Assembly (NCBI GenBank): GCA_048621055.1
Contig: JBMCXO010000001.1
Location: 1 to 55,299, forward strand
DNA from: Candidatus Natronoplasma sp.
GTDB taxonomy: Archaea > Thermoplasmatota > Thermoplasmata > Halarchaeoplasmatales > Halarchaeoplasmataceae
Reading direction: 5' to 3'
DNA length: 55,299 nucleotides
Shown here in pieces: positions 1 to 55,299 of the stretch. Positions within the stretch are counted from its first letter, which is position 1. The number at the start of each line of letters is the position of its first letter. The notes under the pieces are model-generated. The model had not been told where the DNA came from. It did not search any database and worked only from the letters and a program-made list of their open reading frames with translations. Both the position numbers and the translations under genes were made by a program.

Positions 1-133
1 CTTCTTTTTTTATAATCTAAGATTGATGTCGTGATAGTCTATCTGAGGTAAAGGTTGAAAAAAGTGATCGTGAGTAGGTTTGTAAAGTGTTTAATCCCAG
101 ATTAATCTTTCTGTATTAGCAGAGAGATGAATT

Positions 134-415
134 TTGAAACTTAAATCTCTTGCAGTAGAATTAGTTAAATATATGGTTGTGATCCTAGTCGATGAAGACA
201 CGAGGCACGGCAAGGCGGTAATCAAATGCACTCATATCACTGTAGATGAAGTATTCCTCTTACTTACAAAAATGAATTTTGTTCCTATAGGGTTTAAAAT
301 TACATCCTTTGCTTCTTCGAGCAGAGCTTTGGGGTTGTATTTAGATGCTACTTATAGCCTCCGCAACTTAGTTCAAAAAGTTACGAGTTGCCCTATCATC
401 TTAATCATTATCTGA
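134..415 (+). CDS. hypothetical ORF, doubtful
   Basis: Only ORF of 60 aa or more in the first 560 nt. TTG start, no recognisable motif, and composition unlike the acidic neighbours. Confidence 0.15.
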   Translation: MKLKSLAVELVKYMVVILVDEDTRHGKAVIKCTHITVDEVFLLLTKMNFVPIGFKITSFASSSRALGLYLDATYSLRNLVQKVTSCPIILIII

Positions 416-564
416 CGGAACATATGTTGGGGGCGTTAGGATATGTACAGAGATACCGACAGCGATAGCAAATAACAAAACTCGGATGATGAGCATATCC
501 ATCGCGAAAAAAGCTGAAAACAAAATGGAAGGCTACAGGGCAAATAGTACCACGAATTTGACCC

Positions 565-1071
565 TCAAAGAGATCCCTCTAACTCAGTAACATCCTCATC
601 CTCAAATTTTTCTTTAACCCTTTTCTCTATATTGCCCTTTACTAGTTTTTCGAGGATATCTCTATCGCTATCTTGGATTATTATATGGTCTATCTTCATC
701 TCCTCGGACTGTTCGATGATCTTATCAGCTATCCTATCAGCTTTTCTCAGCCTAACTTCAGTTGGTATCCCAGACTTTTTCGTTACCTTTAAAACATCTT
801 CAGCATAAGCATCAACTTCTTTCTTTTTTTCTTCCATCAAAGTTTTCAAGAAATCTTCTTCTGCTTTTTTTCCTATTCTAGTGTCAATTACATTTTCTAT
901 ATGCGGTCGTTCTATCATCTTCAATATAATTATCTTAGATGGTTTTTCTTTTTCTATAGTAGTTTTTATCATTTTTAGGGATTTTTCGGAGTATGGTGAC
1001 TCATAACATGCTATCATCAATATATTTCTTCCTTCATCATTTTTTTCATAAATTTCTTTTTTCTTTTCCAT
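565..1071 (-). CDS. universal stress protein (USP)-like domain protein, paralog 1
   Basis: 168 aa. The pattern NILMIACYES...KIIILKMIE...DHIIIQD...GNIEKRV is shared with ORFs 2589-3110 and 4938-5495 and resembles the UspA fold with a degenerate ATP motif. Lies 23 nt downstream of a permease gene. Confidence 0.7.
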   Translation of the reverse strand: MEKKKEIYEKNDEGRNILMIACYESPYSEKSLKMIKTTIEKEKPSKIIILKMIERPHIENVIDTRIGKKAEEDFLKTLMEEKKKEVDAYAEDVLKVTKKSGIPTEVRLRKADRIADKIIEQSEEMKIDHIIIQDSDRDILEKLVKGNIEKRVKEKFEDEDVTELEGSL

Positions 1072-1094
1072 TAACCATCACCTTAAATCTTGCT

Positions 1095-2552
1095 TCACCA
1101 ATATCCTAGTAACCACCACCAACCGAGCCCTATCGTTAAGAATACAGTCAATCCTATGATATTTAATATCAAACCGGGGATCAAAAAATCTCTTTGGTCT
1201 AAATGACCGGTAGAATAAACGAGGGCAGAGCTAGGTCTTCCCACAACTAGCATGAAAGCGAAAGCACTAGGGAACGATACTAAAAATACAGGTAATACAT
1301 CTGAATAACCTAAAACGATCATTGCTGAGAGCGCAATAGGAAGTACTACACCTGTAGTAGCTGAGCTGCTCATCAAATTTGCAAGGATGACTGTCAGGAA
1401 TGCAAAAAGTATCAATAATATGAGGCGGTTCCTACCTCCAACATCCAATATCGAGATGGATATAAATTCTAAAGTCCCGCTCTCTCCTAATATGAAGGAA
1501 AGAGATACCGCCCCTCCAAAAAGAAATATAGCCCCCCAAGGAAGCCTTTGAACTATGTCATCCCAAGTCACGGTTCCTGAGATGGCTATGACGACAGTAA
1601 CAAGGACTGATATTATTGCTAAACCTATATATTGTCCCACAAGGGTCCAAGCGACAAAAGCAGAAATCAGAAAGCCTAAAGCCTTCGCCTCGCCCATAGA
1701 GAAACCACCCATTACTTCTACCTCTTCTCGCAGTTTGAGATGGATTTTGTCCATATCTACTTCATTGATTTGAAATAAATTCTTTAGTACAAAATAAAGG
1801 ATTACTGTCATTATTATAACAATAGGTATGGCAGCAATGAACCAATCTACAAAGGAAAGATACTTTCCGGTTTCACTCTTATAGATCTCTACAGCTAGGA
1901 TGTTTCTCGCGCCTCCTAAAAAAGTTCCCATGCTACCTATACTAGTCGAAAAGGTTAGAGCTAGGAGAGTAGATTTAATAAAGTTCGGATCAAGTTCCTC
2001 CTCTTCATAAATTGAATATACGCTAAGCAGAACTGGTATGAATAGTGCAGCCACACCATTACCAGGCATCATCATGGAAAGAAAGGATCCTATTAGGATA
2101 ATACCTAATAAGAACTGCTGAGGACTTTCCCCAAACCTCTGTAATACCTTAAGAGCTATCCTTTTATGGAGACCATGTTTTTCGACAGTAGAAGCCAAAA
2201 TAAAAGCACCTATCAAAAAGAAGATCGAAGAAGAGGCAAAACCTGTAAACGCTTCTTCAGGTTCTACGATGCCGAGGATGGCTGACGAAGAAATCAACAA
2301 GAATGCTGTGAACATGTAAGATATTGGGGTTAATGCCCAGAAATAGATAGCCAAAAATAGGAGAGCTAACCCATAATACTGGTGAGCTTGAGTAACGTCT
2401 GTCGCTAAATGTTCAAATATGATTATCATGGATGCAAAGATGGCAATGCCTATAACGGCCTGGATTTTATCGTTTCTCAAAAAGTCCATCAATCCAACCT
2501 GAGATCCGATTATGTCTTCGTTTACCACCTTAGATGTATCTAGACTATTCAT
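1095..2552 (-). CDS. ion-transporter superfamily permease (DASS/SLC13- or ArsB/NhaD-like), paralog 1
   Basis: 485 aa and polytopic. Two re-entrant-loop-like motifs, FLSMMMPGNGVAALFIPV and NLMSSSATTGVVLPIA (SNT-type), plus GGARN. About 70% identical by eye to ORF 3415-4866. Confidence 0.8.
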   Translation of the reverse strand: MNSLDTSKVVNEDIIGSQVGLMDFLRNDKIQAVIGIAIFASMIIIFEHLATDVTQAHQYYGLALLFLAIYFWALTPISYMFTAFLLISSSAILGIVEPEEAFTGFASSSIFFLIGAFILASTVEKHGLHKRIALKVLQRFGESPQQFLLGIILIGSFLSMMMPGNGVAALFIPVLLSVYSIYEEEELDPNFIKSTLLALTFSTSIGSMGTFLGGARNILAVEIYKSETGKYLSFVDWFIAAIPIVIIMTVILYFVLKNLFQINEVDMDKIHLKLREEVEVMGGFSMGEAKALGFLISAFVAWTLVGQYIGLAIISVLVTVVIAISGTVTWDDIVQRLPWGAIFLFGGAVSLSFILGESGTLEFISISILDVGGRNRLILLILFAFLTVILANLMSSSATTGVVLPIALSAMIVLGYSDVLPVFLVSFPSAFAFMLVVGRPSSALVYSTGHLDQRDFLIPGLILNIIGLTVFLTIGLGWWWLLGYW

Positions 2553-2588
2553 GATAATATCCTCACATACTAGAAGACAGATCCATTT

Positions 2589-3110
2589 TCAATCTAATCG
2601 AGTCACTTTATAGTCCTTTAATGCTTTTTTGACTTTCTTAGATATACTTCCCTCTATCGCCCTACCTAGAGAATCATTTTTTGGGGTATGTAATATGACA
2701 TGGTCTACAGACATATTTATGAATTCATGGATAATAGCCGATGCCACGTCATCGCTTCTCCTCAAGTGAATCTCATAAGAGATTTCAAAGTCTTCTATCA
2801 TCTCGATCAATTCTTTAGTGAATCTAAAAGCTTTTTCTTTCTTTTCTTTTCTAAGGAACTCTATAAATTTTTTCTTTTCTCCAAATCCCATACTCCCGTC
2901 GATCAATCTGGGAAGTTTTTTTTCTTTTATGAATTTTATAATCATTATTTTTTCAGGATTTTCATCTTTAATAATCCTTTTTAATTTATCTAGTGACTTT
3001 TCGGAATATTTTTGCCTATAACTTGCTATCATTAGATTTTTCTTTCTTGTTTCAATATGTCTCTTTTCATTTTCCTGATTATTTTTTTCATGGCTATTTT
3101 TACTATTCAT
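2589..3110 (-). CDS. USP-like domain protein, paralog 2
   Basis: 173 aa with a Lys/Asn-rich N-tail. NLMIASYRQKYSEKSL...KIMIIKFI...DHVILHT...GSISKKV is collinear with the other two USP-like ORFs. GGAGGT lies about 13 nt upstream of the ATG. Confidence 0.7.
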   Translation of the reverse strand: MNSKNSHEKNNQENEKRHIETRKKNLMIASYRQKYSEKSLDKLKRIIKDENPEKIMIIKFIKEKKLPRLIDGSMGFGEKKKFIEFLRKEKKEKAFRFTKELIEMIEDFEISYEIHLRRSDDVASAIIHEFINMSVDHVILHTPKNDSLGRAIEGSISKKVKKALKDYKVTRLD

Positions 3111-3306
3111 CTAATCTTCATACCTCCAAAACACCATGTAAATTAACCTAAATATTTTGTTTACGTTCTTACTGTCCTGTTATTCTTTATGTCAACACCT
3201 TTTATAAACTTTTGACATCAGTAAATCATGTACAAATATAAGGTTTTTTATTTCTAACTATAGTCAAAGACATATGGTTTGCGTGACATCCTCCCACTCA
3301 AACATA

Positions 3307-3354
3307 GCTCTCGTGATGTTAAGGATGTAACGAACTTGTTATAATCACGAGAGC
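3307..3354. other. perfect 11-bp inverted repeat (GCTCTCGTGAT / ATCACGAGAGC) with a 26-nt loop
   Basis: Read directly. Sits in the atypically long 304-nt spacer between permease 2 and USP 2. Confidence 0.5.
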
Positions 3355-3414
3355 CTTGTTCGAGCGAATGTCGGGAACGGAGTTTCCTACGGGGTTATGT
3401 TTTCCTCTATAATA

Positions 3415-4866
3415 TCACCAATACCCGAGCAACCACCACCAACCTAATCCTATGGTGAGGAATATAGCCAAACCTATTATATTGAGAATCAAACCAGAAA
3501 CTAAAAAGTCCTTCTGATCTAGATGCCCAGTTGAGTAAACTAAAGCCGCGCTGGGTGTACCTACAATGAACATGAAGGCGAAAGCACTAGGAAGTGCTAC
3601 AAGGTACACAGGGAGTATATCAGAAAAGCCCATCTCCAGCATAGCCGATAAAGCTATCGGCAAGACTACACCTGTCGTCGCGGCATTGCTCATCACATTT
3701 GAAAGGAAAGCAGTCAATATTGCAAACATCGCCAGCAGAAGAAATGGGGACTTTCCGACCATACCGAGCAAGAAGATGGCTACGAATTGAAGCGTCCCCG
3801 ACTCGCTCAGGATGAACCCCAAAGATATAGCTCCACCGTAAAGGAATATAGTACCCCAGGGTAATCTCTGAGCTATGTCGTCCCAGCTTATAGTGCCTGA
3901 AAGAGCTATGACAACAGAGATAAAGACTGCTATGACTCCCATTCCTAACACCTGTCCTAGAACAGCCCAGGCGATGAAAGCGGAGATCAAAAAGCCTAGT
4001 GCTTTTGCTTCACCCATCGAAAATTTTCCCATCTCTTCAACCTGAGAACCCACTTCGTTCGATATCTTTTCTATATCCACCCCTCTAACATCGAAGATTT
4101 TCACAAGTACTATGTAAACAAAAAAAGTCATCAAAAGTACCATCGGTATAGCAGCTATGAACCATTCGACGAAAGAGATGGATTTACCAGTTTCGACGAA
4201 ATATATCTCAATCGCTAAAGGATTTCTAGCTCCACCCAATAGAGTACCCATACTACCAACGCTGGTGGAGAAGGAAAGACCTAAGAGACTAGCTTTGATA
4301 AAATCAGGATCGAGTTCACCTTCTTCATATACTGAGTAGACGCTGAGCAATACCGGTATGAATATAGCCGCGACGCCGTGAGCAGGCATCGTCATGGAAA
4401 GGAACGAACCTAGAAGAACGATCCCCAATACGAAACGCTTAGGATTTTCTCCAAACCTTTTCAGCACCTTCAATGCTATCCTTTTATGGAGACCGTATTT
4501 TTCTATCGTAAGACTCAATATGAATGCGCCGAGGAGAAAGAAAATCGTCGTAGAGGCAAAACCCGTGAACGCGTTAGCGGGTTCTATAATACCAAGCATG
4601 ACGGAAAAAGAGATTATCAAAAATGCGGTAAACATATAAGAAACTGGAGTCAAAAGCCAATAATAGATCGCCAAAAAGAGAAGCGCTATACCATAATACT
4701 GTTGAGCTGTTGCTGTATCAACGGCGATCCGATTGAACACTAAGATAAGTATAGCAAATATAAGCAGACCTATAACTCCCTGTACTTTATCGTTTCTCAA
4801 ATACCTCAATATATTGAATTTATATTCGATTATTTTCGATCTTAGCTCACCAGTAACTATTTTCAT
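3415..4866 (-). CDS. ion-transporter superfamily permease (DASS/SLC13- or ArsB/NhaD-like), paralog 2
   Basis: 483 aa. Motifs FLSMTMPAHGVAAIFIPV and NVMSNAATTGVVLPIA, with the same C-terminus (GLGWWWLLGYW) as paralog 1. Confidence 0.8.
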   Translation of the reverse strand: MKIVTGELRSKIIEYKFNILRYLRNDKVQGVIGLLIFAILILVFNRIAVDTATAQQYYGIALLFLAIYYWLLTPVSYMFTAFLIISFSVMLGIIEPANAFTGFASTTIFFLLGAFILSLTIEKYGLHKRIALKVLKRFGENPKRFVLGIVLLGSFLSMTMPAHGVAAIFIPVLLSVYSVYEEGELDPDFIKASLLGLSFSTSVGSMGTLLGGARNPLAIEIYFVETGKSISFVEWFIAAIPMVLLMTFFVYIVLVKIFDVRGVDIEKISNEVGSQVEEMGKFSMGEAKALGFLISAFIAWAVLGQVLGMGVIAVFISVVIALSGTISWDDIAQRLPWGTIFLYGGAISLGFILSESGTLQFVAIFLLGMVGKSPFLLLAMFAILTAFLSNVMSNAATTGVVLPIALSAMLEMGFSDILPVYLVALPSAFAFMFIVGTPSAALVYSTGHLDQKDFLVSGLILNIIGLAIFLTIGLGWWWLLGYW

Positions 4867-4937
4867 TTCTAATCACACTTTCGAATTAGAAGTCAAAACT
4901 CATGACCTCCAATAGAAACGCTAGATCAAACTGCTGA

Positions 4938-5495
4938 TCATTCTAGCAATGTCACCTTCCTAGTGTTAACACCCTTTTTAACAGTTTCCGATATGCTGCC
5001 CTCTATAACTTTTCCAAGAGGTCCTTTCTTCGGCTCGTGGATTATGATGTGATCTACATCAAAATTATCAAATTCGTCTTTTATTTCCTCCGCAACATTC
5101 TCTCCTTTCCTGAGATGCACATCCGATGGGGTATCAAATTTTTTGACCAAGTTTACAATATCCTCAGCATATCTATCAGCCTGCTCCTTTTTTTCTTCCT
5201 CCACTGATTCGAGGAAGTCTTTCTTGCTCTCTACACCTAGATTGGCATCTACCATCTCCGGAGGAGTTTTTTGTTCAATAGCCTTCAAAATTATTATCTT
5301 TTCGGGTTTTTCTTGTTGGATTATCTGTCTTATCACATCTAATGATTCCTTCGAGTAATTTTCCCTGTAACTAGCTATCATCAGCGTTTTAATGGCTTCT
5401 GTCCTTTCCTCATCTTTTCTTTTCATTACTTTTTTCTTTGGTTTTTTTCTTTTATTCACTTTATTCTCACTACTGTTTTTATTATTTTTTACCAT
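4938..5495 (-). CDS. USP-like domain protein, paralog 3
   Basis: 185 aa with a long Lys-rich N-tail. TLMIASYRENYSKESL...KIIILKAIE...DHIIIHE...GSISETV. GGAGGT lies upstream of the ATG. Confidence 0.7.
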   Translation of the reverse strand: MVKNNKNSSENKVNKRKKPKKKVMKRKDEERTEAIKTLMIASYRENYSKESLDVIRQIIQQEKPEKIIILKAIEQKTPPEMVDANLGVESKKDFLESVEEEKKEQADRYAEDIVNLVKKFDTPSDVHLRKGENVAEEIKDEFDNFDVDHIIIHEPKKGPLGKVIEGSISETVKKGVNTRKVTLLE

Positions 5496-5673
5496 GGAAG
5501 GTTATACCTCCAAAATTGCAGACTTCTTCGCTGTCCTGATGATCCCGTGTTAGTAGCGGACATCTCTTAGAGTATTAGTAATACCTATTATAAAATATTT
5601 AACGTTAAATCTCACTAAATTTACCCTCCTTAAAAATCCGATGGGTTGAAATACCTTAGTAATCATGTAAAAA

Positions 5674-5845
5674 GTGTCCGGTTCAACCGGACACGGTCCT
5701 GATGGGTCCCCCTGAAATGTGGACGGAACGTCTCAAAGATGATCAGGGACCAACCCCAGGACTGGACAGACCCCTGGTCAGAGTCAGGGAGGGGAGATGG
5801 ACGCACCTGACGATGAACCAACCTGTTACGGCCAGGGGACATCTA
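5674..5845. ncRNA. candidate structured RNA (unclassified) in a G+C-rich island
   Basis: About 59% G+C by hand count (5674-5843) in an AT-rich spacer. Perfect 8-bp hairpin at 5674-5694. Long-range pairing of 5701-5714 (GATGGGTCCCCCTG) with 5833-5843 (CAGGGGACATC). No Rfam family could be assigned by eye. Confidence 0.3.
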
Positions 5846-5856
5846 AATAAGATACT

Positions 5857-6009
5857 ATGAAAAAGACAACAAAAAAATTAGAGTGCCCCAACTGTGGGAG
5901 TCATAAGATCTTTGCTGAGGCAGCTTTCATAACAGGCTTCAAATATCACTGTAAAAACTGTGACTATGTCGGTCCGTTTGTTATAGAAAGAGATATCGAA
6001 AAAGAGTAG
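5857..6009 (+). CDS. small zinc-ribbon protein (50 aa), absent from the ORF track
   Basis: MKKTTKKLECPNCGSHKIF...YHCKNCDYVGPFVIERDIEKE has a CxxC...CxxC pair and genome-typical K/E-rich composition. Convergent with pan. Confidence 0.45.
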   Translation: MKKTTKKLECPNCGSHKIFAEAAFITGFKYHCKNCDYVGPFVIERDIEKE

Positions 6010-6015
6010 ATCTTT

Positions 6016-7224
6016 TCATGCGTACATGACTTGTTTCTTTATCTTCCTTTCTGTAGAATCTGAAAGTACTTTTTCGATAGCTTCTAAGAAGTCTCTTTGT
6101 TTTATTTCTTTGCTCCGCTCCCTTCTTATGGAGAACATACCCGCTTCGGTACAGATTGCCTTTATGTCAGCACCACTAGCTTCTTCGGCTTCAGTCGCCA
6201 ATAGATCGAGGTCTATTTCCTCGGATATATTCATACTCTTCATATGAAGTCTAAATATGTCTTTTCTCGCTTGGTAATCGGGTTTCGGTGTTTCAATTAT
6301 TCTATCGAAACGCCCCGGTCTCAACAAGGCCTTATCTAGCAACTTCGGTCTGTTTGTTGCTCCTATTATTTTTACTTCTCCCAGGGGATCGAACCCATCA
6401 AGCTCCGATAAAAGCTGCATCATCGTTCTCTGAACCTCTCTATCACCAGAGGTTGCCTGCTCCTGCCTTCTCGTCGCGACAGAGTCCAGTTCATCTATAA
6501 ATATCACTGACGGCGATTTTTCCCGCGCCATCTGAAACAGCTCTCTCACCATCCTTGCTCCCTCTCCTATGTATTTCTGGACCAGCTCTGAACCTACGAG
6601 TTTGATGAAGGTCGCATTCGTTCTATTTGCTACCGCCTTTGCCATCATCGTTTTACCCGTTCCAGGCGGTCCTACTAGGAGAACAGCTTTTGGAGGATCT
6701 ATCCCAACATCAGCAAACTTCTGAGGATAAAGCAGGGGTTCTTCGACTGTCTCTTTCACTTCTCTTATCTGGTCTTTTAGACCTCCTATGTCTTCGTAGG
6801 TCACTTCAGGTTTCGTAAGAACCTCTGCACCCATTATATCTGGATCAACTGGAGCTGGTAAAATTTCCACCACCGAGAGTGTCTGTTTGTTCAAAGCAAC
6901 TCTAGTACCTGGCTTCAGATCATTGTTTGGTAAAAAATCAGCTACGTTAACGATGAAGTCTGGACCTGTGGAACTCTCTATAACGGCTTTGTCTTCGGGT
7001 AAAATTTCCTTCACCTGACCGACCAAAAGAGGTGGCTTTTTGAGCCTCGCCACTTCCTTCTTGAGTTCCTTCGTCTCTCTTTTAAGACGCTCCAATTCGT
7101 TTCTAACGTAATCATCTCTGGACGAGCGTGTATAATCATCAGTCTTCTGCGCGTGTTTTTTCTGCAGTTCTTCAATCCTTTGCGTCAGTTCCTTCGATTT
7201 TCCGCTCAAATCCTCTTCGTCCAA
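6016..7224 (-). CDS. pan: proteasome-activating nucleotidase (AAA+ ATPase)
   Basis: 402 aa. N-terminal coiled coil, Walker A GPPGTGKT, Walker B VIFIDELD, and a C-terminal HbYX-like M-Y-A. Confidence 0.95.
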   Translation of the reverse strand: MDEEDLSGKSKELTQRIEELQKKHAQKTDDYTRSSRDDYVRNELERLKRETKELKKEVARLKKPPLLVGQVKEILPEDKAVIESSTGPDFIVNVADFLPNNDLKPGTRVALNKQTLSVVEILPAPVDPDIMGAEVLTKPEVTYEDIGGLKDQIREVKETVEEPLLYPQKFADVGIDPPKAVLLVGPPGTGKTMMAKAVANRTNATFIKLVGSELVQKYIGEGARMVRELFQMAREKSPSVIFIDELDSVATRRQEQATSGDREVQRTMMQLLSELDGFDPLGEVKIIGATNRPKLLDKALLRPGRFDRIIETPKPDYQARKDIFRLHMKSMNISEEIDLDLLATEAEEASGADIKAICTEAGMFSIRRERSKEIKQRDFLEAIEKVLSDSTERKIKKQVMYA

Positions 7225-7295
7225 ACGACCACCGTTTATTTATTAAAATACGACAGGGCTGTGTTATAAAGATTGTGGTGATATCTCACTGGACT

Positions 7296-8414
7296 TCATC
7301 CTTCATCTTCCAGAAAAGAATTCAGTTTTTTTATGGCATAATCTTTATCCTTATCTGGGATCTTCGCTTTTATGATATCACCTCCCAACGCACGAAGGGT
7401 GTTATCGTAGACTTCCTTATCTACAGGATACGGGGTCCCATCCTTACCTCCATGAGCGAAGCTGTACTTTACCGGATCCTGCCAGCTGACTTCGGCCCCG
7501 TAGATAAGATCAGAAACAAGCGCTAAAGCTCTGATCTTTTTCGGTCCCATTTCTTCTAAATTTATGAGTTCTTCATAGTTACTGGGCTGAATCTGATACG
7601 CTCTTTCGAGTGTTTTCCAACCTCTTTTAGTAATATCCATATCTAAAACAGAGTGATGTGACGGCATCTTCAATTTCTTTGAGCTAAAATCAGTCAGTGT
7701 AGTTTGTCCGCTTTCATCGAGATACTTCCTCAGATGTGCGGGATTGTCGTTCACCAAGTCCAAGCTTATATCTCTAGCTTCCCTACTATTTCCGTCCGTC
7801 ATATTCAATACGTTCTTTTCCCTCCTATCACATGATATACCTTCATGTGGATCTTCGATCATTTTATCTATATTTCTAGAGAGCCATTGATATCTCCGGG
7901 CATAGCCTTCTTCTGCTTTCATCCCTTGTTGGATCACCCCCCATTCTGATTCTTCGGAGATTATAAAGCAGTGATGGTATAGTTGATAATCGTCCTGCAC
8001 ACATGAATTATCCACTTTTGCAGAGAGTTTGGAGTTGTGAACTAGATCATCAATATTGGATGGTTTTATGGAGAAAACTTCTTCCAATTCCCTTATCTCT
8101 TGCGGTGTTTTTCTGCTTGCTTTTCCCTTTCCCCCCGCTATCGCTATACCGTGCTGAACAGGATCTAATGCCTGCTTCAAAGCCCCACATGTCGTAGTGG
8201 TAGTTCCGCTGGAGTGCCAATCAAAACCTATCGTGCAGGAAAAGGCCTGAAACCAGTGAGGATCCGTTATCCTTCTCAAAAACTCACCCCTACCAAAATC
8301 TTCGATTATCAGCTCGGTGATCCCTCTACTCAGACGGACCATCCTTTTGAACAACCATCGAGGTGCTTTTCCCCCATGGAGAGGAAGATCCGTAGTGCCT
8401 TTTTTCATCATCAC
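7296..8414 (-). CDS. conserved archaeal protein, DUF763-like
   Basis: 372 aa. The N-terminal DLPLHGGKAPRWLFKRM...WHSSGTTT pattern is what I recall for DUF763. Function unknown. Confidence 0.6.
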   Translation of the reverse strand: MMMKKGTTDLPLHGGKAPRWLFKRMVRLSRGITELIIEDFGRGEFLRRITDPHWFQAFSCTIGFDWHSSGTTTTTCGALKQALDPVQHGIAIAGGKGKASRKTPQEIRELEEVFSIKPSNIDDLVHNSKLSAKVDNSCVQDDYQLYHHCFIISEESEWGVIQQGMKAEEGYARRYQWLSRNIDKMIEDPHEGISCDRREKNVLNMTDGNSREARDISLDLVNDNPAHLRKYLDESGQTTLTDFSSKKLKMPSHHSVLDMDITKRGWKTLERAYQIQPSNYEELINLEEMGPKKIRALALVSDLIYGAEVSWQDPVKYSFAHGGKDGTPYPVDKEVYDNTLRALGGDIIKAKIPDKDKDYAIKKLNSFLEDEG

Positions 8415-8488
8415 ATCATTTCATTTACGCGCTGAAGTATAACTTTTATCATGTTAGATAGTTCCGAGTTATCAAAAATAGATGAAAA

Positions 8489-9010
8489 TTAGCCCTTGGA
8501 TTTCTTTTTGAATTTATTTATATCCCGTTTGATAGCACGGTAAAAGGCCGGGAAGTAAACGATACTCGCCAAAGTAGCTATCACACCCATAGCGACGTAA
8601 AATACCTCAGTATCACCTTGATATGGTCTCATACCGCCGATGATAAAACCCAACTCATCCACTATCAGACCTAGACCTAGACCGTACAGGATAGAGCTGA
8701 TCCGGGCCATGGTCTTGCTCCAATAATTTATAGCCAACCAAGCAGATACAGCCAGAAATACTATTCCATATGTTATGTGATGTATGTGGTATCCACCCAT
8801 CACAAGGTTTCTACCCACACTGTAGCTTACTTCAGAGTTTACTGCTCCACTGGCTCCAAGATAGATCACCCACAAACGAGCCGTTAAGAAACTAGCTAGA
8901 AAAGAGACAGATATCAGGAAAGGGGTGGACCTTCTCCTCTTGAAGATCTCTCTCTTTATTTTATTCAAAGTATATTTATATACGTAATTATATTTTTTCT
9001 TATCGGCCAT
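8489..9010 (-). CDS. membrane protein, unknown function
   Basis: 173 aa, about 4 TM segments, basic termini, HIHHITYG motif. Confidence 0.6.
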   Translation of the reverse strand: MADKKKYNYVYKYTLNKIKREIFKRRRSTPFLISVSFLASFLTARLWVIYLGASGAVNSEVSYSVGRNLVMGGYHIHHITYGIVFLAVSAWLAINYWSKTMARISSILYGLGLGLIVDELGFIIGGMRPYQGDTEVFYVAMGVIATLASIVYFPAFYRAIKRDINKFKKKSKG

Positions 9011-9043
9011 ATGTTCTTGATTAAGCTATATGAAGTTTTTTGA

Positions 9044-10723
9044 TTAAAAGCTTTCGTAATCGTAATTTACAGAATATACCAAGACTTCCTCCGACCTGTA
9101 CACAAGATAGAATTTTTCATGATAACACTGCATCAATTTAGGATTCAAAGGCTCGGGATTCTGGCCGGGCACTATAGCCGCTCCTTTTTTCATCTCTTCA
9201 TCCCACATTATATAACTGACATTGTTATCCCGTAAATCATCAAGGGCTTCAGAAAAATTTTCAGAAAAATACATCTCATCCCCGTCCGTCCAAGTCAATT
9301 CCTGATTGCTGACGGAAAAAAGAGCTCCACTAAGACGGTGATCAGTGGCGATCTTTTCCGTACTAGAATGTTTCATCCAAAAAGCAGCCTCCATATCTTC
9401 TGATTCGACACCTTCAATGTATCCTCCTGCTCTCTCCTGAGAGGGATATGAGAGAGGTATCAGATGAGCGACCAAAATTATCACCATCACACCCAATACC
9501 AATGTCTTTCTCTTATTCCCATTTGGGTTAAAAATAACATCATGGAAATGATACATACCTATACCAAACAGTAACGATAAAGTTAGAAGCAAAAAGAGGA
9601 ACTGTCTCATCGGTAGGAGAGAGCTATTTTTAGATATGACTCCTAAGATCATCGAAATTATAACAAAGATGAACCACCCTATCAAAGTTGGTCCTTCATT
9701 CAATGCTTTTATTATCTTTCTAGAAGCTACGAAGAAGAGTCCAAGAATCAGCATAGGAATATATAGGAGAACAGTAGTACCTAATTCAATATCTCTAACA
9801 GGAAGAGTACCTAATGTCATCTGTATTACTACAGGTATTATCAAAAGAAATATCAGAAGGGAGTAAATCAAAAAAGATTTCATATCTTGTTCATGGAGAT
9901 TGATACTAATAGTAAAATCAAATCTTCTCCTAATTCTAGCTAGTAACTCTAGAAAGATAAGCAAAACGAAAGGGGCAAAAACTAAGGTATAAGAAGGAAA
10001 ACCTAGAGCGCCTTCTATACGTCTTGCTCCGAATGGGATCGAATAGAATATCCAATACAAAAACGTTGAGATCATAAAGAATACCAATAACCAAGTCCTA
10101 AGACTGTCCAGCGTCCATTTTTTTCTCCTCCACAGCTTTGAAACGGTAATCCCCCCCACAAAAAAGAGTATCAAGAAATAGGCGGAAAGATGGTGTGTGA
10201 TTACGAGCGAAAACAAGGCGATGATCATCAATACTGACGTCTTCTTATGCATTTCTAGAGAAGTGATATTCAAAGAAAGTATCAGGAGCATAAAGAAAAA
10301 CCCAAGAGTTTCTGGTCGAGGCTGCGATAAGCCGTATATGATAGGAGGAAGAGAAGTAAAAAAGAAAGCGGAAACTATCGCAGGCCTCCAATCGTCCATC
10401 ACTCTGTGCACTATCATAAAAACAAAAAGTGGTGAAAGGGCGGAGATGACAACTGGAACGAACATCATCGAACGCATCAAATCAACCCCTGACAAAAGAT
10501 GAAAACCACCTCCCAAAATGAACATTCCCGGAAAGAACGGATAGGCTTTACCCCATCCATCAATCGATAAATATCTTCCTCCGGTGTCAACCCACTGATG
10601 TGTATAATAAAAGTACTCACCACAGTCCATCCCCCATAGGGTGTATTCGTAAATAGGTATCGTTCTGATCAGCAGGGAAAAGCTGACTATAGCCAATAAC
10701 GCAAACCATCCTGATTTTTTCAT
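9044..10723 (-). CDS. polytopic GT-C-type membrane glycosyltransferase-like protein (ArnT/PMT/STT3-like N-terminus)
   Basis: 559 aa with more than 10 TM segments. First loop is GMDCGEYFYY...YPFFPG and there is a C-terminal soluble domain. No clear WWDYG motif, so I do not call it AglB. Confidence 0.5.
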   Translation of the reverse strand: MKKSGWFALLAIVSFSLLIRTIPIYEYTLWGMDCGEYFYYTHQWVDTGGRYLSIDGWGKAYPFFPGMFILGGGFHLLSGVDLMRSMMFVPVVISALSPLFVFMIVHRVMDDWRPAIVSAFFFTSLPPIIYGLSQPRPETLGFFFMLLILSLNITSLEMHKKTSVLMIIALFSLVITHHLSAYFLILFFVGGITVSKLWRRKKWTLDSLRTWLLVFFMISTFLYWIFYSIPFGARRIEGALGFPSYTLVFAPFVLLIFLELLARIRRRFDFTISINLHEQDMKSFLIYSLLIFLLIIPVVIQMTLGTLPVRDIELGTTVLLYIPMLILGLFFVASRKIIKALNEGPTLIGWFIFVIISMILGVISKNSSLLPMRQFLFLLLTLSLLFGIGMYHFHDVIFNPNGNKRKTLVLGVMVIILVAHLIPLSYPSQERAGGYIEGVESEDMEAAFWMKHSSTEKIATDHRLSGALFSVSNQELTWTDGDEMYFSENFSEALDDLRDNNVSYIMWDEEMKKGAAIVPGQNPEPLNPKLMQCYHEKFYLVYRSEEVLVYSVNYDYESF

Positions 10724-10804
10724 CTGTTGTGATATATGCGATGGCGTTATAATATTTTTGCGAAAGGGCTAAAACTTTTAATCTTCGGTTATCAGTATTA
10801 CATC

Positions 10805-11800
10805 ATGGAAAGATACGCGAGACATCTCGTATTGCCCGAGATCGGTGAAAAAGGTCAAGAAAAGATAGAAGAAGGCAAAGTGGCTGTATTCGGTCTCGGT
10901 GCTTTAGGTTCTCCGATAACCGACGCATTGGCTAGAACGGGTGTAGGAGAGTTAAAACTGATAGACAGGGATTTTGTCGAGAAATCAAACCTGAATCACC
11001 AGGTACTCTTCGATGAGAGAGATCTGGGAAAACCTAAAGCAGAAGTAGCGGAAGAGAGAGTTCGGCATATCAACTCTCAGGTTCAGGTGGAGGGGAAAGT
11101 CACCAATATAGGCCCAAATAATATCGAAGATTTGATAAAAGATGTCGATCTGGTGATGGACGGTACTGATAATCTAGAAGTCCGGTATCTAACGAACGAT
11201 GCTTGTGTCAAACACAGGATACCATGGATATATACCGCCGTATTAGGAACCTACGGGATGACTAAGAACATAATACCTGAAAAAGATGCCTGCTTACGAT
11301 GTTTTTTTCCTGAGAAACCGCCTGCTGGAAGCATGGAAACCTGTGAGAACGCAGGGATATTATTCACGCTTCCCAGGATAATGGGAAACATAGCCTCTAC
11401 CGAAGCGATAAAATATTTGATGGGGAAAACAGTGAGGGACGGTCTAGTCACATTCGACGTTTGGGATTCCGATTTTGATATCACGAAAATAGAGAGAAGA
11501 GAAGAGCGATGCACCACCTGTGGTAAAAGAGAGTTCCAGTTCTTGAAAAAAGAGGAACAGACCATCACCGAGTTGTGCGGGAGGAACTCAGTACAGATCA
11601 CACCTGCGAGTCAAGAAGAAATCGACTTGAAGAAACTAAAGGAAATATCCATCGGTGCAAAAAGGATGGGAGATAAAATGATTAAGATACCTGCAGGGGA
11701 TTATGAACTCAACGTGTTTAAGGACGGTAGAGCTATAATCAAAGGTACGGAGGATTCTAAAAAAGCAAAGAGTCTTTATTCCCAATACATAGGTAATTGA
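10805..11800 (+). CDS. ThiF/MoeB/HesA-family E1-like adenylyltransferase
   Basis: MERYARHLVLPEIG...VFGLGALGSP (GxGxxG), two CxxC pairs (CLRC, CTTC), and a C-terminal FKDGRAIIKGTED...YSQYIG domain. The ATG at 10805 is preferred over the track start at 10736. Confidence 0.85.
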   Translation: MERYARHLVLPEIGEKGQEKIEEGKVAVFGLGALGSPITDALARTGVGELKLIDRDFVEKSNLNHQVLFDERDLGKPKAEVAEERVRHINSQVQVEGKVTNIGPNNIEDLIKDVDLVMDGTDNLEVRYLTNDACVKHRIPWIYTAVLGTYGMTKNIIPEKDACLRCFFPEKPPAGSMETCENAGILFTLPRIMGNIASTEAIKYLMGKTVRDGLVTFDVWDSDFDITKIERREERCTTCGKREFQFLKKEEQTITELCGRNSVQITPASQEEIDLKKLKEISIGAKRMGDKMIKIPAGDYELNVFKDGRAIIKGTEDSKKAKSLYSQYIGN

Positions 11801-11802
11801 CG

Positions 11803-12429
11803 TCAATGGGTCATCTTTTCAAAACCGAGCTCCTCTTCCATCCCGACGAGTCCTGCATTAATTTCCTCCTCTTCGATCTCTCCCGGTCTACTCCTCACCC
11901 TCGGTTCGTCCGGCGTCAACATGCAGCATATCGTGGGTTGTATAGATATCTCATAAGTGCCTATCTCTCTAGCGATCTCCACTACTTCTGTTTTATCTAA
12001 ACCTATCAGCGGTCGATGGATAGGAATATCTATCGCACTATCAACAGAGGAGAGGTTGCTCAAAGTTTGTGATGCAACCTGGCCCAATGATTCTCCCGTC
12101 ACCAGAGCTTCTGCCTTCATCTCATCAGCCAACCTTTCTCCGGCTCGGTACATCATCTTTCTACAAAGTAAGCACCGGAAATGCTCGTTACCCTCTCTCC
12201 CGATCTTTTTTTGGATCTCACCAAAAGTCCCTAAATAACATTGGATGTCTCCATGGATACTTTTCAATTTATCCACCAATTCCTCCACCGTTTTGATAGT
12301 TTTCTCATCGGTAAAAGGCCTGTTATCAAGATGAAGTAAAGTCACATCAGCACCTGCTTCAGCCATGAGGTGAGCGGCCACCGGGGAGTCGATCCCTCCT
12401 GAAATAAGTACGATCACTTTATATGCCAT
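11803..12429 (-). CDS. thiI: ThiI-like PP-loop sulfurtransferase lacking the NFLD/THUMP domains
   Basis: 208 aa. SGGIDS PP-loop, ALVTGESLGQVASQTLSNL...HRPLIGLDKTEV ThiI signature, and Cys motifs CLLC and ICC. Confidence 0.8.
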   Translation of the reverse strand: MAYKVIVLISGGIDSPVAAHLMAEAGADVTLLHLDNRPFTDEKTIKTVEELVDKLKSIHGDIQCYLGTFGEIQKKIGREGNEHFRCLLCRKMMYRAGERLADEMKAEALVTGESLGQVASQTLSNLSSVDSAIDIPIHRPLIGLDKTEVVEIAREIGTYEISIQPTICCMLTPDEPRVRSRPGEIEEEEINAGLVGMEEELGFEKMTH

Positions 12430-12569
12430 CTAACGAGAGTTCACCACATCTATAAAATATAAACATATCGGCGTGATACTTTTACACCGATAAATTTTGC
12501 AAGATTCTCGATTCGTTTTTCCCAAAACATGTAAATACAAAAGAGAAGTTATAAGTTTGGTGGAATATA

Positions 12570-12992
12570 ATGGTAGATAAGAACAAAACCACCGGATACG
12601 TTGTATTCGGCTTAGGTATCGCTCTTTTAGTGGTAACATTTTCTCTAGCAATCTATACTTTTCTGAATCCAGTTTTCATCGAAGGTTTTTCTGATTTGGT
12701 CGAAGTGGGAGACGAAGGTTTGGCTCCGTTGGTAGACTTTTTGATCTACCTCATCCCGGGTATCTTTTTGTTCGCCATGGGAAGCGTAGCTGGAAAGATC
12801 ACAAAATATGGAATCCAGATGATCAGATCTCCGGAGAGAAAAACCGTTATAGAAACAGAAAGAAGAAGAAAAACAAGCGAACCTGACCGTCGCCAAACGC
12901 CTCCACCTGTTCAGTCAGTTAAAAATGAAAAAAGAAAAGGGAATTCCAAACAGACGAGGGCGAACGACCAAAAACCAAATGAACCCCGATAG
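12570..12992 (+). CDS. small membrane protein with a basic C-terminal tail
   Basis: 140 aa with two TM segments, followed by an Arg/Lys/Pro-rich tail. Confidence 0.5.
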   Translation: MVDKNKTTGYVVFGLGIALLVVTFSLAIYTFLNPVFIEGFSDLVEVGDEGLAPLVDFLIYLIPGIFLFAMGSVAGKITKYGIQMIRSPERKTVIETERRRKTSEPDRRQTPPPVQSVKNEKRKGNSKQTRANDQKPNEPR

Positions 12993-13116
12993 AGACAGTA
13001 TTCCTGACAAATCATTTTTCAATCCTTGCAAATCTTGAAAGAGGATAGATAGGAAAAGCAAGATAGAGGAAAAGATTTATAATACAAATCTTTTTACCAG
13101 AAAAGGCTAGAAGAAT

Positions 13117-13305
13117 ATGAATAGGGAATATACCCGCTTTGAGAAGGCTAGGATAATCGGTGCGCGCTCTATCCAGATATCTATGGGAGCGCCTACATTG
13201 CTGAAAAAAGAAGAAGCCGGGCCTATAGATCCGGTTGATATCGCTATAGAGGAATTCGAAAAAGGGGTTATTCCCATAACCGTGATAAGAGAGGAAGAAC
13301 AATGA
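13117..13305 (+). CDS. rpoK: DNA-directed RNA polymerase subunit K (Rpo6)
   Basis: [22 protein letters not shown] is the hallmark motif. ATGA overlap with rps2. Confidence 0.93.
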
Positions 13306-13922
13306 CCGCCGAAACCGAAGAAAAAGAAGAGATGTTGTTGGTGCCCGAGGAGACTTACCTTACCGCAGGGATACATATAGGTACACAGCAGAAAGCAAAG
13401 GACATGGAGCCCTTCATCTTCAAAGTTAGAGACGATGGTCTGTTCGTATTAGATGTAGACCAGACCAATGGAAAGATCAAGACTTTGGCCAAATTTTTAT
13501 CCCGATACGAACCTAGACGTATATTACTCGTTTCCGCCCGCCAGTACGGGAAAAGACCGATCGAGATGTTTTCCGACGTGGTCGGAGCTTCTAGTATAGC
13601 CGGTCGTTTCATACCAGGGACTCTCACCAATCCATCGCTTGACCATTTCATCGAACCTGAAGTCTTGGTGGTAGTCGATCCATCGGCAGATCGACAGGCG
13701 GTCAGGGAAGCTGTGAACGTCGGAATACCCATCGTGGGGCTTGTAGATACCAACAACATGTTGAGAAATGTAGATTTTGCTCTACCTACAAACAACAAAG
13801 GTAGGAAATCCCTCGCCCTCGTTTTCTGGTTATTGGCTAGAGAGATGAAGCTGCAGAAAGGGGAAATAGAAGAGAGAGACGAATTCGATTACGAAGTGGA
13901 GGACTTTGAACAGAGCCTTTAA
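13302..13922 (+). CDS. rps2: 30S ribosomal protein uS2
   Basis: 206 aa with [10 protein letters not shown]...VVDP...[12 protein letters not shown]. Typical archaeal rpoK-rps2 linkage. Confidence 0.93.
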
Positions 13923-13932
13923 GTTAAAAGAA

Positions 13933-15864
13933 TCAATAAAGTCTGATGGTCTCTAGATTTCTCGGAGCCCTCGTTTTTATACCGTATTTTTTGTAGATAG
14001 TGCTCGCTAGATTCGTAGCCTTGCTCTCCTCACCGTGACTTACCAAAACTCTATGAGGATTAGGGTTCATCTTACTTATATAATGAAGGAGTTGTATCCT
14101 ATCACTGTGTCCCGAGAAACCCTCACAGGTATGTATGTCCAATTCGACCGAGATGTCGATCTTTTCACCTTTCTCCGTCATATTTACCTTGTCGTAGCCT
14201 TTCTGTATCTTGTTGCCCAGTGTTCCCTCCGCCTGATACCCCACAAATATAAGCGTCGCCTCAGGATCGTCTCCCCAGGCTTTAAAATACTCGAGAACTG
14301 GACCCCCGTTCATCATGCCAGCTGTAGCAAGAACGATCGCTGGTTCATCACTGTCACAGATATCTCTCCTGTCATCCATACTTCCTACTTCCTTGAAATA
14401 TTTTGACAGGAACGGATTCTCGTCCTCGTGGAATATCTTATTCTTCAGTTTGTTGTTCAAAAATTCAGGATATGCCGTATGTATGGCGGTTGCCTCCCAT
14501 ATCATACCGTCTAGATACACTGGGGCTTCTGATATATCGCCTTTTCTCATCGCTTCCTCGATAACAAGCATCACCTCCTGAGAACGACCAACCGCAAAAA
14601 CGGGCACGATCACTTTCCCATTCTTGTGGTCGAGTGCTTGATCGAGTATGTCCTTCAGTTGTTCTACCGCGTCCTTTCTGCTTGGTTGTAAGTCTTCATA
14701 TCCTCCGTAAGTAGATTCTATGATCGCTGTCTCTACTCTAGGGAATTTATTGGCTGCCTGATTGAAAAGCCATGTATCATCATATTTTATGTCACCGGTG
14801 AAAGCGACGTTATAATCTCCATCACCTATATGCATATGAGCTACAGCCGAACCAAGGATATGTCCAGCATTATGAAGTGTAAGTCTGATATCTGGAGCTA
14901 TGTCTGTTGTCTCGCCGTATTCCAAGGGGATGGTTCTCATAACTTGATCTCTTACATGTTTAGATTTATAAGGTGGTTCTCTTGCATCGCTGACACTCAC
15001 TTTGATGTAATCCAACTGAAGAAGTGCAGCGAGATCTCTTGTCGGAGCTGTACAGTAGACAGGACCTTGGAATCCATACTTGTAAAGGGCCGGTATTACC
15101 CCACTGTGGTCAAGATGAGCATGTGTCAATACAACACCGTCAATCTCTTCTAGCGGAAGTAATTCAGGCGCATTCAAATAGGGGGTTCCTTCATTATTCT
15201 GGCTCTTTGCAGACGGATTGATCCCGCAATCTACAAGCACTTTACTATCTCGTGTTTGAAGCAGATGCGCGGATCGACCTACCTCTCTGTATCCGCCGAG
15301 AGCAGTGACTCTCCCAAAGGTCTCTCCCTCCCTTGTATCTCTGTTTATCTTTCTTCCGACCTCTTGCAAGAATTTTTTTCTCTCATCCCTGACTTTCCTC
15401 AAAAATTCTCTAGTATCTTTCACGGTCTTCGATTTGATAGGAGGGGTCCTTATAACATCAACAGCCCATCCGGTCTCCCTCTTGATCTCATTCAAAAGTT
15501 TTCCTTCCTTTCCGATAGCTATGCCAGGTGCTTTTGCTTCTATAGTCACCTCACCGATGTCTTCCTCGAAAAACATATCTGTGATCTCTGCTTCGTCTGG
15601 AACTAATTCTTTTATCTCTTTTTCGACTTTCTCCGGATCGGCTAAAAGAGAGGGATCCGGCCTGACAGTAACTCTTCTTTTCAACCTTTCCGCCAATTTT
15701 TTGACCGTATCGGCATCTTCGGTGAACTTGTCCATATCTTTTGTATAGATAACTATGACCGAACCCTCGAACTGTATGTCCGTTATTCGAACACCGCTAG
15801 GTAGTATCTCCCTAACCGCTTCTTTTGCTTCGTTTAAAATATCCTCAACACTCATAAAATCCAC
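13933..15864 (-). CDS. fttA: beta-CASP ribonuclease aCPSF1 (transcription termination factor FttA)
   Basis: 643 aa. N-terminal KH domains, metallo-beta-lactamase motif HAHLDHSG, and a beta-CASP C-terminal region. Confidence 0.93.
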   Translation of the reverse strand: MDFMSVEDILNEAKEAVREILPSGVRITDIQFEGSVIVIYTKDMDKFTEDADTVKKLAERLKRRVTVRPDPSLLADPEKVEKEIKELVPDEAEITDMFFEEDIGEVTIEAKAPGIAIGKEGKLLNEIKRETGWAVDVIRTPPIKSKTVKDTREFLRKVRDERKKFLQEVGRKINRDTREGETFGRVTALGGYREVGRSAHLLQTRDSKVLVDCGINPSAKSQNNEGTPYLNAPELLPLEEIDGVVLTHAHLDHSGVIPALYKYGFQGPVYCTAPTRDLAALLQLDYIKVSVSDAREPPYKSKHVRDQVMRTIPLEYGETTDIAPDIRLTLHNAGHILGSAVAHMHIGDGDYNVAFTGDIKYDDTWLFNQAANKFPRVETAIIESTYGGYEDLQPSRKDAVEQLKDILDQALDHKNGKVIVPVFAVGRSQEVMLVIEEAMRKGDISEAPVYLDGMIWEATAIHTAYPEFLNNKLKNKIFHEDENPFLSKYFKEVGSMDDRRDICDSDEPAIVLATAGMMNGGPVLEYFKAWGDDPEATLIFVGYQAEGTLGNKIQKGYDKVNMTEKGEKIDISVELDIHTCEGFSGHSDRIQLLHYISKMNPNPHRVLVSHGEESKATNLASTIYKKYGIKTRAPRNLETIRLY

Positions 15865-15999
15865 TTTTTCTTGATTTGTTTCCTTTGGTTTTCATGTACT
15901 AATTTCATCATTAAGATTTTCTCATTACGTATCCGTCAACACTCGTTTACTATCACATTAACGAAAATTACCCATCATAAACATAAAATTAAAGGGTTA

Positions 16000-16659
16000 T
16001 TATAACGCGGGAAGGTTTTTCTCTTCTCTTATATTAGAGATTATTTCTTTCAACTCTTCTTCGTCTAACCTCTCAAATCCTTTTTCTGGGGTTATTTTGG
16101 CTACGTTAACTCCGTCTCCAGAGGCTGAATCTCTACTGCTGGAGACCAGCAAAGAAAGCACCGCGAGTTCTACGCCTTCATCTATATCCATTCCTTTCTC
16201 GTAATGGTCTTCGAGAACACCGTAAACGAACTGGGAGCCAGAGCCTTCTGCCACGTACTCATCTGATATAGCTCCACCCAGTGCATCTATCGAATATACT
16301 TTCCCACTTCCGTCGGGATCTACGCCACCCAATACAAGACCGACATAATAGGGCATCATCCTTCTACCCATCATTATATTTGAAAGTAAAGTAGTGGCTG
16401 CTTCCACAGAAATAGTTTTATTCCTCTTCAATTCATAAAGTTCGACTTCTGAACTCAAGTAACGCGATAGCACCTGACCATCTCCAACCAATCCGGCGAT
16501 GTTCAATCCTATATTATCCGTTATCTCAAACAACTTTTTTGTATCCTTGTGAGATATCATATGACCTTTCGTCGCTCTTCTCTCCGTAGCAAGGACAACG
16601 CCGTTTTCACAGACCAAACCTAGTGTGGTTGTACCTTTATTGGTATTTTTTTCGTCCAT
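16000..16659 (-). CDS. psmB: proteasome subunit beta
   Basis: Propeptide followed by TTTLGLVCENGVVLATERR (catalytic Thr1). Confidence 0.93.
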   Translation of the reverse strand: MDEKNTNKGTTTLGLVCENGVVLATERRATKGHMISHKDTKKLFEITDNIGLNIAGLVGDGQVLSRYLSSEVELYELKRNKTISVEAATTLLSNIMMGRRMMPYYVGLVLGGVDPDGSGKVYSIDALGGAISDEYVAEGSGSQFVYGVLEDHYEKGMDIDEGVELAVLSLLVSSSRDSASGDGVNVAKITPEKGFERLDEEELKEIISNIREEKNLPAL

Positions 16660-16872
16660 AATTTCACACTCAACCCAATTTCTGAAATATTTTCAGAGAA
16701 CCTATGAAGTTCAATATTATAAAACCTTTTTCAGCGTTCTTTCCTAAAACTGCACTCCTATTTAGTTGTTTCCATCCAATCAATTTTTTCCCAGTAAACT
16801 ACATGAAGATAGTGTCTACATCTCAATTTTCCAAAGATAGCCGATGGCGAACATTAGTTGATGATCTAAATA

Positions 16873-17364
16873 TCACCGGTAGATAGACGGACCTGTTTTT
16901 GTGGAGGAGACTTCATCCTGATCCGTCATCTTAGCTCCTCCTAGAGATTGAAAATGCATCGTGGTCCTCATTCCCATGTTAACCACATACTGGATCGTGT
17001 CAAAAAATTTTCCTTTCCCCAGTTCTTCATCGTAAAGATGCTTCTTAATAACTATCGAATCCGGAAGGTTCTCGTCATCTCTCTGGATATTGTATATATT
17101 GGAGTCAACTGCCAACATCATCACCATAGTCTTTTCGAATCCCGACCTCTGTTTGTCATTTAGTTTTTTGAGTATCTTTTTGTGGTCATCGCTTACGTTG
17201 AGTTTGTAAACGACCTCTAGTCTCTTTTCATTTTTCTTCGGATTCCCGAGAAGGACCATCCTGTTTCCATGTTTCAATTGTATCAACCAATTCAGTGCTG
17301 GCTGATCACTGATCTGATATTCCCTATCATCCTCATCGAGCCATCTCAGTATTTGCTCTTTCAT
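16873..17364 (-). CDS. conserved hypothetical protein
   Basis: 163 aa and soluble. No motif recognised with confidence. Confidence 0.5.
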   Translation of the reverse strand: MKEQILRWLDEDDREYQISDQPALNWLIQLKHGNRMVLLGNPKKNEKRLEVVYKLNVSDDHKKILKKLNDKQRSGFEKTMVMMLAVDSNIYNIQRDDENLPDSIVIKKHLYDEELGKGKFFDTIQYVVNMGMRTTMHFQSLGGAKMTDQDEVSSTKTGPSIYR

Positions 17365-17403
17365 GGATAAGAGTTAGAGTTACATAGTTTATGTATTTTT
17401 GCA

Positions 17404-17967
17404 CTATAGCAATATCAATTCCAATCCGCGTAGAACGAAAAGAGGCACGATTATCATCAAAAAATCGTCATCTATCCTTATAGTTGGATATTCAGCTAAT
17501 ATAGCAGCCGCGGCTCCGATCATAGAGAAAGTTATTATTATATAAAGAGAAAAAACACCTAAAATACTGAACAACAACATCGCCAGCAGAGACCATGCTA
17601 TAAAAGGGACATAGGGGTAAAATTCAGGTTTATGGTGCTGTATCTCACCGATCAGTGGATCTATGAGGCCCATCCCTAGCAGACAAACGATGGCTAGATG
17701 CATAGGAAAAAACAGTAAGGTGATGGCAGCAGCTATGGAGGCCCAACCATATGATGCGAATTGTCTTTTTTCATAATCCCTCATGCCGTAGATACTGAAC
17801 CCAAAATACAGTCGAAAGCCTTCAAATACCAGTACTATAGCTAATATTATTATGAGAAACATGTCTCGTGGATAGCCAATTAAGGTATCGGGTACCAAAT
17901 AATAAACTAAAACTATCCACACCATTGAGTGGATTATCCTTCTGGTTAACCTCTCTTCTTCAGTCAT
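17404..17967 (-). CDS. membrane protein, possibly a polyprenol/dolichol kinase-like CTP-transferase family member
   Basis: 187 aa with about 5 TM segments. RRIIH, EGFRL, RDYEKR and GLIDPLIGE loosely fit the dolichol-kinase pattern. Overlaps the upstream ACD-alpha gene by 8 nt. Confidence 0.4.
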   Translation of the reverse strand: MTEEERLTRRIIHSMVWIVLVYYLVPDTLIGYPRDMFLIIILAIVLVFEGFRLYFGFSIYGMRDYEKRQFASYGWASIAAAITLLFFPMHLAIVCLLGMGLIDPLIGEIQHHKPEFYPYVPFIAWSLLAMLLFSILGVFSLYIIITFSMIGAAAAILAEYPTIRIDDDFLMIIVPLFVLRGLELILL

Positions 17968-19429
17968 CGATACATTCCCCTAGATGAGATAAAGTCCTTC
18001 CTCGATCCACCAACACGGCTAGACAATCTATAGCTCTCTTTGTGCTCGGATAAGCAGGTACACCCTCTTTGTAAAACTCTTCTCTCCATCTATCTCCAGT
18101 CTTGTCTCCAATGCAGGCGACAACGATTGGTTTGTCTCCCTGGTGATACCACTTCGAGATCGATTCGACCATTCCCTCTCCTACATATGGCGACTGAAAC
18201 AGCGCATATAGAAATATAGCATCGATCTTGTCCTCATCTTGGAGTATTTTCAGCACGTCATCCACCATCTCATCTGTAACATTAGCAGTAAGATCTATCG
18301 GGTTATCTCCGGACGCTATAGGAAGGATCACATCATCCAACCTCTCCTTTATATCGTCAGAAAAAGAAGGCATTTTAAGACCCAGTCCAGGATCAGAATC
18401 CTCTATGTAATCCGAAGCTATGACTCCAGTACCTCCAGCACTGCTTATGACGGCGATATTTTCTCCTTCGATAGGGTCATTCATACCCAAAACTTCAGAA
18501 AAATCTGTAAGCTCTCTTTCATCGTATGCGTTTATTATGCCAGCCTGTTTTGATACGCCTTTTACCACCCTGTCTGATGTAGAGGCTAGAGAACCCGTAT
18601 GAGATTGTGTAGCTTTCCGGCCGATATCACTTCTACCGCTTTTTAGAAGGACTATCGGTTTTTCAGGAGCCGTTCTCTTTGCGATCTCGTAAAGTTCCCT
18701 TCCATCAGATAGACTTTCGAGGTATAGTGCTATAACGTCGGTTTCTTCGTCTTCAGCGAAGTATTCCATTAATTCGACTTCATCTATATCCAATCGGTTT
18801 CCTATCCCCACGAAACCGGACAGACCAGTATGGTGTGCACAGAGAGTTTCCACGAACGGAGTAGCCATGAATCCGCTCTGAGATATGAAAGCTATACCAC
18901 CTTCTTCTGGCCGTTCGACGCGATCTTCTGGTAAGAAAAAGGTATCAAGATCTACTGGAGGTATCAGGACACCCATGGTATTAGGTCCCAACAAACGGGT
19001 CCGATTTCCTTTCAATATCTCTTTTATTTCTTCCTCCATCTTTTTCCCCTTCTCGCCAGTTTCACCAAAGCCGCCTGAAACGAGTATTATCGCTCCAACA
19101 CCGAATTTTACACAGTCTTCCACTGCATCAACCGCATATTTTGAAGGTATTGCTAATATCGCAAGGTCTACCTCGTCAGGAACATCATGGATAGTGGTGA
19201 AAAAACCTTCCTCCCCTTCTGCCTTGGGATTTATCGCATAAACATCTCTATGGGAGCTTTTCAAATTGTGGTATATTATGTTACCCATCTTTTCATCTTC
19301 ACTGAGAGAAACACCGAAAATAGCCACATTATCTGGATCGAGTAATTTATCTATGTTCTGCCCTCTTTTAGATCCATCCAAGCTCAAATATACCACCATG
19401 ATGACTGTAAATCCGATTTTACCCATCAA
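17960..19429 (-). CDS. ADP-forming acetyl-CoA synthetase, alpha-type subunit (CoA-binding plus CoA-ligase domains, no ATP-grasp)
   Basis: LLDPDNVAIFGVS, LLGPNTMGV, and phosphohistidine motif QSHTGSLAS. The N-terminal ~15 aa of the ORF are uncertain. Confidence 0.85.
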   Translation of the reverse strand: MMGKIGFTVIMVVYLSLDGSKRGQNIDKLLDPDNVAIFGVSLSEDEKMGNIIYHNLKSSHRDVYAINPKAEGEEGFFTTIHDVPDEVDLAILAIPSKYAVDAVEDCVKFGVGAIILVSGGFGETGEKGKKMEEEIKEILKGNRTRLLGPNTMGVLIPPVDLDTFFLPEDRVERPEEGGIAFISQSGFMATPFVETLCAHHTGLSGFVGIGNRLDIDEVELMEYFAEDEETDVIALYLESLSDGRELYEIAKRTAPEKPIVLLKSGRSDIGRKATQSHTGSLASTSDRVVKGVSKQAGIINAYDERELTDFSEVLGMNDPIEGENIAVISSAGGTGVIASDYIEDSDPGLGLKMPSFSDDIKERLDDVILPIASGDNPIDLTANVTDEMVDDVLKILQDEDKIDAIFLYALFQSPYVGEGMVESISKWYHQGDKPIVVACIGDKTGDRWREEFYKEGVPAYPSTKRAIDCLAVLVDRGRTLSHLGECIDD

Positions 19430-19643
19430 GTACCTATTTATGTAATTTTTGTCTTTTTCACATATTTTTATAACATTATTAATACACCATAATCTTTTCC
19501 TCTATTGACTATAAGTAATTACCACAGATGACTTAAAATATGGGGTGATTCCTTAATCACACTTTACCCAAAGAGTCTCGAATTCCGACAGTAGTGAGAG
19601 GTTTCCAAAATACTAATAAACCCCTTCTCTTTACTCCGATTTG

Positions 19644-21764
19644 ATGGCATCAAAAAAAGATGAACTCGATGGGCTTTTTGATCCAGATTCTATCGCAGTT
19701 ATCGGTGCCTCCAGAAAAGAAGGAAAGATAGGATACACACTTTTTTCAAACATAATAAAATCTGATTATAAGGGAGAGGTATACCCTATAAATCCAAAGG
19801 GTGGAGAGATTTTCGGAGAAAAGATATACGAATCCATCGAGGATGTGCCCGGGAGCGTAGATCTTGCGGTAGTCGTTGTGCCTGCCAAGATAGTAAAAGA
19901 TGCTATACATGAATGTGGAGAAAAAGGGGTAAAACATGCGATAGTCATCTCCTCGGGCTTTTCAGAAATAGGAAATGTGGAAGAGGAAGAGGAGATGGTT
20001 GAAGAGGCAAAAAAATATGGCATGAGAGTTTTAGGTCCTAATGTTTTTGGCATTTACTCTTCACGGTCAGACCTGAACGCAACTTTCGGTCCTTCAGAGA
20101 TAGAAAAGGGAAGCATCGCTTTACTGTCCCAGAGCGGAGCTTTAGGTATCGCTATGATAGGAAAGACCGCCCAGCAGTATTTAGGTCTCTCTGCTATAGT
20201 GAGCATCGGTAACAAGGCTGATATCGATGATATAGACCTTGTAGACTATTTCAGCGAAGATGAAGAAACAGATGTCATAATGATTTATATGGAGGGGCTG
20301 GAAAACGGAAGGGAGTTCATGGAAAAAGTCAGAGAACTCCCGGAAGATAAAACGGTAGTCGTGATCAAATCAGGCCGTTCGGATAAAGGTGCTACTGCAG
20401 TTGCATCTCATACTGGCTCACTTGCTGGAAGTGACCGTATATTTTCCTCCGCATTCGAACAATGTGGTGTTCACAGAGCGGAGGATTTGAGGGAAGCTTT
20501 CAATTGGTCTAGAGTCCTTTCAACGTCTCCACTCCCAAAAAAAGATAATACTGTCGTGGTCACAAACGGTGGCGGCATAGGAGTCTTAAGTGCCGATGCG
20601 GCGGAAAAATACGATGTGAAATTGCTGGATGACCAGACACATTTAAAAGAAACTTTTGAGGATGCTATACCTTCATTTGGTTCTACCAAAAATCCTGTAG
20701 ATATAACTGGTCAGGCTGGAAAAGAGGAATACGAGAGTTCTTTGAGGAAGGCTTTCAAAAGCGATATGACCGGTGCTGTTGTGGGGCTTTACTGCGAAAC
20801 AGGGACCGCCGATCCGTGGAAAGTAGCCGAGGCGATAAAAGAGGTATATGACGACCATGGGGCTGAAAAGGCTTCGGTGTACACCTTTACCGGTGGCAAG
20901 AAAGTCCAGGAATGTGTCCAATGGTTAAGAAAACATAAGATACCGGCTTTCACAGACACTTACGAATGTATATCCGCTTTGGGTGCACTTTTCAAGAAAA
21001 AACGCTATCTTGAGAGGGAAAAAGAAAGGCAGGAAGAGATAGAGTTGGATATACCTCTCGATAAGATTAGAAAAAGAGTGAGAAAGATAAGAAATAAGGG
21101 TAGATTAACGCTGTTAGAACAAGAAGCACGTGAGATATTGGATCTTGCAGATGTTCCAATGGTAGAGGGAGAAGTAGTGAATTCATTAGATAGAGCGGTA
21201 GAGGTTTCAGAAGATATAGGATACCCAGTAGTATTGAAAGTTGTTTCAGAAGATATAATACATAAATCCGATGCTGGCGGTATCGCTCTCGATCTGGAGA
21301 ATGAAGAGGAAGTTGTAGATGCCTATCAAGCGATATATTCGAATTGCCGCAAGAATTATCCCGATGCTCACATAAGCGGTATTTCCGTAGCAAAGATGCT
21401 CAAAGGTGGAGAAGAGACCATAGTAGGTGGTTCGAGAGACGGTTCTTTCGGACCTTTAATAATGTTCGGTTTAGGTGGCGTTTATGTAGAAGTTCTAGAA
21501 GACGTAGAGTTCCGTGTCGCTCCCATAACCAAAAAAGAGGCTAGAAGGATGATGGGGCAGATAGACTCTTTCCCAGTATTGGTCGGAGCAAGGGGGCAAC
21601 CGAGAAAAGATTTAAACGCATTGGCAGATGTTATATATAGGATATCCTATTTGATGAATGAAATAGAGGAGATCTCGGAGATGGACCTCAATCCTATCAA
21701 AGCATTCGATCAAGGAGAAGGATGTAAAGTTGTAGACGTGGCTATAAATCTCGAAAGTAGGTGA
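19644..21764 (+). CDS. acd: ADP-forming acetyl-CoA synthetase, fused alpha-beta
   Basis: About 706 aa. LFDPDSIAVIGAS, ASHTGSLAGS, and a C-terminal ATP-grasp (GYPVVLKVVSEDIIHKSDAGG). Confidence 0.92.
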   Translation: MASKKDELDGLFDPDSIAVIGASRKEGKIGYTLFSNIIKSDYKGEVYPINPKGGEIFGEKIYESIEDVPGSVDLAVVVVPAKIVKDAIHECGEKGVKHAIVISSGFSEIGNVEEEEEMVEEAKKYGMRVLGPNVFGIYSSRSDLNATFGPSEIEKGSIALLSQSGALGIAMIGKTAQQYLGLSAIVSIGNKADIDDIDLVDYFSEDEETDVIMIYMEGLENGREFMEKVRELPEDKTVVVIKSGRSDKGATAVASHTGSLAGSDRIFSSAFEQCGVHRAEDLREAFNWSRVLSTSPLPKKDNTVVVTNGGGIGVLSADAAEKYDVKLLDDQTHLKETFEDAIPSFGSTKNPVDITGQAGKEEYESSLRKAFKSDMTGAVVGLYCETGTADPWKVAEAIKEVYDDHGAEKASVYTFTGGKKVQECVQWLRKHKIPAFTDTYECISALGALFKKKRYLEREKERQEEIELDIPLDKIRKRVRKIRNKGRLTLLEQEAREILDLADVPMVEGEVVNSLDRAVEVSEDIGYPVVLKVVSEDIIHKSDAGGIALDLENEEEVVDAYQAIYSNCRKNYPDAHISGISVAKMLKGGEETIVGGSRDGSFGPLIMFGLGGVYVEVLEDVEFRVAPITKKEARRMMGQIDSFPVLVGARGQPRKDLNALADVIYRISYLMNEIEEISEMDLNPIKAFDQGEGCKVVDVAINLESR

Positions 21765-21770
21765 TATAAA

Positions 21771-22799
21771 ATGAAAAATCTCATAATATCCTCGACTGAA
21801 GAGGATGCTGGAAAAACGACTATCGGTCTAGGATTAGCACTTGGAGATGATAGACCTTTAAATTACTTTAAACCCTTCGGTGATAGGCCTATCTATAAAA
21901 AAAAGAGGCTCATAGACTATGATGCTAAACTGTTCAAGAACGTCCTTTCTCTTGATACAGAATATGAGAAATTTTGTATAGGCTTCGATCACTCCAAAAT
22001 CAAGTACGCTTTCGACGAAGATACGATTCGTGACAAGATCAAAGAAAGGACAGATGAACTCTCAGAGGGAAAAGAAGGTTTGATAATAGAAACTGGAAAA
22101 CACTGGGGATTCGGATCTTCGATCACTCTTGATCCGGTATCCCTCTCCAAGATGATCGAAACTGAAGTAATACTGGTGACTTCAGACAGCGGAACTGAGA
22201 TACTAGACAAACTAACGACCGCATATAACTACTTCGAAAAAAACGGTGTGGATCTGCGGGGCGTCGTGCTGAACAAGGTCGAATCTTTGGAGGAGGCTGA
22301 AGATTTTGTTGTGGACGATATAGAAGATTTAGGTTTGGATGTATTGGGGATAATACCCAAGATCAGCAGTCTTGACCTAACCAGGATGAGCTTCATAAAC
22401 GATATGCTTTTCGGTAAGGTCGTAGCGGGAGAGGAAGGCCTTAACAATATAGTAGAAAATGTATATGTAGGTGCTTTGAGCGCCGATGAATTAGTGCGTA
22501 TTCCCGCTTTTCAGGAAGATGGTAAGTTGATCGTCACTGGAGGAGATAGAACCGATGTCATCTTAGCTTCGTTAGAAGATGGAACATCAGGACTTGTTCT
22601 GACCAATGATATAATACCGCCCAGTAATATAATCTCAAAAGCTGATAGAGCAAACATACCCTTGGTCTCAGTACCTATCGATACTTATGAAGCCGCGAAA
22701 AGAATCGAGAGGATGGATACCATAACAACTATAGAAGACGATTACAAGATAGAGAACATCAAAGAAGAAGTAACACCTAGACTGGATATAAAAATCTGA
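21771..22799 (+). CDS. Pta N-terminal-like protein (P-loop DTBS-like domain plus DRTGG domain), with no PTA catalytic domain
   Basis: 342 aa with EEDAGKTTIGLGLA and LIVTGGDRTDVILASL. Confidence 0.75.
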   Translation: MKNLIISSTEEDAGKTTIGLGLALGDDRPLNYFKPFGDRPIYKKKRLIDYDAKLFKNVLSLDTEYEKFCIGFDHSKIKYAFDEDTIRDKIKERTDELSEGKEGLIIETGKHWGFGSSITLDPVSLSKMIETEVILVTSDSGTEILDKLTTAYNYFEKNGVDLRGVVLNKVESLEEAEDFVVDDIEDLGLDVLGIIPKISSLDLTRMSFINDMLFGKVVAGEEGLNNIVENVYVGALSADELVRIPAFQEDGKLIVTGGDRTDVILASLEDGTSGLVLTNDIIPPSNIISKADRANIPLVSVPIDTYEAAKRIERMDTITTIEDDYKIENIKEEVTPRLDIKI

Positions 22800-22859
22800 A
22801 AAGACCCTTCGAATTAGTAACCGTCTCTCTCTGATGCGGAAAAAAAGGATTGATGATAG

Positions 22860-24698
22860 ATGGTATATGATGTAGATTATGTGGAAGCTGAAAAAGCTAT
22901 CAAAGAGATCGGTAGAGGTGAAAGAGTTTTTGTTGGATCGGGGGCCGCTGAACCTCAGTACCTCGTCAAAAATTTGACCGATCTAGCCAATCAGTTTTAC
23001 GATACAGAAATATTTCACATACAGACTTTGGGCGTCGCACCCTACACTGAGGATAAATTTGAAGACCGTTTCAGGCACAATGCTTTTTTCGTAGACGACA
23101 ACACGAGGGACGCTGTAGCCGAGGGGAGAGCCGATTATACTCCTATATTTATGAAAGATATCCCCAAACTGTTCAGGAGTAAGAGGGTTCCTTTGGATGC
23201 GGCTTTGGTTCAATTGTCTCCCCCAGACGAACACGGGTGGATGAGTCTTGGTATCGCTGTAGATATAATAAAATCAGCTGTGAAAAACTCAAAGATCGTC
23301 ATAGGACAAGTGAACCCCCATATGCCTAGAGTTCACGGAGATTCCTTCATACATGTAGATGATGTAGATTATTTGGTACATCATGAGGAAGAACTCTTGG
23401 AATTCGATCCTATATTTCCCAGCGAGAAAGCAGAAGAAATAGCTGATAATGTAAGCCCCTTGATCGAGGACGGAGCTACAATACAGGTCGGTTATGGAGA
23501 GATACCTAATGCTATTTTATCTCATCTTGAAGAAGAGGAAAATCTTGGTATTCATACGGAGATGTTATCAGAAGACCTTGCTGAGTTAATCAAAGACGGG
23601 ATCATAACCAATAAAGAAAAGAGCATACATCCAGGAAAGAGCATAGCTTCATTTTTGATGGGCACTAAAGATCTATATGATTTCGTAGATGACAATCCCT
23701 CCATAGAACTTCATCCCTCTGATTATACCAACGATCCTTTTAACATAGCAAAAAATCACAAGATGACCGCGATAAACACCGCCTTACAGGTAGACCTCAC
23801 GGGCCAGGTCTGTGCCGACTCGTTAGGTTACAGCTTCTACAGCGGTATCGGTGGTCACGCTGATTTTATGAGAGGAGCAGGATATGCGGAGGATGGAAAA
23901 TCGATCATCGCCCTTTCATCGACCGCTCAAGATGGAGAGGTTTCAAGGATCGTTCCATCTCTAGATGAAGGCGCTGGGGTAGTTACTACGAGAGGAGATG
24001 TAGAGTATGTAGTGACTGAATACGGTACTGCTTATCTGAAAGGGAAAAATATTCGAAACCGAGCCATGGAACTCATAAATATAGCCCATCCAAAGTTTAG
24101 AGAAGAACTTCTCAAAAAAGCGAAGGAACATAACCTTGTTTATAAAGATCAGATGCTTGTAGTTGGTGAAGGAGGGAGATACCCAGATGAATACAAAGAT
24201 TACGTTGAGATCGAGGGCAAAGAATTCGTGTTCCGGCCGATGAAACCTACTGACGATGAACTTCTAAAGGACTTATTCTACTCGCTTTCTGATGAAAGCC
24301 GATATAAACGTTTCATGAGCGCTCGAAAGGACATGCCTCACGAGAGAAGGCAGGAGTTCGTCCAGTTGAATTATAATAAGGAGATGGCTATCGTAGTAAT
24401 AGATACCGAAATCGATGGGCCTCACAGGATGGTAGGAGTCGGAGATTATCGGATCAAAGAAGGACAATATGTTGCTGAAGTCTCCTTCATGATAAGAGAC
24501 GAGTACCAAGGTCAGGGAATAGGAACTAGACTCCTTGAATATCTGACCATGATCGCTCAGGATCAGGGTCTTTACGGATTTACAGCCGAAGTACTCGCGG
24601 ACAATAAGAAGATGTTGAGAGTCTTCGAAAAGATGGGTTATGATATAGAAAAAAGAAGAGAATTCGGAGAGATAATCTTAAAGATGAGGTTCAAATGA
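22860..24698 (+). CDS. acetyl-CoA hydrolase/transferase-family domain fused to a Pat-type GNAT acetyltransferase domain
   Basis: 612 aa. CoA-transferase-like N-terminal ~440 aa (VFVGSGAAEPQ...). The C-terminal FRPMKPTDDELLKDLFYSLSDESRYKRF...QGQGIGTRLLEYL matches the GNAT domain of bacterial Pat. Confidence 0.8.
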   Translation: MVYDVDYVEAEKAIKEIGRGERVFVGSGAAEPQYLVKNLTDLANQFYDTEIFHIQTLGVAPYTEDKFEDRFRHNAFFVDDNTRDAVAEGRADYTPIFMKDIPKLFRSKRVPLDAALVQLSPPDEHGWMSLGIAVDIIKSAVKNSKIVIGQVNPHMPRVHGDSFIHVDDVDYLVHHEEELLEFDPIFPSEKAEEIADNVSPLIEDGATIQVGYGEIPNAILSHLEEEENLGIHTEMLSEDLAELIKDGIITNKEKSIHPGKSIASFLMGTKDLYDFVDDNPSIELHPSDYTNDPFNIAKNHKMTAINTALQVDLTGQVCADSLGYSFYSGIGGHADFMRGAGYAEDGKSIIALSSTAQDGEVSRIVPSLDEGAGVVTTRGDVEYVVTEYGTAYLKGKNIRNRAMELINIAHPKFREELLKKAKEHNLVYKDQMLVVGEGGRYPDEYKDYVEIEGKEFVFRPMKPTDDELLKDLFYSLSDESRYKRFMSARKDMPHERRQEFVQLNYNKEMAIVVIDTEIDGPHRMVGVGDYRIKEGQYVAEVSFMIRDEYQGQGIGTRLLEYLTMIAQDQGLYGFTAEVLADNKKMLRVFEKMGYDIEKRREFGEIILKMRFK

Positions 24699-24818
24699 GG
24701 TGAGAAGATAATAAGCGATGAGGAGTGTATAGAAGAAAAAATCGAAAAAGATTGGGAGATCGATTTTAACGGGATCAAAGAGATAATCGAAGAAGCAGGA
24801 GATGATGGAAGACATCAG

Positions 24819-25460
24819 TTGATCGAAAGCGAAATGCGTAAAGTTCTCCAAATCGCGGGCATCTCGATGGCTAAAGGTAAGATAGTTAGAAATCTAGAAG
24901 ACTGTTTAGATGCGGCAGAAAGTATCGGTTATCCCGTAGTACTCAAAGTGGTCTCGGAGGACATAGTCCACAAGATGGACGTCGGCGGTATTGCTGTAGG
25001 TCTTGAGACCAAAAAAGAAGTCGAAGATGCCTATCAGGCAATACATTCAAGGGTCAAAAATAGAAAACCCGATGCGAACATAAGAGGTATTTCCGTTGCG
25101 GAGATGGTCGAAGGCGGTGTTGAAGTCGTGATAGGTGGGATGATGGATCCCACTTTCGGTCCAGTAGTGATGTTCGGGTTTGGAGGGATCTACGTGGAAA
25201 TATTCGAAGACGTAGAATTCAGAGTCGCTCCCATATCCATCGAAGAAGCACATCGGATGATGGCAGAGATAAATTCTTTTCCCCTGCTGACCGGCGCGCG
25301 AGGGCAAGGTTGTAAAGACTTGAATGCCTTGGCGGAAATGACCTCTCGAGTCGGGGATCTGATATACCACGTCGATGAAATAAACGATATAGACTTGAAT
25401 CCGGTAGCGTCCCTGGCTGAAGGTGCTAAAGCTTTGGACGTTGCGATCAGTCTAGGGTGA
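24819..25460 (+). CDS. ACD beta-type ATP-grasp domain protein; coding sequence probably begins upstream of the TTG
   Basis: GYPVVLKVVSEDIVHKMDVGGIAVGL is collinear with the C-terminal part of ORF 19644-21764. Homology continues through 24699-24818, which is in frame with the upstream gene and follows directly after its TGA. Confidence 0.8.
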   Translation: MIESEMRKVLQIAGISMAKGKIVRNLEDCLDAAESIGYPVVLKVVSEDIVHKMDVGGIAVGLETKKEVEDAYQAIHSRVKNRKPDANIRGISVAEMVEGGVEVVIGGMMDPTFGPVVMFGFGGIYVEIFEDVEFRVAPISIEEAHRMMAEINSFPLLTGARGQGCKDLNALAEMTSRVGDLIYHVDEINDIDLNPVASLAEGAKALDVAISLG

Positions 25461-25581
25461 GGTCTATCAAAGGATGGAAAAGAACACGCAGAGATCAAAT
25501 ATACCAAAATACTTATATCCAATTTTCATCTACAAATCTATCCGACATAAAAGCATCTAAAAAATCCTCCGGGGTCATAAC

Positions 25582-25896
25582 GTGTCTGTTAAAGAAATCA
25601 AGAAGATAAAGAAGGCTGAAAAACAAGGCCTTAAAAAAGTGGAAAAGGCCAAAAAGAAAGGCGAAAAGATGGTACAAGAGGCTAAAGAAAAAGCACATCA
25701 GGAGAAAGAAGATGCTCTGTTTTCGCTGAGGAAAGAGTTAAAAGAAAAAAAGAAAGAAGTTAAGAAAGAAGCCGAAAACAAGTCTGAAAAAATAAGGGAG
25801 AGAGGAGAAAAAGAAGCAGAAAAAATAAGAAGTTCGACTAAAGAAAATATATCTAGGGCCGTAGATCACGTCCTGAAAGAGGTAATGGAGGTATGA
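25582..25896 (+). CDS. atpH: A-type ATP synthase subunit H (Lys/Glu-rich coiled coil)
   Basis: 104 aa, GTG start, immediately precedes atpI. Composition and position are typical of AtpH. Confidence 0.6.
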   Translation: MSVKEIKKIKKAEKQGLKKVEKAKKKGEKMVQEAKEKAHQEKEDALFSLRKELKEKKKEVKKEAENKSEKIRERGEKEAEKIRSSTKENISRAVDHVLKEVMEV

Positions 25897-25900
25897 ACAT

Positions 25901-28045
25901 TTGCTGTTTCCAAAGATGATGAAAGACCTCACGATCCTTGTCCATAAAAATTATACCCATGAGGTCGTGGATTCTCTTCAAGACGAGAGTGTTGTCGAAA
26001 TAGATTCAGTAGATAGAGACGAGGATGTAAAAGAGCTCATAGAGGAAAAAAATATACCTGAAATCATCACAGATTTCACGGATTATGAGATGAGATTGTC
26101 CTCTATTATAGATATATTTGAAAGGATAGAAGAAGAAGGAGAAACAAGCATAAAAGAATTTTTGAATCCACCTGAACCCGAAAAGATTGAAAGGGAAAAA
26201 AAACCATTAGATGATCTATTCGATGAAGTAGATAATCTCCTAGAAGAAAATGGTAAAGAGATCAAGGAATTGAATTCCGAACTCACAGAGATAAAAGATA
26301 AGATAAAAGATCTGAAAGAAAAAGAAAAAGCCCTCAATATCATCATAGATATCGATATAGAATTGAGTTCGCTTGGTGAATCAACTTTTTCCGTTCTACG
26401 ACTAGGAAAAACAAAAAACCCCACTAAGTTGAAAAGTGCCTTAGAGGAATTAGAAAGTGCTTTTTTCTCTAAGACCGGAAAGACAGAGGAGGAATATCTC
26501 GTATTGACTGGGGCTTATTTAGGGGAGAAAGAGGGATACGAAAGGGCTCTCAAAGAAGGAGATTTTAGGCCACTCAAGTTAGAGGAGCTTAAAGGGGATC
26601 CAAAAGAGGCTCTCGCAAGGGTAAAAAAGGGTCTTAAAAAGTTGAAGGAACGACGCGACTCGATTGTCGATGATCTGAGAGAATATAAAGAGGATTGGGA
26701 GAAAAAATACCAGGTGTTAAGAGAAGAGTTGAATATATATAGGGATAAAAAAGAGATTGTCCAGAATTTCGGCAGTACGGATACGACTAGCGTGATAAAA
26801 GCCTGGGCTGAAGAAGACGATATTGAAAAGGTAGAAGATGTTATCTCAGATTGCGCTAAGGGTCACGCCGAAATCGTCGATGAAGAACCTGTAGATCCAG
26901 ATGAAGTCCCCATCTCTCTAGAAAATCCAAAACCTATCAAGCCGTTTGAGCTTTTAACGAAGATGTTCGCACCTCCGAGATATGACGAGGTCGATCCAAC
27001 TATTATTGTGGGTCCTGCATTCGTTCTTTTCTTCGGTTTGATGCTTGGAGATTTTATTTACGGTCTCATACTAGCTGTTGGAGCCATCGTCATGATAAAA
27101 GGGCCTGGGAAGGTAGAAGAGGGGATAAAGAACTTCGGCTGGATTCTATTTGCAACGGGGCTCTCCACCATATTTTTTGGTCTTATCCAAGGGGGTTATA
27201 TGGGACCAGGTAGAGATGACTATCATAACCTTATAGGTAGATTCGGTATCGAGACCCCTGCTTTACTGGAAACATTAGAAGGAGATGGACCCCTCATACT
27301 GCTAATCATCTCTTTGGTTATTGGAATAACCTACATCAATATTGGGCTCGTATTGCAATTGGTCCAACATATAAAACGAAAGAATTACAAAAGAATCATA
27401 CTTGAAAATACATCATGGTGGTTGTTGCAGCCCGCCGCATTTATACTGATAGCTCCTATGATGGTTGAAGATTTTACCTTTACATCTACTGTAAACTACG
27501 CAGCCTATGGAATGGGGGCTGTCGGCCTAATCCTTTTAGCTCTTAGAGCTAAAGGACTGTCTTTCTTCGAGTTGACCGGCTTTTTAGGCGACTTTTTGTC
27601 TTTTTCAAGAATATTGGCCCTGGGATTGGCGACTGCGGGAATAGGGCTTACCGTGAATGTGATCACTGATCTGGTCGCTGGAGCAGATGTAGGCATGTTG
27701 ATAGTCTGGCCCCTATTGGCGATAGGCACAATTGTTGCTTTATATGGCCATATCAAGAAAAAAAGTGATAAGATGACAGGGGTCGGTGGAGTTTTGATAA
27801 TACTTGGCGCGATGGGTTTTGCAGATCCTTCATATCCATTCTTTGTATTAGCTCTTTTAGTATTCTTTGCTGGCCATATTATAAACCTCGCGCTTCAAGG
27901 TTTAGGTTCCTTTGTCCATTCGCTCAGGCTTCAATATGTTGAGTTCTTTGGATATTTCTTCGAAGGTGGAGGAAAGGAATTCGAACCTTTTAAATTTGAA
28001 AGAAAACACACAAAATTAAAAACTAAGGAGGAGATGACAAAATGA
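25901..28045 (+). CDS. atpI: A-type ATP synthase subunit I (stator a-subunit)
   Basis: 714 aa. Soluble coiled-coil N-terminal half plus a polytopic C-terminal half, in the operon position expected for atpI. Confidence 0.9.
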   Translation: MLFPKMMKDLTILVHKNYTHEVVDSLQDESVVEIDSVDRDEDVKELIEEKNIPEIITDFTDYEMRLSSIIDIFERIEEEGETSIKEFLNPPEPEKIEREKKPLDDLFDEVDNLLEENGKEIKELNSELTEIKDKIKDLKEKEKALNIIIDIDIELSSLGESTFSVLRLGKTKNPTKLKSALEELESAFFSKTGKTEEEYLVLTGAYLGEKEGYERALKEGDFRPLKLEELKGDPKEALARVKKGLKKLKERRDSIVDDLREYKEDWEKKYQVLREELNIYRDKKEIVQNFGSTDTTSVIKAWAEEDDIEKVEDVISDCAKGHAEIVDEEPVDPDEVPISLENPKPIKPFELLTKMFAPPRYDEVDPTIIVGPAFVLFFGLMLGDFIYGLILAVGAIVMIKGPGKVEEGIKNFGWILFATGLSTIFFGLIQGGYMGPGRDDYHNLIGRFGIETPALLETLEGDGPLILLIISLVIGITYINIGLVLQLVQHIKRKNYKRIILENTSWWLLQPAAFILIAPMMVEDFTFTSTVNYAAYGMGAVGLILLALRAKGLSFFELTGFLGDFLSFSRILALGLATAGIGLTVNVITDLVAGADVGMLIVWPLLAIGTIVALYGHIKKKSDKMTGVGGVLIILGAMGFADPSYPFFVLALLVFFAGHIINLALQGLGSFVHSLRLQYVEFFGYFFEGGGKEFEPFKFERKHTKLKTKEEMTK

Positions 28046-29430
28046 ATATGAAATCGAAGTTTGGAAAAAGATTATTGATAGCTTTACTAATCGTAGCACT
28101 GGTGTTCAGTCTAGGATTTACTTCCTCGATAGGATCGGTGGAAGGACAGAGTGAAGATGCTACTGGAATCCTTGTGAATGGCCAAGACCTAGGGAAGGAA
28201 ACGACGCTCAGTTTGGAACCAGATAAATCAGTAAGAGCTGTGCTCAGTGTTGACCTAAGTCAAGTTGATAACAACATAACGAATATCAATTGGACTTTCC
28301 CTGAAGAAGAGGGGTTCACTAAGAATGTTCTAGCCGAACACGAGAACGACGGATATTATCAAATAGAAGTCGCTTTTAGAGAATATGGCGAATATGACTT
28401 TAATGTGTTAGTCGATATAGAAGATGAAGACAATCTCACAGACGATCTTACAATTATAGTAGAAGAAGATCAGAGAGGTATGTTCTTGGCCACCGTAGGA
28501 GCCGGACTCGCAGTAGGTATTGCCGGCATGGGCGCCGGGATAGGTGTCGGTATAGCCGGTGCGGCCGGTGCAGGTACTATCGCTGAAAAACCAGACAAGT
28601 TCGGCTTATCACTGGTATTTCAGGCGCTACCACAGACTCAGGCTATCTATGGTCTTCTCGTGGCCATCTTGATTTTACTTTTCACCGGTGTGATCGGAGG
28701 GGGCGGTGCTATTCCGATACCTGTCGGTATCATGGCTGTAGGGATAGGATTGGCGGTCGGTCTTGCTGGATTATCTGCTATAGGTCAGGGCATCTCTTCA
28801 GCTAGTGGGATAGCTACTGTGGCAGAGGACAGCGAAATGTTCGGTAGAGGTATGGTCTTTTCAGTGCTTCCTGAAACCCAAGCTATCTATGGATTACTCT
28901 TATCGATCTTGCTTATGATATTCAGCGGTCTGTTAGGAGGAGGCGATGCCATGGCTGGAATAGATGTTCCTGTTGGTCTTGTCGGCATCGGAGCTGGACT
29001 CTCTGTAGGTATTGCTGGACTTTCTGGTATTGGACAGGGTATTGCTTCTGCCAGTGGTATCGCTACAGTCGCGGAAGATGAGACCATGTTCGGTAGAAGT
29101 ATGGTCTTTTCAGTTCTTCCTGAAACCCAGGCAATTTATGGCCTTCTGATAGGCATTCTCCTGATCGTATTCAGCGGTATGATGGGAGATGAGCCAACGA
29201 TGACGATGGGAATGGGGATCGCCGCGGTAGGAGCAGGTCTTTCTATCGGTATTGCGGGTATCTCAGGTATAGGCCAAGGTATCACCTCAGGTTCTGCTAT
29301 AGCTGCCGTGGCTAACAGAGAAGAAACATTTGGAAAAGGCATGATATTCAGCGTGATGTCAGAAACTTTCGCAATTTTTGGCTTACTAGTGGCGATACTC
29401 ATCATAGTCTCGCTTGGATTCATGGGGTGA
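28042..29430 (+). CDS. atpK: A-type ATP synthase proteolipid subunit K: four fused hairpins preceded by a signal peptide and an extracytoplasmic domain
   Basis: 462 aa. ATGA overlap with atpI, and GGAGG at 28027-28031. Residues 147-462 are 4 x ~80-aa c-subunit repeats (LPQTQ, LPETQ, LPETQ, MSETF). Confidence 0.9.
   Translation: MNMKSKFGKRLLIALLIVALVFSLGFTSSIGSVEGQSEDATGILVNGQDLGKETTLSLEPDKSVRAVLSVDLSQVDNNITNINWTFPEEEGFTKNVLAEHENDGYYQIEVAFREYGEYDFNVLVDIEDEDNLTDDLTIIVEEDQRGMFLATVGAGLAVGIAGMGAGIGVGIAGAAGAGTIAEKPDKFGLSLVFQALPQTQAIYGLLVAILILLFTGVIGGGGAIPIPVGIMAVGIGLAVGLAGLSAIGQGISSASGIATVAEDSEMFGRGMVFSVLPETQAIYGLLLSILLMIFSGLLGGGDAMAGIDVPVGLVGIGAGLSVGIAGLSGIGQGIASASGIATVAEDETMFGRSMVFSVLPETQAIYGLLIGILLIVFSGMMGDEPTMTMGMGIAAVGAGLSIGIAGISGIGQGITSGSAIAAVANREETFGKGMIFSVMSETFAIFGLLVAILIIVSLGFMG
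28480..29430 (+). repeat. intragenic tandem repeat: four proteolipid hairpin units (~240 nt each)
   Basis: Equivalent residues Q198/E278/E361/E441 are spaced 80, 83 and 80 aa apart. Units 2 and 3 are the most similar. Confidence 0.85.
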
Positions 29431-30017
29431 GAGAGATTTCAGTAGAAAAGATCGTAGAGAAGATAAAAGCAGACGTTCAAAACAAGATTGACACCATAAT
29501 GGAAAAAGAGAAAGAAAAAGCCGAAGAGATCAGAGAAGAAATAGAACGGGAAAAAGAAAGGAGATTGAACGAAATAGAGAAGGAAAAAGAAAGAGAGATA
29601 AAAACGTTGAAGAACAGGATCATATCCCAAGCGGAATTGGAATCTAGAAAGAAAAGGTTGAATATCAGGGAAGAGATGATCGAGAGAGTTTTGGATAACA
29701 GCAGAAAAAAATTGAGAGAGATGGATCCCGAAGATTATGATGAATATCTCGAAGAGTCGATAGAAAAATCTAGAGAGCTGCTAGATGGCGAAGTAGAGAT
29801 CCACTGTCCAAAAGAATCAGAAGATCAAGTGAAAGATATCGCAAAAAAGATAGATTCTTCTCTGAAAGTTATCGGTGATCTAAACTCAATCGGCGGTGTA
29901 AAGGCAGTTTCAGATAAAGGAGCGACCATAGACTTGACTTTTGAAGCAAATATTGAACGAAAGAAAAAGCAGCTCAGAAAAGAAATATCTGATATATTAT
30001 TTCCGGAGGAAGAGTAA
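29427..30017 (+). CDS. atpE: A-type ATP synthase subunit E
   Basis: 196 aa. Charged N-terminal helix plus a globular C-terminus, in the operon position expected for atpE. Confidence 0.8.
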   Translation: MREISVEKIVEKIKADVQNKIDTIMEKEKEKAEEIREEIEREKERRLNEIEKEKEREIKTLKNRIISQAELESRKKRLNIREEMIERVLDNSRKKLREMDPEDYDEYLEESIEKSRELLDGEVEIHCPKESEDQVKDIAKKIDSSLKVIGDLNSIGGVKAVSDKGATIDLTFEANIERKKKQLRKEISDILFPEEE

Positions 30018-31151
30018 GTGTTAGAAGATCTCATAGATAGTATAGGGATGACTAACTTCGTTTTCTTGATCATCGGTTTAGCTCTACTGCTGGTGATAAT
30101 CCTCTTCATGAGTTATTACCGAGTGGTTATAAGCATAGCCAATTTTACCTACCCCAATGCGGTCTTCCGATCAAGTGGAAATCCTTATTTGAAAGAAAAA
30201 AAAATATCCGATCTGGTGGAAGGAGGTAATTTGAATGAAGTCTATTCAGAACTAGAGGAGGATGGATATGAAATTTCTAAAGAAGCGAGAGAAGATATCG
30301 ATAAAGTCGAAAAAGAACTTGAGAATAAAAATATTGAGCTGATGAAAAAGGCTCACAGGACTTCTCCAGATGAGACAAAAAGGTTCACTAAAGCTTGGCT
30401 TTCGAGATATGATGTGAAGATGGCAAAACGCGCTATCAAAGCGATAAAGGAAGATAGATTAGAAGAAGTAGAGGACCGACTTTATCCGGTTAAAGAAATA
30501 AATGAAAAAGTTATAGATGACCTCAGCTCCGCTAGAAATCTGCAGGAAGCCCTTTCTATATTAAGAGGCACGGAACTCGAAGAGGTTCTGGAAAAGAAGG
30601 AATGGGAAGAAAAGCCCTTCGAACTCGATGTTACCTTAGACAAATACGCCTTCAATAAGTTGAAGGAGGGTATATTCAAAGTAGAGTCTGAGCAAAGAGC
30701 TCCTGTCAGGTATTTTTTCGGAAGATATGTCGATCTTCTAAATATCAAAATAATATTGAGAGGGATCAGAGAAGAAATTCAAAGCGAAAGGCTGAAGGAT
30801 TGCATTTTACCTAAAGGGAGAGAATTACCGGAATGGAAGTTAGAAGAGATGGCTGAATCTACCAGCATCGACGAAGCTCTAGTACAATTAGAAGGGACAT
30901 CATATGAAGATATCAGGAATAAGATGCAGTCAGATGAGAAGTTTGATTTTGAACATTACCTAGATAAAAAATTACTCAAAATGGTTACAGAACTCAACAA
31001 TCAACATATCCTTACTGTAGGACCTACTTTGAAATATCTTGTGGGAAAGGAGTTAGAACTGAGAAACATGAGAGCTCTGATTCGTGGGATAAAAGAAGAT
31101 GTTGATCCGATAAGAGTCAAAGAGTTGATGATCCTGGAGGATAATATATGA
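30018..31151 (+). CDS. atpC: A-type ATP synthase subunit C (d-like), with a possible N-terminal hydrophobic extension
   Basis: 377 aa. ANFTYPNAVFRS matches the usual YxYxNARxR start of AtpC. GTG at 30018 has GGAGG 8 nt upstream. An alternative ATG lies at 30108. Confidence 0.85.
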   Translation: MLEDLIDSIGMTNFVFLIIGLALLLVIILFMSYYRVVISIANFTYPNAVFRSSGNPYLKEKKISDLVEGGNLNEVYSELEEDGYEISKEAREDIDKVEKELENKNIELMKKAHRTSPDETKRFTKAWLSRYDVKMAKRAIKAIKEDRLEEVEDRLYPVKEINEKVIDDLSSARNLQEALSILRGTELEEVLEKKEWEEKPFELDVTLDKYAFNKLKEGIFKVESEQRAPVRYFFGRYVDLLNIKIILRGIREEIQSERLKDCILPKGRELPEWKLEEMAESTSIDEALVQLEGTSYEDIRNKMQSDEKFDFEHYLDKKLLKMVTELNNQHILTVGPTLKYLVGKELELRNMRALIRGIKEDVDPIRVKELMILEDNI

Positions 31152-31495
31152 AAAAGAAGGTAGTAGTGGTCGGGAAAAAGGATATGACATTGGGTTTTTC
31201 CCTTGCTGGCATAGACGAAACTTTTACTCCAACTGACGAATATGAAAGCAAAAAAAGAATAAATAAGCTGTTAGAGTCGCCGGATGTAGGCGTCATATTA
31301 TTATCAGAGGGTATAGCAGAAGAGATAAGAGAGCATATTCAGGGAAAAGAGAGAGAAAGAAAGGGAACGATTTATCCTATCATTGTAGAGATACCCGATA
31401 AAGAAGGTCCTTTAGAAGATAAGGAGGATCCTCTTAAAGGCAAGATAAAAAGAGCTGTAGGTATAGATATCACTTCACAGGAGGGAAAAGAATGA
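31148..31495 (+). CDS. atpF: A-type ATP synthase subunit F
   Basis: 115 aa with VVVVGKKDMTLGFSLAGI...VGVILLSE. Confidence 0.85.
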   Translation: MKKKVVVVGKKDMTLGFSLAGIDETFTPTDEYESKKRINKLLESPDVGVILLSEGIAEEIREHIQGKERERKGTIYPIIVEIPDKEGPLEDKEDPLKGKIKRAVGIDITSQEGKE

Positions 31496-31550
31496 TGTAT
31501 AAATTTCATAAAGATTATTATTTTGAAATCCGTTCAGGAGGAAAGAAAAT

Positions 31551-33461
31551 ATGGTAAACGAAGCCGAGGAAAGTATAAGCAAGATCAAAGAACCTGATGA
31601 AGATGAAGGAGTTGGACGAATAATTCATGTTGCTGGTCCAGTCGTAGAAGCCGAAGGTCTTAGAGGAGTCGAGATGTACGAAGTGGTTGAAGTCGGCGAG
31701 GAAGGCCTGATCGGAGAAGTAATCGAACTTGACGAAGATGTTGCTACGATACAAGTTTATGAAGAGACCGGAGGTGTGAAACCGGGAGAACCGGTAGAAA
31801 GGACTGGCGAACCTCTTTCGCTAGAGTTGGGACCGGGTCTCATCGAACAAATTTATGACGGTATACAAAGGCCTCTAGAAGGAATAGTTGAAGAGACCGG
31901 CGATTTCATAAAGAGAGGTATCGAAGTCTCTCCTCTAGATGAAGAGAGGGAATGGGAATTTGAACCGAAAATTGAAGAAGGTGAAGAAGTCGAACATGGA
32001 GATATCCTCGGTATTGTAGAGGAGACCAAGACGGTCGAACACAGGGTCATGGTCCCTCCTGATAAAAGCGGGGAGGTAAAAGAGATAGTTTCTGAAGGAA
32101 AATACACTATAAATGAAACTATAGCGATTCTAGAGAACGAAGAAGGTGAAGAAGAGATAAGTATGAAACAGCGATGGCCCGTTAGAGTAGGTAGACCGAT
32201 CAAAGATAAAAAACAGCCAGGAGAGCTGTTGGTCACGGGTCAGAGAGTGTTGGATACTTTCTTCCCTCTAGCTAAAGGGGGAACAGCGGCTATTCCAGGG
32301 GGGTTCGGGACTGGCAAAACGGTCATCCAGCATCAATTGGCCAAATGGAGTGATGCAGACATAGTCGTCTACGTCGGCTGTGGAGAGAGAGGTAACGAGA
32401 TGACAGAAGTTCTCAGAGATTTCCCTGAATTAGAAGATCCATGGAGTGGAGAACCTCTGATGAAGAGGACCGTTCTGATCGCAAATACCAGTAACATGCC
32501 CGTCGCTGCAAGAGAAGCTTCCGTCTTTTCTGGTATAACTATAGCGGAATACTACAGAGACATGGGTTATAACGTGGCTTTGATGGCCGATTCAACTTCT
32601 CGATGGGCAGAGGCCCTGAGAGAGATATCCGGAAGGTTAGAAGAGATGCCTGGTGAGGAAGGTTTTCCCGCGTATCTAGCCTCTGAGCTCGCTTCATTCT
32701 ATGAAAGAGCTGGTATCTGCGAGCTTTATGGTGATAGAGAGGGTTCTGTTTCCGTGATCGGAGCTGTAAGCCCTTCTGGAGGAGACTTTTCTGAACCGGT
32801 CACCCAGAACACTTTGAGGATAGCACAGGTCTTCTGGGCTTTAGATACCGAACTGAAGAACAGACGTCACTTTCCGGCTATAGATTGGTTGACTTCATAT
32901 TCACTTTATCTCGACCAGGTAGGTAAATGGTGGGATGAGAACGTAAACGAAAATTGGCAGGATCTTAGAAGAGAGACCATGCGTTTGTTAGAAAAAGAAT
33001 CTGAACTCGAAGAGATCGTCCAGCTAGTCGGACCAGATGCTCTACCCACCTCAGATCAATTCGCACTTCAGGCCGCTAGACTTGTCAGAGAAGATTTCCT
33101 TCAACAGAACGCTTTCCACGATGTGGATACTTTCTGTTCTCCAGAGAAGCAGTTCAGAATGCTCCAAATAATAATGGAATTCTACGAAACCGGACAGAGA
33201 GCTCTCGAAGAAGGCGTCTCCGTAGATAGTTTATCAGAAATGGATGTTATAGAAGATATAAGCAGAATGTCGAACATACCCTCGGATGAATGGGAAGAGA
33301 AATCTGGCCAAGTTGAGATGAAGATGAACGAAGAATTCAAAGAACTTGAAGAATCACTAGAACTCTCTTCTCCTCTCGAAGGAGAGACTGAAGAGGAGTT
33401 AGATGTTGAAGAAGAAGAGAGCAAGATGAATGATGAAGACATTACACCGGAGGAGGGATAG
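31551..33461 (+). CDS. atpA: A-type ATP synthase catalytic subunit A
   Basis: 636 aa. GGFGTGKTV Walker A plus the non-homologous region typical of A subunits. About 40-aa acidic C-terminal extension. Confidence 0.96.
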
Positions 33462-33463
33462 AG

Positions 33464-34852
33464 ATGGTCGACGATATGTCAAAAAGGACGGAATATCAGA
33501 ATGTTACTGAAGTTGCTGGACCTTTGATGGTAGTTGAAGGTATCAGCGATGTCGCTTATGATGAGATAGCTAAAGTCAAATTGCCGAGTGGTGAGGAACG
33601 GTTAGGGCAGGTACTAGAGGCTGGAACCGATCGTGCAGTCCTGCAGGTTTTTGCAGGAACTAGAGGATTGGATACTGATGAAACTAGCGTACAATTCACC
33701 GGCGAGGTCATGAAGTTCGGCGTCTCTAGAGAACTTCTCGGCAGGGTTTTCAACGGAATTGGAGAGCCTATCGATGGAAGTCCAGATATCATACCTGATG
33801 AAAGAAGGAATATAAATGGAGATCCTATAAACCCATCTGCTAGAGAATATCCTAGAGAATTCATCCAGACCGGTATTTCAACCATAGACGGTATGTTGAC
33901 TTTGGTCAGAGGACAAAAATTACCTATATTCAGCGCTTCAGGTTTACCGCATAACAGCGTTGCGGCTCAGATCGCCAGACAGTCCGAAGTATTGGGTGAA
34001 GAGGAAGAGTTCGCCGTGGTTTTCTGTGCGATGGGTATCACCGCGGAGGAAGCGAACTTTTTCAGAAAGGACTTCGAGAGAACGGGAGCACTGGAAAGGT
34101 CGGTCCTGTTCCTGAACCTCGCCGATGATCCTGCTATCGAAAGGATAGTGATACCGAGGATGGCGCTTACTGCAGCTGAGTACCTCGCCTTCGAAGAAGA
34201 TATGCAGGTGTTGGTCATTCTTACGGACATGACGAACTACTGCGAGGCCCTGAGGGAGATAGCTGCGGCGAGGGAAGAAGTACCTGGAAGAAGGGGTTAT
34301 CCAGGTTACATGTACACTGATCTCGCGAACATCTATGAGAGAGCGGGCAGGATATTGAACAGAGAGGGGTCCATAACCATGATACCTATACTCACCATGC
34401 CCGACGACGACATAACCCATCCTATCCCTGATCTTACAGGATACATCACCGAGGGACAGCTCGTGTTCTCTAGAGAATTACATAGAAAAGGGATCAGGCC
34501 TCCTATCACGCCTGGTGAGAGCCTTTCTAGACTCATGGAAGAAGGTATAGGCGGAGAAAGAACGAGAGAAGATCACTCCGGCGTGAGCAATCAACTGTAT
34601 GCTGCCTACGCAGAAGGTCTTGATCTTCGTGATCTTGTAGCTGTTGTGGGCGAAGAAGCACTCAGTGAACGAGATAGACTTTACCTTGAATTTGCAGAAG
34701 AGTTCGAAGAGCGATTCATAGATCAGGGAGTCGAAGAAGACAGGAGTATAGATGAAACGCTCGATATGGCCTGGGACTTGCTCACAATCATACCAAAAAA
34801 GGAATTGAAGAGGATAGATCAGAAATACATAGACGAGTACTATCCAGAGTGA
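33464..34852 (+). CDS. atpB: A-type ATP synthase subunit B
   Basis: 462 aa with [17 protein letters not shown] and related motifs. Confidence 0.96.
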
Positions 34853-34858
34853 AAAACT

Positions 34859-36151
34859 TCACTCCATCCTTTTAAGCGGTTTAGAGAGATGCCTCCTAGC
34901 TGAAACAGGCACCTCGTACCACTTTTCATTTAACTCTCTATCTACTTTCTCTCGTATCGCTTGATCTTCGTCTGCTTTTGTTCTACACCTCTTGCATCTA
35001 TATCCTGCGTCTGTCCCCATCGATGACATCCTCTTCCCACATTCGGGACATTCTGGATTTCTGATTTTTACTGTCTTTTCCTCCAACTCTAGAATTTTCA
35101 TTTTTTCTATATTTAGAGTCCTAGGCTCTTTTCTCACTCCTCCCCACAATTGAACCCCGTCCCCCACTATCAGCTTTTTTATGATTTCTCTGAACCCTTT
35201 CGTGGGTTCATAAGCCGCTGCGGTTATCTGGTCCGTCTCATCTTTTACATCGAAAAGTACATGTCCTCCTTCTATCGACCTTGGTTCTGAACATACCTCT
35301 CCTTCGATCTTTACTGAGTTCCAAGGCTCCATATCTTTGATTAGTGCCTGCTGTATATGATCGTCTGTGGCTTGATTGGTGAGAAATGTGACCCATCTTT
35401 CCGGTTCTTCTTCACCTATTTTATCTAGAGCTTTCTGTAATTCCTGTGAATCCTCCCCTCTTACACCATAGAGAACTGGGCAGGGAGAATTAGGAGCTAT
35501 AGCCTGTTTGTTTTCTTCATGATCATAGCAATTAAAAGCACCATCGATTATATCATCGAGACGTCTGATATCTTCTTCATCTAACTCTCTACTAGTGCCC
35601 CACTTTTCTTCTCTACGATATGTTAGTAGTTCATAGGTCATATCTTTTGGTGTCCAGGCTAGAGCTGCTGAAGCACCGATCAAACCTCTTTTCTCTCCAT
35701 AACCTTTGTACTCGAAACCATTTTGATCCAAATCATCTAAAACATCCTCCAACTCAACGACATCTTTAACAGCCTTCTCATACAGGTCTCGGGGAGGTCT
35801 TCTTTCGGCTAAGATCAATCCTGGATTAGTGTTCGAACTTCGAAAATGAGCTAATCCTTCTACCACTTTTTTAATCCTATCAAAATCTTTTTCTCTTTTC
35901 TCATGTGTACCTTTAAAGGTCCAGAGATCCCCATCTACATAACCTATCCTCTTTTCTTTTTCACTCCCTTTTCCGAACGTTAGAACAATGGCTCCGTTTC
36001 CTCTCGTCTTCCAGGGTACGTTAGGGTTTAGTCTAACCAATTTGGGATAATCCAACATCTGATAGTCTGTGAATTCTTTAATCAACTCAGTAGCTAAAAA
36101 AGTCGTACACATACCTTCTCTAGAATCCGTATCATCAACAGCTATGTACAT
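34859..36151 (-). CDS. tiaS: tRNA(Ile2) 2-agmatinylcytidine synthetase
   Basis: MYIAVDDTDSREGMCTTFLA N-terminus and a C-terminal zinc ribbon (CPECGKRM...CKRC). Confidence 0.9.
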   Translation of the reverse strand: MYIAVDDTDSREGMCTTFLATELIKEFTDYQMLDYPKLVRLNPNVPWKTRGNGAIVLTFGKGSEKEKRIGYVDGDLWTFKGTHEKREKDFDRIKKVVEGLAHFRSSNTNPGLILAERRPPRDLYEKAVKDVVELEDVLDDLDQNGFEYKGYGEKRGLIGASAALAWTPKDMTYELLTYRREEKWGTSRELDEEDIRRLDDIIDGAFNCYDHEENKQAIAPNSPCPVLYGVRGEDSQELQKALDKIGEEEPERWVTFLTNQATDDHIQQALIKDMEPWNSVKIEGEVCSEPRSIEGGHVLFDVKDETDQITAAAYEPTKGFREIIKKLIVGDGVQLWGGVRKEPRTLNIEKMKILELEEKTVKIRNPECPECGKRMSSMGTDAGYRCKRCRTKADEDQAIREKVDRELNEKWYEVPVSARRHLSKPLKRME

Positions 36152-36157
36152 ATTATT

Positions 36158-36778
36158 TTATTGGATACGCCCACAATCTCTACATCTAGCTTTTCCCTCG
36201 CCTATCTCTATCAGTTTTCCCCCACATTCCCGACACCTTCTCTTATCTCCTTCTTCCTCCTCTTCATCTTCAGGTTCCGTGGATCTTTCTCCGACATCTG
36301 ATTTCAAAAGATGGTCATCGATGTATTCTCTCACATGTATGGGTTCACCCACAGCTTTCACAGTCGTATCGGTCAATCGATCAAGATAGCGCTGCCTGGG
36401 ATCTCCTTCACTAGCCATACCGATCACCCAATCTAAAAGAACAAAAATACCGTGCAGTTTACTAAAATTTCTTATCAAAGCATCGGATGGCTCAAAAGAG
36501 TAGGTCAAGGCTTCCACTTCTAACTTCATGATGGCTTTACCCAGTGTCTTTTTACTCGTGAATTCTAGAAGCGCTGAATAAAACACTTGAACTATACCAG
36601 CGGTCATCGGGAAGTACCATATCATAGAGCGAGCAAAGAATACAGAGGCAAGAAAATTGAGTATCAAATAAACTACCATGGAAGAAACAATTAAGTCGAT
36701 AAAGTAAGCTATCAATCTCTTCAACCAATGCTTCTGTAAGGGCTTATTATTATGAAGTAAGTCGAAACCAGTTACCAT
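36158..36778 (-). CDS. RDD-family membrane protein with a C-terminal zinc ribbon
   Basis: RLIAYFIDLIV plus about 3 TM segments, an acidic linker, then CRECGGKL...CRDCG. Confidence 0.65.
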   Translation of the reverse strand: MVTGFDLLHNNKPLQKHWLKRLIAYFIDLIVSSMVVYLILNFLASVFFARSMIWYFPMTAGIVQVFYSALLEFTSKKTLGKAIMKLEVEALTYSFEPSDALIRNFSKLHGIFVLLDWVIGMASEGDPRQRYLDRLTDTTVKAVGEPIHVREYIDDHLLKSDVGERSTEPEDEEEEEGDKRRCRECGGKLIEIGEGKARCRDCGRIQ

Positions 36779-37043
36779 ATTTATCCTCTTGTTTTAGGTT
36801 TATACCCTCAGACTGCCCATCAATCATCATCCACATAAAGCCATTTGGCTTTTGAACATAGAGAGGGATTTTTGTCCCTCGCTATTGTCAGTTTTGGATT
36901 CGTCATCATCGGGTACTCTCTAATAGATTAGCATGTTCATATATTTTTTCATTCTTTTTTAAAAGCAGGAAAAGATATGCACCATGTTCAAAGTTTTAAG
37001 ATTATCGAATAATTTATTACCGATGTCTTAAATTAGCATCGGC

Positions 37044-37541
37044 ATGGAATTATTTATATTAGATTATCGGGAGTGCGACCCTGATAAATGTACTGCAAGA
37101 AAGTTGATAGACAATAAATATGCTGATAAAATCGTGAATGATAGAGAACTGGGAAGAGATGGTATATACCTAAGTCCGATATCAGAGAAGGCTATATCTC
37201 CAGAAGATAAAGAAAAAGCAAAGAAGGGAGGCATAAGAGCTATTGACTGTACCTGGACAGAGGCGGAAGAAAAAATACCTGAATATGAGAATGGAAGGGC
37301 TTTGCCTTATCTAGTGGCAGTGAATCCAATAAATTACGGTAAACCTTTCCAGCTCACGACTGTCGAAGCTATCGCCGCCGCGCTTTACATATTTGGTGAG
37401 GAGGATCAAGCAAGTGAAATACTCTCAATTTTTAACTGGGGAGAGCAATTCATCGAGATGAATAAGAATCCATTGAACGATTATCAGGAAGCAAAAAATA
37501 GCTCCGATATCGTAGAAATTCAAAAAGAATATATGAAGTGA
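37044..37541 (+). CDS. tsr3: 16S rRNA aminocarboxypropyltransferase Tsr3 (DUF367)
   Basis: LDYRECDPDKCTARKL...AIDCTW...NYGKPFQLTTVEAIAAALYI. Confidence 0.88.
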   Translation: MELFILDYRECDPDKCTARKLIDNKYADKIVNDRELGRDGIYLSPISEKAISPEDKEKAKKGGIRAIDCTWTEAEEKIPEYENGRALPYLVAVNPINYGKPFQLTTVEAIAAALYIFGEEDQASEILSIFNWGEQFIEMNKNPLNDYQEAKNSSDIVEIQKEYMK

Positions 37542-37553
37542 ATACTTTTGATA

Positions 37554-37751
37554 TCATCCCTCTGACGGAAGCATGTTAGGTATCCCATCATCGATAGGGT
37601 ATTCTATATCACATTTTTTACAGTGCAAAGTACCCTCTTCGATCTCTTGAGAGTCGTCTTCATCTGAGGATTCATCCGTTTCAGAAGAAATCAGTTTCAA
37701 TTCGCCCTTGCATTTAGGACAGCGGAGGATATCTAGCAGATCCCTTTTCAT
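37554..37751 (-). CDS. trm112: Trm112-family zinc-ribbon protein
   Basis: LLDILRCPKCKGEL...LHCKKCDIEYPIDDGIPNML. Confidence 0.85.
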   Translation of the reverse strand: MKRDLLDILRCPKCKGELKLISSETDESSDEDDSQEIEEGTLHCKKCDIEYPIDDGIPNMLPSEG

Positions 37752-37795
37752 GCTTATTCATCTCCTTGATAGCAAAAAACTTTTGCGTTAAAAGG

Positions 37796-38191
37796 CTAAA
37801 AGACATCTAAACTGTCGGGAAGATCGTTCTTTTTCCGTAAATAGTTGACCTGAGTCCTAGTGTAACGGTACTTGATATCACATTTTTCATCTTGAAAATC
37901 CCACGGATCCACTATCAAAAGATCATCTTCCCTTATCCACATCCGTTTTTTAAGTTTTCCTGGAATCCTGCCTAATCGAGATTTGCCGTCCTCACAGATT
38001 ACTCGAACTCGGGCTCCTCCAAGCATATTCTCAGCTATAGCAAACATCTGTCCTTCGCTTCTATTTGGGTAAGGCACCCTTACGACTTCATCTTCGTCTC
38101 CATTGCTCAAATTTATCAATATCCCATAAGATGTGGGCTTTATATATTCTTTGTTTAGAAGTAAGTAGGTTTCAAATTCAGAGTAGATCAT
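37796..38191 (-). CDS. eif1a: translation initiation factor aIF1A; the true start is probably downstream of the ORF start
   Basis: VRVPYPNRSEGQMFAIAENMLGGARVRVICEDGKSRLGRIPGKLKKRMWIREDDLLIV. The first ~27 codons are unconserved and contain a TATA-like box. In-frame TTG codons lie at 38119 and 38110. Confidence 0.88.
   Translation of the reverse strand: MIYSEFETYLLLNKEYIKPTSYGILINLSNGDEDEVVRVPYPNRSEGQMFAIAENMLGGARVRVICEDGKSRLGRIPGKLKKRMWIREDDLLIVDPWDFQDEKCDIKYRYTRTQVNYLRKKNDLPDSLDVF
38138..38149 (-). promoter_or_regulatory. TATA-box-like element GAATATATAAAG inside the annotated 5' end of the aIF1A ORF
   Basis: Lies about 20-35 nt upstream of the in-frame TTG codons at 38119 and 38110, spacing compatible with a leaderless or short-leader mRNA. 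Confidence 0.35.
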
Positions 38192-38654
38192 AAAGATATG
38201 GCCGAATTACATACGAAAGTGTGGCCATAATATTTACAAGCAGCAATAGAGAGACCAGCGCTACAGGTTGTGGATTGAGCACGAAAAAGAGAACCGTACC
38301 CCCTGCAGGAGGATGTTCTAACCATAGAGATACCATAGCTAGAATGGCCGCACCCAAAGCTAAAGAAACGGCCAATTCAGGAGATAAGATAGAGGGGGAG
38401 ATAGCACTAAATCCTAGACCTATAAGACCACATATAAAGTGACTACCGATCACGCGTCTTGGATTGGCCGTCTCACTATTTGGCATCGCGAAAACGATAA
38501 AGGCTGTAGAACCTGCAGCTGCTACAAGTACTATCTCCTCCCCCAATAACGGCAGATTGAGACCTAAATAAAGGACTAAAGCTGCAAGAAAGCTTTGACC
38601 GACATAATGTTTTATGGTTTCCTGTTTCAGTTTTCTATCGAATATTCTGACCAT
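38178..38654 (-). CDS. HPP-family membrane protein
   Basis: HPPAGGT motif and 4 TM segments. I prefer the ATG at 38654, because the longer ORF to 38921 is Ser-rich antisense of the acidic N-terminus of the next gene. Confidence 0.7.
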   Translation of the reverse strand: MVRIFDRKLKQETIKHYVGQSFLAALVLYLGLNLPLLGEEIVLVAAAGSTAFIVFAMPNSETANPRRVIGSHFICGLIGLGFSAISPSILSPELAVSLALGAAILAMVSLWLEHPPAGGTVLFFVLNPQPVALVSLLLLVNIMATLSYVIRPYLYDLL

Positions 38655-38790
38655 CGGCAAAGGATAAATAAAGACATAAAAAATACTTTTTGCCCAAAAC
38701 CGGTTATAAGGAATCGATAATGGTTCAATAAAAAACCTCTTTTGATGGAAAAGAATATAATATCCCCGGGTTTTCCTTAGACCGATAAAC

Positions 38791-39744
38791 ATGAAACTAG
38801 AAAAAATATACGAGCTAGCGATCAAGATGGGGATGGAAGGAGATGTCAGAGATGAAGAAGAATTGGAAAAAAAGCTGGAGGAAGCTAGGGAAGAATATGA
38901 AGAATTAGAAGGTAAAGACAAAGAAGTATTTGACGAGCAAAGATTGAAGAATCCATTCCATGACTCAAGACTGCTTCACGGAGATCCATCTACTGAAGTG
39001 AAGAGGATCTTGGCGGGGATAAACATCGATACAGGCGAGATCATGTTAGCCGATCGTTTATCTGAAAAAGGGGAAGATGTAGACCTCGTACTAGCACACC
39101 ATCCAAGAGGAATCGGTCTAGCTTCGATGTATGAAGTCATGGAACTTCAAAAGGATATGTTGGAAGAGTGGGGGGTACCGATCAATGTCGCTGAAGGGAT
39201 GGTGAATAAAAGGATGAAGGAAGTAGAAAGGAAAATCAAAGGGGCGAACTTCAATCAAAGCCTCGATGCTGCTAAACTCCTAGATATACCTATGATGTGT
39301 CTTCATACCGTTACGGATAATCTTGTGGAGTCCTTTTTGAGCGAGAAAATTGATGAGGAGGACTTCAAAAAAGTGGAGGATGTTTTGGAGTTCCTCAAAG
39401 ATATACCAGAATACCACGAAGCAAGAAAGTTCAATGCAGGACCTGATATAATCGTGGGTAGCGAGGATAATCGGGCGGGAAAAGTCGTAGTTGAGATGAC
39501 AGGTGGAACCGAAGGTAGCGAAGACTCATATGAGAAATTGGCCGACGCAGGCGTTGGGACCATAATCGGGATGCATCTAAGTGAAGATCATCGAGAAAAA
39601 GTAGAAGAAAATCATATCAATTACATAATAGCGGGCCACATGGCAAGCGATTCGCTCGGATTGAATGTGTTTTTAGACGAGCTAGAGAAAAACGGCGTCG
39701 AAATAGTTCCCTGTAGTGGGTTCATCAGGGTTTCGCGAAATTGA
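38791..39744 (+). CDS. NIF3/DUF34-family (GTP cyclohydrolase I type 2-like) metal-binding protein
   Basis: 317 aa with LVLAHHP...MCLHTVTDN...IIAGHMASD in the collinear pattern of NIF3 proteins. Confidence 0.65.
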   Translation: MKLEKIYELAIKMGMEGDVRDEEELEKKLEEAREEYEELEGKDKEVFDEQRLKNPFHDSRLLHGDPSTEVKRILAGINIDTGEIMLADRLSEKGEDVDLVLAHHPRGIGLASMYEVMELQKDMLEEWGVPINVAEGMVNKRMKEVERKIKGANFNQSLDAAKLLDIPMMCLHTVTDNLVESFLSEKIDEEDFKKVEDVLEFLKDIPEYHEARKFNAGPDIIVGSEDNRAGKVVVEMTGGTEGSEDSYEKLADAGVGTIIGMHLSEDHREKVEENHINYIIAGHMASDSLGLNVFLDELEKNGVEIVPCSGFIRVSRN

Positions 39745-40472
39745 TGATCGAGATAAAAGACCTCAGGAAGTCCTACGGGACTTTTGAAGCTCTAAAAGGG
39801 GTAGATTTCTTTTTGGAAGAAGGGGACATATACGCTCTTTTGGGCTCGAACGGCGCGGGTAAAACTACTCTGATAAAGATACTTACAGGTCTATTACAAC
39901 CATCTTCCGGTACTGCGAGGATCGACGGTCAATCTGCTAGGCATAACAAGAAGATCAGAGGTCGGTTTGGATACATGCCCGAACACCCAGACCTTTATGA
40001 AAAATTAACAGGTGAAGAATTCCTACATATGATGGGGTCACTAAAGGGTGTTGAGGAAGACATATTATCCGAGAAAATCGAAAGTCTATCTCTTGATCTA
40101 GAGATAAACGATCATCTACATAAAGAGATGGGGGGTTATTCTAAAGGTATGAAACAGAAGATCCTTTTCATGAACGCCGTCATAAACGACCCTCCTAATC
40201 TTATATTGGATGAACCAACGAACTCTTTAGATCCAAGATTTTCCCAAGATATCAAATCCAGGATAAAGGAATTGGCTTCGCGAGGGAAATGTATTCTGAT
40301 GAGTACTCACATCACTCCAGTTGCTGAAGACGTCGCAGATAAAGTAGGCATAATAGAGAAAGGACGTCTTGTAGCGGAAGGAACTGTGAACCAACTGAAA
40401 AGAGAAACTGGTTCGGATAACCTAGAACAGGTGTTCATAGAGGTGGTTAATCACGCCCAAAAAGATCCTTGA
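39744..40472 (+). CDS. ABC transporter ATP-binding protein (ABC-2 type)
   Basis: Walker A GSNGAGKTT, signature YSKGMKQK, Walker B LILDEPT. The ATG overlaps the upstream TGA. Confidence 0.9.
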   Translation: MIEIKDLRKSYGTFEALKGVDFFLEEGDIYALLGSNGAGKTTLIKILTGLLQPSSGTARIDGQSARHNKKIRGRFGYMPEHPDLYEKLTGEEFLHMMGSLKGVEEDILSEKIESLSLDLEINDHLHKEMGGYSKGMKQKILFMNAVINDPPNLILDEPTNSLDPRFSQDIKSRIKELASRGKCILMSTHITPVAEDVADKVGIIEKGRLVAEGTVNQLKRETGSDNLEQVFIEVVNHAQKDP

Positions 40473-40539
40473 ACTATTTTCTTCGGATATACTAAGATCT
40501 TACAGAGGATTTAAACGAAAGGTAAAAGAACATCCCGCG

Positions 40540-41928
40540 ATGATCTTATGGTTTATCCTTCTTATGTTCGGAGGTTTTTGGCTTATACTCTCGATGATAG
40601 AATTTCTAGCCGGTCTGGACGAACTTCTACTCGATCCCTCTCAAGGCAACGTACTCTTCAGTATTTTTTTCTTTTTTGTAGCAAAGTCCTCTGCAGAAAC
40701 GATCGAAGGAGTTTTGAAGGATAGGTCGCAGAAACATTATTTTTCCTCCCCCTTGAATCCAAGTTCTATTTTTTATTCCAAACTACTCAGAGTTTGGTTT
40801 TACAATCTTTTACTCTTCGGAGTAGCCATGAGCGTGACTTCATTGGTTGTCGGAATATGGAATATAGAACTACCTATCGATCGTAGATTTCTCATCCTAC
40901 TTTATACACTGATGGTTTTAGCACCTCTAGTCGGATTCAACATCTCTGTCACATCGCACGTCAAGAATAGATGGCTCAAGAAGATCAATTTGGTGATAGC
41001 TGGACAGATGATCACTCTTGCAGCTATAATTCTACACTCTGGACTCTCCCCTTTTTACCAGATCGGATATGCTATCTTGATGTTAGTAAGTTCTCTGATG
41101 ATAGCGGTTTTTTTGAACGCACCTTTATATGAAGAAGTATGGACCAATAGTAGTCAAAATACAGAAAGTTCAACACTTCACCATAAAGGCCTAGAACTGC
41201 CAAATTTTATCTCCGAACCCACTAGGTTGATAGCAGAGGTCGAATTCAAAAGAAGGTGGAGAAGAAGACAGGTTCTAGCTTCTATAGCGGTGGTCACTAT
41301 GATGGGGATTGGACTGATATTCATCTATTCAAGCCTTGGTCCTCGTCCTGATCTCGGTCTCGGTCTCGGGAAGTATTTCTATCCGTCCCTTATCGCGATG
41401 ACTGCTTTTTTGGCAGCGGTAATACATACCTTGATCCCGTCGCTTAATCTGTTCAGCAGAGACGGTGTCAGATTGTGGTGTATACGTACGCTTCCCAGCG
41501 AGATGAAAAAGATAGCGTCAGGAAAGGCATTAGCGATCATTTTAACGTCTCCGATCATGATCGTGATGATCGCTCTACCTCTACCGTTGATACTCGATTA
41601 TCCTCTCTCGTTCGTGGTCTTTTCTGCGTTTTCTTCATCCATATTCATATTCGTAATGAGCGGGATCGGCCTTTGGGCTGCAGCAAAATTTCCGAACTTC
41701 AACGAGAGTACAAAAGGGTCTCCAGACATCATAACGATGTATTCTATGATAATGTTAGCTATGATATTGTCTGTGATGTTTTTAAGTATCCCTTTCACTT
41801 TGATCGAGATGGACCGGATCCTTGCTATTTTGAGTGTGATACTTGCCGCAGACCTATCTGCTCTATTCATGATATCGATGTTCAAAAGAAGCTCGACTAT
41901 ATTAGAAAATATGGAATTGGACTTCTAG
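40540..41928 (+). CDS. polytopic membrane protein, putative permease partner of the ABC ATPase
   Basis: 462 aa with about 10-12 TM segments, directly downstream of the ATPase. No family motif recognised. Confidence 0.6.
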   Translation: MILWFILLMFGGFWLILSMIEFLAGLDELLLDPSQGNVLFSIFFFFVAKSSAETIEGVLKDRSQKHYFSSPLNPSSIFYSKLLRVWFYNLLLFGVAMSVTSLVVGIWNIELPIDRRFLILLYTLMVLAPLVGFNISVTSHVKNRWLKKINLVIAGQMITLAAIILHSGLSPFYQIGYAILMLVSSLMIAVFLNAPLYEEVWTNSSQNTESSTLHHKGLELPNFISEPTRLIAEVEFKRRWRRRQVLASIAVVTMMGIGLIFIYSSLGPRPDLGLGLGKYFYPSLIAMTAFLAAVIHTLIPSLNLFSRDGVRLWCIRTLPSEMKKIASGKALAIILTSPIMIVMIALPLPLILDYPLSFVVFSAFSSSIFIFVMSGIGLWAAAKFPNFNESTKGSPDIITMYSMIMLAMILSVMFLSIPFTLIEMDRILAILSVILAADLSALFMISMFKRSSTILENMELDF

Positions 41929-41968
41929 AATCCATAACAATATTATACATAAACACATTTGTATACAT

Positions 41969-42529
41969 ATGAAGTTACTCCTGTGTATAACCGGCGCTTC
42001 TGGTGTAATATATGGAAAAAGACTTCTTGAGGTCTTGAGTAAAATTGAAGATGTAAAGATAGAACTGATCGTATCTGAGGCGGGTAAAGACCTGCTGAAA
42101 AGTGAACTCAATATAGATCACCAGAGGTTGTCTCAGATAGCGGACGAAGTCTATGATCCTGAAGACCTAGACTCGCCGCCTTCCTCGGGTAGTTCATTAT
42201 ATGATGCCATGGCGATAGTGCCGTGTTCGATGTCATCTCTATCGAAGATCGCTAATGGTATATCTGATAATTTGATCACTAGAGCAGCAGCGGTTTTCTT
42301 GAAGGAGGATAGAAAGCTCGTATTGACACCGAGAGAGACCCCTATGACAACTACCTGGTTGAAGAACATGTATGAACTCTCCGCAGAGGGGGCGATAGTT
42401 TTACCCGCTATGCCTGGCTTCTATCACGAACCAGAATCCGTAGATGATATCGTAGACTTTATAGTAGGGAAGATCTTAGATTCGATGGGAATAGATAATT
42501 CGTTATTCGAGCGGTGGGATGAAAAGTAG
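41969..42529 (+). CDS. ubiX: flavin prenyltransferase UbiX
   Basis: LLLCITGASGVIYG...AIVPCSMSSLSKIANGISDNLITRAA...LTPRETP. Confidence 0.9.
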   Translation: MKLLLCITGASGVIYGKRLLEVLSKIEDVKIELIVSEAGKDLLKSELNIDHQRLSQIADEVYDPEDLDSPPSSGSSLYDAMAIVPCSMSSLSKIANGISDNLITRAAAVFLKEDRKLVLTPRETPMTTTWLKNMYELSAEGAIVLPAMPGFYHEPESVDDIVDFIVGKILDSMGIDNSLFERWDEK

Positions 42530-42598
42530 TGGGAGCGGACCAATTGAACCCTTTTCTTTATATAGTATTTAGCTTTTTGATTACAGCGGGATTTTATC

Positions 42599-42907
42599 AT
42601 GACCGAGCATTCCTTGACCGATGAACTGGAATCAGAGTTAGAAGTGATAGAGAGGACTATCAAGATTCTAGACGTGATCAAAGAGGAACAGCCCATCGGG
42701 ATAAGCAAGCTTAGTAAGAAAATGAATATAGAGGAACACAGGATAAGGTATTCTCTCCGTTTACTCCAGAAAGACAAAATCATAGAACCTACGAGTCATG
42801 GAGCTTCTCTTACAGAAAGGCACGAAAAATTTGAAAAAGATTTGACTGAAGACCTCAAAAAGATGAAAGAGACCATCGAAGAGCTCATCGAGATGCTTCC
42901 AAGATAA
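42599..42907 (+). CDS. small winged-helix DNA-binding protein
   Basis: 102 aa. PIGISKLSKKMNIEEHRIRYSLRLLQKDKII is wHTH-like, followed by a C-terminal coiled coil. Confidence 0.55.
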   Translation: MTEHSLTDELESELEVIERTIKILDVIKEEQPIGISKLSKKMNIEEHRIRYSLRLLQKDKIIEPTSHGASLTERHEKFEKDLTEDLKKMKETIEELIEMLPR

Positions 42908-42950
42908 AAAATGTTTAATAGGATATCCTTTTAGCATTTTGTTGCTAAAT

Positions 42951-43023
42951 GCCGTCGTAGCTCAATCGGCAGAGCACTCGGCTGTTAACCGAGCGGTTAG
43001 CGGTTCGAATCCGCTCGACGGCG
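42951..43023 (+). tRNA. tRNA-Asn (GUU)
   Basis: Cloverleaf read by hand. Acceptor GCCGTCG/CGACGGC, anticodon arm CTCGG-CTGTTAA-CCGAG, T arm AGCGG-TTCGAAT-CCGCT. No encoded CCA. Confidence 0.9.
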
Positions 43024-43060
43024 CTTCTTTAATTTTTTGGATTAAAAAGATCGTCATAGA

Positions 43061-43516
43061 TTAATGAGAAAACCTCTCGGAGAAATCGCTGAATTTTTGA
43101 TTTATATTTTCTTCGTATCTTAGGAAAAATAATGAGATTGAAAATGCAATGATCACGCTCACTACTATATCGATAGGAACATGAAGATCAAAATAAATAC
43201 GAGAATAAGCAACAATCATGGCATAACCTAAGAGCGGGAGTCTGTACTTCCATGACTTGAAAAACAATATGGGGGTGAAAGCCATTGCAGTATGGCCAGA
43301 TGGGAAACGTGGAGTTATCACTTCCAAGGCCGCATCCTCCGGTCTAGGTACACCAAATCCATATTTTAAAGAGTAGGTTATAATCAAAACAGAAACAAGC
43401 GAAACCAAATAGGTAGGAAATCTTTTTCTATCCTTGTAATACAATAATACCGGTACAAATAAGAAAACCACAACCCAGGTCATATGGGTCGATATTAAGA
43501 ATAATTCCCTAATCAT
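43061..43516 (-). CDS. PAP2-family membrane phosphatase
   Basis: 151 aa with the PSGHT and SRIYFDLHVPID (SRx5Hx3D) motifs. Confidence 0.85.
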   Translation of the reverse strand: MIRELFLISTHMTWVVVFLFVPVLLYYKDRKRFPTYLVSLVSVLIITYSLKYGFGVPRPEDAALEVITPRFPSGHTAMAFTPILFFKSWKYRLPLLGYAMIVAYSRIYFDLHVPIDIVVSVIIAFSISLFFLRYEENINQKFSDFSERFSH

Positions 43517-43659
43517 CTATTTGATATCAATTCGATTTATAGAATATAAATTTATCCCGAATAATCGTTCTGATAGTGAAATGTAGAATTCGATGATTTC
43601 ACGAAGCTACTACTTATAGTAAAAGGGCCGATTGTTTATACTATAAAAAAAAGATTTTC

Positions 43660-44252
43660 CTACTTTCTATCTATTATCAACTTTCCTAATACCAATGATA
43701 CGACTATGAATATGGATTCCACGACAAAAATGATAGCTGTATCGAAACTATAGAGAATAAAGATGTTCCTCCAACCTATCATTAAAGCCAATATAGGAAG
43801 ACCCGTCGGAGCTAACCCTAAAAAACTCCCAAATCCCGAACGTAAGCTCAGGGTTTTGCCCTTTTTCTCTTTGTAAAGTTCAGACAGCATGGTCAAGCTC
43901 GGAAACAGAAAAAGACCAGAGACATTCCCCAGTAGGGGAAAGATAACTATCATCATGATGTAGTTCAAAGTGGAGTCTATTAGTATCGTAGCTACACCGA
44001 ACGCCGCTATGGATAAGAGGATAAATTTTTCCTTCCAAATGAGTCTGAAAGAGCTCCGCAGGGGCAACTGAAGAATTGCATATAAGAATCTACATTCTGG
44101 AGAGGACAATCCCTGCCTGAGCATCAGATATCCTCCAAGCTCTCCTCAATACTCACCAATTAGGTTGGACCAGTCAATCGGCCGACAAACATGATCAAAC
44201 AAGCTAAAGATATGTAAGCTAAAGCAACTGTTTTCTGTTTTACTTTCTTCAT
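43660..44252 (-). pseudogene. MFS-transporter-like remnant (broken and truncated)
   Basis: A 30-codon MFS-like N-terminus (MKKVKQKTVALAYISLACLIMFVGRL, ATG at 44252) ends in a stop. It is followed out of frame by the 154-aa ORF 43660-44124 with MFS-like TM segments. In total this is about half the size of an MFS protein. Confidence 0.35.
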
Positions 44253-44333
44253 CGTCCTAGTATGTATTGGGATTCTTAAAGATTCAGTAGTAATCTTATA
44301 GATATAAGTTTAAAGAAATATTAGAGAATATAA

Positions 44334-44445
44334 TGCGAGGGATGGGATTTGAACCCACGGACCCCTACGGGACAGGATGTCCTATCAGACCCATGGAAGT
44401 TTGATCTTAAGTCCTGCGCCGTTGGCCTAGCTTGGCTACCCTCGC
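44334..44445 (-). tRNA. tRNA-Leu (UAA) with a 27-nt intron at the canonical 37/38 position
   Basis: Acceptor GCGAGGG/CCCTCGC, anticodon stem CAGGA/TCCTG, loop CTTAAGA interrupted by the intron (~44379-44405), long variable arm TCCCGTAGGGGTCC, T arm GTGGG-TTCAAAT-CCCAT. Confidence 0.88.
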
Positions 44446-44510
44446 ATTATGAGCTTCAGCGAGTAATCGAGGGGGAATGAGGAATATTTTATTCCTCAGC
44501 TACCCTCGCA
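44435..44510. repeat. 12-nt exact direct repeat GCTACCCTCGCA (44435-44446 and 44499-44510); the first copy is the 5' end of tRNA-Leu
   Basis: Read directly. A third CTCGCA lies at 44568-44573, giving a 63-64-nt spacing. Confidence 0.7.
44481..44496. promoter_or_regulatory. palindromic AT-rich element GGAATATTTTATTCCT, putative BRE/TATA of tRNA-Leu
   Basis: Lies 36-51 nt upstream of the tRNA 5' end. An identical 16-mer occurs at 44627-44642. Confidence 0.35.
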
Positions 44511-44626
44511 AGTTGAAACGAGTTTGCGAGTGAAACTTGCGTGTTAGTGGAAATTCTTTCCGCGTAACTCGCAGAAAGGAATGAGTTCACTGATTTCTTT
44601 TAATTTGTATCTTTGGTTAAGTGGAG

Positions 44627-44642
44627 GGAATATTTTATTCCT
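44627..44642. promoter_or_regulatory. second copy of GGAATATTTTATTCCT, putative radB promoter element
   Basis: Lies 67-82 nt upstream of the radB ATG. A related GGAATATTATAT occurs at 51084-51095. Confidence 0.3.
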
Positions 44643-44708
44643 TCGGAAGGAAGATGCGGAAATTTCTTACCATAAAGCATAATATCCCCTCACATATCTT
44701 CTTTTGTT

Positions 44709-45377
44709 ATGCGACTGCCTACAGGATGCAATTCGTTGGACACATTGCTCGGAAAGGGGATAGAGTCAGGGATAATCACCGAGTTTTTTGGTGAAGGAGG
44801 GAGCGGAAAGACCAACGTCTGTTTGCAGTTGGCAAAAAATGTAGCTTTGAAGGACAAAAGAACCATCTTTATCGACACCGAAGGTGTTTCAGTGGAGAGA
44901 TTAGAGCAGATCTCAGGAGAACGATCCGAGAAGGTGATGGAGAACACTATCTTCTTCAAACCTCATTCATTTTCAGAACAGGAAAAATGTATCAAAAAGG
45001 GCTCACGGTTAGCTCTGAACAGTGATAAAGATTTCAATCTATTCATCGTAGATAGTTTTACCACATTCTATAGATCTCTCTACAATTCAAAGAAAGAAGA
45101 CCGAATCTCTTCGAGATTAGGGCGCCTTTTGATAGAGCTGATGAGGGTCGCTAGGAAAAAAGATATTCCCGTTGTGATCACCACCCAGGTATACGAGAGT
45201 GATGACGGAAAAAAACCGGTAGGTGGTCACGTACTTTACCATAATGCCAAGACGATAGTTCTTCTAGAAGTGCTAGAATACAATATCAGAAGAGCTGTTC
45301 TCGAAAAACACAGATCGCAAGCGAAAGGTAAAAGCGCACGTTTCAAAATAACTGAAGACGGGATCGTGACCCCATGA
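44709..45377 (+). CDS. radB: DNA repair and recombination protein RadB
   Basis: 222 aa with LPTGCNSLDTLLGKGIESGIITEFFGEGGSGKT. RecA core only. Confidence 0.88.
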   Translation: MRLPTGCNSLDTLLGKGIESGIITEFFGEGGSGKTNVCLQLAKNVALKDKRTIFIDTEGVSVERLEQISGERSEKVMENTIFFKPHSFSEQEKCIKKGSRLALNSDKDFNLFIVDSFTTFYRSLYNSKKEDRISSRLGRLLIELMRVARKKDIPVVITTQVYESDDGKKPVGGHVLYHNAKTIVLLEVLEYNIRRAVLEKHRSQAKGKSARFKITEDGIVTP

Positions 45378-45433
45378 TCCCTAAATTCAATTAGATTCAA
45401 AAGGATTAAATAACTTAGCCAAATTCATTCATC

Positions 45434-46204
45434 ATGAAGCAGGTAAGGCCAGCCAATATCAGCGATGTATACGAACTTCGCGCTGAAACTATAGATTATT
45501 TTTTCCCTGAAAGGGATGATGAGATCAACTTTTGGGAAGAGATCGCCTCAGATTACGGAAAAGACGTGCTGCATCTCATGTGTGGTACAGGAGAGATATC
45601 CATGGGGCTGGCCAAGAAAGGTTTTAACGTTACCGCTCTAGACCTCACTAAAGCTATGATATATGTCGCCGAGGACAGGATCGAGGAAGAGGAAATAGAA
45701 AATATAGAATTGCTTAACGAAGACGCGAGATATTTTAGCTTGGACAAAAAATTTGACTTCGCTTTCGTTTCTACAGGAGATTACCATCACTTCACCTCTA
45801 GAGAGGATATTGATGAGTTTCTAGCCAAGTCTTACGCCCATTTGCGCCCCGGCGGTGCCTTGGCAATCGAATTGTTTCCACTACCCGATGATGATTTTCA
45901 AAGAGAACAGAAAGAATTCGAACCTTTAAGAGCTCCTCCTGAAGGTATGGACGTCTGGAAAACCAACCAGACTAGTTTCGATTCAAAATCACAGTTGCTT
46001 GAGATAAAAGAAGAATTGTTCGTCGATAAACAAGATGAAGCGAAGAGAGGTAAATACGACATCCAGTTAAAACTTTTTTCTAAAGAAGAGATGAAAAGTA
46101 TCTTGGAAGAATCAGGATTTGAGAATATAAGGTTCCTCGATAACGAGCATTTCACGCCTTATCTGAAAGATGCGGATACTTGGGTAGTGATCGCCGAGAG
46201 ATGA
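45434..46204 (+). CDS. class I SAM-dependent methyltransferase
   Basis: Motif I VLHLMCGTGE, then ALDLTKAMI. Confidence 0.85.
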   Translation: MKQVRPANISDVYELRAETIDYFFPERDDEINFWEEIASDYGKDVLHLMCGTGEISMGLAKKGFNVTALDLTKAMIYVAEDRIEEEEIENIELLNEDARYFSLDKKFDFAFVSTGDYHHFTSREDIDEFLAKSYAHLRPGGALAIELFPLPDDDFQREQKEFEPLRAPPEGMDVWKTNQTSFDSKSQLLEIKEELFVDKQDEAKRGKYDIQLKLFSKEEMKSILEESGFENIRFLDNEHFTPYLKDADTWVVIAER

Positions 46205-46208
46205 TCAT

Positions 46209-48605
46209 TCATACGAAATCCTCTAGAGTTACTTCGTCTTTAGTTTCGATCTTTTCATCTTCAGAGGTATTTTCTTCACCTATATTCCCATCATCCTCAT
46301 CATCGAAATCATCTGAGAAGAGGTCTGACTGTTTGTTACCTGCTAAAAGAGCCTCTTTATCCCAGCCGAAAACGTCCGTAACTCTAGACAGTGTTTTAGC
46401 GATCCTCTCAGCATAGTATTTCCAATCTGGCTCCTTTTCTAACTCATAATCAGAGAGCCATGGCTCCACCTTCTGAGGCGTTTTTCTCGCATCGGTAACT
46501 ATCCATGATACCTTCATCCCCGGAGTGAATTGATACCCCAAATCTTTCATCTTCCTAGCGGCCTGGACATTCGGCATGCTATCTGGGTTCTTATAATAAT
46601 CAAATTTTTTGCAGGTTCTAGATATCACCAATTTTTCGAGCTCTATCTGACCATCTCTCACTTCTCTTATCAATTCCTTAGCTCTCTCCACAGCACCTTC
46701 TACATCGTCATCCAATATATACTCAAATATTTCCCTAAGTGCCTCATCTTGAGCCTGAAAAGAGTCACTACGTCTCAGTTCATATCCTCTGACGAGCAGA
46801 TCTTCTTCAGGCCAAACAACTCGCCCGACATAACGCTTTTTTTTACCGTGGCTGAAGAAAGGATTAAGGACTTTCTCGAATTCTAGTATGATCGCTTCCC
46901 TAGTGTAATCTCGAGCGATCTCTTCACTTATGTCGATGGTCTTCTCTAAATCTTTCTCAGGCGATTGAAAGAAAACGCTGTCAGTATCCGAATAAATCAC
47001 CTTTAACCCATCATCTTGTAATTCTTTTATAAGCTGTTTGATATTCTCTCTAGCAAATGCGGTTATGCTTTCCCCGATATCGGGATCAGTAAATCGATAG
47101 AAAGATGACGCGAAAACACCGTAAAAAGAATTCATGAGGACCTTTATCGCGTTTTGTAGACCTCTATAATAACTCTCCTCTTTTCCTTCAGCTCGTTTCA
47201 TCTTCACTTTGACTTCATCCCTCTCTTCCATCAAATTCTCAAGTATCTCGGGTAATAGACCTTTCTTTTCTTCTGGAGTCAAAAATTTTGACCCTGTAGG
47301 GCTTCTTATATCACCCTTTTCCGAAAGTGTTGTGAAGCAGATATTGTTCTGGATGATTATACTAGGATACATACTCTTGAAATCCAAGACGCTTACCCAA
47401 TGGTAAAGACCCGGTTCGATAGAGTGAACATAGCCACCTTTGATCTTGCTACGCTTTCCACCGTGGGATGTGAGCGGAACACCTACGCCGTTTTCTTCAG
47501 CTTTTCTGATCAGGATTGAATCGACCAAAGTGGAAGTCCTTGGATTCAAACCCTCTTCAACCGGAAGTTTTGCTACCGTGCCCATATCCATAGCCTTGCT
47601 CAATACTTCCAGTTCTTTTAGTACATTCAGTGCCAACTCGGCATCTTTTACACAGTACTTTTTTACTCTCTCCGAGTTCCTCTCCCATTCTTCGTCTATT
47701 TTAGAGGAGTCTACATCATCTTTTTCTTCACCGAGCAGCTCTTCAGAAACATGATTAAGGGTCTCCCTTTTCAGATTTAATTCGGACTTGACGCTCCACC
47801 ACGCGTCGGCGATGATCCTTCCATTTACGGACCAGTATCTCTGACCTTTTTTTCTAAGCTTACCATTATCTCTACCTAGATTTATTTCTTTGATACCAAT
47901 GTCTTCAGCTCTTTCCACCAATTTCGGTAGATCATAACCGTTTATATTGTAACCAGTTATTACGTCGGGATCTTTTTCATGTACAAAACTCTCAAATGCC
48001 TCTATCATCTCTCTCTCTGAACCATCTAAACTCAATGTTTCTTTGTCGCCTTCGGTCTCCATCACGCATCCGATGGTCAATAACCTCTCGTCTTCCAAGC
48101 TGTTCTCTATATCGAAACTCAAAATATCTAAGTCCGGTTTTATAGGGTCAGTATTATCGAACGTCTCCACAGACATTATCTCCTCAGAGGTGTAGGAATC
48201 GTCATCTATCAATTCTCCACTAACTTTTACAGTAGAACTCAGATCAAAGTCGTAGATGAACCTCTGTACGAATGGGATATCCGCCGCCAAGACCTTACAT
48301 CTCTTTCTTAATCTATTCCTATATCCCGGTACCTTCCACGGATAGGTGCAGACGATCTTTTTACACGTTTTTTTTCTTCCATCGACCCATAGTTTCTCCG
48401 TAGTTATCTCCTTTATCTCGTCGTCCTTTTCCAATTTTCTTAAACAGTCTTCTGGGGGCTCGACCAGTTTAAAATAAGGTCTAAAATCATCATAAAGTAA
48501 AGTTATCGAAACTCCTTCATTGGTCCTTCCAAAAAGTTCTATGACCACACCGTCTTCGATCTTGCTGTAAGAGCCTGAGAGAATTCTCACAGTTCTTTCG
48601 ACCAT
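46209..48605 (-). CDS. polB: family B DNA polymerase
   Basis: 798 aa. Exo I SFDIEN, DFKSMYPSII, KVIYSDTDS, and an acidic C-terminal tail. Confidence 0.95.
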   Translation of the reverse strand: MVERTVRILSGSYSKIEDGVVIELFGRTNEGVSITLLYDDFRPYFKLVEPPEDCLRKLEKDDEIKEITTEKLWVDGRKKTCKKIVCTYPWKVPGYRNRLRKRCKVLAADIPFVQRFIYDFDLSSTVKVSGELIDDDSYTSEEIMSVETFDNTDPIKPDLDILSFDIENSLEDERLLTIGCVMETEGDKETLSLDGSEREMIEAFESFVHEKDPDVITGYNINGYDLPKLVERAEDIGIKEINLGRDNGKLRKKGQRYWSVNGRIIADAWWSVKSELNLKRETLNHVSEELLGEEKDDVDSSKIDEEWERNSERVKKYCVKDAELALNVLKELEVLSKAMDMGTVAKLPVEEGLNPRTSTLVDSILIRKAEENGVGVPLTSHGGKRSKIKGGYVHSIEPGLYHWVSVLDFKSMYPSIIIQNNICFTTLSEKGDIRSPTGSKFLTPEEKKGLLPEILENLMEERDEVKVKMKRAEGKEESYYRGLQNAIKVLMNSFYGVFASSFYRFTDPDIGESITAFARENIKQLIKELQDDGLKVIYSDTDSVFFQSPEKDLEKTIDISEEIARDYTREAIILEFEKVLNPFFSHGKKKRYVGRVVWPEEDLLVRGYELRRSDSFQAQDEALREIFEYILDDDVEGAVERAKELIREVRDGQIELEKLVISRTCKKFDYYKNPDSMPNVQAARKMKDLGYQFTPGMKVSWIVTDARKTPQKVEPWLSDYELEKEPDWKYYAERIAKTLSRVTDVFGWDKEALLAGNKQSDLFSDDFDDEDDGNIGEENTSEDEKIETKDEVTLEDFV

Positions 48606-48608
48606 ATT

Positions 48609-49790
48609 TCACTCCGACACTATCTTTATTATGTCTCCATCTTTAAGTTCGTGGTCTCTACCTATTACCCTATCAGTTCTAGCATCTATAGCTCTTATAA
48701 ATCCTTCCCCGATATCCGTATGCACCGTAAAGGCTAGGTCCTCCGCCGTGCTTCCTCTTTTCAAAAGATATGCATCGGGTAAAACACGCCCTTCCTTATC
48801 GGTGTAATCGTTCTCATTTTCAACGGGATAGACAACTATCATCTCTAGGACTTCATAGACCGCTTTTTCCATTGTTTTCTGGACGCCGAGGCCGTCGTTC
48901 TTTTTTATGAACTTTTTAATCTTCTTCAATGCTTCTTTTTGTTCCCTAGATATATCATCCCGCTGTATTTTGAAATCGTTGTCTCCGGGGATATAATCTA
49001 CGATGTTGTTCTCCGCTGCCTTCCGAAGGGCCAATTCATACTCCGCCGAAGTCGGGATAACAGGATAGTCTAGACCTTTGAGCGCCTCCAATTGATCTTC
49101 ACTACTGATATCGGCTTTATTGGCAGCTATGATCATGGGTTTGCTCTTTCTTCTTATCTTTTGAGCTAAATCGAACAATTCTTCTGAATCCCAGCTTGTT
49201 GGATTTTTGGGGAGATCCAGCTCTCTAAATGCATTGGTCACTTCCCCTTCAGAAACACCGAGCCCCGAAAGTTGATCGTAGATCACCTTTTGTATTTTCG
49301 ATCCGCTGACTTCTATCTTTCTAGAGACTTTGTCCCAGTTCTTTTCCAAGATGCCTTTTAACCAGTGGTCTATCTCTTTTTCCAAAAATTCTACATCCTG
49401 CTTAGGATCATGTTCACCTTTTTTACAGGGCTCCCCTTCTTCATCGGTGGATCCGCTTGCATCTATGATGTGTATGAGGGATGATGCCTGTCTTAAATCA
49501 TCTAAAAACTTGTTACCCAAACCCCTACCAGTATGGGCGTCTTTGACAAGACCCGCCACATCGATCAACTCTACTGGAACCATCCTAGTCCCCGCTTTAC
49601 AAGGAGAATTGTTCGGATCACAGTCCTTCCCGATCTCCACATGGGGACATCGGTGAGTGACGTACCCTATACCTCTGTTCGCATCTATCGTTGTGAACGG
49701 GTAAGATGCAACCTCTACCTCTGCTCTAGTAGAAGCGGAGAAAAAGGTACTTTTCCCTACATTCGGCTTCCCGACAAGGCCTACTTCCAT
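48609..49790 (-). CDS. ychF: YchF/OLA1-type P-loop NTPase with a TGS domain
   Basis: GLVGKPNVGKSTFF, SYPFTTID, and a C-terminal TGS-like domain. Starts 3 nt upstream of polB. Confidence 0.88.
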   Translation of the reverse strand: MEVGLVGKPNVGKSTFFSASTRAEVEVASYPFTTIDANRGIGYVTHRCPHVEIGKDCDPNNSPCKAGTRMVPVELIDVAGLVKDAHTGRGLGNKFLDDLRQASSLIHIIDASGSTDEEGEPCKKGEHDPKQDVEFLEKEIDHWLKGILEKNWDKVSRKIEVSGSKIQKVIYDQLSGLGVSEGEVTNAFRELDLPKNPTSWDSEELFDLAQKIRRKSKPMIIAANKADISSEDQLEALKGLDYPVIPTSAEYELALRKAAENNIVDYIPGDNDFKIQRDDISREQKEALKKIKKFIKKNDGLGVQKTMEKAVYEVLEMIVVYPVENENDYTDKEGRVLPDAYLLKRGSTAEDLAFTVHTDIGEGFIRAIDARTDRVIGRDHELKDGDIIKIVSE

Positions 49791-49854
49791 TTTAACTTCC
49801 CTATTTAGTTACTCAAACCCATGGCTTCATTCAGATCGTTCTTGATATTATTTC

Positions 49855-51036
49855 TTAACCGAGCTCGGTTCCACAGGAATAGCACATCATCGCGTCTGGT
49901 TCGAGTTTTGTCCCGCATTCTGGACACTCGATCTTATCGTCTTCACCTTCGCCTTCTTCACCTTCACCTTCTTCTTCTACCAGATCACTTAGGTCTTCTC
50001 CACACGCATAGCACATCTCGGCTCCAGGGCTCAATTCGGTTCCACATTCTGGACAAGTGAATACATCTTCGGCTTCGGGTTCTTCCTCTTCAGGTTCTAC
50101 TTCCTCTTCAGGTTCTACTTCCTCTTCAGGCTCTACTTCTTCCTCAGGCTCTACTTCCTCTTCAGGCTCTACTTCTTCCTCAGGTTCTACTTCCTCTTCA
50201 GATTCTACTTCCTCTTCAGGTTCTACTTCCTCAGGTTCCACTTCCTCTTCAGGTTCTACTTCCTCTTCAGGTTCTACTTCCTCTTCAGGTTCTACTTCCT
50301 CTTCAGGCTCTATCTTCTGTTCTACTTCGGGTATCTCTCTTTCTTTCTCTTCAGGTATTTCTACTTTCTCAGGTATCGCCTTTTCGATGCTTGGAATTCT
50401 TATCTCTTCTCCAACGATCTCCTTTTGTTTTTCCAACATCTTCTTATGAGCTTTTAATAATTTTCCTCTTATGTCAGCGAATTCCTTATCTTTTTCTAAA
50501 AGATTTCGTTCTTCTTTGGCTATCTTTCTGGTCGTTCCAAGAGTATCTTCGAGAGTTGTTTGGAGGTCTGATAAAGACTTGAGGCTTTCTCTTCTTTTTT
50601 CAAGAACGTCTTCTTCCTTCCGAACGATATAATCCTCCCTTTCATCCAAGTCCTCTTCCCTTTGGAGTACCGCTTCTTCTCTTTCGAGGACCTCTTCCTT
50701 TTTCTTCACTACATCATCTTTCAATTTTTCGATATCGTCTACCGCATTGGAAAATTCATATTTCAATCTCTCAACTTCGTCTCTCTCAGAATCCAATGAT
50801 CCTCTGATATCTTTGAAATCATTTCTTTCTGACTCTAATTCCTCTTTGAGATTCTTAAGCTTCTCTGCTTCTTCAATCAATTCTGATTCTCTAGCGGCCA
50901 ATTCTTCTTCTTTGTTAGAAAGTTGATCGGCCTTCTCATCCAGTTCTTTCTCTCTCTCACTCAACTTTTCCTTTCGTTGTTTAAGTTTTTGTAAGTAACC
51001 TTCCATTTCGCCAAAATCAAGATCATCTTCAGCCAT
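49855..51036 (-). CDS. coiled-coil protein with an (EEVEPE)n acidic repeat and two C-terminal zinc ribbons
   Basis: 393 aa. About 200 aa of heptad-like E/K/L-rich sequence, about 13 EEVEPE units, then CPECGTEL...CYACG and CPECGTKL...CYSCG. Confidence 0.8.
   Translation of the reverse strand: MAEDDLDFGEMEGYLQKLKQRKEKLSEREKELDEKADQLSNKEEELAARESELIEEAEKLKNLKEELESERNDFKDIRGSLDSERDEVERLKYEFSNAVDDIEKLKDDVVKKKEEVLEREEAVLQREEDLDEREDYIVRKEEDVLEKRRESLKSLSDLQTTLEDTLGTTRKIAKEERNLLEKDKEFADIRGKLLKAHKKMLEKQKEIVGEEIRIPSIEKAIPEKVEIPEEKEREIPEVEQKIEPEEEVEPEEEVEPEEEVEPEEEVEPEEVEPEEEVESEEEVEPEEEVEPEEEVEPEEEVEPEEEVEPEEEVEPEEEEPEAEDVFTCPECGTELSPGAEMCYACGEDLSDLVEEEGEGEEGEGEDDKIECPECGTKLEPDAMMCYSCGTELG
50083..50313 (-). 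repeat. 18-bp coding tandem repeat, 13 units (one of 15 bp); plus-strand consensus TTCCTCTTCAGGTTCTAC
   Basis: Read directly. Units differ by 0-3 substitutions. Confidence 0.9.
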
Positions 51037-51127
51037 GTTTTTGTGCCTCCTTCGAAATAAAGTATTCCATTATGATTAGTATAGGAATATTATATCTTAC
51101 TTAAGTAACTTACGCATCACATCAAAG

Positions 51128-51155
51128 ATAACGGTTCGAAAATAACGGTTCGAAA
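51128..51155. repeat. perfect tandem duplication of the 14-mer ATAACGGTTCGAAA
   Basis: Read directly in the divergent spacer, 38-65 nt upstream of the pyrD ATG. Confidence 0.85.
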
Positions 51156-51192
51156 CAAAAAATATTATTTCTAATCACATTTATGGGGTTTT

Positions 51193-52104
51193 ATGGTAGA
51201 ACTAGATATGAATCTGCTCGGCTACAAACTAAATCCGCCTCTGATACTTGCCTCGGGTATACTGGACCAGACCGCCGGGACAATGAAACGCATCGCCAAA
51301 AAAGGTATAGGTGGAATAGTCACTAAATCTATAGGGAAAAAACCGCGAGAAGGTCATCAAAATCCAACCGTGGTGGAATTAGACACCGGGCTATTGAATG
51401 CCATGGGACTGCCGAATCCAGGTATCCAGGATTTTAAAATAGAATTAGATAAGCTTCAAAGATCAGTGAAACAAAAACCGATCATAGGTAGTATATTTGC
51501 TTCCAATCCTGATGATTTTGTAGAATTAGCCCAAAAGATGGTGAGACACGGAGCCAATATGATAGAGTTGAATCTCAGCTGTCCACATGCAGAGGGCTAC
51601 GGAGCCTCTATTGCCTCGGATGACGAGATGATGATCGAGGTCATCGGGAGGGTTAAAAAAGAGATCGAAGAACCGATCCTTACCAAATTACCTCCATCAA
51701 CCGAAATCGCTAGGAAGGCTGTACTTGCGGAAGAAAGCGGCTCCGATGGTATTGTATGTATAAATACGGTCAGAGCGATGGCGATAAATTTTGAAACTCA
51801 AGAAGCGATACTGGGAAACCAAATAGGTGGATACAGCGGGGATGGAATAAAACCTATAGGGCTTAGATGCGTGTTTGAAGTTTACAAAGAAGTAGATATC
51901 CCCATAATAGGATGTGGAGGAATAAGCCGGGGCAGAGACGCCTTAGAATATGTACTCGCTGGAGCCTCTGCACTTCAGATTGGAACCGCTTTTCACTCAC
52001 GGGGAAAAGAAGTCCCAAAAAGGATAACTAATGAGATGAAAGAGTTGATGGAAAAAGAAAATATCGAAGATTTGAAGGAACTTGTTGGTGAGGCACACTC
52101 ATAA
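51193..52104 (+). CDS. pyrD: dihydroorotate dehydrogenase, class 1
   Basis: LNPPLILASGILD...NAMGLPNPGI...ELNLSCPH...GGISRG. Confidence 0.92.
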   Translation: MVELDMNLLGYKLNPPLILASGILDQTAGTMKRIAKKGIGGIVTKSIGKKPREGHQNPTVVELDTGLLNAMGLPNPGIQDFKIELDKLQRSVKQKPIIGSIFASNPDDFVELAQKMVRHGANMIELNLSCPHAEGYGASIASDDEMMIEVIGRVKKEIEEPILTKLPPSTEIARKAVLAEESGSDGIVCINTVRAMAINFETQEAILGNQIGGYSGDGIKPIGLRCVFEVYKEVDIPIIGCGGISRGRDALEYVLAGASALQIGTAFHSRGKEVPKRITNEMKELMEKENIEDLKELVGEAHS

Positions 52105-52123
52105 ATAAAAGAAGAAATATTAT

Positions 52124-52843
52124 GTGGTATGGTGGAGAACGATGAAGGAACCCGATCCTGAGGAGTTCGTCGAGCACCAAGATTATGGTGATTTTACTCA
52201 GATAATCACCCATATGTACAGGGCGGAGGTTCAACGATCATACAACTGGAGGAACCGGCTCGATAGGACCACCGAGTGGTCGATAGTCATACTTTCAGCT
52301 CTGACCACATGGACCTTCAGTGTACCTGGAAGACGACACGAACTGCTCCTCAGTGTCTTGATATTTATGGGGACACTTCTATGGATCGAATCGAGAAGAT
52401 TTAGGTATTATAATGTTTGGTTGAGTCGAATAAAAACACTCGAAGAAAATTTTCTAGCTAAAACACTTTCTCCAGACAAAAAAGTCAGTACTAGGAAGTG
52501 GATGGATACTTTGGCTAACGACTTAAGAAACCCACGGTTCAAGATCCCTCTTTGGATCGCTGTAGCGCACCGACTGAGAAGAGTTTACTTCTGGCTTTTT
52601 TCCCTGACTGTCATGTTGTGGCTGGGAAAACTCGCGATACACCCAACACCTGCCCCATCACTTGTTGTGATGATCAATAGGGCATCGATATTAGCAATTC
52701 CGGGATATGTGGTGATAATATTGACGAGTATTCTTTTGAACGGAACAGCTATTATAGCACTGTGGGGCTCACCACATGAAGAGAAGGGAATCAAAATAGT
52801 CGAAAAAAAGGGAATCGACAAGGATTGGGACAGGATGACATGA
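52124..52843 (+). CDS. DUF2270-like membrane protein
   Basis: MYRAEVQRSYNWRNRLDRTTEWSIV followed by TM segments. I recall this pattern from haloarchaeal DUF2270 proteins. Confidence 0.6.
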   Translation: MVWWRTMKEPDPEEFVEHQDYGDFTQIITHMYRAEVQRSYNWRNRLDRTTEWSIVILSALTTWTFSVPGRRHELLLSVLIFMGTLLWIESRRFRYYNVWLSRIKTLEENFLAKTLSPDKKVSTRKWMDTLANDLRNPRFKIPLWIAVAHRLRRVYFWLFSLTVMLWLGKLAIHPTPAPSLVVMINRASILAIPGYVVIILTSILLNGTAIIALWGSPHEEKGIKIVEKKGIDKDWDRMT

Positions 52844-52883
52844 TCCGACTGATGAACGACAAAATTATTATCCTTTTATTCCA

Positions 52884-53519
52884 TTGCACTTTCAAATGCA
52901 GATAGAGCGCACCGAATTGATAACGAGAGGAGCTGAAGCCGAGGTATGGAAAGGACGATGGAAGGACAGAGATATAATCATAAAGAAGAGAGTAAAAAAG
53001 GGCTATAGACTTCCAGAACTCGACGAAAAGATAAGAACGATGAGGGTTAGAAAGGAAGCACGTCTTCTTTCCGAGGCTAAAAAGTTAGGTGTCCCTGTGC
53101 CTATAATCTACGACCTAAACGAGGATAAAACGGAACTAGTAATACAGTATTTTCACGGGATGAGAGTGATGGATTGTATAGAAGAGGGTATAGATGTAAA
53201 TCTGGAAAGGATAGGTGAACACATCGGAAAGCTCCACGATGCTAGGATATCCCACGGTGATCTGACTACTTCAAATATCCTTTACGATTATGAAAAAGAC
53301 GAGTACTGCTTCATCGATTTCAGTTTAGGAGAGAAGGGATCTTCTTACGAATATTTGGGAGTTGATCTACATCTACTAAGAGAGGCGCTCGTCAGCGTTC
53401 ATGACGAGCCTCTAGATCTATTCGATAAAGTCCTTTCCGGGCATCAGAAAACTTGCGGAGAACACGAAAAGATAAAAAGTTGGGTAGATAAGCTCGAAAG
53501 CAGAGGTAGATATCGATGA
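52884..53519 (+). CDS. bud32: KEOPS-complex kinase Bud32 (stand-alone)
   Basis: LITRGAEAEVWKG...IIKKR...HGDLTTSNIL. An ATG at 52896 is an alternative start. Confidence 0.88.
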   Translation: MHFQMQIERTELITRGAEAEVWKGRWKDRDIIIKKRVKKGYRLPELDEKIRTMRVRKEARLLSEAKKLGVPVPIIYDLNEDKTELVIQYFHGMRVMDCIEEGIDVNLERIGEHIGKLHDARISHGDLTTSNILYDYEKDEYCFIDFSLGEKGSSYEYLGVDLHLLREALVSVHDEPLDLFDKVLSGHQKTCGEHEKIKSWVDKLESRGRYR

Positions 53520-54070
53520 TAGATAAGACTTTAACAGTAGTCACTTCGAACGAAGGGAAATATAAAGAGTATCGTGAAAAGCTCGGGGATCATTACAGCA
53601 AAATAGAAATGGCAAATGTAGGTTATCCTGAGATTCAAACGGACGAACTCGAAGATGTTGTGGAGTTCGCTCTCGAAGTATTATCTGAGCGATCCCCTCT
53701 GATAATCGACGACAGCGGTCTTTTTGTGGATCCTTTAAACGGCTTTCCAGGAGTCTATTCTTCTTACGTGATGGAAACTCTAGGTTGCGATGGTATACTC
53801 TCTCTCCTGAAAGGTAAAGAAGATAGAAAATCTAGATTTGAATGTGTTATAGGCTATCTAGGGGAAAGGAAAAAAACCTTTAAAGGGGTCTCTAGAGGAA
53901 CGATCACTAAAGAAAAAAGAGGAACAGGTGGTTTTGGATATGATCCTATATTTCAACCTGAAGATTCAGAGAAAACTTATGCGGAGATGAGCAGTCAAGA
54001 AAAGAACAAGATCAGCCATCGAGGCAGAGCGATGGAGGAACTGCTATATTTCGTGTCTTCAGAATATTAA
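53516..54070 (+). CDS. rdgB: non-canonical purine NTP pyrophosphatase (RdgB/HAM1)
   Basis: VTSNEGKYKE, GFGYDPIF, SHRGRA. ATGA overlap with bud32. Confidence 0.92.
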   Translation: MIDKTLTVVTSNEGKYKEYREKLGDHYSKIEMANVGYPEIQTDELEDVVEFALEVLSERSPLIIDDSGLFVDPLNGFPGVYSSYVMETLGCDGILSLLKGKEDRKSRFECVIGYLGERKKTFKGVSRGTITKEKRGTGGFGYDPIFQPEDSEKTYAEMSSQEKNKISHRGRAMEELLYFVSSEY

Positions 54071-54690
54071 TCCAACACTATCGAGACTATATCTTCTGGT
54101 TCTTCTATCACAAAATCGGCTTTTTTCGCCTCTTCACCGCCGTAACCGTATAAAGCTCCTATACTCTTAACACCTGCGCTCTTTGCTGCCTCAATATCGT
54201 GATATCGATCTCCGACCATCAGCGCTTCGCGAACAGAGAATTCAGAGAGGAGTTCTTCTATACGCTCTGCCTTGGATTTATCTTCTGTATAAGCCTTTAT
54301 AGATGAGAAATATTTCATGATCGAAGTTGTCTCTAACACTTTTTCTATATAATCATATCTTCCGTTAGAGCATATCGCAAGTTTATGACCACGCTCGGTT
54401 AGGGTTCTCAATAAGTTCTTGACACCATCGTAAAGAGTGGCCTCTATAGGGATGAACTCGCTCTCTTTTTCCACTATGGCTTTTTTGATCTGATCTTTAA
54501 GATCGATCTTTTCTTTCGGAACTAGGTTTTCTATTATCTGATCTGTAGGTTCCCCGAACTGGTTCAATATTGTTTCCCTAGAGACTGTTATTCCGAATAG
54601 GGAAAAGGCCTCTTTTAGGGCTGGGACGCTCACTTCCTCCGTTTTGTAAAGAGTTCCGTCTAGATCGAATATTATCAATTTTCTGTTCAT
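54067..54690 (-). CDS. HAD-superfamily hydrolase
   Basis: IIFDLDGTLY motif I and MVGDRYHDIEAAKSAG motif IV. Confidence 0.85.
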   Translation of the reverse strand: MNRKLIIFDLDGTLYKTEEVSVPALKEAFSLFGITVSRETILNQFGEPTDQIIENLVPKEKIDLKDQIKKAIVEKESEFIPIEATLYDGVKNLLRTLTERGHKLAICSNGRYDYIEKVLETTSIMKYFSSIKAYTEDKSKAERIEELLSEFSVREALMVGDRYHDIEAAKSAGVKSIGALYGYGGEEAKKADFVIEEPEDIVSIVLD

Positions 54691-54696
54691 AGATGA

Positions 54697-55299
54697 TCAC
54701 ATCTTCTGTTCAATTTGCGATAAAATCTGACAGGCTTTACATCTTTCGTTCATGCAGGGTTCTCCACACTCCTCACACATATCCAATTCCCCACCACCCT
54801 GATATTTGTTTCTTATGGGTTCTTTTATCTTCTCATAAGAACTCAAGATGGAAAATTTGATCCCCGGAGTATTGTCTTCAAGTTGACCTATCACGTCTCT
54901 ATACAGACCCCTTAAAGCCGTATCAGCATAGGGGCACTCCTGCTCGTGCAAGTCCATGTTTGAGAGTAAAGCATACAGATACGTCTCTTTTTCAGGGACT
55001 TTACGAAGAGGATTTATCCTTGGAACTAAACCCCTCTTAACATCGTCATGTGGAGCCAACCTCGCCATGCTTTTCATGTCCGCTCTGCAGAAATTCATCA
55101 TTATTGTCTGTGCAGTGTCATCTAGGTTTAAGCCAGTAGCTAATAGATCAAGCTCAGCGTCTTTAGACATCGTGTTCATCATCCATCTTCTGAGTACTCC
55201 ACAGACAGAACATGGCATCCCTATATCCTCTAATTCCATCATCTCGTCTAGCGACAATCCAAACTCTTCCTCGTAAGACCTGATCTTGTAGTCTATACC
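54697..55299 (-). CDS. TtuA/NcsA-family PP-loop tRNA 2-thiolation protein, N-terminus cut by the window edge
   Basis: PCSVCGVLRR, ATGLNLDDTAQT, PRINPLRKVPEKE, and a C-terminal CEECGEP...CKAC. The reading frame stays open to the end of the window. Confidence 0.8.
   Translation of the reverse strand, partial: GIDYKIRSYEEEFGLSLDEMMELEDIGMPCSVCGVLRRWMMNTMSKDAELDLLATGLNLDDTAQTIMMNFCRADMKSMARLAPHDDVKRGLVPRINPLRKVPEKETYLYALLSNMDLHEQECPYADTALRGLYRDVIGQLEDNTPGIKFSILSSYEKIKEPIRNKYQGGGELDMCEECGEPCMNERCKACQILSQIEQKM

Follow-up and report, generated by a model that had tools for sequence, protein, structure and literature searches.

An in-frame TGA separates two open reading frames, one for a CoA-transferase-GNAT protein and one for an ATP-grasp protein, in an assembly of the archaeon Candidatus Natronoplasma sp., a member of an uncultured lineage. 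The two frames are separate genes that very probably share one transcript, with the ATP-grasp gene predicted to be initiated at a near-cognate codon, the ATA at 24708 or the next ATA. The window analyzed here is a stretch of 55,299 nucleotides, and it belongs to a metagenome-assembled genome (MAG) that is 74% complete (89 contigs, a partial genome of 1.2 Mb). In the proposed mechanism, translation of the CoA-transferase-GNAT gene would terminate at the TGA, a Shine-Dalgarno (SD) site overlapping this stop codon would position a ribosome for the ATP-grasp gene, and initiation would occur 9 nt past the stop at ATA 24708, which the initiator Met-tRNA would read as methionine. The ribosome at the ATA could be either a fresh one or, given the 9-nt distance, one that has only just finished the upstream gene (translational coupling). 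The 40 codons without a start codon that follow the TGA would then consist of 3 spacer codons and 37 genuine N-terminal codons, and it would be no more than a chance effect of the 9-nt spacer length that the ATP-grasp gene shares the frame of its upstream neighbor. We infer the actual use of the ATA, the choice between the two ATAs, the insertion of methionine and the coupling from the sequence. In this mechanism the apparent recoding site is an ordinary gene boundary, and so no new decoding rule would be needed here.

Organization of the locus and of its orthologues

The coordinates of the features discussed are collected in Table 1. The upstream protein matches PF02550, PF13336 and PF00583, its AcetylCoA_hydro N and C domains preceding a Pat-like GNAT domain (Pfam and NCBIfam) that NCBIfam assigns to residues 452-596 as Pat-type; its orthologues measure 612-650 aa, and in all of them the C-terminus lies past the GNAT domain. 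Positions 24699-24818, in the frame of the upstream ORF, are 40 codons with neither a stop nor an ATG, GTG or TTG, translating to GEKIISDEECIEEKIEKDWEIDFNGIKEIIEEAGDDGRHQ, and an AGGAG is present at 24797-24801, 17 nt 5' of the TTG at 24819. The first-pass annotation had described this layout, proposed that coding sequence begins immediately after the stop and assigned the CoA-transferase, GNAT and ATP-grasp domains on the two sides of it; the coordinates are confirmed, the profile searches agree with the domains (AcetylCoA_hydro and Pat-like GNAT upstream, ATP-grasp_5 downstream), and both purifying selection in frame 0 and homology to the N-terminus of beta subunits of ADP-forming acetyl-CoA synthetase (ACD) bear out the coding nature of the sequence past the stop. 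A start-less run of 40 codons is not rare by itself, since 63 of the 1046 long open frames of this genome have one, and its meaning comes from its conservation and homology.

Table 1. Positions of the genes, codons and signals considered in the window.
Feature	Position	Strand	Description
Alpha-only ACD gene	17960..19429	-	CoA_binding_2, Succ_CoA_lig and Ligase_CoA_2 without ATP-grasp (Pfam)
Fused alpha-beta ACD	19641..21764	+	Pfam and NCBIfam
CoA-transferase-GNAT gene	22860..24698	+	612 aa, stop TGA; acetyl-CoA hydrolase/transferase and Pat-like GNAT acetyltransferase
Stop codon of the CoA-transferase-GNAT gene	24696..24698	+	TGA
Shine-Dalgarno site GAGGTGA	24697..24703	+	Overlaps the stop; 7-nt complement of the 16S rRNA 3' end
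Proposed near-cognate initiation codon ATA	24708..24710	+	7 nt past the GGAGG-equivalent of the SD
ATP-grasp (ACD beta-subunit-like) gene	24708..25460	+	250 aa plus stop, if the start is ATA 24708
ATC used as start in a protein-collection gene call	24786..24788	+	224-aa product MEEAGDD...; probably an internal Ile
First canonical start-type codon TTG	24819..24821	+	Most likely an internal Leu

The comparison of orthologues covered more than 40 related loci from Thermoplasmata, all of which have a stop codon past the GNAT domain. This stop is either TGA or TAA, and its identity differs even between L042 (TGA) and L041 (TAA), whose GNAT ends are 97-98% identical. The ATP-grasp gene shares the frame of the GNAT (0) at 7 loci and is shifted to +1 at 8 and to +2 at 3. 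Most relatives carry an SD and an ATG 10-16 nt past the stop (L009, L010, L012, L013, L014, L018-L020, L031 and L032), and the 13 distinct sequences in which this ATG is missing cluster together in the ATP-grasp tree with a support of 86/85. This start-less clade comprises at least six species, including this genome, from independent assemblies; the compared genomes are related MAGs and are, as such, not independent samples. L011-type sequences belong to the clade and have a spacer that is 1 nt longer, placing their ATC in frame +1, and their SD site contains a GTG that is in frame. The comparison of orthologous loci had been suggested in the first-pass annotation, and the short spacer and canonical ATG found outside the clade are what it had named as counting against readthrough of the TGA.

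The SD site is complementary to the 3' end of the 16S rRNA (...GAUCACCUCCU, located on G000:C43) and is kept in the clade members as GAGGTGA, AGGTGAT or GAGGGGAT. An ungapped alignment places ATA 24708 on the ATG of the orthologues L013/P0124, both codons standing six codons before a conserved Cys (M-DTEAEC in the orthologues and I-ISDEEC here). The junction was examined in 12 distinct clade sequences; each has an ATA or ATC at an SD spacing of 7, and in L008 this codon is still 7 nt past the SD anchor despite a 3-nt deletion in the spacer. The next codon, ATA 24711-24713, may be the start instead, as the sequence fits either of the two. An invariant ATH codon (ATA, ATC or ATT) is also what an ordinary conserved Ile would show.

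Substitutions in the 40 codons fall on positions 1, 2 and 3 in the numbers 38, 24 and 80 when read in frame 0, where dN/dS is 0.13-0.41 versus 0.49-2.1 in the other two frames. The three codons between the stop and the ATA give a pN/pS of 1.30, a figure that comes from three codons only; downstream of the spacer the values are 0.25, 0.37 and 0.15, the first of them for codons 5-29 past the stop, where the changes are mainly at third positions. Judged by these substitution patterns, the spacer codons are free of protein-level constraint and coding constraint begins at the ATH codon.

The ATP-grasp_5 domain (PF13549) matches the downstream ORF with E = 3.9e-71, from 7 codons 5' of TTG 24819, and the NCBIfam profile for ADP-forming CoA-ligases aligns from residue 18 past the TGA. 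Residues 25-248 align to residues 5-228 of a solved ACD beta subunit (4xyl_B, E = 3.3e-54); homology to solved beta subunits begins 13 codons 5' of the TTG, and those chains reach 4-6 residues further, 4xyl_B and 1wr2_A having about 17 residues upstream of the position equivalent to the TTG. The similarity to the fused ACD of the window, on which the first-pass annotation had relied, was recovered by BLASTP, with residues 2-252 past the stop aligned to residues 454-704 of that protein (50% identity over 253 aa). Orthologues with canonical ATG starts are 250-253 aa long, and a start at ATA 24708 predicts 250 aa.

The ATP-grasp protein would be a stand-alone polypeptide with a full-length ATP-grasp_5 domain, in the range of ACD beta subunits (about 230-250 aa). 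In this it resembles the beta subunit of Candidatus Korarchaeum cryptofilum (4xyl chain B) and PH1789 (1wr2), which are likewise stand-alone ATP-grasp_5 proteins of 230-250 aa and to which it aligns over the whole length, but its N-terminus is longer by about 20 residues, which include conserved Cys and DW-ID motifs, and its gene lies directly behind the CoA-transferase-GNAT gene instead of behind an alpha subunit. The alpha-only ACD, found 5 kb away on the opposite strand and not adjacent, could be the partner of the ATP-grasp protein.

Alternative readings of the in-frame stop codon

The first-pass annotation had left four options for the locus. The comparative evidence supports one of them, the start at a non-canonical ATA or ATC, possibly combined with termination-reinitiation, and contradicts the other three, namely programmed readthrough, a recent nonsense mutation and an error of sequencing. 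Readthrough of the TGA, programmed or leaky, would yield a CoA-transferase-GNAT-ATP-grasp fusion of about 866 aa, alone or beside a separate subunit. It would agree with the in-frame arrangement of the two ORFs, found here and in 11 distinct related sequences, with the open sequence directly past the stop and with the bacterial Pat enzymes, single chains that combine a GNAT with an ACD-like ATP-grasp (matches to PDB 9isq and 9it0). We regard it as very improbable, given that a stop is present in all the loci and alternates between TGA and TAA even among near-identical sequences, that the downstream gene is in frame +1 in the L011-type members of the clade and in all three frames outside it, and that the three codons past the stop are occupied by the SD site and lack protein-level constraint. 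Furthermore, an Rfam search of the junction gave no match at E ≤ 1, neither to SECIS nor to any other element, no stable RNA fold was detected there (z = +0.47), and a fused CoA-transferase-GNAT-ATP-grasp protein was found neither among 40 relatives' loci nor among the 120 matches listed (of 408 significant) from a collection of 5.8 billion proteins. The likeness to the insertion of selenocysteine at UGA or pyrrolysine at UAG, or to leaky UGA readthrough, is only superficial and amounts to an in-frame stop with open, coding-like sequence behind it; unlike in stop recoding, here neither the identity of the stop nor the frame is conserved, no stimulatory element accompanies the stop and the codons just past it are unconstrained. 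An alternative genetic code with TGA as a sense codon was rejected, since TGA is the commonest stop of this genome (357 of the 620 long frames end in it) and TAA occupies the same site in relatives.

A product starting only further downstream, at TTG 24819 (213 aa), ATG 24834 (208 aa) or ATC 24786 (224 aa), with the codons before it untranslated, is unlikely. TTG and ATG are canonical start codons, the AGGAG precedes the TTG, and gene callers yield 208-, 213- or 224-aa products for the clade members, from most of them 208 aa; a protein in the collection (P0122) is 100% identical and 224 aa long, beginning MEEAGDDGRHQ. Against it stands the purifying selection described above for codons 5-29 past the stop, which are the 25 codons 5' of ATC 24786; this ATC has no SD at a usable spacing. 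The TTG, which the first-pass annotation had kept as a potential start of a short form, is replaced by another codon in the clade members L043, L008/L036 and L048, its AGGAG is too far away at 17 nt, it would cut off the approximately 17 residues present in 4xyl_B and 1wr2_A, and the orthologues with an ATG start are longer than any of the three products. Damage or artifact, that is, a recent nonsense split of a fusion gene, a pseudogene arisen by loss of its start or an error of assembly or sequencing, is conceivable in an incomplete and fragmented MAG, and yet it is highly improbable: the same layout is repeated in at least 13 distinct sequences, in independent assemblies and at least six species-level genomes, the whole ATP-grasp ORF is under purifying selection, and no fused ancestor is seen among the relatives' loci or the protein-collection matches listed. 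Least credible of all is a start at GTG 24700 (frame +1) or at the stop-overlapping ATG 24695 (frame +2) followed by ribosomal frameshifting. A GTG is present at stop+4 in most clade members and an ATGA overlap does exist in this genome, but the GTG is itself part of the SD site and as such has no SD of its own, L042 reads GGGGAT and thus lacks the GTG, and relatives with a TAA stop carry ATA instead of ATG at the overlap. Moreover, the GTG frame ends after 3-4 codons, and passing from it to the ATP-grasp frame requires a -1 or +2 shift, with no slippery heptamer. A scan for promoters and terminators used bacterial models and is uninformative for an archaeal host.

Relation to known near-cognate and coupled starts

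In Escherichia coli, infC (encoding IF3) and pcnB have AUU start codons, near-cognate codons used behind an SD. The ATP-grasp gene would be similar to them in that a one-base variant of AUG starts an intact, conserved gene at a normal SD spacing and is missed by gene finders. It differs in being archaeal, with aIF1, aIF1A and aIF2 instead of IF3, in having AUA or AUC rather than AUU, and in the position of the candidate start 9 nt past an upstream stop; autoregulation is not proposed here. Insertion of methionine at near-cognate starts has been shown in E. coli, where AUA, AUC, AUU and CUG reach only some 1-2% of the initiation obtained with AUG (bioRxiv 10.1101/063800). A review on archaeal initiation gives AUG, GUG and UUG as the sole start codons (PMC7531240), and initiation complexes on non-AUG codons are destabilized by aIF1 (PMC6237735). 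The low E. coli level, the list of start codons in the review, aIF1 and the canonical initiator tRNA are points against an ATA start.

The pair also resembles genes of Haloferax volcanii and E. coli that are coupled through termination-reinitiation (PMC6728339; PMC10666635); these are likewise co-directional and very close, the upstream gene has an SD in its last part, and the products are often subunits of the same complex. Typical coupled pairs overlap by 4 or 1 nt and start with ATG or GTG, whereas the present two genes would be 9 nt apart with a near-cognate start, and coupling is putative. In H. volcanii, residual coupling is 40-60% at 13-14 nt and nil at 22-23 nt (PMC10666635); the stop-to-start distance of 9 nt falls within the range in which 40-60% of reinitiation is retained. 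If the weak ATA start is used, synthesis of the ATP-grasp protein might depend on ribosomes terminating 9 nt upstream, and the amount of beta subunit might then be tied to that of the CoA-transferase-GNAT protein. Were it demonstrated, this would be a case in Archaea of a natural near-cognate start and of reinitiation with relaxed start choice, in an organism whose aIF1 is intact and whose initiator tRNA is canonical.

Candidate near-cognate starts elsewhere in the genome

Apparent near-cognate starts recur in this partial genome, in at least five genes, one of which keeps its start across at least six species. The HAD hydrolase has ATT where G015 has ATG and the B12-binding protein has ATC where G001 has ATG, each behind the same SD as in its relative; EcfT has CTG, as against TTG or ATG in relatives, and Cas4 has ATC in three species. 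In all four genes the Pfam domain begins 5' of the first canonical start. Two other candidates were dropped, ribosomal protein L1, whose true start is a GTG further downstream, and ribulose-phosphate epimerase, whose true start is an ATG.

At 9 of the 16 otherwise unexplained strong SD sites before long open frames, an ATA, ATC, ATT or CTG lies at 6-9 nt; near-cognate codons account for 10 of 23 codons behind such sites versus a background of 10.2% (p = 4e-5), with 1/7 and 1/17 for control motifs. This enrichment appears only for SD sites that are not already explained by a canonical start: before every ATA and ATC within the first 60 codons of open frames, genome-wide, there is no SD signal, and only ATG is prominent. 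The flanks of the relatives' loci (363 kb) gave no further independent examples beyond the genes under study. Two causes of relaxed start selection were ruled out, namely loss of aIF1, as this genome (G000) encodes SUI1/aIF1, which also occurs in 16 of the 17 genomes of the genus, and an aberrant initiator tRNA, as the anticodon stem of the A1-type tRNA(CAT), canonical in appearance, shows the three customary G-C pairs.

We suggest only tentatively that initiation at AUA, AUC, AUU and CUG behind a strong SD is a regular, selected trait of gene expression in this soda-lake genus of Thermoplasmata. In curated comparisons, switches from AUG to AUU and to CUG are exceedingly rare, with 1 and 2 cases, respectively, among 61,358 ancestral AUG starts (PMC5622118). 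The conserved candidate ATH and CTG starts, each behind a strong SD, provide a set of sequences on the strictness of archaeal start-codon selection, which also bears on whether weak starts set subunit ratios. As for annotation, gene finders cut the ATP-grasp protein down to a product of 208, 213 or 224 aa and also mis-start at least four further genes, those of the HAD hydrolase, Cas4, EcfT and the B12-binding protein, the HAD hydrolase and Cas4 losing catalytic or structural N-terminal residues.

The junction behind the CoA-transferase-GNAT gene

The TGA that closes the CoA-transferase-GNAT ORF (24696-24698) is followed, as the first-pass annotation had described, by 40 codons in the same frame, free of stops and of ATG, GTG and TTG, which translate as GEKIISDEECIEEKIEKDWEIDFNGIKEIIEEAGDDGRHQ. 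The positions of the TTG at 24819 and of the AGGAG at 24797-24801, 17 nt ahead of it, were verified, and the alignment of the post-stop sequence with the fused ADP-forming acetyl-CoA synthetase (ACD) proved real, with 50% identity over 253 aa from post-stop residue 2. The downstream product carries an ATP-grasp_5 domain whose Pfam match starts 7 codons upstream of TTG 24819, and the alignment to the ADP-forming CoA-ligase profile begins at post-stop residue 18. At the junction itself, 24695-24703 reads ATGAGGTGA; here an ATG overlapping the stop (ATGA) opens a two-codon ORF, Met-Arg-stop, within the Shine-Dalgarno (SD) site. This ATG is not conserved, and relatives with a TAA stop carry ATA there.

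The source genome (G000) is a MAG of 1.23 Mb in 89 contigs, 74% complete and with 42% G+C, of which the window is contig 1. Sediments of soda lakes and of the Great Salt Lake yielded the related Thermoplasmata MAGs, some of them labelled Candidatus Natronoplasma or Saliniplasma. TGA is the commonest stop in G000 (357 of 620 long frames), and its 16S rRNA ends in ...GAUGGAUCACCUCCU, so that the ideal SD is AGGAGGUGAUCC.

When the read-through translation was searched in six frames against 40 related genomes, about 27 proved to carry the CoA-transferase-GNAT gene, and after ...MRF(K/R) there is always a stop, TGA or TAA. At the 18 loci with a neighbouring ATP-grasp gene, the latter lies in frame 0 relative to the GNAT in 7, +1 in 8 and +2 in 3. 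Most relatives have a plain operon junction, made of a stop, a GAGGT-type SD and an ATG 10-16 nt past the stop, with products of 250-253 aa. The ATG is missing in 13 distinct sequences (from G000, the related genomes G015, G008, G006, G001 and G005, and soda-lake metagenome contigs), which group together, with support 86/85, in a tree of the ATP-grasp, a pattern consistent with one change retained through speciation.

The start of the ATP-grasp gene

Each sequence examined from this clade has ATA or ATC 7 nt past an SD anchor, which is GAGGTGA, AGGTGAT or, in one case, GAGGGGAT. The codon at this spacing in G000, ATA 24708, is matched in a gap-free alignment by the ATG of a related locus (L013, protein record P0124; I-ISDEEC...W versus M-DTEAEC...W), and the conserved Cys and Trp follow at equal distances in both. 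Both indels found inside the clade fall in the spacer between the SD and the ATH codon (ATA, ATC or ATT): in locus L008 a 3-nt deletion brings the next ATA to spacing 7, and in L011-type sequences a 1-nt insertion shifts ATC and the entire gene to +1 with respect to the upstream frame. That the two genes share a frame in the window is thus incidental, since the spacer just happens to be 9 nt and varies by indels within the clade. The best-supported account of the gene's start is a non-canonical codon, ATA or ATC, perhaps reached by reinitiation; the first-pass annotation had listed this as its second option.

Readthrough of the TGA to give a CoA-transferase-GNAT-ATP-grasp fusion had been the headline reading, and it is wrong: near-identical sequences differ in having TGA or TAA (L042 against L041), the ATP-grasp frame varies among loci, constraint is absent directly past the stop, and the junction holds no Rfam element or stable structure. 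Over nine clade sequences, pN/pS is 1.30 for the three triplets that separate the stop from the ATH codon, where changes fall at positions that SD pairing tolerates, and 0.25, 0.37 and 0.15 for codons 5-29, 30-40 and 41-60. In a four-sequence count, substitutions at frame-0 codon positions 1/2/3 number 38/24/80, and the other frames lack such a pattern. A search of 5.8 billion proteins with the junction region gave no fused homologue among the 120 matches listed (408 significant), in which the CoA-transferase-GNAT proteins found are all 612-650 aa. Neither a nonsense mutation nor an assembly or sequencing error can explain why 13 distinct sequences share an identical state. It is also unlikely that translation begins at the GTG within the SD site and then shifts frame, because L042 has no GTG, the GTG frame runs for just 3-4 codons before a stop, and the junction lacks a slippery site.

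Starts further downstream have also been called. The protein-collection record for the window, P0122 (224 aa, MEEAGDD...; 24786-25460, +), reads ATC 24786 as Met, and a Candidatus Natronoplasma record, P0135, likewise begins at an internal ATA; the annotation pipeline had therefore already turned to a non-canonical start for this gene. ATC 24786 has no SD site and 25 constrained codons upstream, and is apparently the wrong codon. Other gene callers give 208 aa from ATG 24834. With residues counted from ATA 24708, the alignment with 4xyl_B and 1wr2_A, stand-alone beta subunits of solved structure, begins at residue 25, and TTG 24819 is residue 38, so a start at the TTG would cost about 17 residues present even in minimal solved subunits.

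In E. coli, initiation at AUA, AUC, AUU and CUG inserts Met and reaches about 1-2% of the AUG level, and infC and pcnB are the only confirmed natural cases (bioRxiv 10.1101/063800). Archaeal start codons are given in a review as AUG, GUG and UUG (PMC7531240); a ribosome-profiling study of H. volcanii placed about 30% of its putative alternative initiation sites at near-cognate codons, but the authors set these aside (PMC7261190). SD-led archaeal initiation is believed to involve a sampling of P-site-proximal triplets by the initiator tRNA once the SD has paired, with proofreading by aIF1 (PMC6237735). In H. volcanii, a distance of 13-14 nt still allows termination-reinitiation at 40-60% efficiency, and one of 22-23 nt abolishes it (PMC10666635); given these limits, the 9-nt gap would be compatible with coupling of ATP-grasp translation to upstream termination.

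Product and possible partners

With ATA 24708 as its start, the gene would encode a 250-aa ATP-grasp of the ACD beta-subunit type. Its partner may be the alpha-only ACD, or else the CoA-transferase-GNAT protein, with which it would make up a split arrangement resembling Pat.

Features in the window and in other contigs of G000
Feature	Position	Strand	Remarks
Alpha-only ACD gene	17960-19429	-	5 kb from stand-alone ATP-grasp gene
Fused alpha-beta ACD	19641-21764	+	
Pta-N/DRTGG protein	21771-22799		
CoA-transferase-GNAT ORF	22860-24698	+	stop TGA 24696-24698; AcetylCoA_hydro N and C domains, Pat-like GNAT
492-aa membrane protein	40441-41928	+	fifth candidate; candidate start ATC 40450
HAD hydrolase	G000:C22 6230-6862	-	candidate start ATT, strong SD
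B12-binding protein	G000:C47 9294-9923	-	candidate start ATC, strong SD
EcfT/CbiQ	G000:C5 26443-27195	+	candidate start CTG, strong SD
Cas4	G000:C75 4023-4538	+	candidate start ATC, strong SD

Near-cognate codons elsewhere in the genome

G000 was scanned for SD matches of at least 6 nt before long open frames in which the stretch between the upstream stop and 10 codons past the candidate codon holds no canonical start. ATA, ATC, ATT or CTG stands at a spacing of 6-9 nt in 9 of 16 strong-SD loci, against 1/7 and 1/17 for two control motifs, and near-cognate codons account for 10 of 23 codons versus a background of 10.2% (binomial p = 4e-5). Four genes, encoding the HAD hydrolase, the B12-binding protein, EcfT/CbiQ and Cas4, appear from their sequences to start at such codons, the Pfam domain beginning right past the codon and well ahead of the first canonical start; in the HAD hydrolase, that canonical start would lose the nucleophile Asp of the DMDGT motif. 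Its ATT corresponds to ATG in G015, both behind GGTGATCA, and the ATC of the B12-binding protein to ATG in G001, both behind AGGAGG; the EcfT codon is CTG in G000 and G015, TTG in G003 and ATG in G011.

The Cas4 ATC is common to three species. An ATG lies 4 nt ahead of it, one base out of frame (G000:C75 ~4019-4025, gtgATGtATCgag), in a sequence identical in G001 and G008. A start at the ATC suits the SD spacing better (8 nt versus 4 nt), but Cas4 may instead start at this ATG and slip immediately by +1.

The membrane protein gene, downstream of an ABC-ATPase-like gene, has 30 codons without a canonical start, and its ATC lies 6 nt past GAGGTGG. This ATC and the N-terminal sequence are common to G008, G015, G005 and G006; the aligned codon is ACC in G001, and in more remote relatives ATG stands at the next codon.

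Since aIF1 is present in G000 and its initiator tRNA looks canonical, no obvious loss explains the relaxed starts. Two further strong SDs, otherwise unexplained, precede near-cognate codons: AGGAGGTG before ATA at G000:C9 3810 (+; 196-aa membrane protein) and GGAGGTG before ATT at G000:C8 26909 (+; 306-aa protein).

Follow-up and report, generated by a model that had tools for sequence, protein, structure and literature searches.

The number of hairpins in an archaeal c subunit varies, with two in Methanothermobacter and Pyrococcus, three in Methanocaldococcus jannaschii and thirteen in Methanopyrus kandleri. The described set comprises subunits of 1, 2, 3 or 13 hairpins (PMC9171764), none of those listed bearing an extracytoplasmic domain. 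Among solved structures the best match to the protein described below is NtpK of the Enterococcus hirae V-type Na+-ATPase (PDB 2bl2), which has two hairpins, one site and no signal peptide or ectodomain, and whose Na+ ligands were taken from PMC2359735. Extra rotor elements on or in the non-cytoplasmic side of a c-ring occur in the eukaryotic V-ATPase, in which Ac45/ATP6AP1 (yeast Voa1), the (pro)renin receptor (PRR) and TM1 of c'' occupy the ring core, and the glycosylated, beta-rich luminal domain of Ac45 caps the ring and turns with it (PMC7414150). Ac45 and PRR are type-I membrane proteins in their own right, and their helices occupy the pore of the ring.

The window analysed here, a stretch of 55,299 nucleotides from a haloalkaliphilic Thermoplasmatota archaeon (Candidatus Natronoplasma sp.), contains an ATP synthase operon (25582-34852) in the order H-I-K-E-C-F-A-B, with atpK between atpI and atpE; five related loci (L001 and L003-L006) have the same gene order. 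The relevant features are:

25901-28045, + strand: atpI, stator subunit a/I (PF01496), directly 5' of atpK
28025-28033, + strand: Shine-Dalgarno site AAGGAGGAG, 8 nt 5' of the atpK ATG
28042-29430, + strand: atpK, an uninterrupted ORF for a 462-aa precursor comprising signal peptide, PKD-like ectodomain and four proteolipid hairpins
28042-28146, + strand: predicted Sec-type signal peptide, residues 1-35 (n-region MNMKSKFGKR, h-region LLIALLIVALVFSLGF, c-region TSSIGSVEG, then Q)
28147-28470, + strand: acidic PKD-like beta-sandwich ectodomain, residues 36-143, assigned from its AF2 fold and its homology to PKD-bearing orthologous domains
28480-28713, + strand: hairpin 1, residues 147-224, dead ion site, with Val169 (28546-28548) for the helix-1 Gln and Gln198 (CAG, 28633-28635) for Glu
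28714-28959, + strand: hairpin 2, residues 225-306, predicted active Na+-type site, with Gln249 (28786-28788) and Glu278 (28873-28875) equivalent to NtpK Q110 and E139
28960-29196, + strand: hairpin 3, residues 307-385, predicted active site, with Gln332 (29035-29037) and Glu361 (29122-29124)
29197-29427, + strand: hairpin 4, residues 386-462, predicted active site, with Gln412 (29275-29277) and Glu441 (29362-29364); motif SETF, without the donor Gln
29427-30017, + strand: atpE, directly 3' of atpK, its start overlapping the atpK stop

The best explanation of the locus as a whole, to which we give a probability of about 0.6, is a single AtpK precursor that forms a Na+ rotor and carries a PKD ectodomain, which may cap the outer mouth of the ring. 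The function of the ectodomain is the weakest step in this explanation.

The product of atpK contains four PF00137 stretches (Pfam, 209.7 bits against a cutoff of 24) and matches the NCBIfam 'V-type ATP synthase subunit K' equivalogs with 364 bits against a cutoff of 188. It is the rotor proteolipid (AtpK/c) of an A1AO ATP synthase, although the NCBI annotation starts it at 28048 (Met3, 460 aa) and names it 'hypothetical protein'. An earlier note, made from the DNA alone, had described a 462-aa ORF preceded by a ribosome-binding motif and starting over the atpI stop. All of its coordinates are correct: ATGA at 28042-28045 joins the two genes, and the motif is the Shine-Dalgarno site listed above.

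Self-alignment of the four hairpins gave the paired motifs IGVGI/PQTQ, IGQGI/PETQ, IGQGI/PETQ and IGQGI/SETF, which agrees with the Pfam stretches and with the earlier reading of four fused hairpins, one of them dead; the Val/Gln pair of hairpin 1 and the three Glu codons were found where that reading had put them. When AtpK was aligned with NtpK (E 9.7e-18, 35% identity, TM 0.85 to target), the Na+-type signature proposed for hairpins 2-4 was seen to extend to the full ligand set. NtpK L61/G63/T64/Q65 align with L196/Q198/T199/Q200 of hairpin 1, so that Leu196, Thr199 and Gln200 are retained. In both proteins a first hairpin without a carboxylate (Gly63 in NtpK, Gln198 here) donates the Leu C=O, Thr and Gln, the site is completed by the Gln and Glu of the next hairpin, and the last hairpin lacks the donor Gln (ETY in NtpK, ETF here). 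The alignment thus shows the AtpK hairpins to be an NtpK-like rotor segment with three predicted Na+ sites, differing from NtpK in having two extra, apparently fully active hairpins inserted (three sites in four hairpins) and an exported PKD domain in front. Each site would combine the helix-1 Gln and helix-2 Glu of one hairpin with three ligands from helix 2 of the hairpin before it (Leu C=O, Thr and Gln); hairpin 1, siteless itself, would give ligands to the site of hairpin 2. Across nearly all of about 150 homologues the donor Thr-Gln of hairpin 1 does not vary, and relaxation (TF, IS, TY) is seen only in the last hairpin, which reads ETFF, EISF, ETYF or ETFL. Hairpin 4 can do without its donor Gln because the next hairpin in a closed ring would be the dead hairpin 1.

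The dead site is real but is not peculiar to this gene; multi-hairpin AtpK proteins from a far broader set, cultured Methanomicrobiales included, have it as a rule. The six-hairpin AtpK of Methanomicrobiales (for example Methanofollis fontis P0081, Methanolinea mesophila P0119, Methanocalculus taiwanensis P0086) has an identical site pattern, with Val/Ile and QTQY in the first hairpin, Gln and ETQY in the middle ones and ETFF in the last. These proteins differ from the window's AtpK in that they start 1-5 residues before helix 1 and have neither signal peptide nor PKD domain. In a BLOSUM62 NJ tree they are the nearest group lacking the N-extension to the ectodomain-bearing proteins, a placement that is not robust to bootstrapping. 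As Methanomicrobiales make the same multi-hairpin rotor bare, the ectodomain is not generally needed for insertion or function of the proteolipid.

The first 35 residues begin with a stretch rich in Lys/Arg, continue through a hydrophobic core of 16 residues and end at a V-E-G|Q site. In 20/20 close homologues the residues at -1 (A/G) and -3 (V/T/S/A) are small and are followed by Q/E, and A-x-A-like sites are also present in distant subclades. Among 72 unique N-extensions, except three with truncated starts, the n-region has 2-7 K/R and the core a mean Kyte-Doolittle value of about 3. Of the two readings in the earlier note, signal peptide or TM anchor, these features support the first; the signal peptide would export the AtpK N-terminus by the Sec route and probably be cut after Gly35. 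The core is long for a signal peptide, and the 16-residue low-confidence linker (26-41) could reach back to the membrane, so the segment might instead stay uncleaved as a ninth TM helix in the central pore of the ring, like TM1 of c'' or the Voa1/Ac45 helix, with the PKD domain held at its two ends as a loop-like cap. There is precedent for additional helices in the pore of a c-ring (PMC7414150), and c'' chains were among the Foldseek matches to the full model. This arrangement is nevertheless unlikely, as the conserved -1/-3 pattern followed by Q/E is the signature of a signal peptidase I substrate and recurs in A-x-A-like form in the distant subclades. Moreover, the N- and C-termini of a PKD domain lie at opposite ends of the fold, so an N-terminal anchor would have to fold back by about 40 Å.

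Residues 36-143 are acidic (29 D/E against 5 K/R) and were modelled by AlphaFold2 as an eight-strand beta-sandwich with a mean pLDDT of 87.9. In phmmer the domain matches PKD-annotated orthologous domains at 7.7e-14. Pfam PF18911/PF00801 match 21/36 of the orthologous domains, those of sister subclades being canonical PKD domains with E down to 1.4e-18, and the window's own domain falls below the Pfam PKD thresholds (E 0.13). PKD domains were among the best Foldseek TM-scores (2yrl 0.59, AAVR 0.62-0.64; the best scores span 0.55-0.64), with weak E-values of 2e-3 or worse. Like known PKD domains (PF00801/PF18911; those of ColG collagenase and AAVR/KIAA0319L), it forms a beta-sandwich about 100 residues long and keeps the motif Trp, the invariant Trp84 being a remnant of WDFGDG; it differs in that the motif has degenerated to NINWTFPEEE and is followed by some 12 inserted residues, and in the sub-threshold score. 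By sequence and predicted fold it is a degenerate PKD domain, in line with the acidic, beta-rich PKD/Ig-like domain of the earlier note. Export would leave this sandwich of about 108 residues outside the cell, probably N-glycosylated: there are three N-x-S/T sequons in it (N78, N83 and N131), and across the N-extensions 264 sequons were observed against 72 expected, a 3.7-fold enrichment.

About 80 homologues, from at least 25 Thermoplasmatota species genomes among others, hold all three parts in one frame. The fusion-bearing Thermoplasmatota genomes come from soda-lake and hypersaline sediments. Chance does not explain the fusion, since dozens of independent assemblies show one and the same layout. 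The possibility was considered that atpK gives two products, the true AtpK being translated from the internal ATG at 28480 (Met147) and the upstream 438 nt either encoding a small secreted protein of its own or being read through without function. Met147 is exactly where AtpK proteins lacking the N-extension start, and a purine-rich GAGAGG precedes its codon. However, GAGAGGT abuts this ATG with zero spacing, leaving no usable Shine-Dalgarno distance, whereas a GGAGG/GAGGT motif stands 6-10 nt before the ATG of the long ORF in 23/23 related loci, distant 6- and 12-hairpin forms included. Met147 is confined to the window's subclade; other subclades have Thr, Ala or Lys at this position. No stop or frameshift separates the parts in 20 close homologues or in at least 25 species-representative genomes, no stop lies between them in any of the roughly 80 homologues, and relatives carry the upstream 438 nt in frame. 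An upstream ORF that does not end in a stop could not yield a protein of its own. The N-domain is also under purifying selection (dN/dS 0.18-0.26, against 0.01-0.05 for the hairpins), although it evolves about ten times faster. Two products are thus largely refuted and extremely improbable. The locus very likely encodes a single AtpK precursor that is translated as one chain, has three Na+-type sites and bears a PKD-like domain that is exported.

In the full-length AF2 model, which is of moderate confidence (pLDDT 67.5), the last strand of the ectodomain stops at residue 142 and a TM helix begins at 145, so that the domain would join TM helix 1 of hairpin 1 with essentially no linker. By analogy with solved c/K rings this helix would be an inner-ring helix; the ectodomain fused to it would therefore be near the rotation axis and away from stator subunit a. 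It would take no part in the ion path. That it stays on the working rotor is somewhat favoured. It might instead be a transient pro-domain or topogenic device: together with the signal peptide it would bring about the Sec-dependent insertion, N-terminus out, of a very hydrophobic, glycine-rich eight-helix proteolipid, after which the PKD domain would be clipped near the D-x-R-G junction to give a bare rotor. The D143-x-R145-G146 junction is nearly invariant in the window's subclade and G146 is invariant across the whole family, the fast evolution of the domain would fit, a role in biogenesis would tolerate 1 to 3 domains per ring, and furin trims the luminal domains of Ac45 and PRR (PMC7414150). 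The junctions of other subclades (KPALSTGAY, EGKLGAY) do not share a cleavage motif, however, and a strand that runs directly into the TM helix leaves little room for a protease. A folded domain of about 100 aa that is kept at dN/dS of about 0.2 and down to about 12-25% identity between proteins is also more than a signal peptide would need, and Methanomicrobiales insert six hairpins without one. We consider clipping rather unlikely.

If the ectodomain is retained on the rotor, its role may be that of a cap over the outer mouth of the ring, aiding assembly or stability and sealing the central pore, a tentative suggestion made by analogy with Ac45. Searches by structure and sequence found no match to Ac45, so the likeness is one of analogy only; in AtpK the proteolipid itself bears the domain, as a covalent fusion at its N-terminus. 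In surface proteins of archaea and bacteria, PKD domains commonly serve for protein-protein or protein-carbohydrate contacts, and the profile of the N-domains matches tens of thousands of multi-PKD surface proteins. The domain could accordingly be an external handle, binding a ligand or the S-layer and braking or regulating rotation, or it could give an abundant membrane complex the function of a surface receptor; fast evolution is frequent in such exposed interaction modules. Attachment to a static structure would stall the rotor, though, the operon and neighbourhood hold no evident partner and the sequence points to no specific ligand, making such a role very unlikely.

Members of the family carry 4, 6 or 12 hairpins behind a single ectodomain, three distinct single chains having 12 PF00137 stretches each (L011, L019 and L026). 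A ring of 12 hairpins is therefore most likely, as in the c12 ring of the Thermus V/A-ATPase (PMC7414150). This suggests 3 x 4 hairpins here, with nine Na+ per turn, about 3 Na+/ATP and three ectodomains per rotor. One complete member (P0033) has 5 hairpins, a number that does not divide 12. With rings of 12 hairpins, species would differ in having from 1 to 3 ectodomains per ring, which argues against a symmetric plug of fixed geometry. The trees give no statistical support to a single origin of the fusion: the main group of 61 sequences has a bootstrap value of 58%, and five divergent members are unplaced.

The AtpK proteins found here share with the described multi-hairpin archaeal c subunits a gene-multiplied proteolipid with fewer ion sites than hairpins, and the single-chain ring of M. 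kandleri is comparable to the 12-hairpin relatives. The list in PMC9171764 has no subunits of 4, 6 or 12 hairpins in which each repeat unit contains a single dead hairpin, the first. The earlier note had regarded the fusion as an unfamiliar design for a c-ring. No paper describing an ectodomain-proteolipid fusion was found, but the gene is no singleton and belongs to a family of at least 80 proteins. The ectodomain-bearing rotor thus appears to be a conserved and undescribed design which, if the domain is retained, would place folded protein domains on the outer face of a spinning ring.

The third gene of the archaeal A-type ATP synthase operon in the window (order atpH-I-K-E-C-F-A-B) is an open reading frame of 462 uninterrupted codons, the ATG of which shares bases with the stop codon of atpI (ATGA) and has AAGGAGGAG 8 nt upstream. 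The operon and the parts of this gene are as follows.

25582-34852: atp operon
28042-29430, forward strand: atpK, 462 aa
Residues 1-35: predicted signal peptide
Residues 36-143: ectodomain
Residues 147-462: hairpins 1 to 4
28480, forward strand: internal ATG (Met147) at the beginning of hairpin 1

With Pfam PF00137 (ATP-synt_C) and NCBIfam PRK14893/PRK06271 as the reference for the proteolipid family, the protein contained four PF00137 stretches (209.7 bits; cutoff 24). The NCBIfam equivalogs for 'V-type ATP synthase subunit K', NF011483 and NF004913, scored 364.2 bits (cutoff 188) and 344.1 bits (cutoff 211). The same gene order is found in the related loci L001 and L003-L006, and atpK adjoins the gene for stator subunit I/a. 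From sequence and comparison, the ORF is identified as AtpK, predicted to be one translated unit. The NCBI entry (MFW5945612.1, Candidatus Natronoplasma sp.) starts at Met3 (28048), giving 460 aa, and is named 'hypothetical protein'. The start conserved in relatives that have no second Met (L005, MKIGS; L006, MKRKA) is Met1, which also has better Shine-Dalgarno spacing than Met3. Genome-pipeline names are inconsistent ('hypothetical protein', 'PKD domain-containing protein' or 'subunit K'), and the gene deserves the name AtpK in the several genomes where it now bears one of the first two.

Among species-representative genomes the closest, at 97% identity, is a Thermoplasmatota MAG from Great Salt Lake; further close relatives come from metagenomes of Kulunda soda-lake sediment. 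Thermoplasmatota-type atpK is also carried by two contigs filed elsewhere: L008 (JBKHKA010000017.1), in a 'Candidatus Aenigmatarchaeota archaeon' MAG, and L013 (PWFW01000126.1), in a 'Halanaerobiaceae bacterium' MAG. The L008 protein has the same length and N-terminal sequence as P0028, a homologue listed by NCBI under Candidatus Natronoplasma sp. Both contigs are probably mis-binned.

The earlier note had described four hairpins with Q...ET in hairpins 2-4 and Val/Gln in hairpin 1; self-alignment of the hairpins gave exactly this pattern, and the coordinates claimed for the ORF, the hairpins and the codons are all correct on the sequence. The motifs are IGVGI and LPQTQ in hairpin 1, IGQGI and LPETQ in hairpins 2 and 3, and IGQGI and MSETF in hairpin 4. 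Glu278, Glu361 and Glu441 are invariant in 20 homologues, and Gln198 takes the corresponding place in hairpin 1. The best solved relative is NtpK, the rotor subunit of the Enterococcus hirae V-type Na+-ATPase (PDB 2bl2, E 9.7e-18), in which Na+ is bound by the Leu61 carbonyl, Thr64, Gln65, Gln110 and Glu139 (PMC2359735). All five ligands map onto the window protein by alignment, in keeping with the Na+-type signature that had been proposed.

Na+ ligands of NtpK and the residues of the window AtpK aligned with them
Leu61 C=O: Leu196
Thr64: Thr199
Gln65: Gln200
Gln110: Gln249
Glu139: Glu278

The set thus consists of Glu from H4, Gln from H3 and, from H2 of the preceding hairpin, Thr, Gln and the Leu carbonyl; the same residues recur at sites 3 and 4 in the hairpin self-alignment. 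The non-site residues Val34 and Gly63 of NtpK align with Val169 and Gln198, so hairpin 1 is 'dead' (without the ion-binding Glu and the helix-1 Gln) like the first half of NtpK. Hairpin 1 is predicted to have no site of its own and to donate three ligands to the next. Sequence and comparison together give three predicted NtpK-type Na+ sites in four hairpins.

The pattern is very regular among about 150 homologues: Val/Ile with QTQY in the first hairpin, Gln with ETQY in the middle ones and, for the last hairpin, Gln with ETFF, EISF, ETYF or ETFL in nearly all of these proteins. Only in the hairpin that would abut dead hairpin 1 upon ring closure is the donor Thr-Gln relaxed, which is the signature to be expected if the predicted Na+ sites lie between hairpins in a head-to-tail ring. 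In a Haladaptatiplasma-like four-hairpin subgroup (P0100, P0104, P0106, P0110, P0111, P0114, P0116, L012, L014 and L016) E-I-S-F replaces E-T-F-F in the last hairpin and hairpin 1 has Ile for Val; this free drift of donor positions facing the dead site fits the inter-hairpin model. Cultured Methanomicrobiales, whose five- and six-hairpin AtpK lacks the N-terminal extension, show the same site pattern. A dead first hairpin is therefore not peculiar to this gene but old and widespread.

The earlier note had also held that the proteolipid repeats are fused to an N-terminal secreted domain, and in relatives the fusion is unbroken. An N-terminal extension of 90-300 residues with a signal-peptide-like beginning is present in 61 of the 120 best database homologues. 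In each of 20 four-hairpin homologues (59-88% identity) signal peptide, ectodomain and hairpins follow one another in the same order and in one frame, and the same in-frame layout was found in at least 25 species genomes of Thermoplasmata/Thermoplasmatota, with no complete gene split. Translation from 28042, as proposed, is favoured over 28480: in all 23 loci inspected, very distant ones included, the upstream ATG is preceded at 6-10 nt by a Shine-Dalgarno sequence (GGAGG/GAGGT). At the internal ATG the sequence GAGAGGT abuts the codon directly, and Met147 is confined to the window's subclade, being Thr, Ala or Lys in the others. The N-terminal domain, for which selection had been named as a test, has a dN/dS of 0.18-0.26 (pN 0.11-0.32; Nei-Gojobori, six orthologues, the dN/dS range being taken from comparisons with unsaturated dS) against 0.01-0.05 for the hairpins, indicating purifying selection, though roughly tenfold more relaxed. 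The in-frame relatives, the Shine-Dalgarno sequence at the upstream ATG, the lack of conservation of Met147 and the purifying selection together establish that the fusion is real; every refutation test set in the earlier note thus went in its favour. A chimeric assembly was rejected, since the architecture recurs in many independent assemblies, from sites that include Great Salt Lake and the Kulunda soda lakes.

Residues 1-35 begin with a stretch rich in Lys and Arg, followed by a hydrophobic core of 16 residues (n-region MNMKSKFGKR, h-region LLIALLIVALVFSLGF, site V-E-G|Q). Heuristic cleavage-site calls fell within the hydrophobic core and were discarded in favour of alignments. In these the residues at -1 and -3 are small in all 20 close homologues, the site mostly being Q-P-V-E-A|Q/E; sites such as A-S-A|QEE and V-K-A|QG are found in more distant subclades. 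Substrates of signal peptidase I show this pattern, and a Sec signal peptide is predicted, with cleavage probably after Gly35. The N-terminal helix might instead stay uncleaved and lodge in the pore of the ring, and in the eukaryotic V-ATPase the c-ring pore is filled by helices of Ac45, PRR and c'' (PMC7414150). Next to so regular a cleavage site this is considered quite unlikely, and removal of the helix is the preferred reading.

The N-terminal domain (residues 36-143) is very acidic and is confidently predicted by AF2 (pLDDT 87.9; input alignment of 36 orthologous domains) to fold as an eight-strand beta-sandwich. In Pfam the window domain matched no family at E<=0.001; PF00801 and PF18911 did not reach their gathering scores and the best match was PF22352 (12.7 bits against 27, E 0.13). 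A phmmer search with the window N-terminal part matched those of PKD-annotated orthologues (P0023, 7.7e-14; P0019, 4.2e-13), and the matched domains, from six-hairpin relatives, are canonical PKD domains. PF18911/PF00801 were matched by 21 of the 36 aligned domains. A profile of the alignment retrieved 99,575 proteins, giant multi-PKD repeat proteins ranking first. With so many multi-PKD surface proteins among them, this search bears out the kinship with PKD domains and is unusable for a family census. The only invariant residue of the domain is Trp84, the Trp of the PKD motif WDFGDG, which in the window has decayed to WTFPEE. Foldseek with the domain model gave generic Ig-like matches (E>=2e-3), PKD domains being among the best TM-scores (0.55-0.64); the full-length model matched c/K subunits only and the domain had to be modelled separately. 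The domain, which the earlier note had read as PKD/Ig-like from its pattern, is thus, as far as its sequence can tell, homologous to bona fide PKD domains, though below Pfam thresholds. The N-terminal part as a whole is best described as a predicted signal peptide and a PKD-like domain under selection.

The N-domains of the family contain 3.7 times as many N-x-S/T sequons as expected (264 against 72 by shuffling, a count that pools related sequences and is not independent evidence for each one), and the window has three. This lends indirect support to an N-glycosylated domain outside the cell. The loops within the hairpins (AEKPDKFG, AEDSEMFGRG and similar) correspond to the conserved cytoplasmic loops, so the hairpin-to-hairpin connectors and the N-terminus of helix 1 would face outward, as in solved c/K rings (NtpK, 2bl2). 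The full-length AF2 model leaves no linker between ectodomain and helix, with the last strand ending at residue 142 and helix 1 beginning at 145. In solved rotors the inner ring is formed by helix 1 of each hairpin, which would place the ectodomain close to the axis and above the ring's outer mouth. It would not collide there with stator subunit a, the contacts of which are the outer helices. The ectodomain could also be a pro-domain that is later removed, leaving bare hairpins in the ring. With the domain joined directly to helix 1 in the model we think this unlikely, and the domain is probably outside, glycosylated and retained.

Hairpin number varies in the ectodomain-bearing family: four in 28 sequences, six in 52, twelve in three and five in one complete member. 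The three twelve-hairpin chains, from Thermoplasmata MAGs, are single-chain AtpK proteins of 1117-1186 aa with one signal peptide and ectodomain ahead of the hairpins.

Twelve-hairpin AtpK proteins
L011, 1192-4548: 1118 aa, 12 PF00137 stretches, hairpins 1 and 7 dead (two fused six-hairpin units)
L019, 5986-9339: 1117 aa, 12 PF00137 stretches, hairpins 1, 7 and 10 dead
L026, 4444-8004: 1186 aa, 12 PF00137 stretches, hairpin 1 only dead

These three chains arose differently, and each may form a complete rotor ring by itself, much as in Methanopyrus kandleri with its 13-hairpin subunit. The V/A-ATPase of Thermus has a 12-hairpin ring (PMC7414150). As 4, 6 and 12 are divisors expected of a ring of 12, such a ring is inferred for the window; the five-hairpin member does not fit it. 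The window rotor would then consist of three chains with three ectodomains and carry nine Na+ per turn, or about 3 Na+ per ATP. Six-hairpin species would have two ectodomains per rotor and twelve-hairpin species one.

In a BLOSUM62 neighbour-joining tree of two hairpins all ectodomain-bearing proteins formed one clade, the nearest group without the extension being Methanomicrobiales. Kimura-distance neighbour joining gave this clade a bootstrap of 7/100 with two hairpins; with four, the main group of 61 sequences received 58/100 and five divergent long-branch sequences were left unplaced. A single origin of the fusion is thus no more than plausible. N-domain subtypes follow the hairpin clades, a match that fits, and does not prove, vertical inheritance after one acquisition.

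Several observations were made on neighbouring genes. AtpA of the window (31551-33461) has 636 aa and no intein; a highly acidic C-terminal tail of about 50 residues (33300-33461) makes it longer than expected for an archaeal A subunit. AtpA of L001, an 88%-identical syntenic relative, is 1088 aa long (13507-16773) and includes both an intein and a LAGLIDADG homing endonuclease; Intein_splicing is also matched in the Natronoplasma locus L006 (6492-7380). The intein is thus polymorphic among close relatives. The operon ends with atpB, followed by a convergent TiaS-like gene (window 34852-36151; L001:18164-19465). The gene for central-stalk subunit D, atpD, was found neither after atpB in the window or L001 nor among 10 other ORFs of about 200-250 aa scanned in the window, and must therefore lie elsewhere in the genome. 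In the soda-lake relative L004 (4962-6084) atpC (AC39/d) is called as two overlapping ORFs, of 168 and 209 aa, in place of a single 377-aa ORF, through either a frameshift or a sequencing error. Directly upstream of the operon (19641-25460) is a cluster conserved in L001 that encodes ADP-forming acetyl-CoA synthetase-type proteins (CoA_binding/ATP-grasp_5), a DRTGG-domain protein and a 612-aa fusion of an acetyl-CoA hydrolase/transferase with a GNAT acetyltransferase.

The ectodomain may act as a rotor-borne cap or assembly aid. Its nearest functional precedent would be Ac45, the glycosylated, beta-rich luminal domain of which caps the c-ring of the eukaryotic V-ATPase and rotates with it (PMC7414150). 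Ac45 and Voa1 were not matched in a PDB sequence search or by Foldseek with the N-domain; with no homology found, the resemblance to Ac45/ATP6AP1 and Voa1 would be functional and positional only. There is a small chance that the PKD ectodomains stay on the working rotor as an exposed, rotating outer-face structure with a function of its own. That the same exposed domain serves as an external regulatory handle is very improbable. If the structure had a function of its own, it might control rotation as a regulated brake or clutch, by contact with an external partner (S-layer, glycocalyx or ligand). It might alternatively be an independently evolved archaeal counterpart of the Ac45/Voa1 cap, setting ring stoichiometry. 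In both cases a c-ring subunit would, for the first time as far as is known, contain a folded extracytoplasmic domain.

Archaeal proteolipids that are multiplied and have fewer sites than hairpins are already known; forms with 1, 2, 3 and 13 hairpins are listed in PMC9171764. What appears to be new is the fusion of the rotor subunit with a folded, exported domain, in versions of 4, 6 and 12 hairpins. Neither the PKD-proteolipid fusion nor AtpK with 4, 6 or 12 hairpins was found described in the searchable literature, which covers few subscription journals, so that absence is not proof. Rotor c-rings are usually viewed as minimal, lipid-embedded helical hairpins. To our knowledge, every non-cytoplasmic decoration of them (Ac45, PRR, Voa1) is a separate eukaryotic subunit.

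The fusion raises the questions of whether the proteolipid is inserted via Sec rather than a YidC-type route, of what fills or caps the ring pore and of whether the need for a rotor cap has arisen repeatedly. Within the family, what is probably one 12-hairpin ring occurs naturally as one, two or three chains, with 11, 10 or 9 live Na+ sites. The family should be of considerable interest to rotary-ATPase specialists, as a ready-made series for the study of ion-to-ATP tuning under extreme constraints of energy and salinity.
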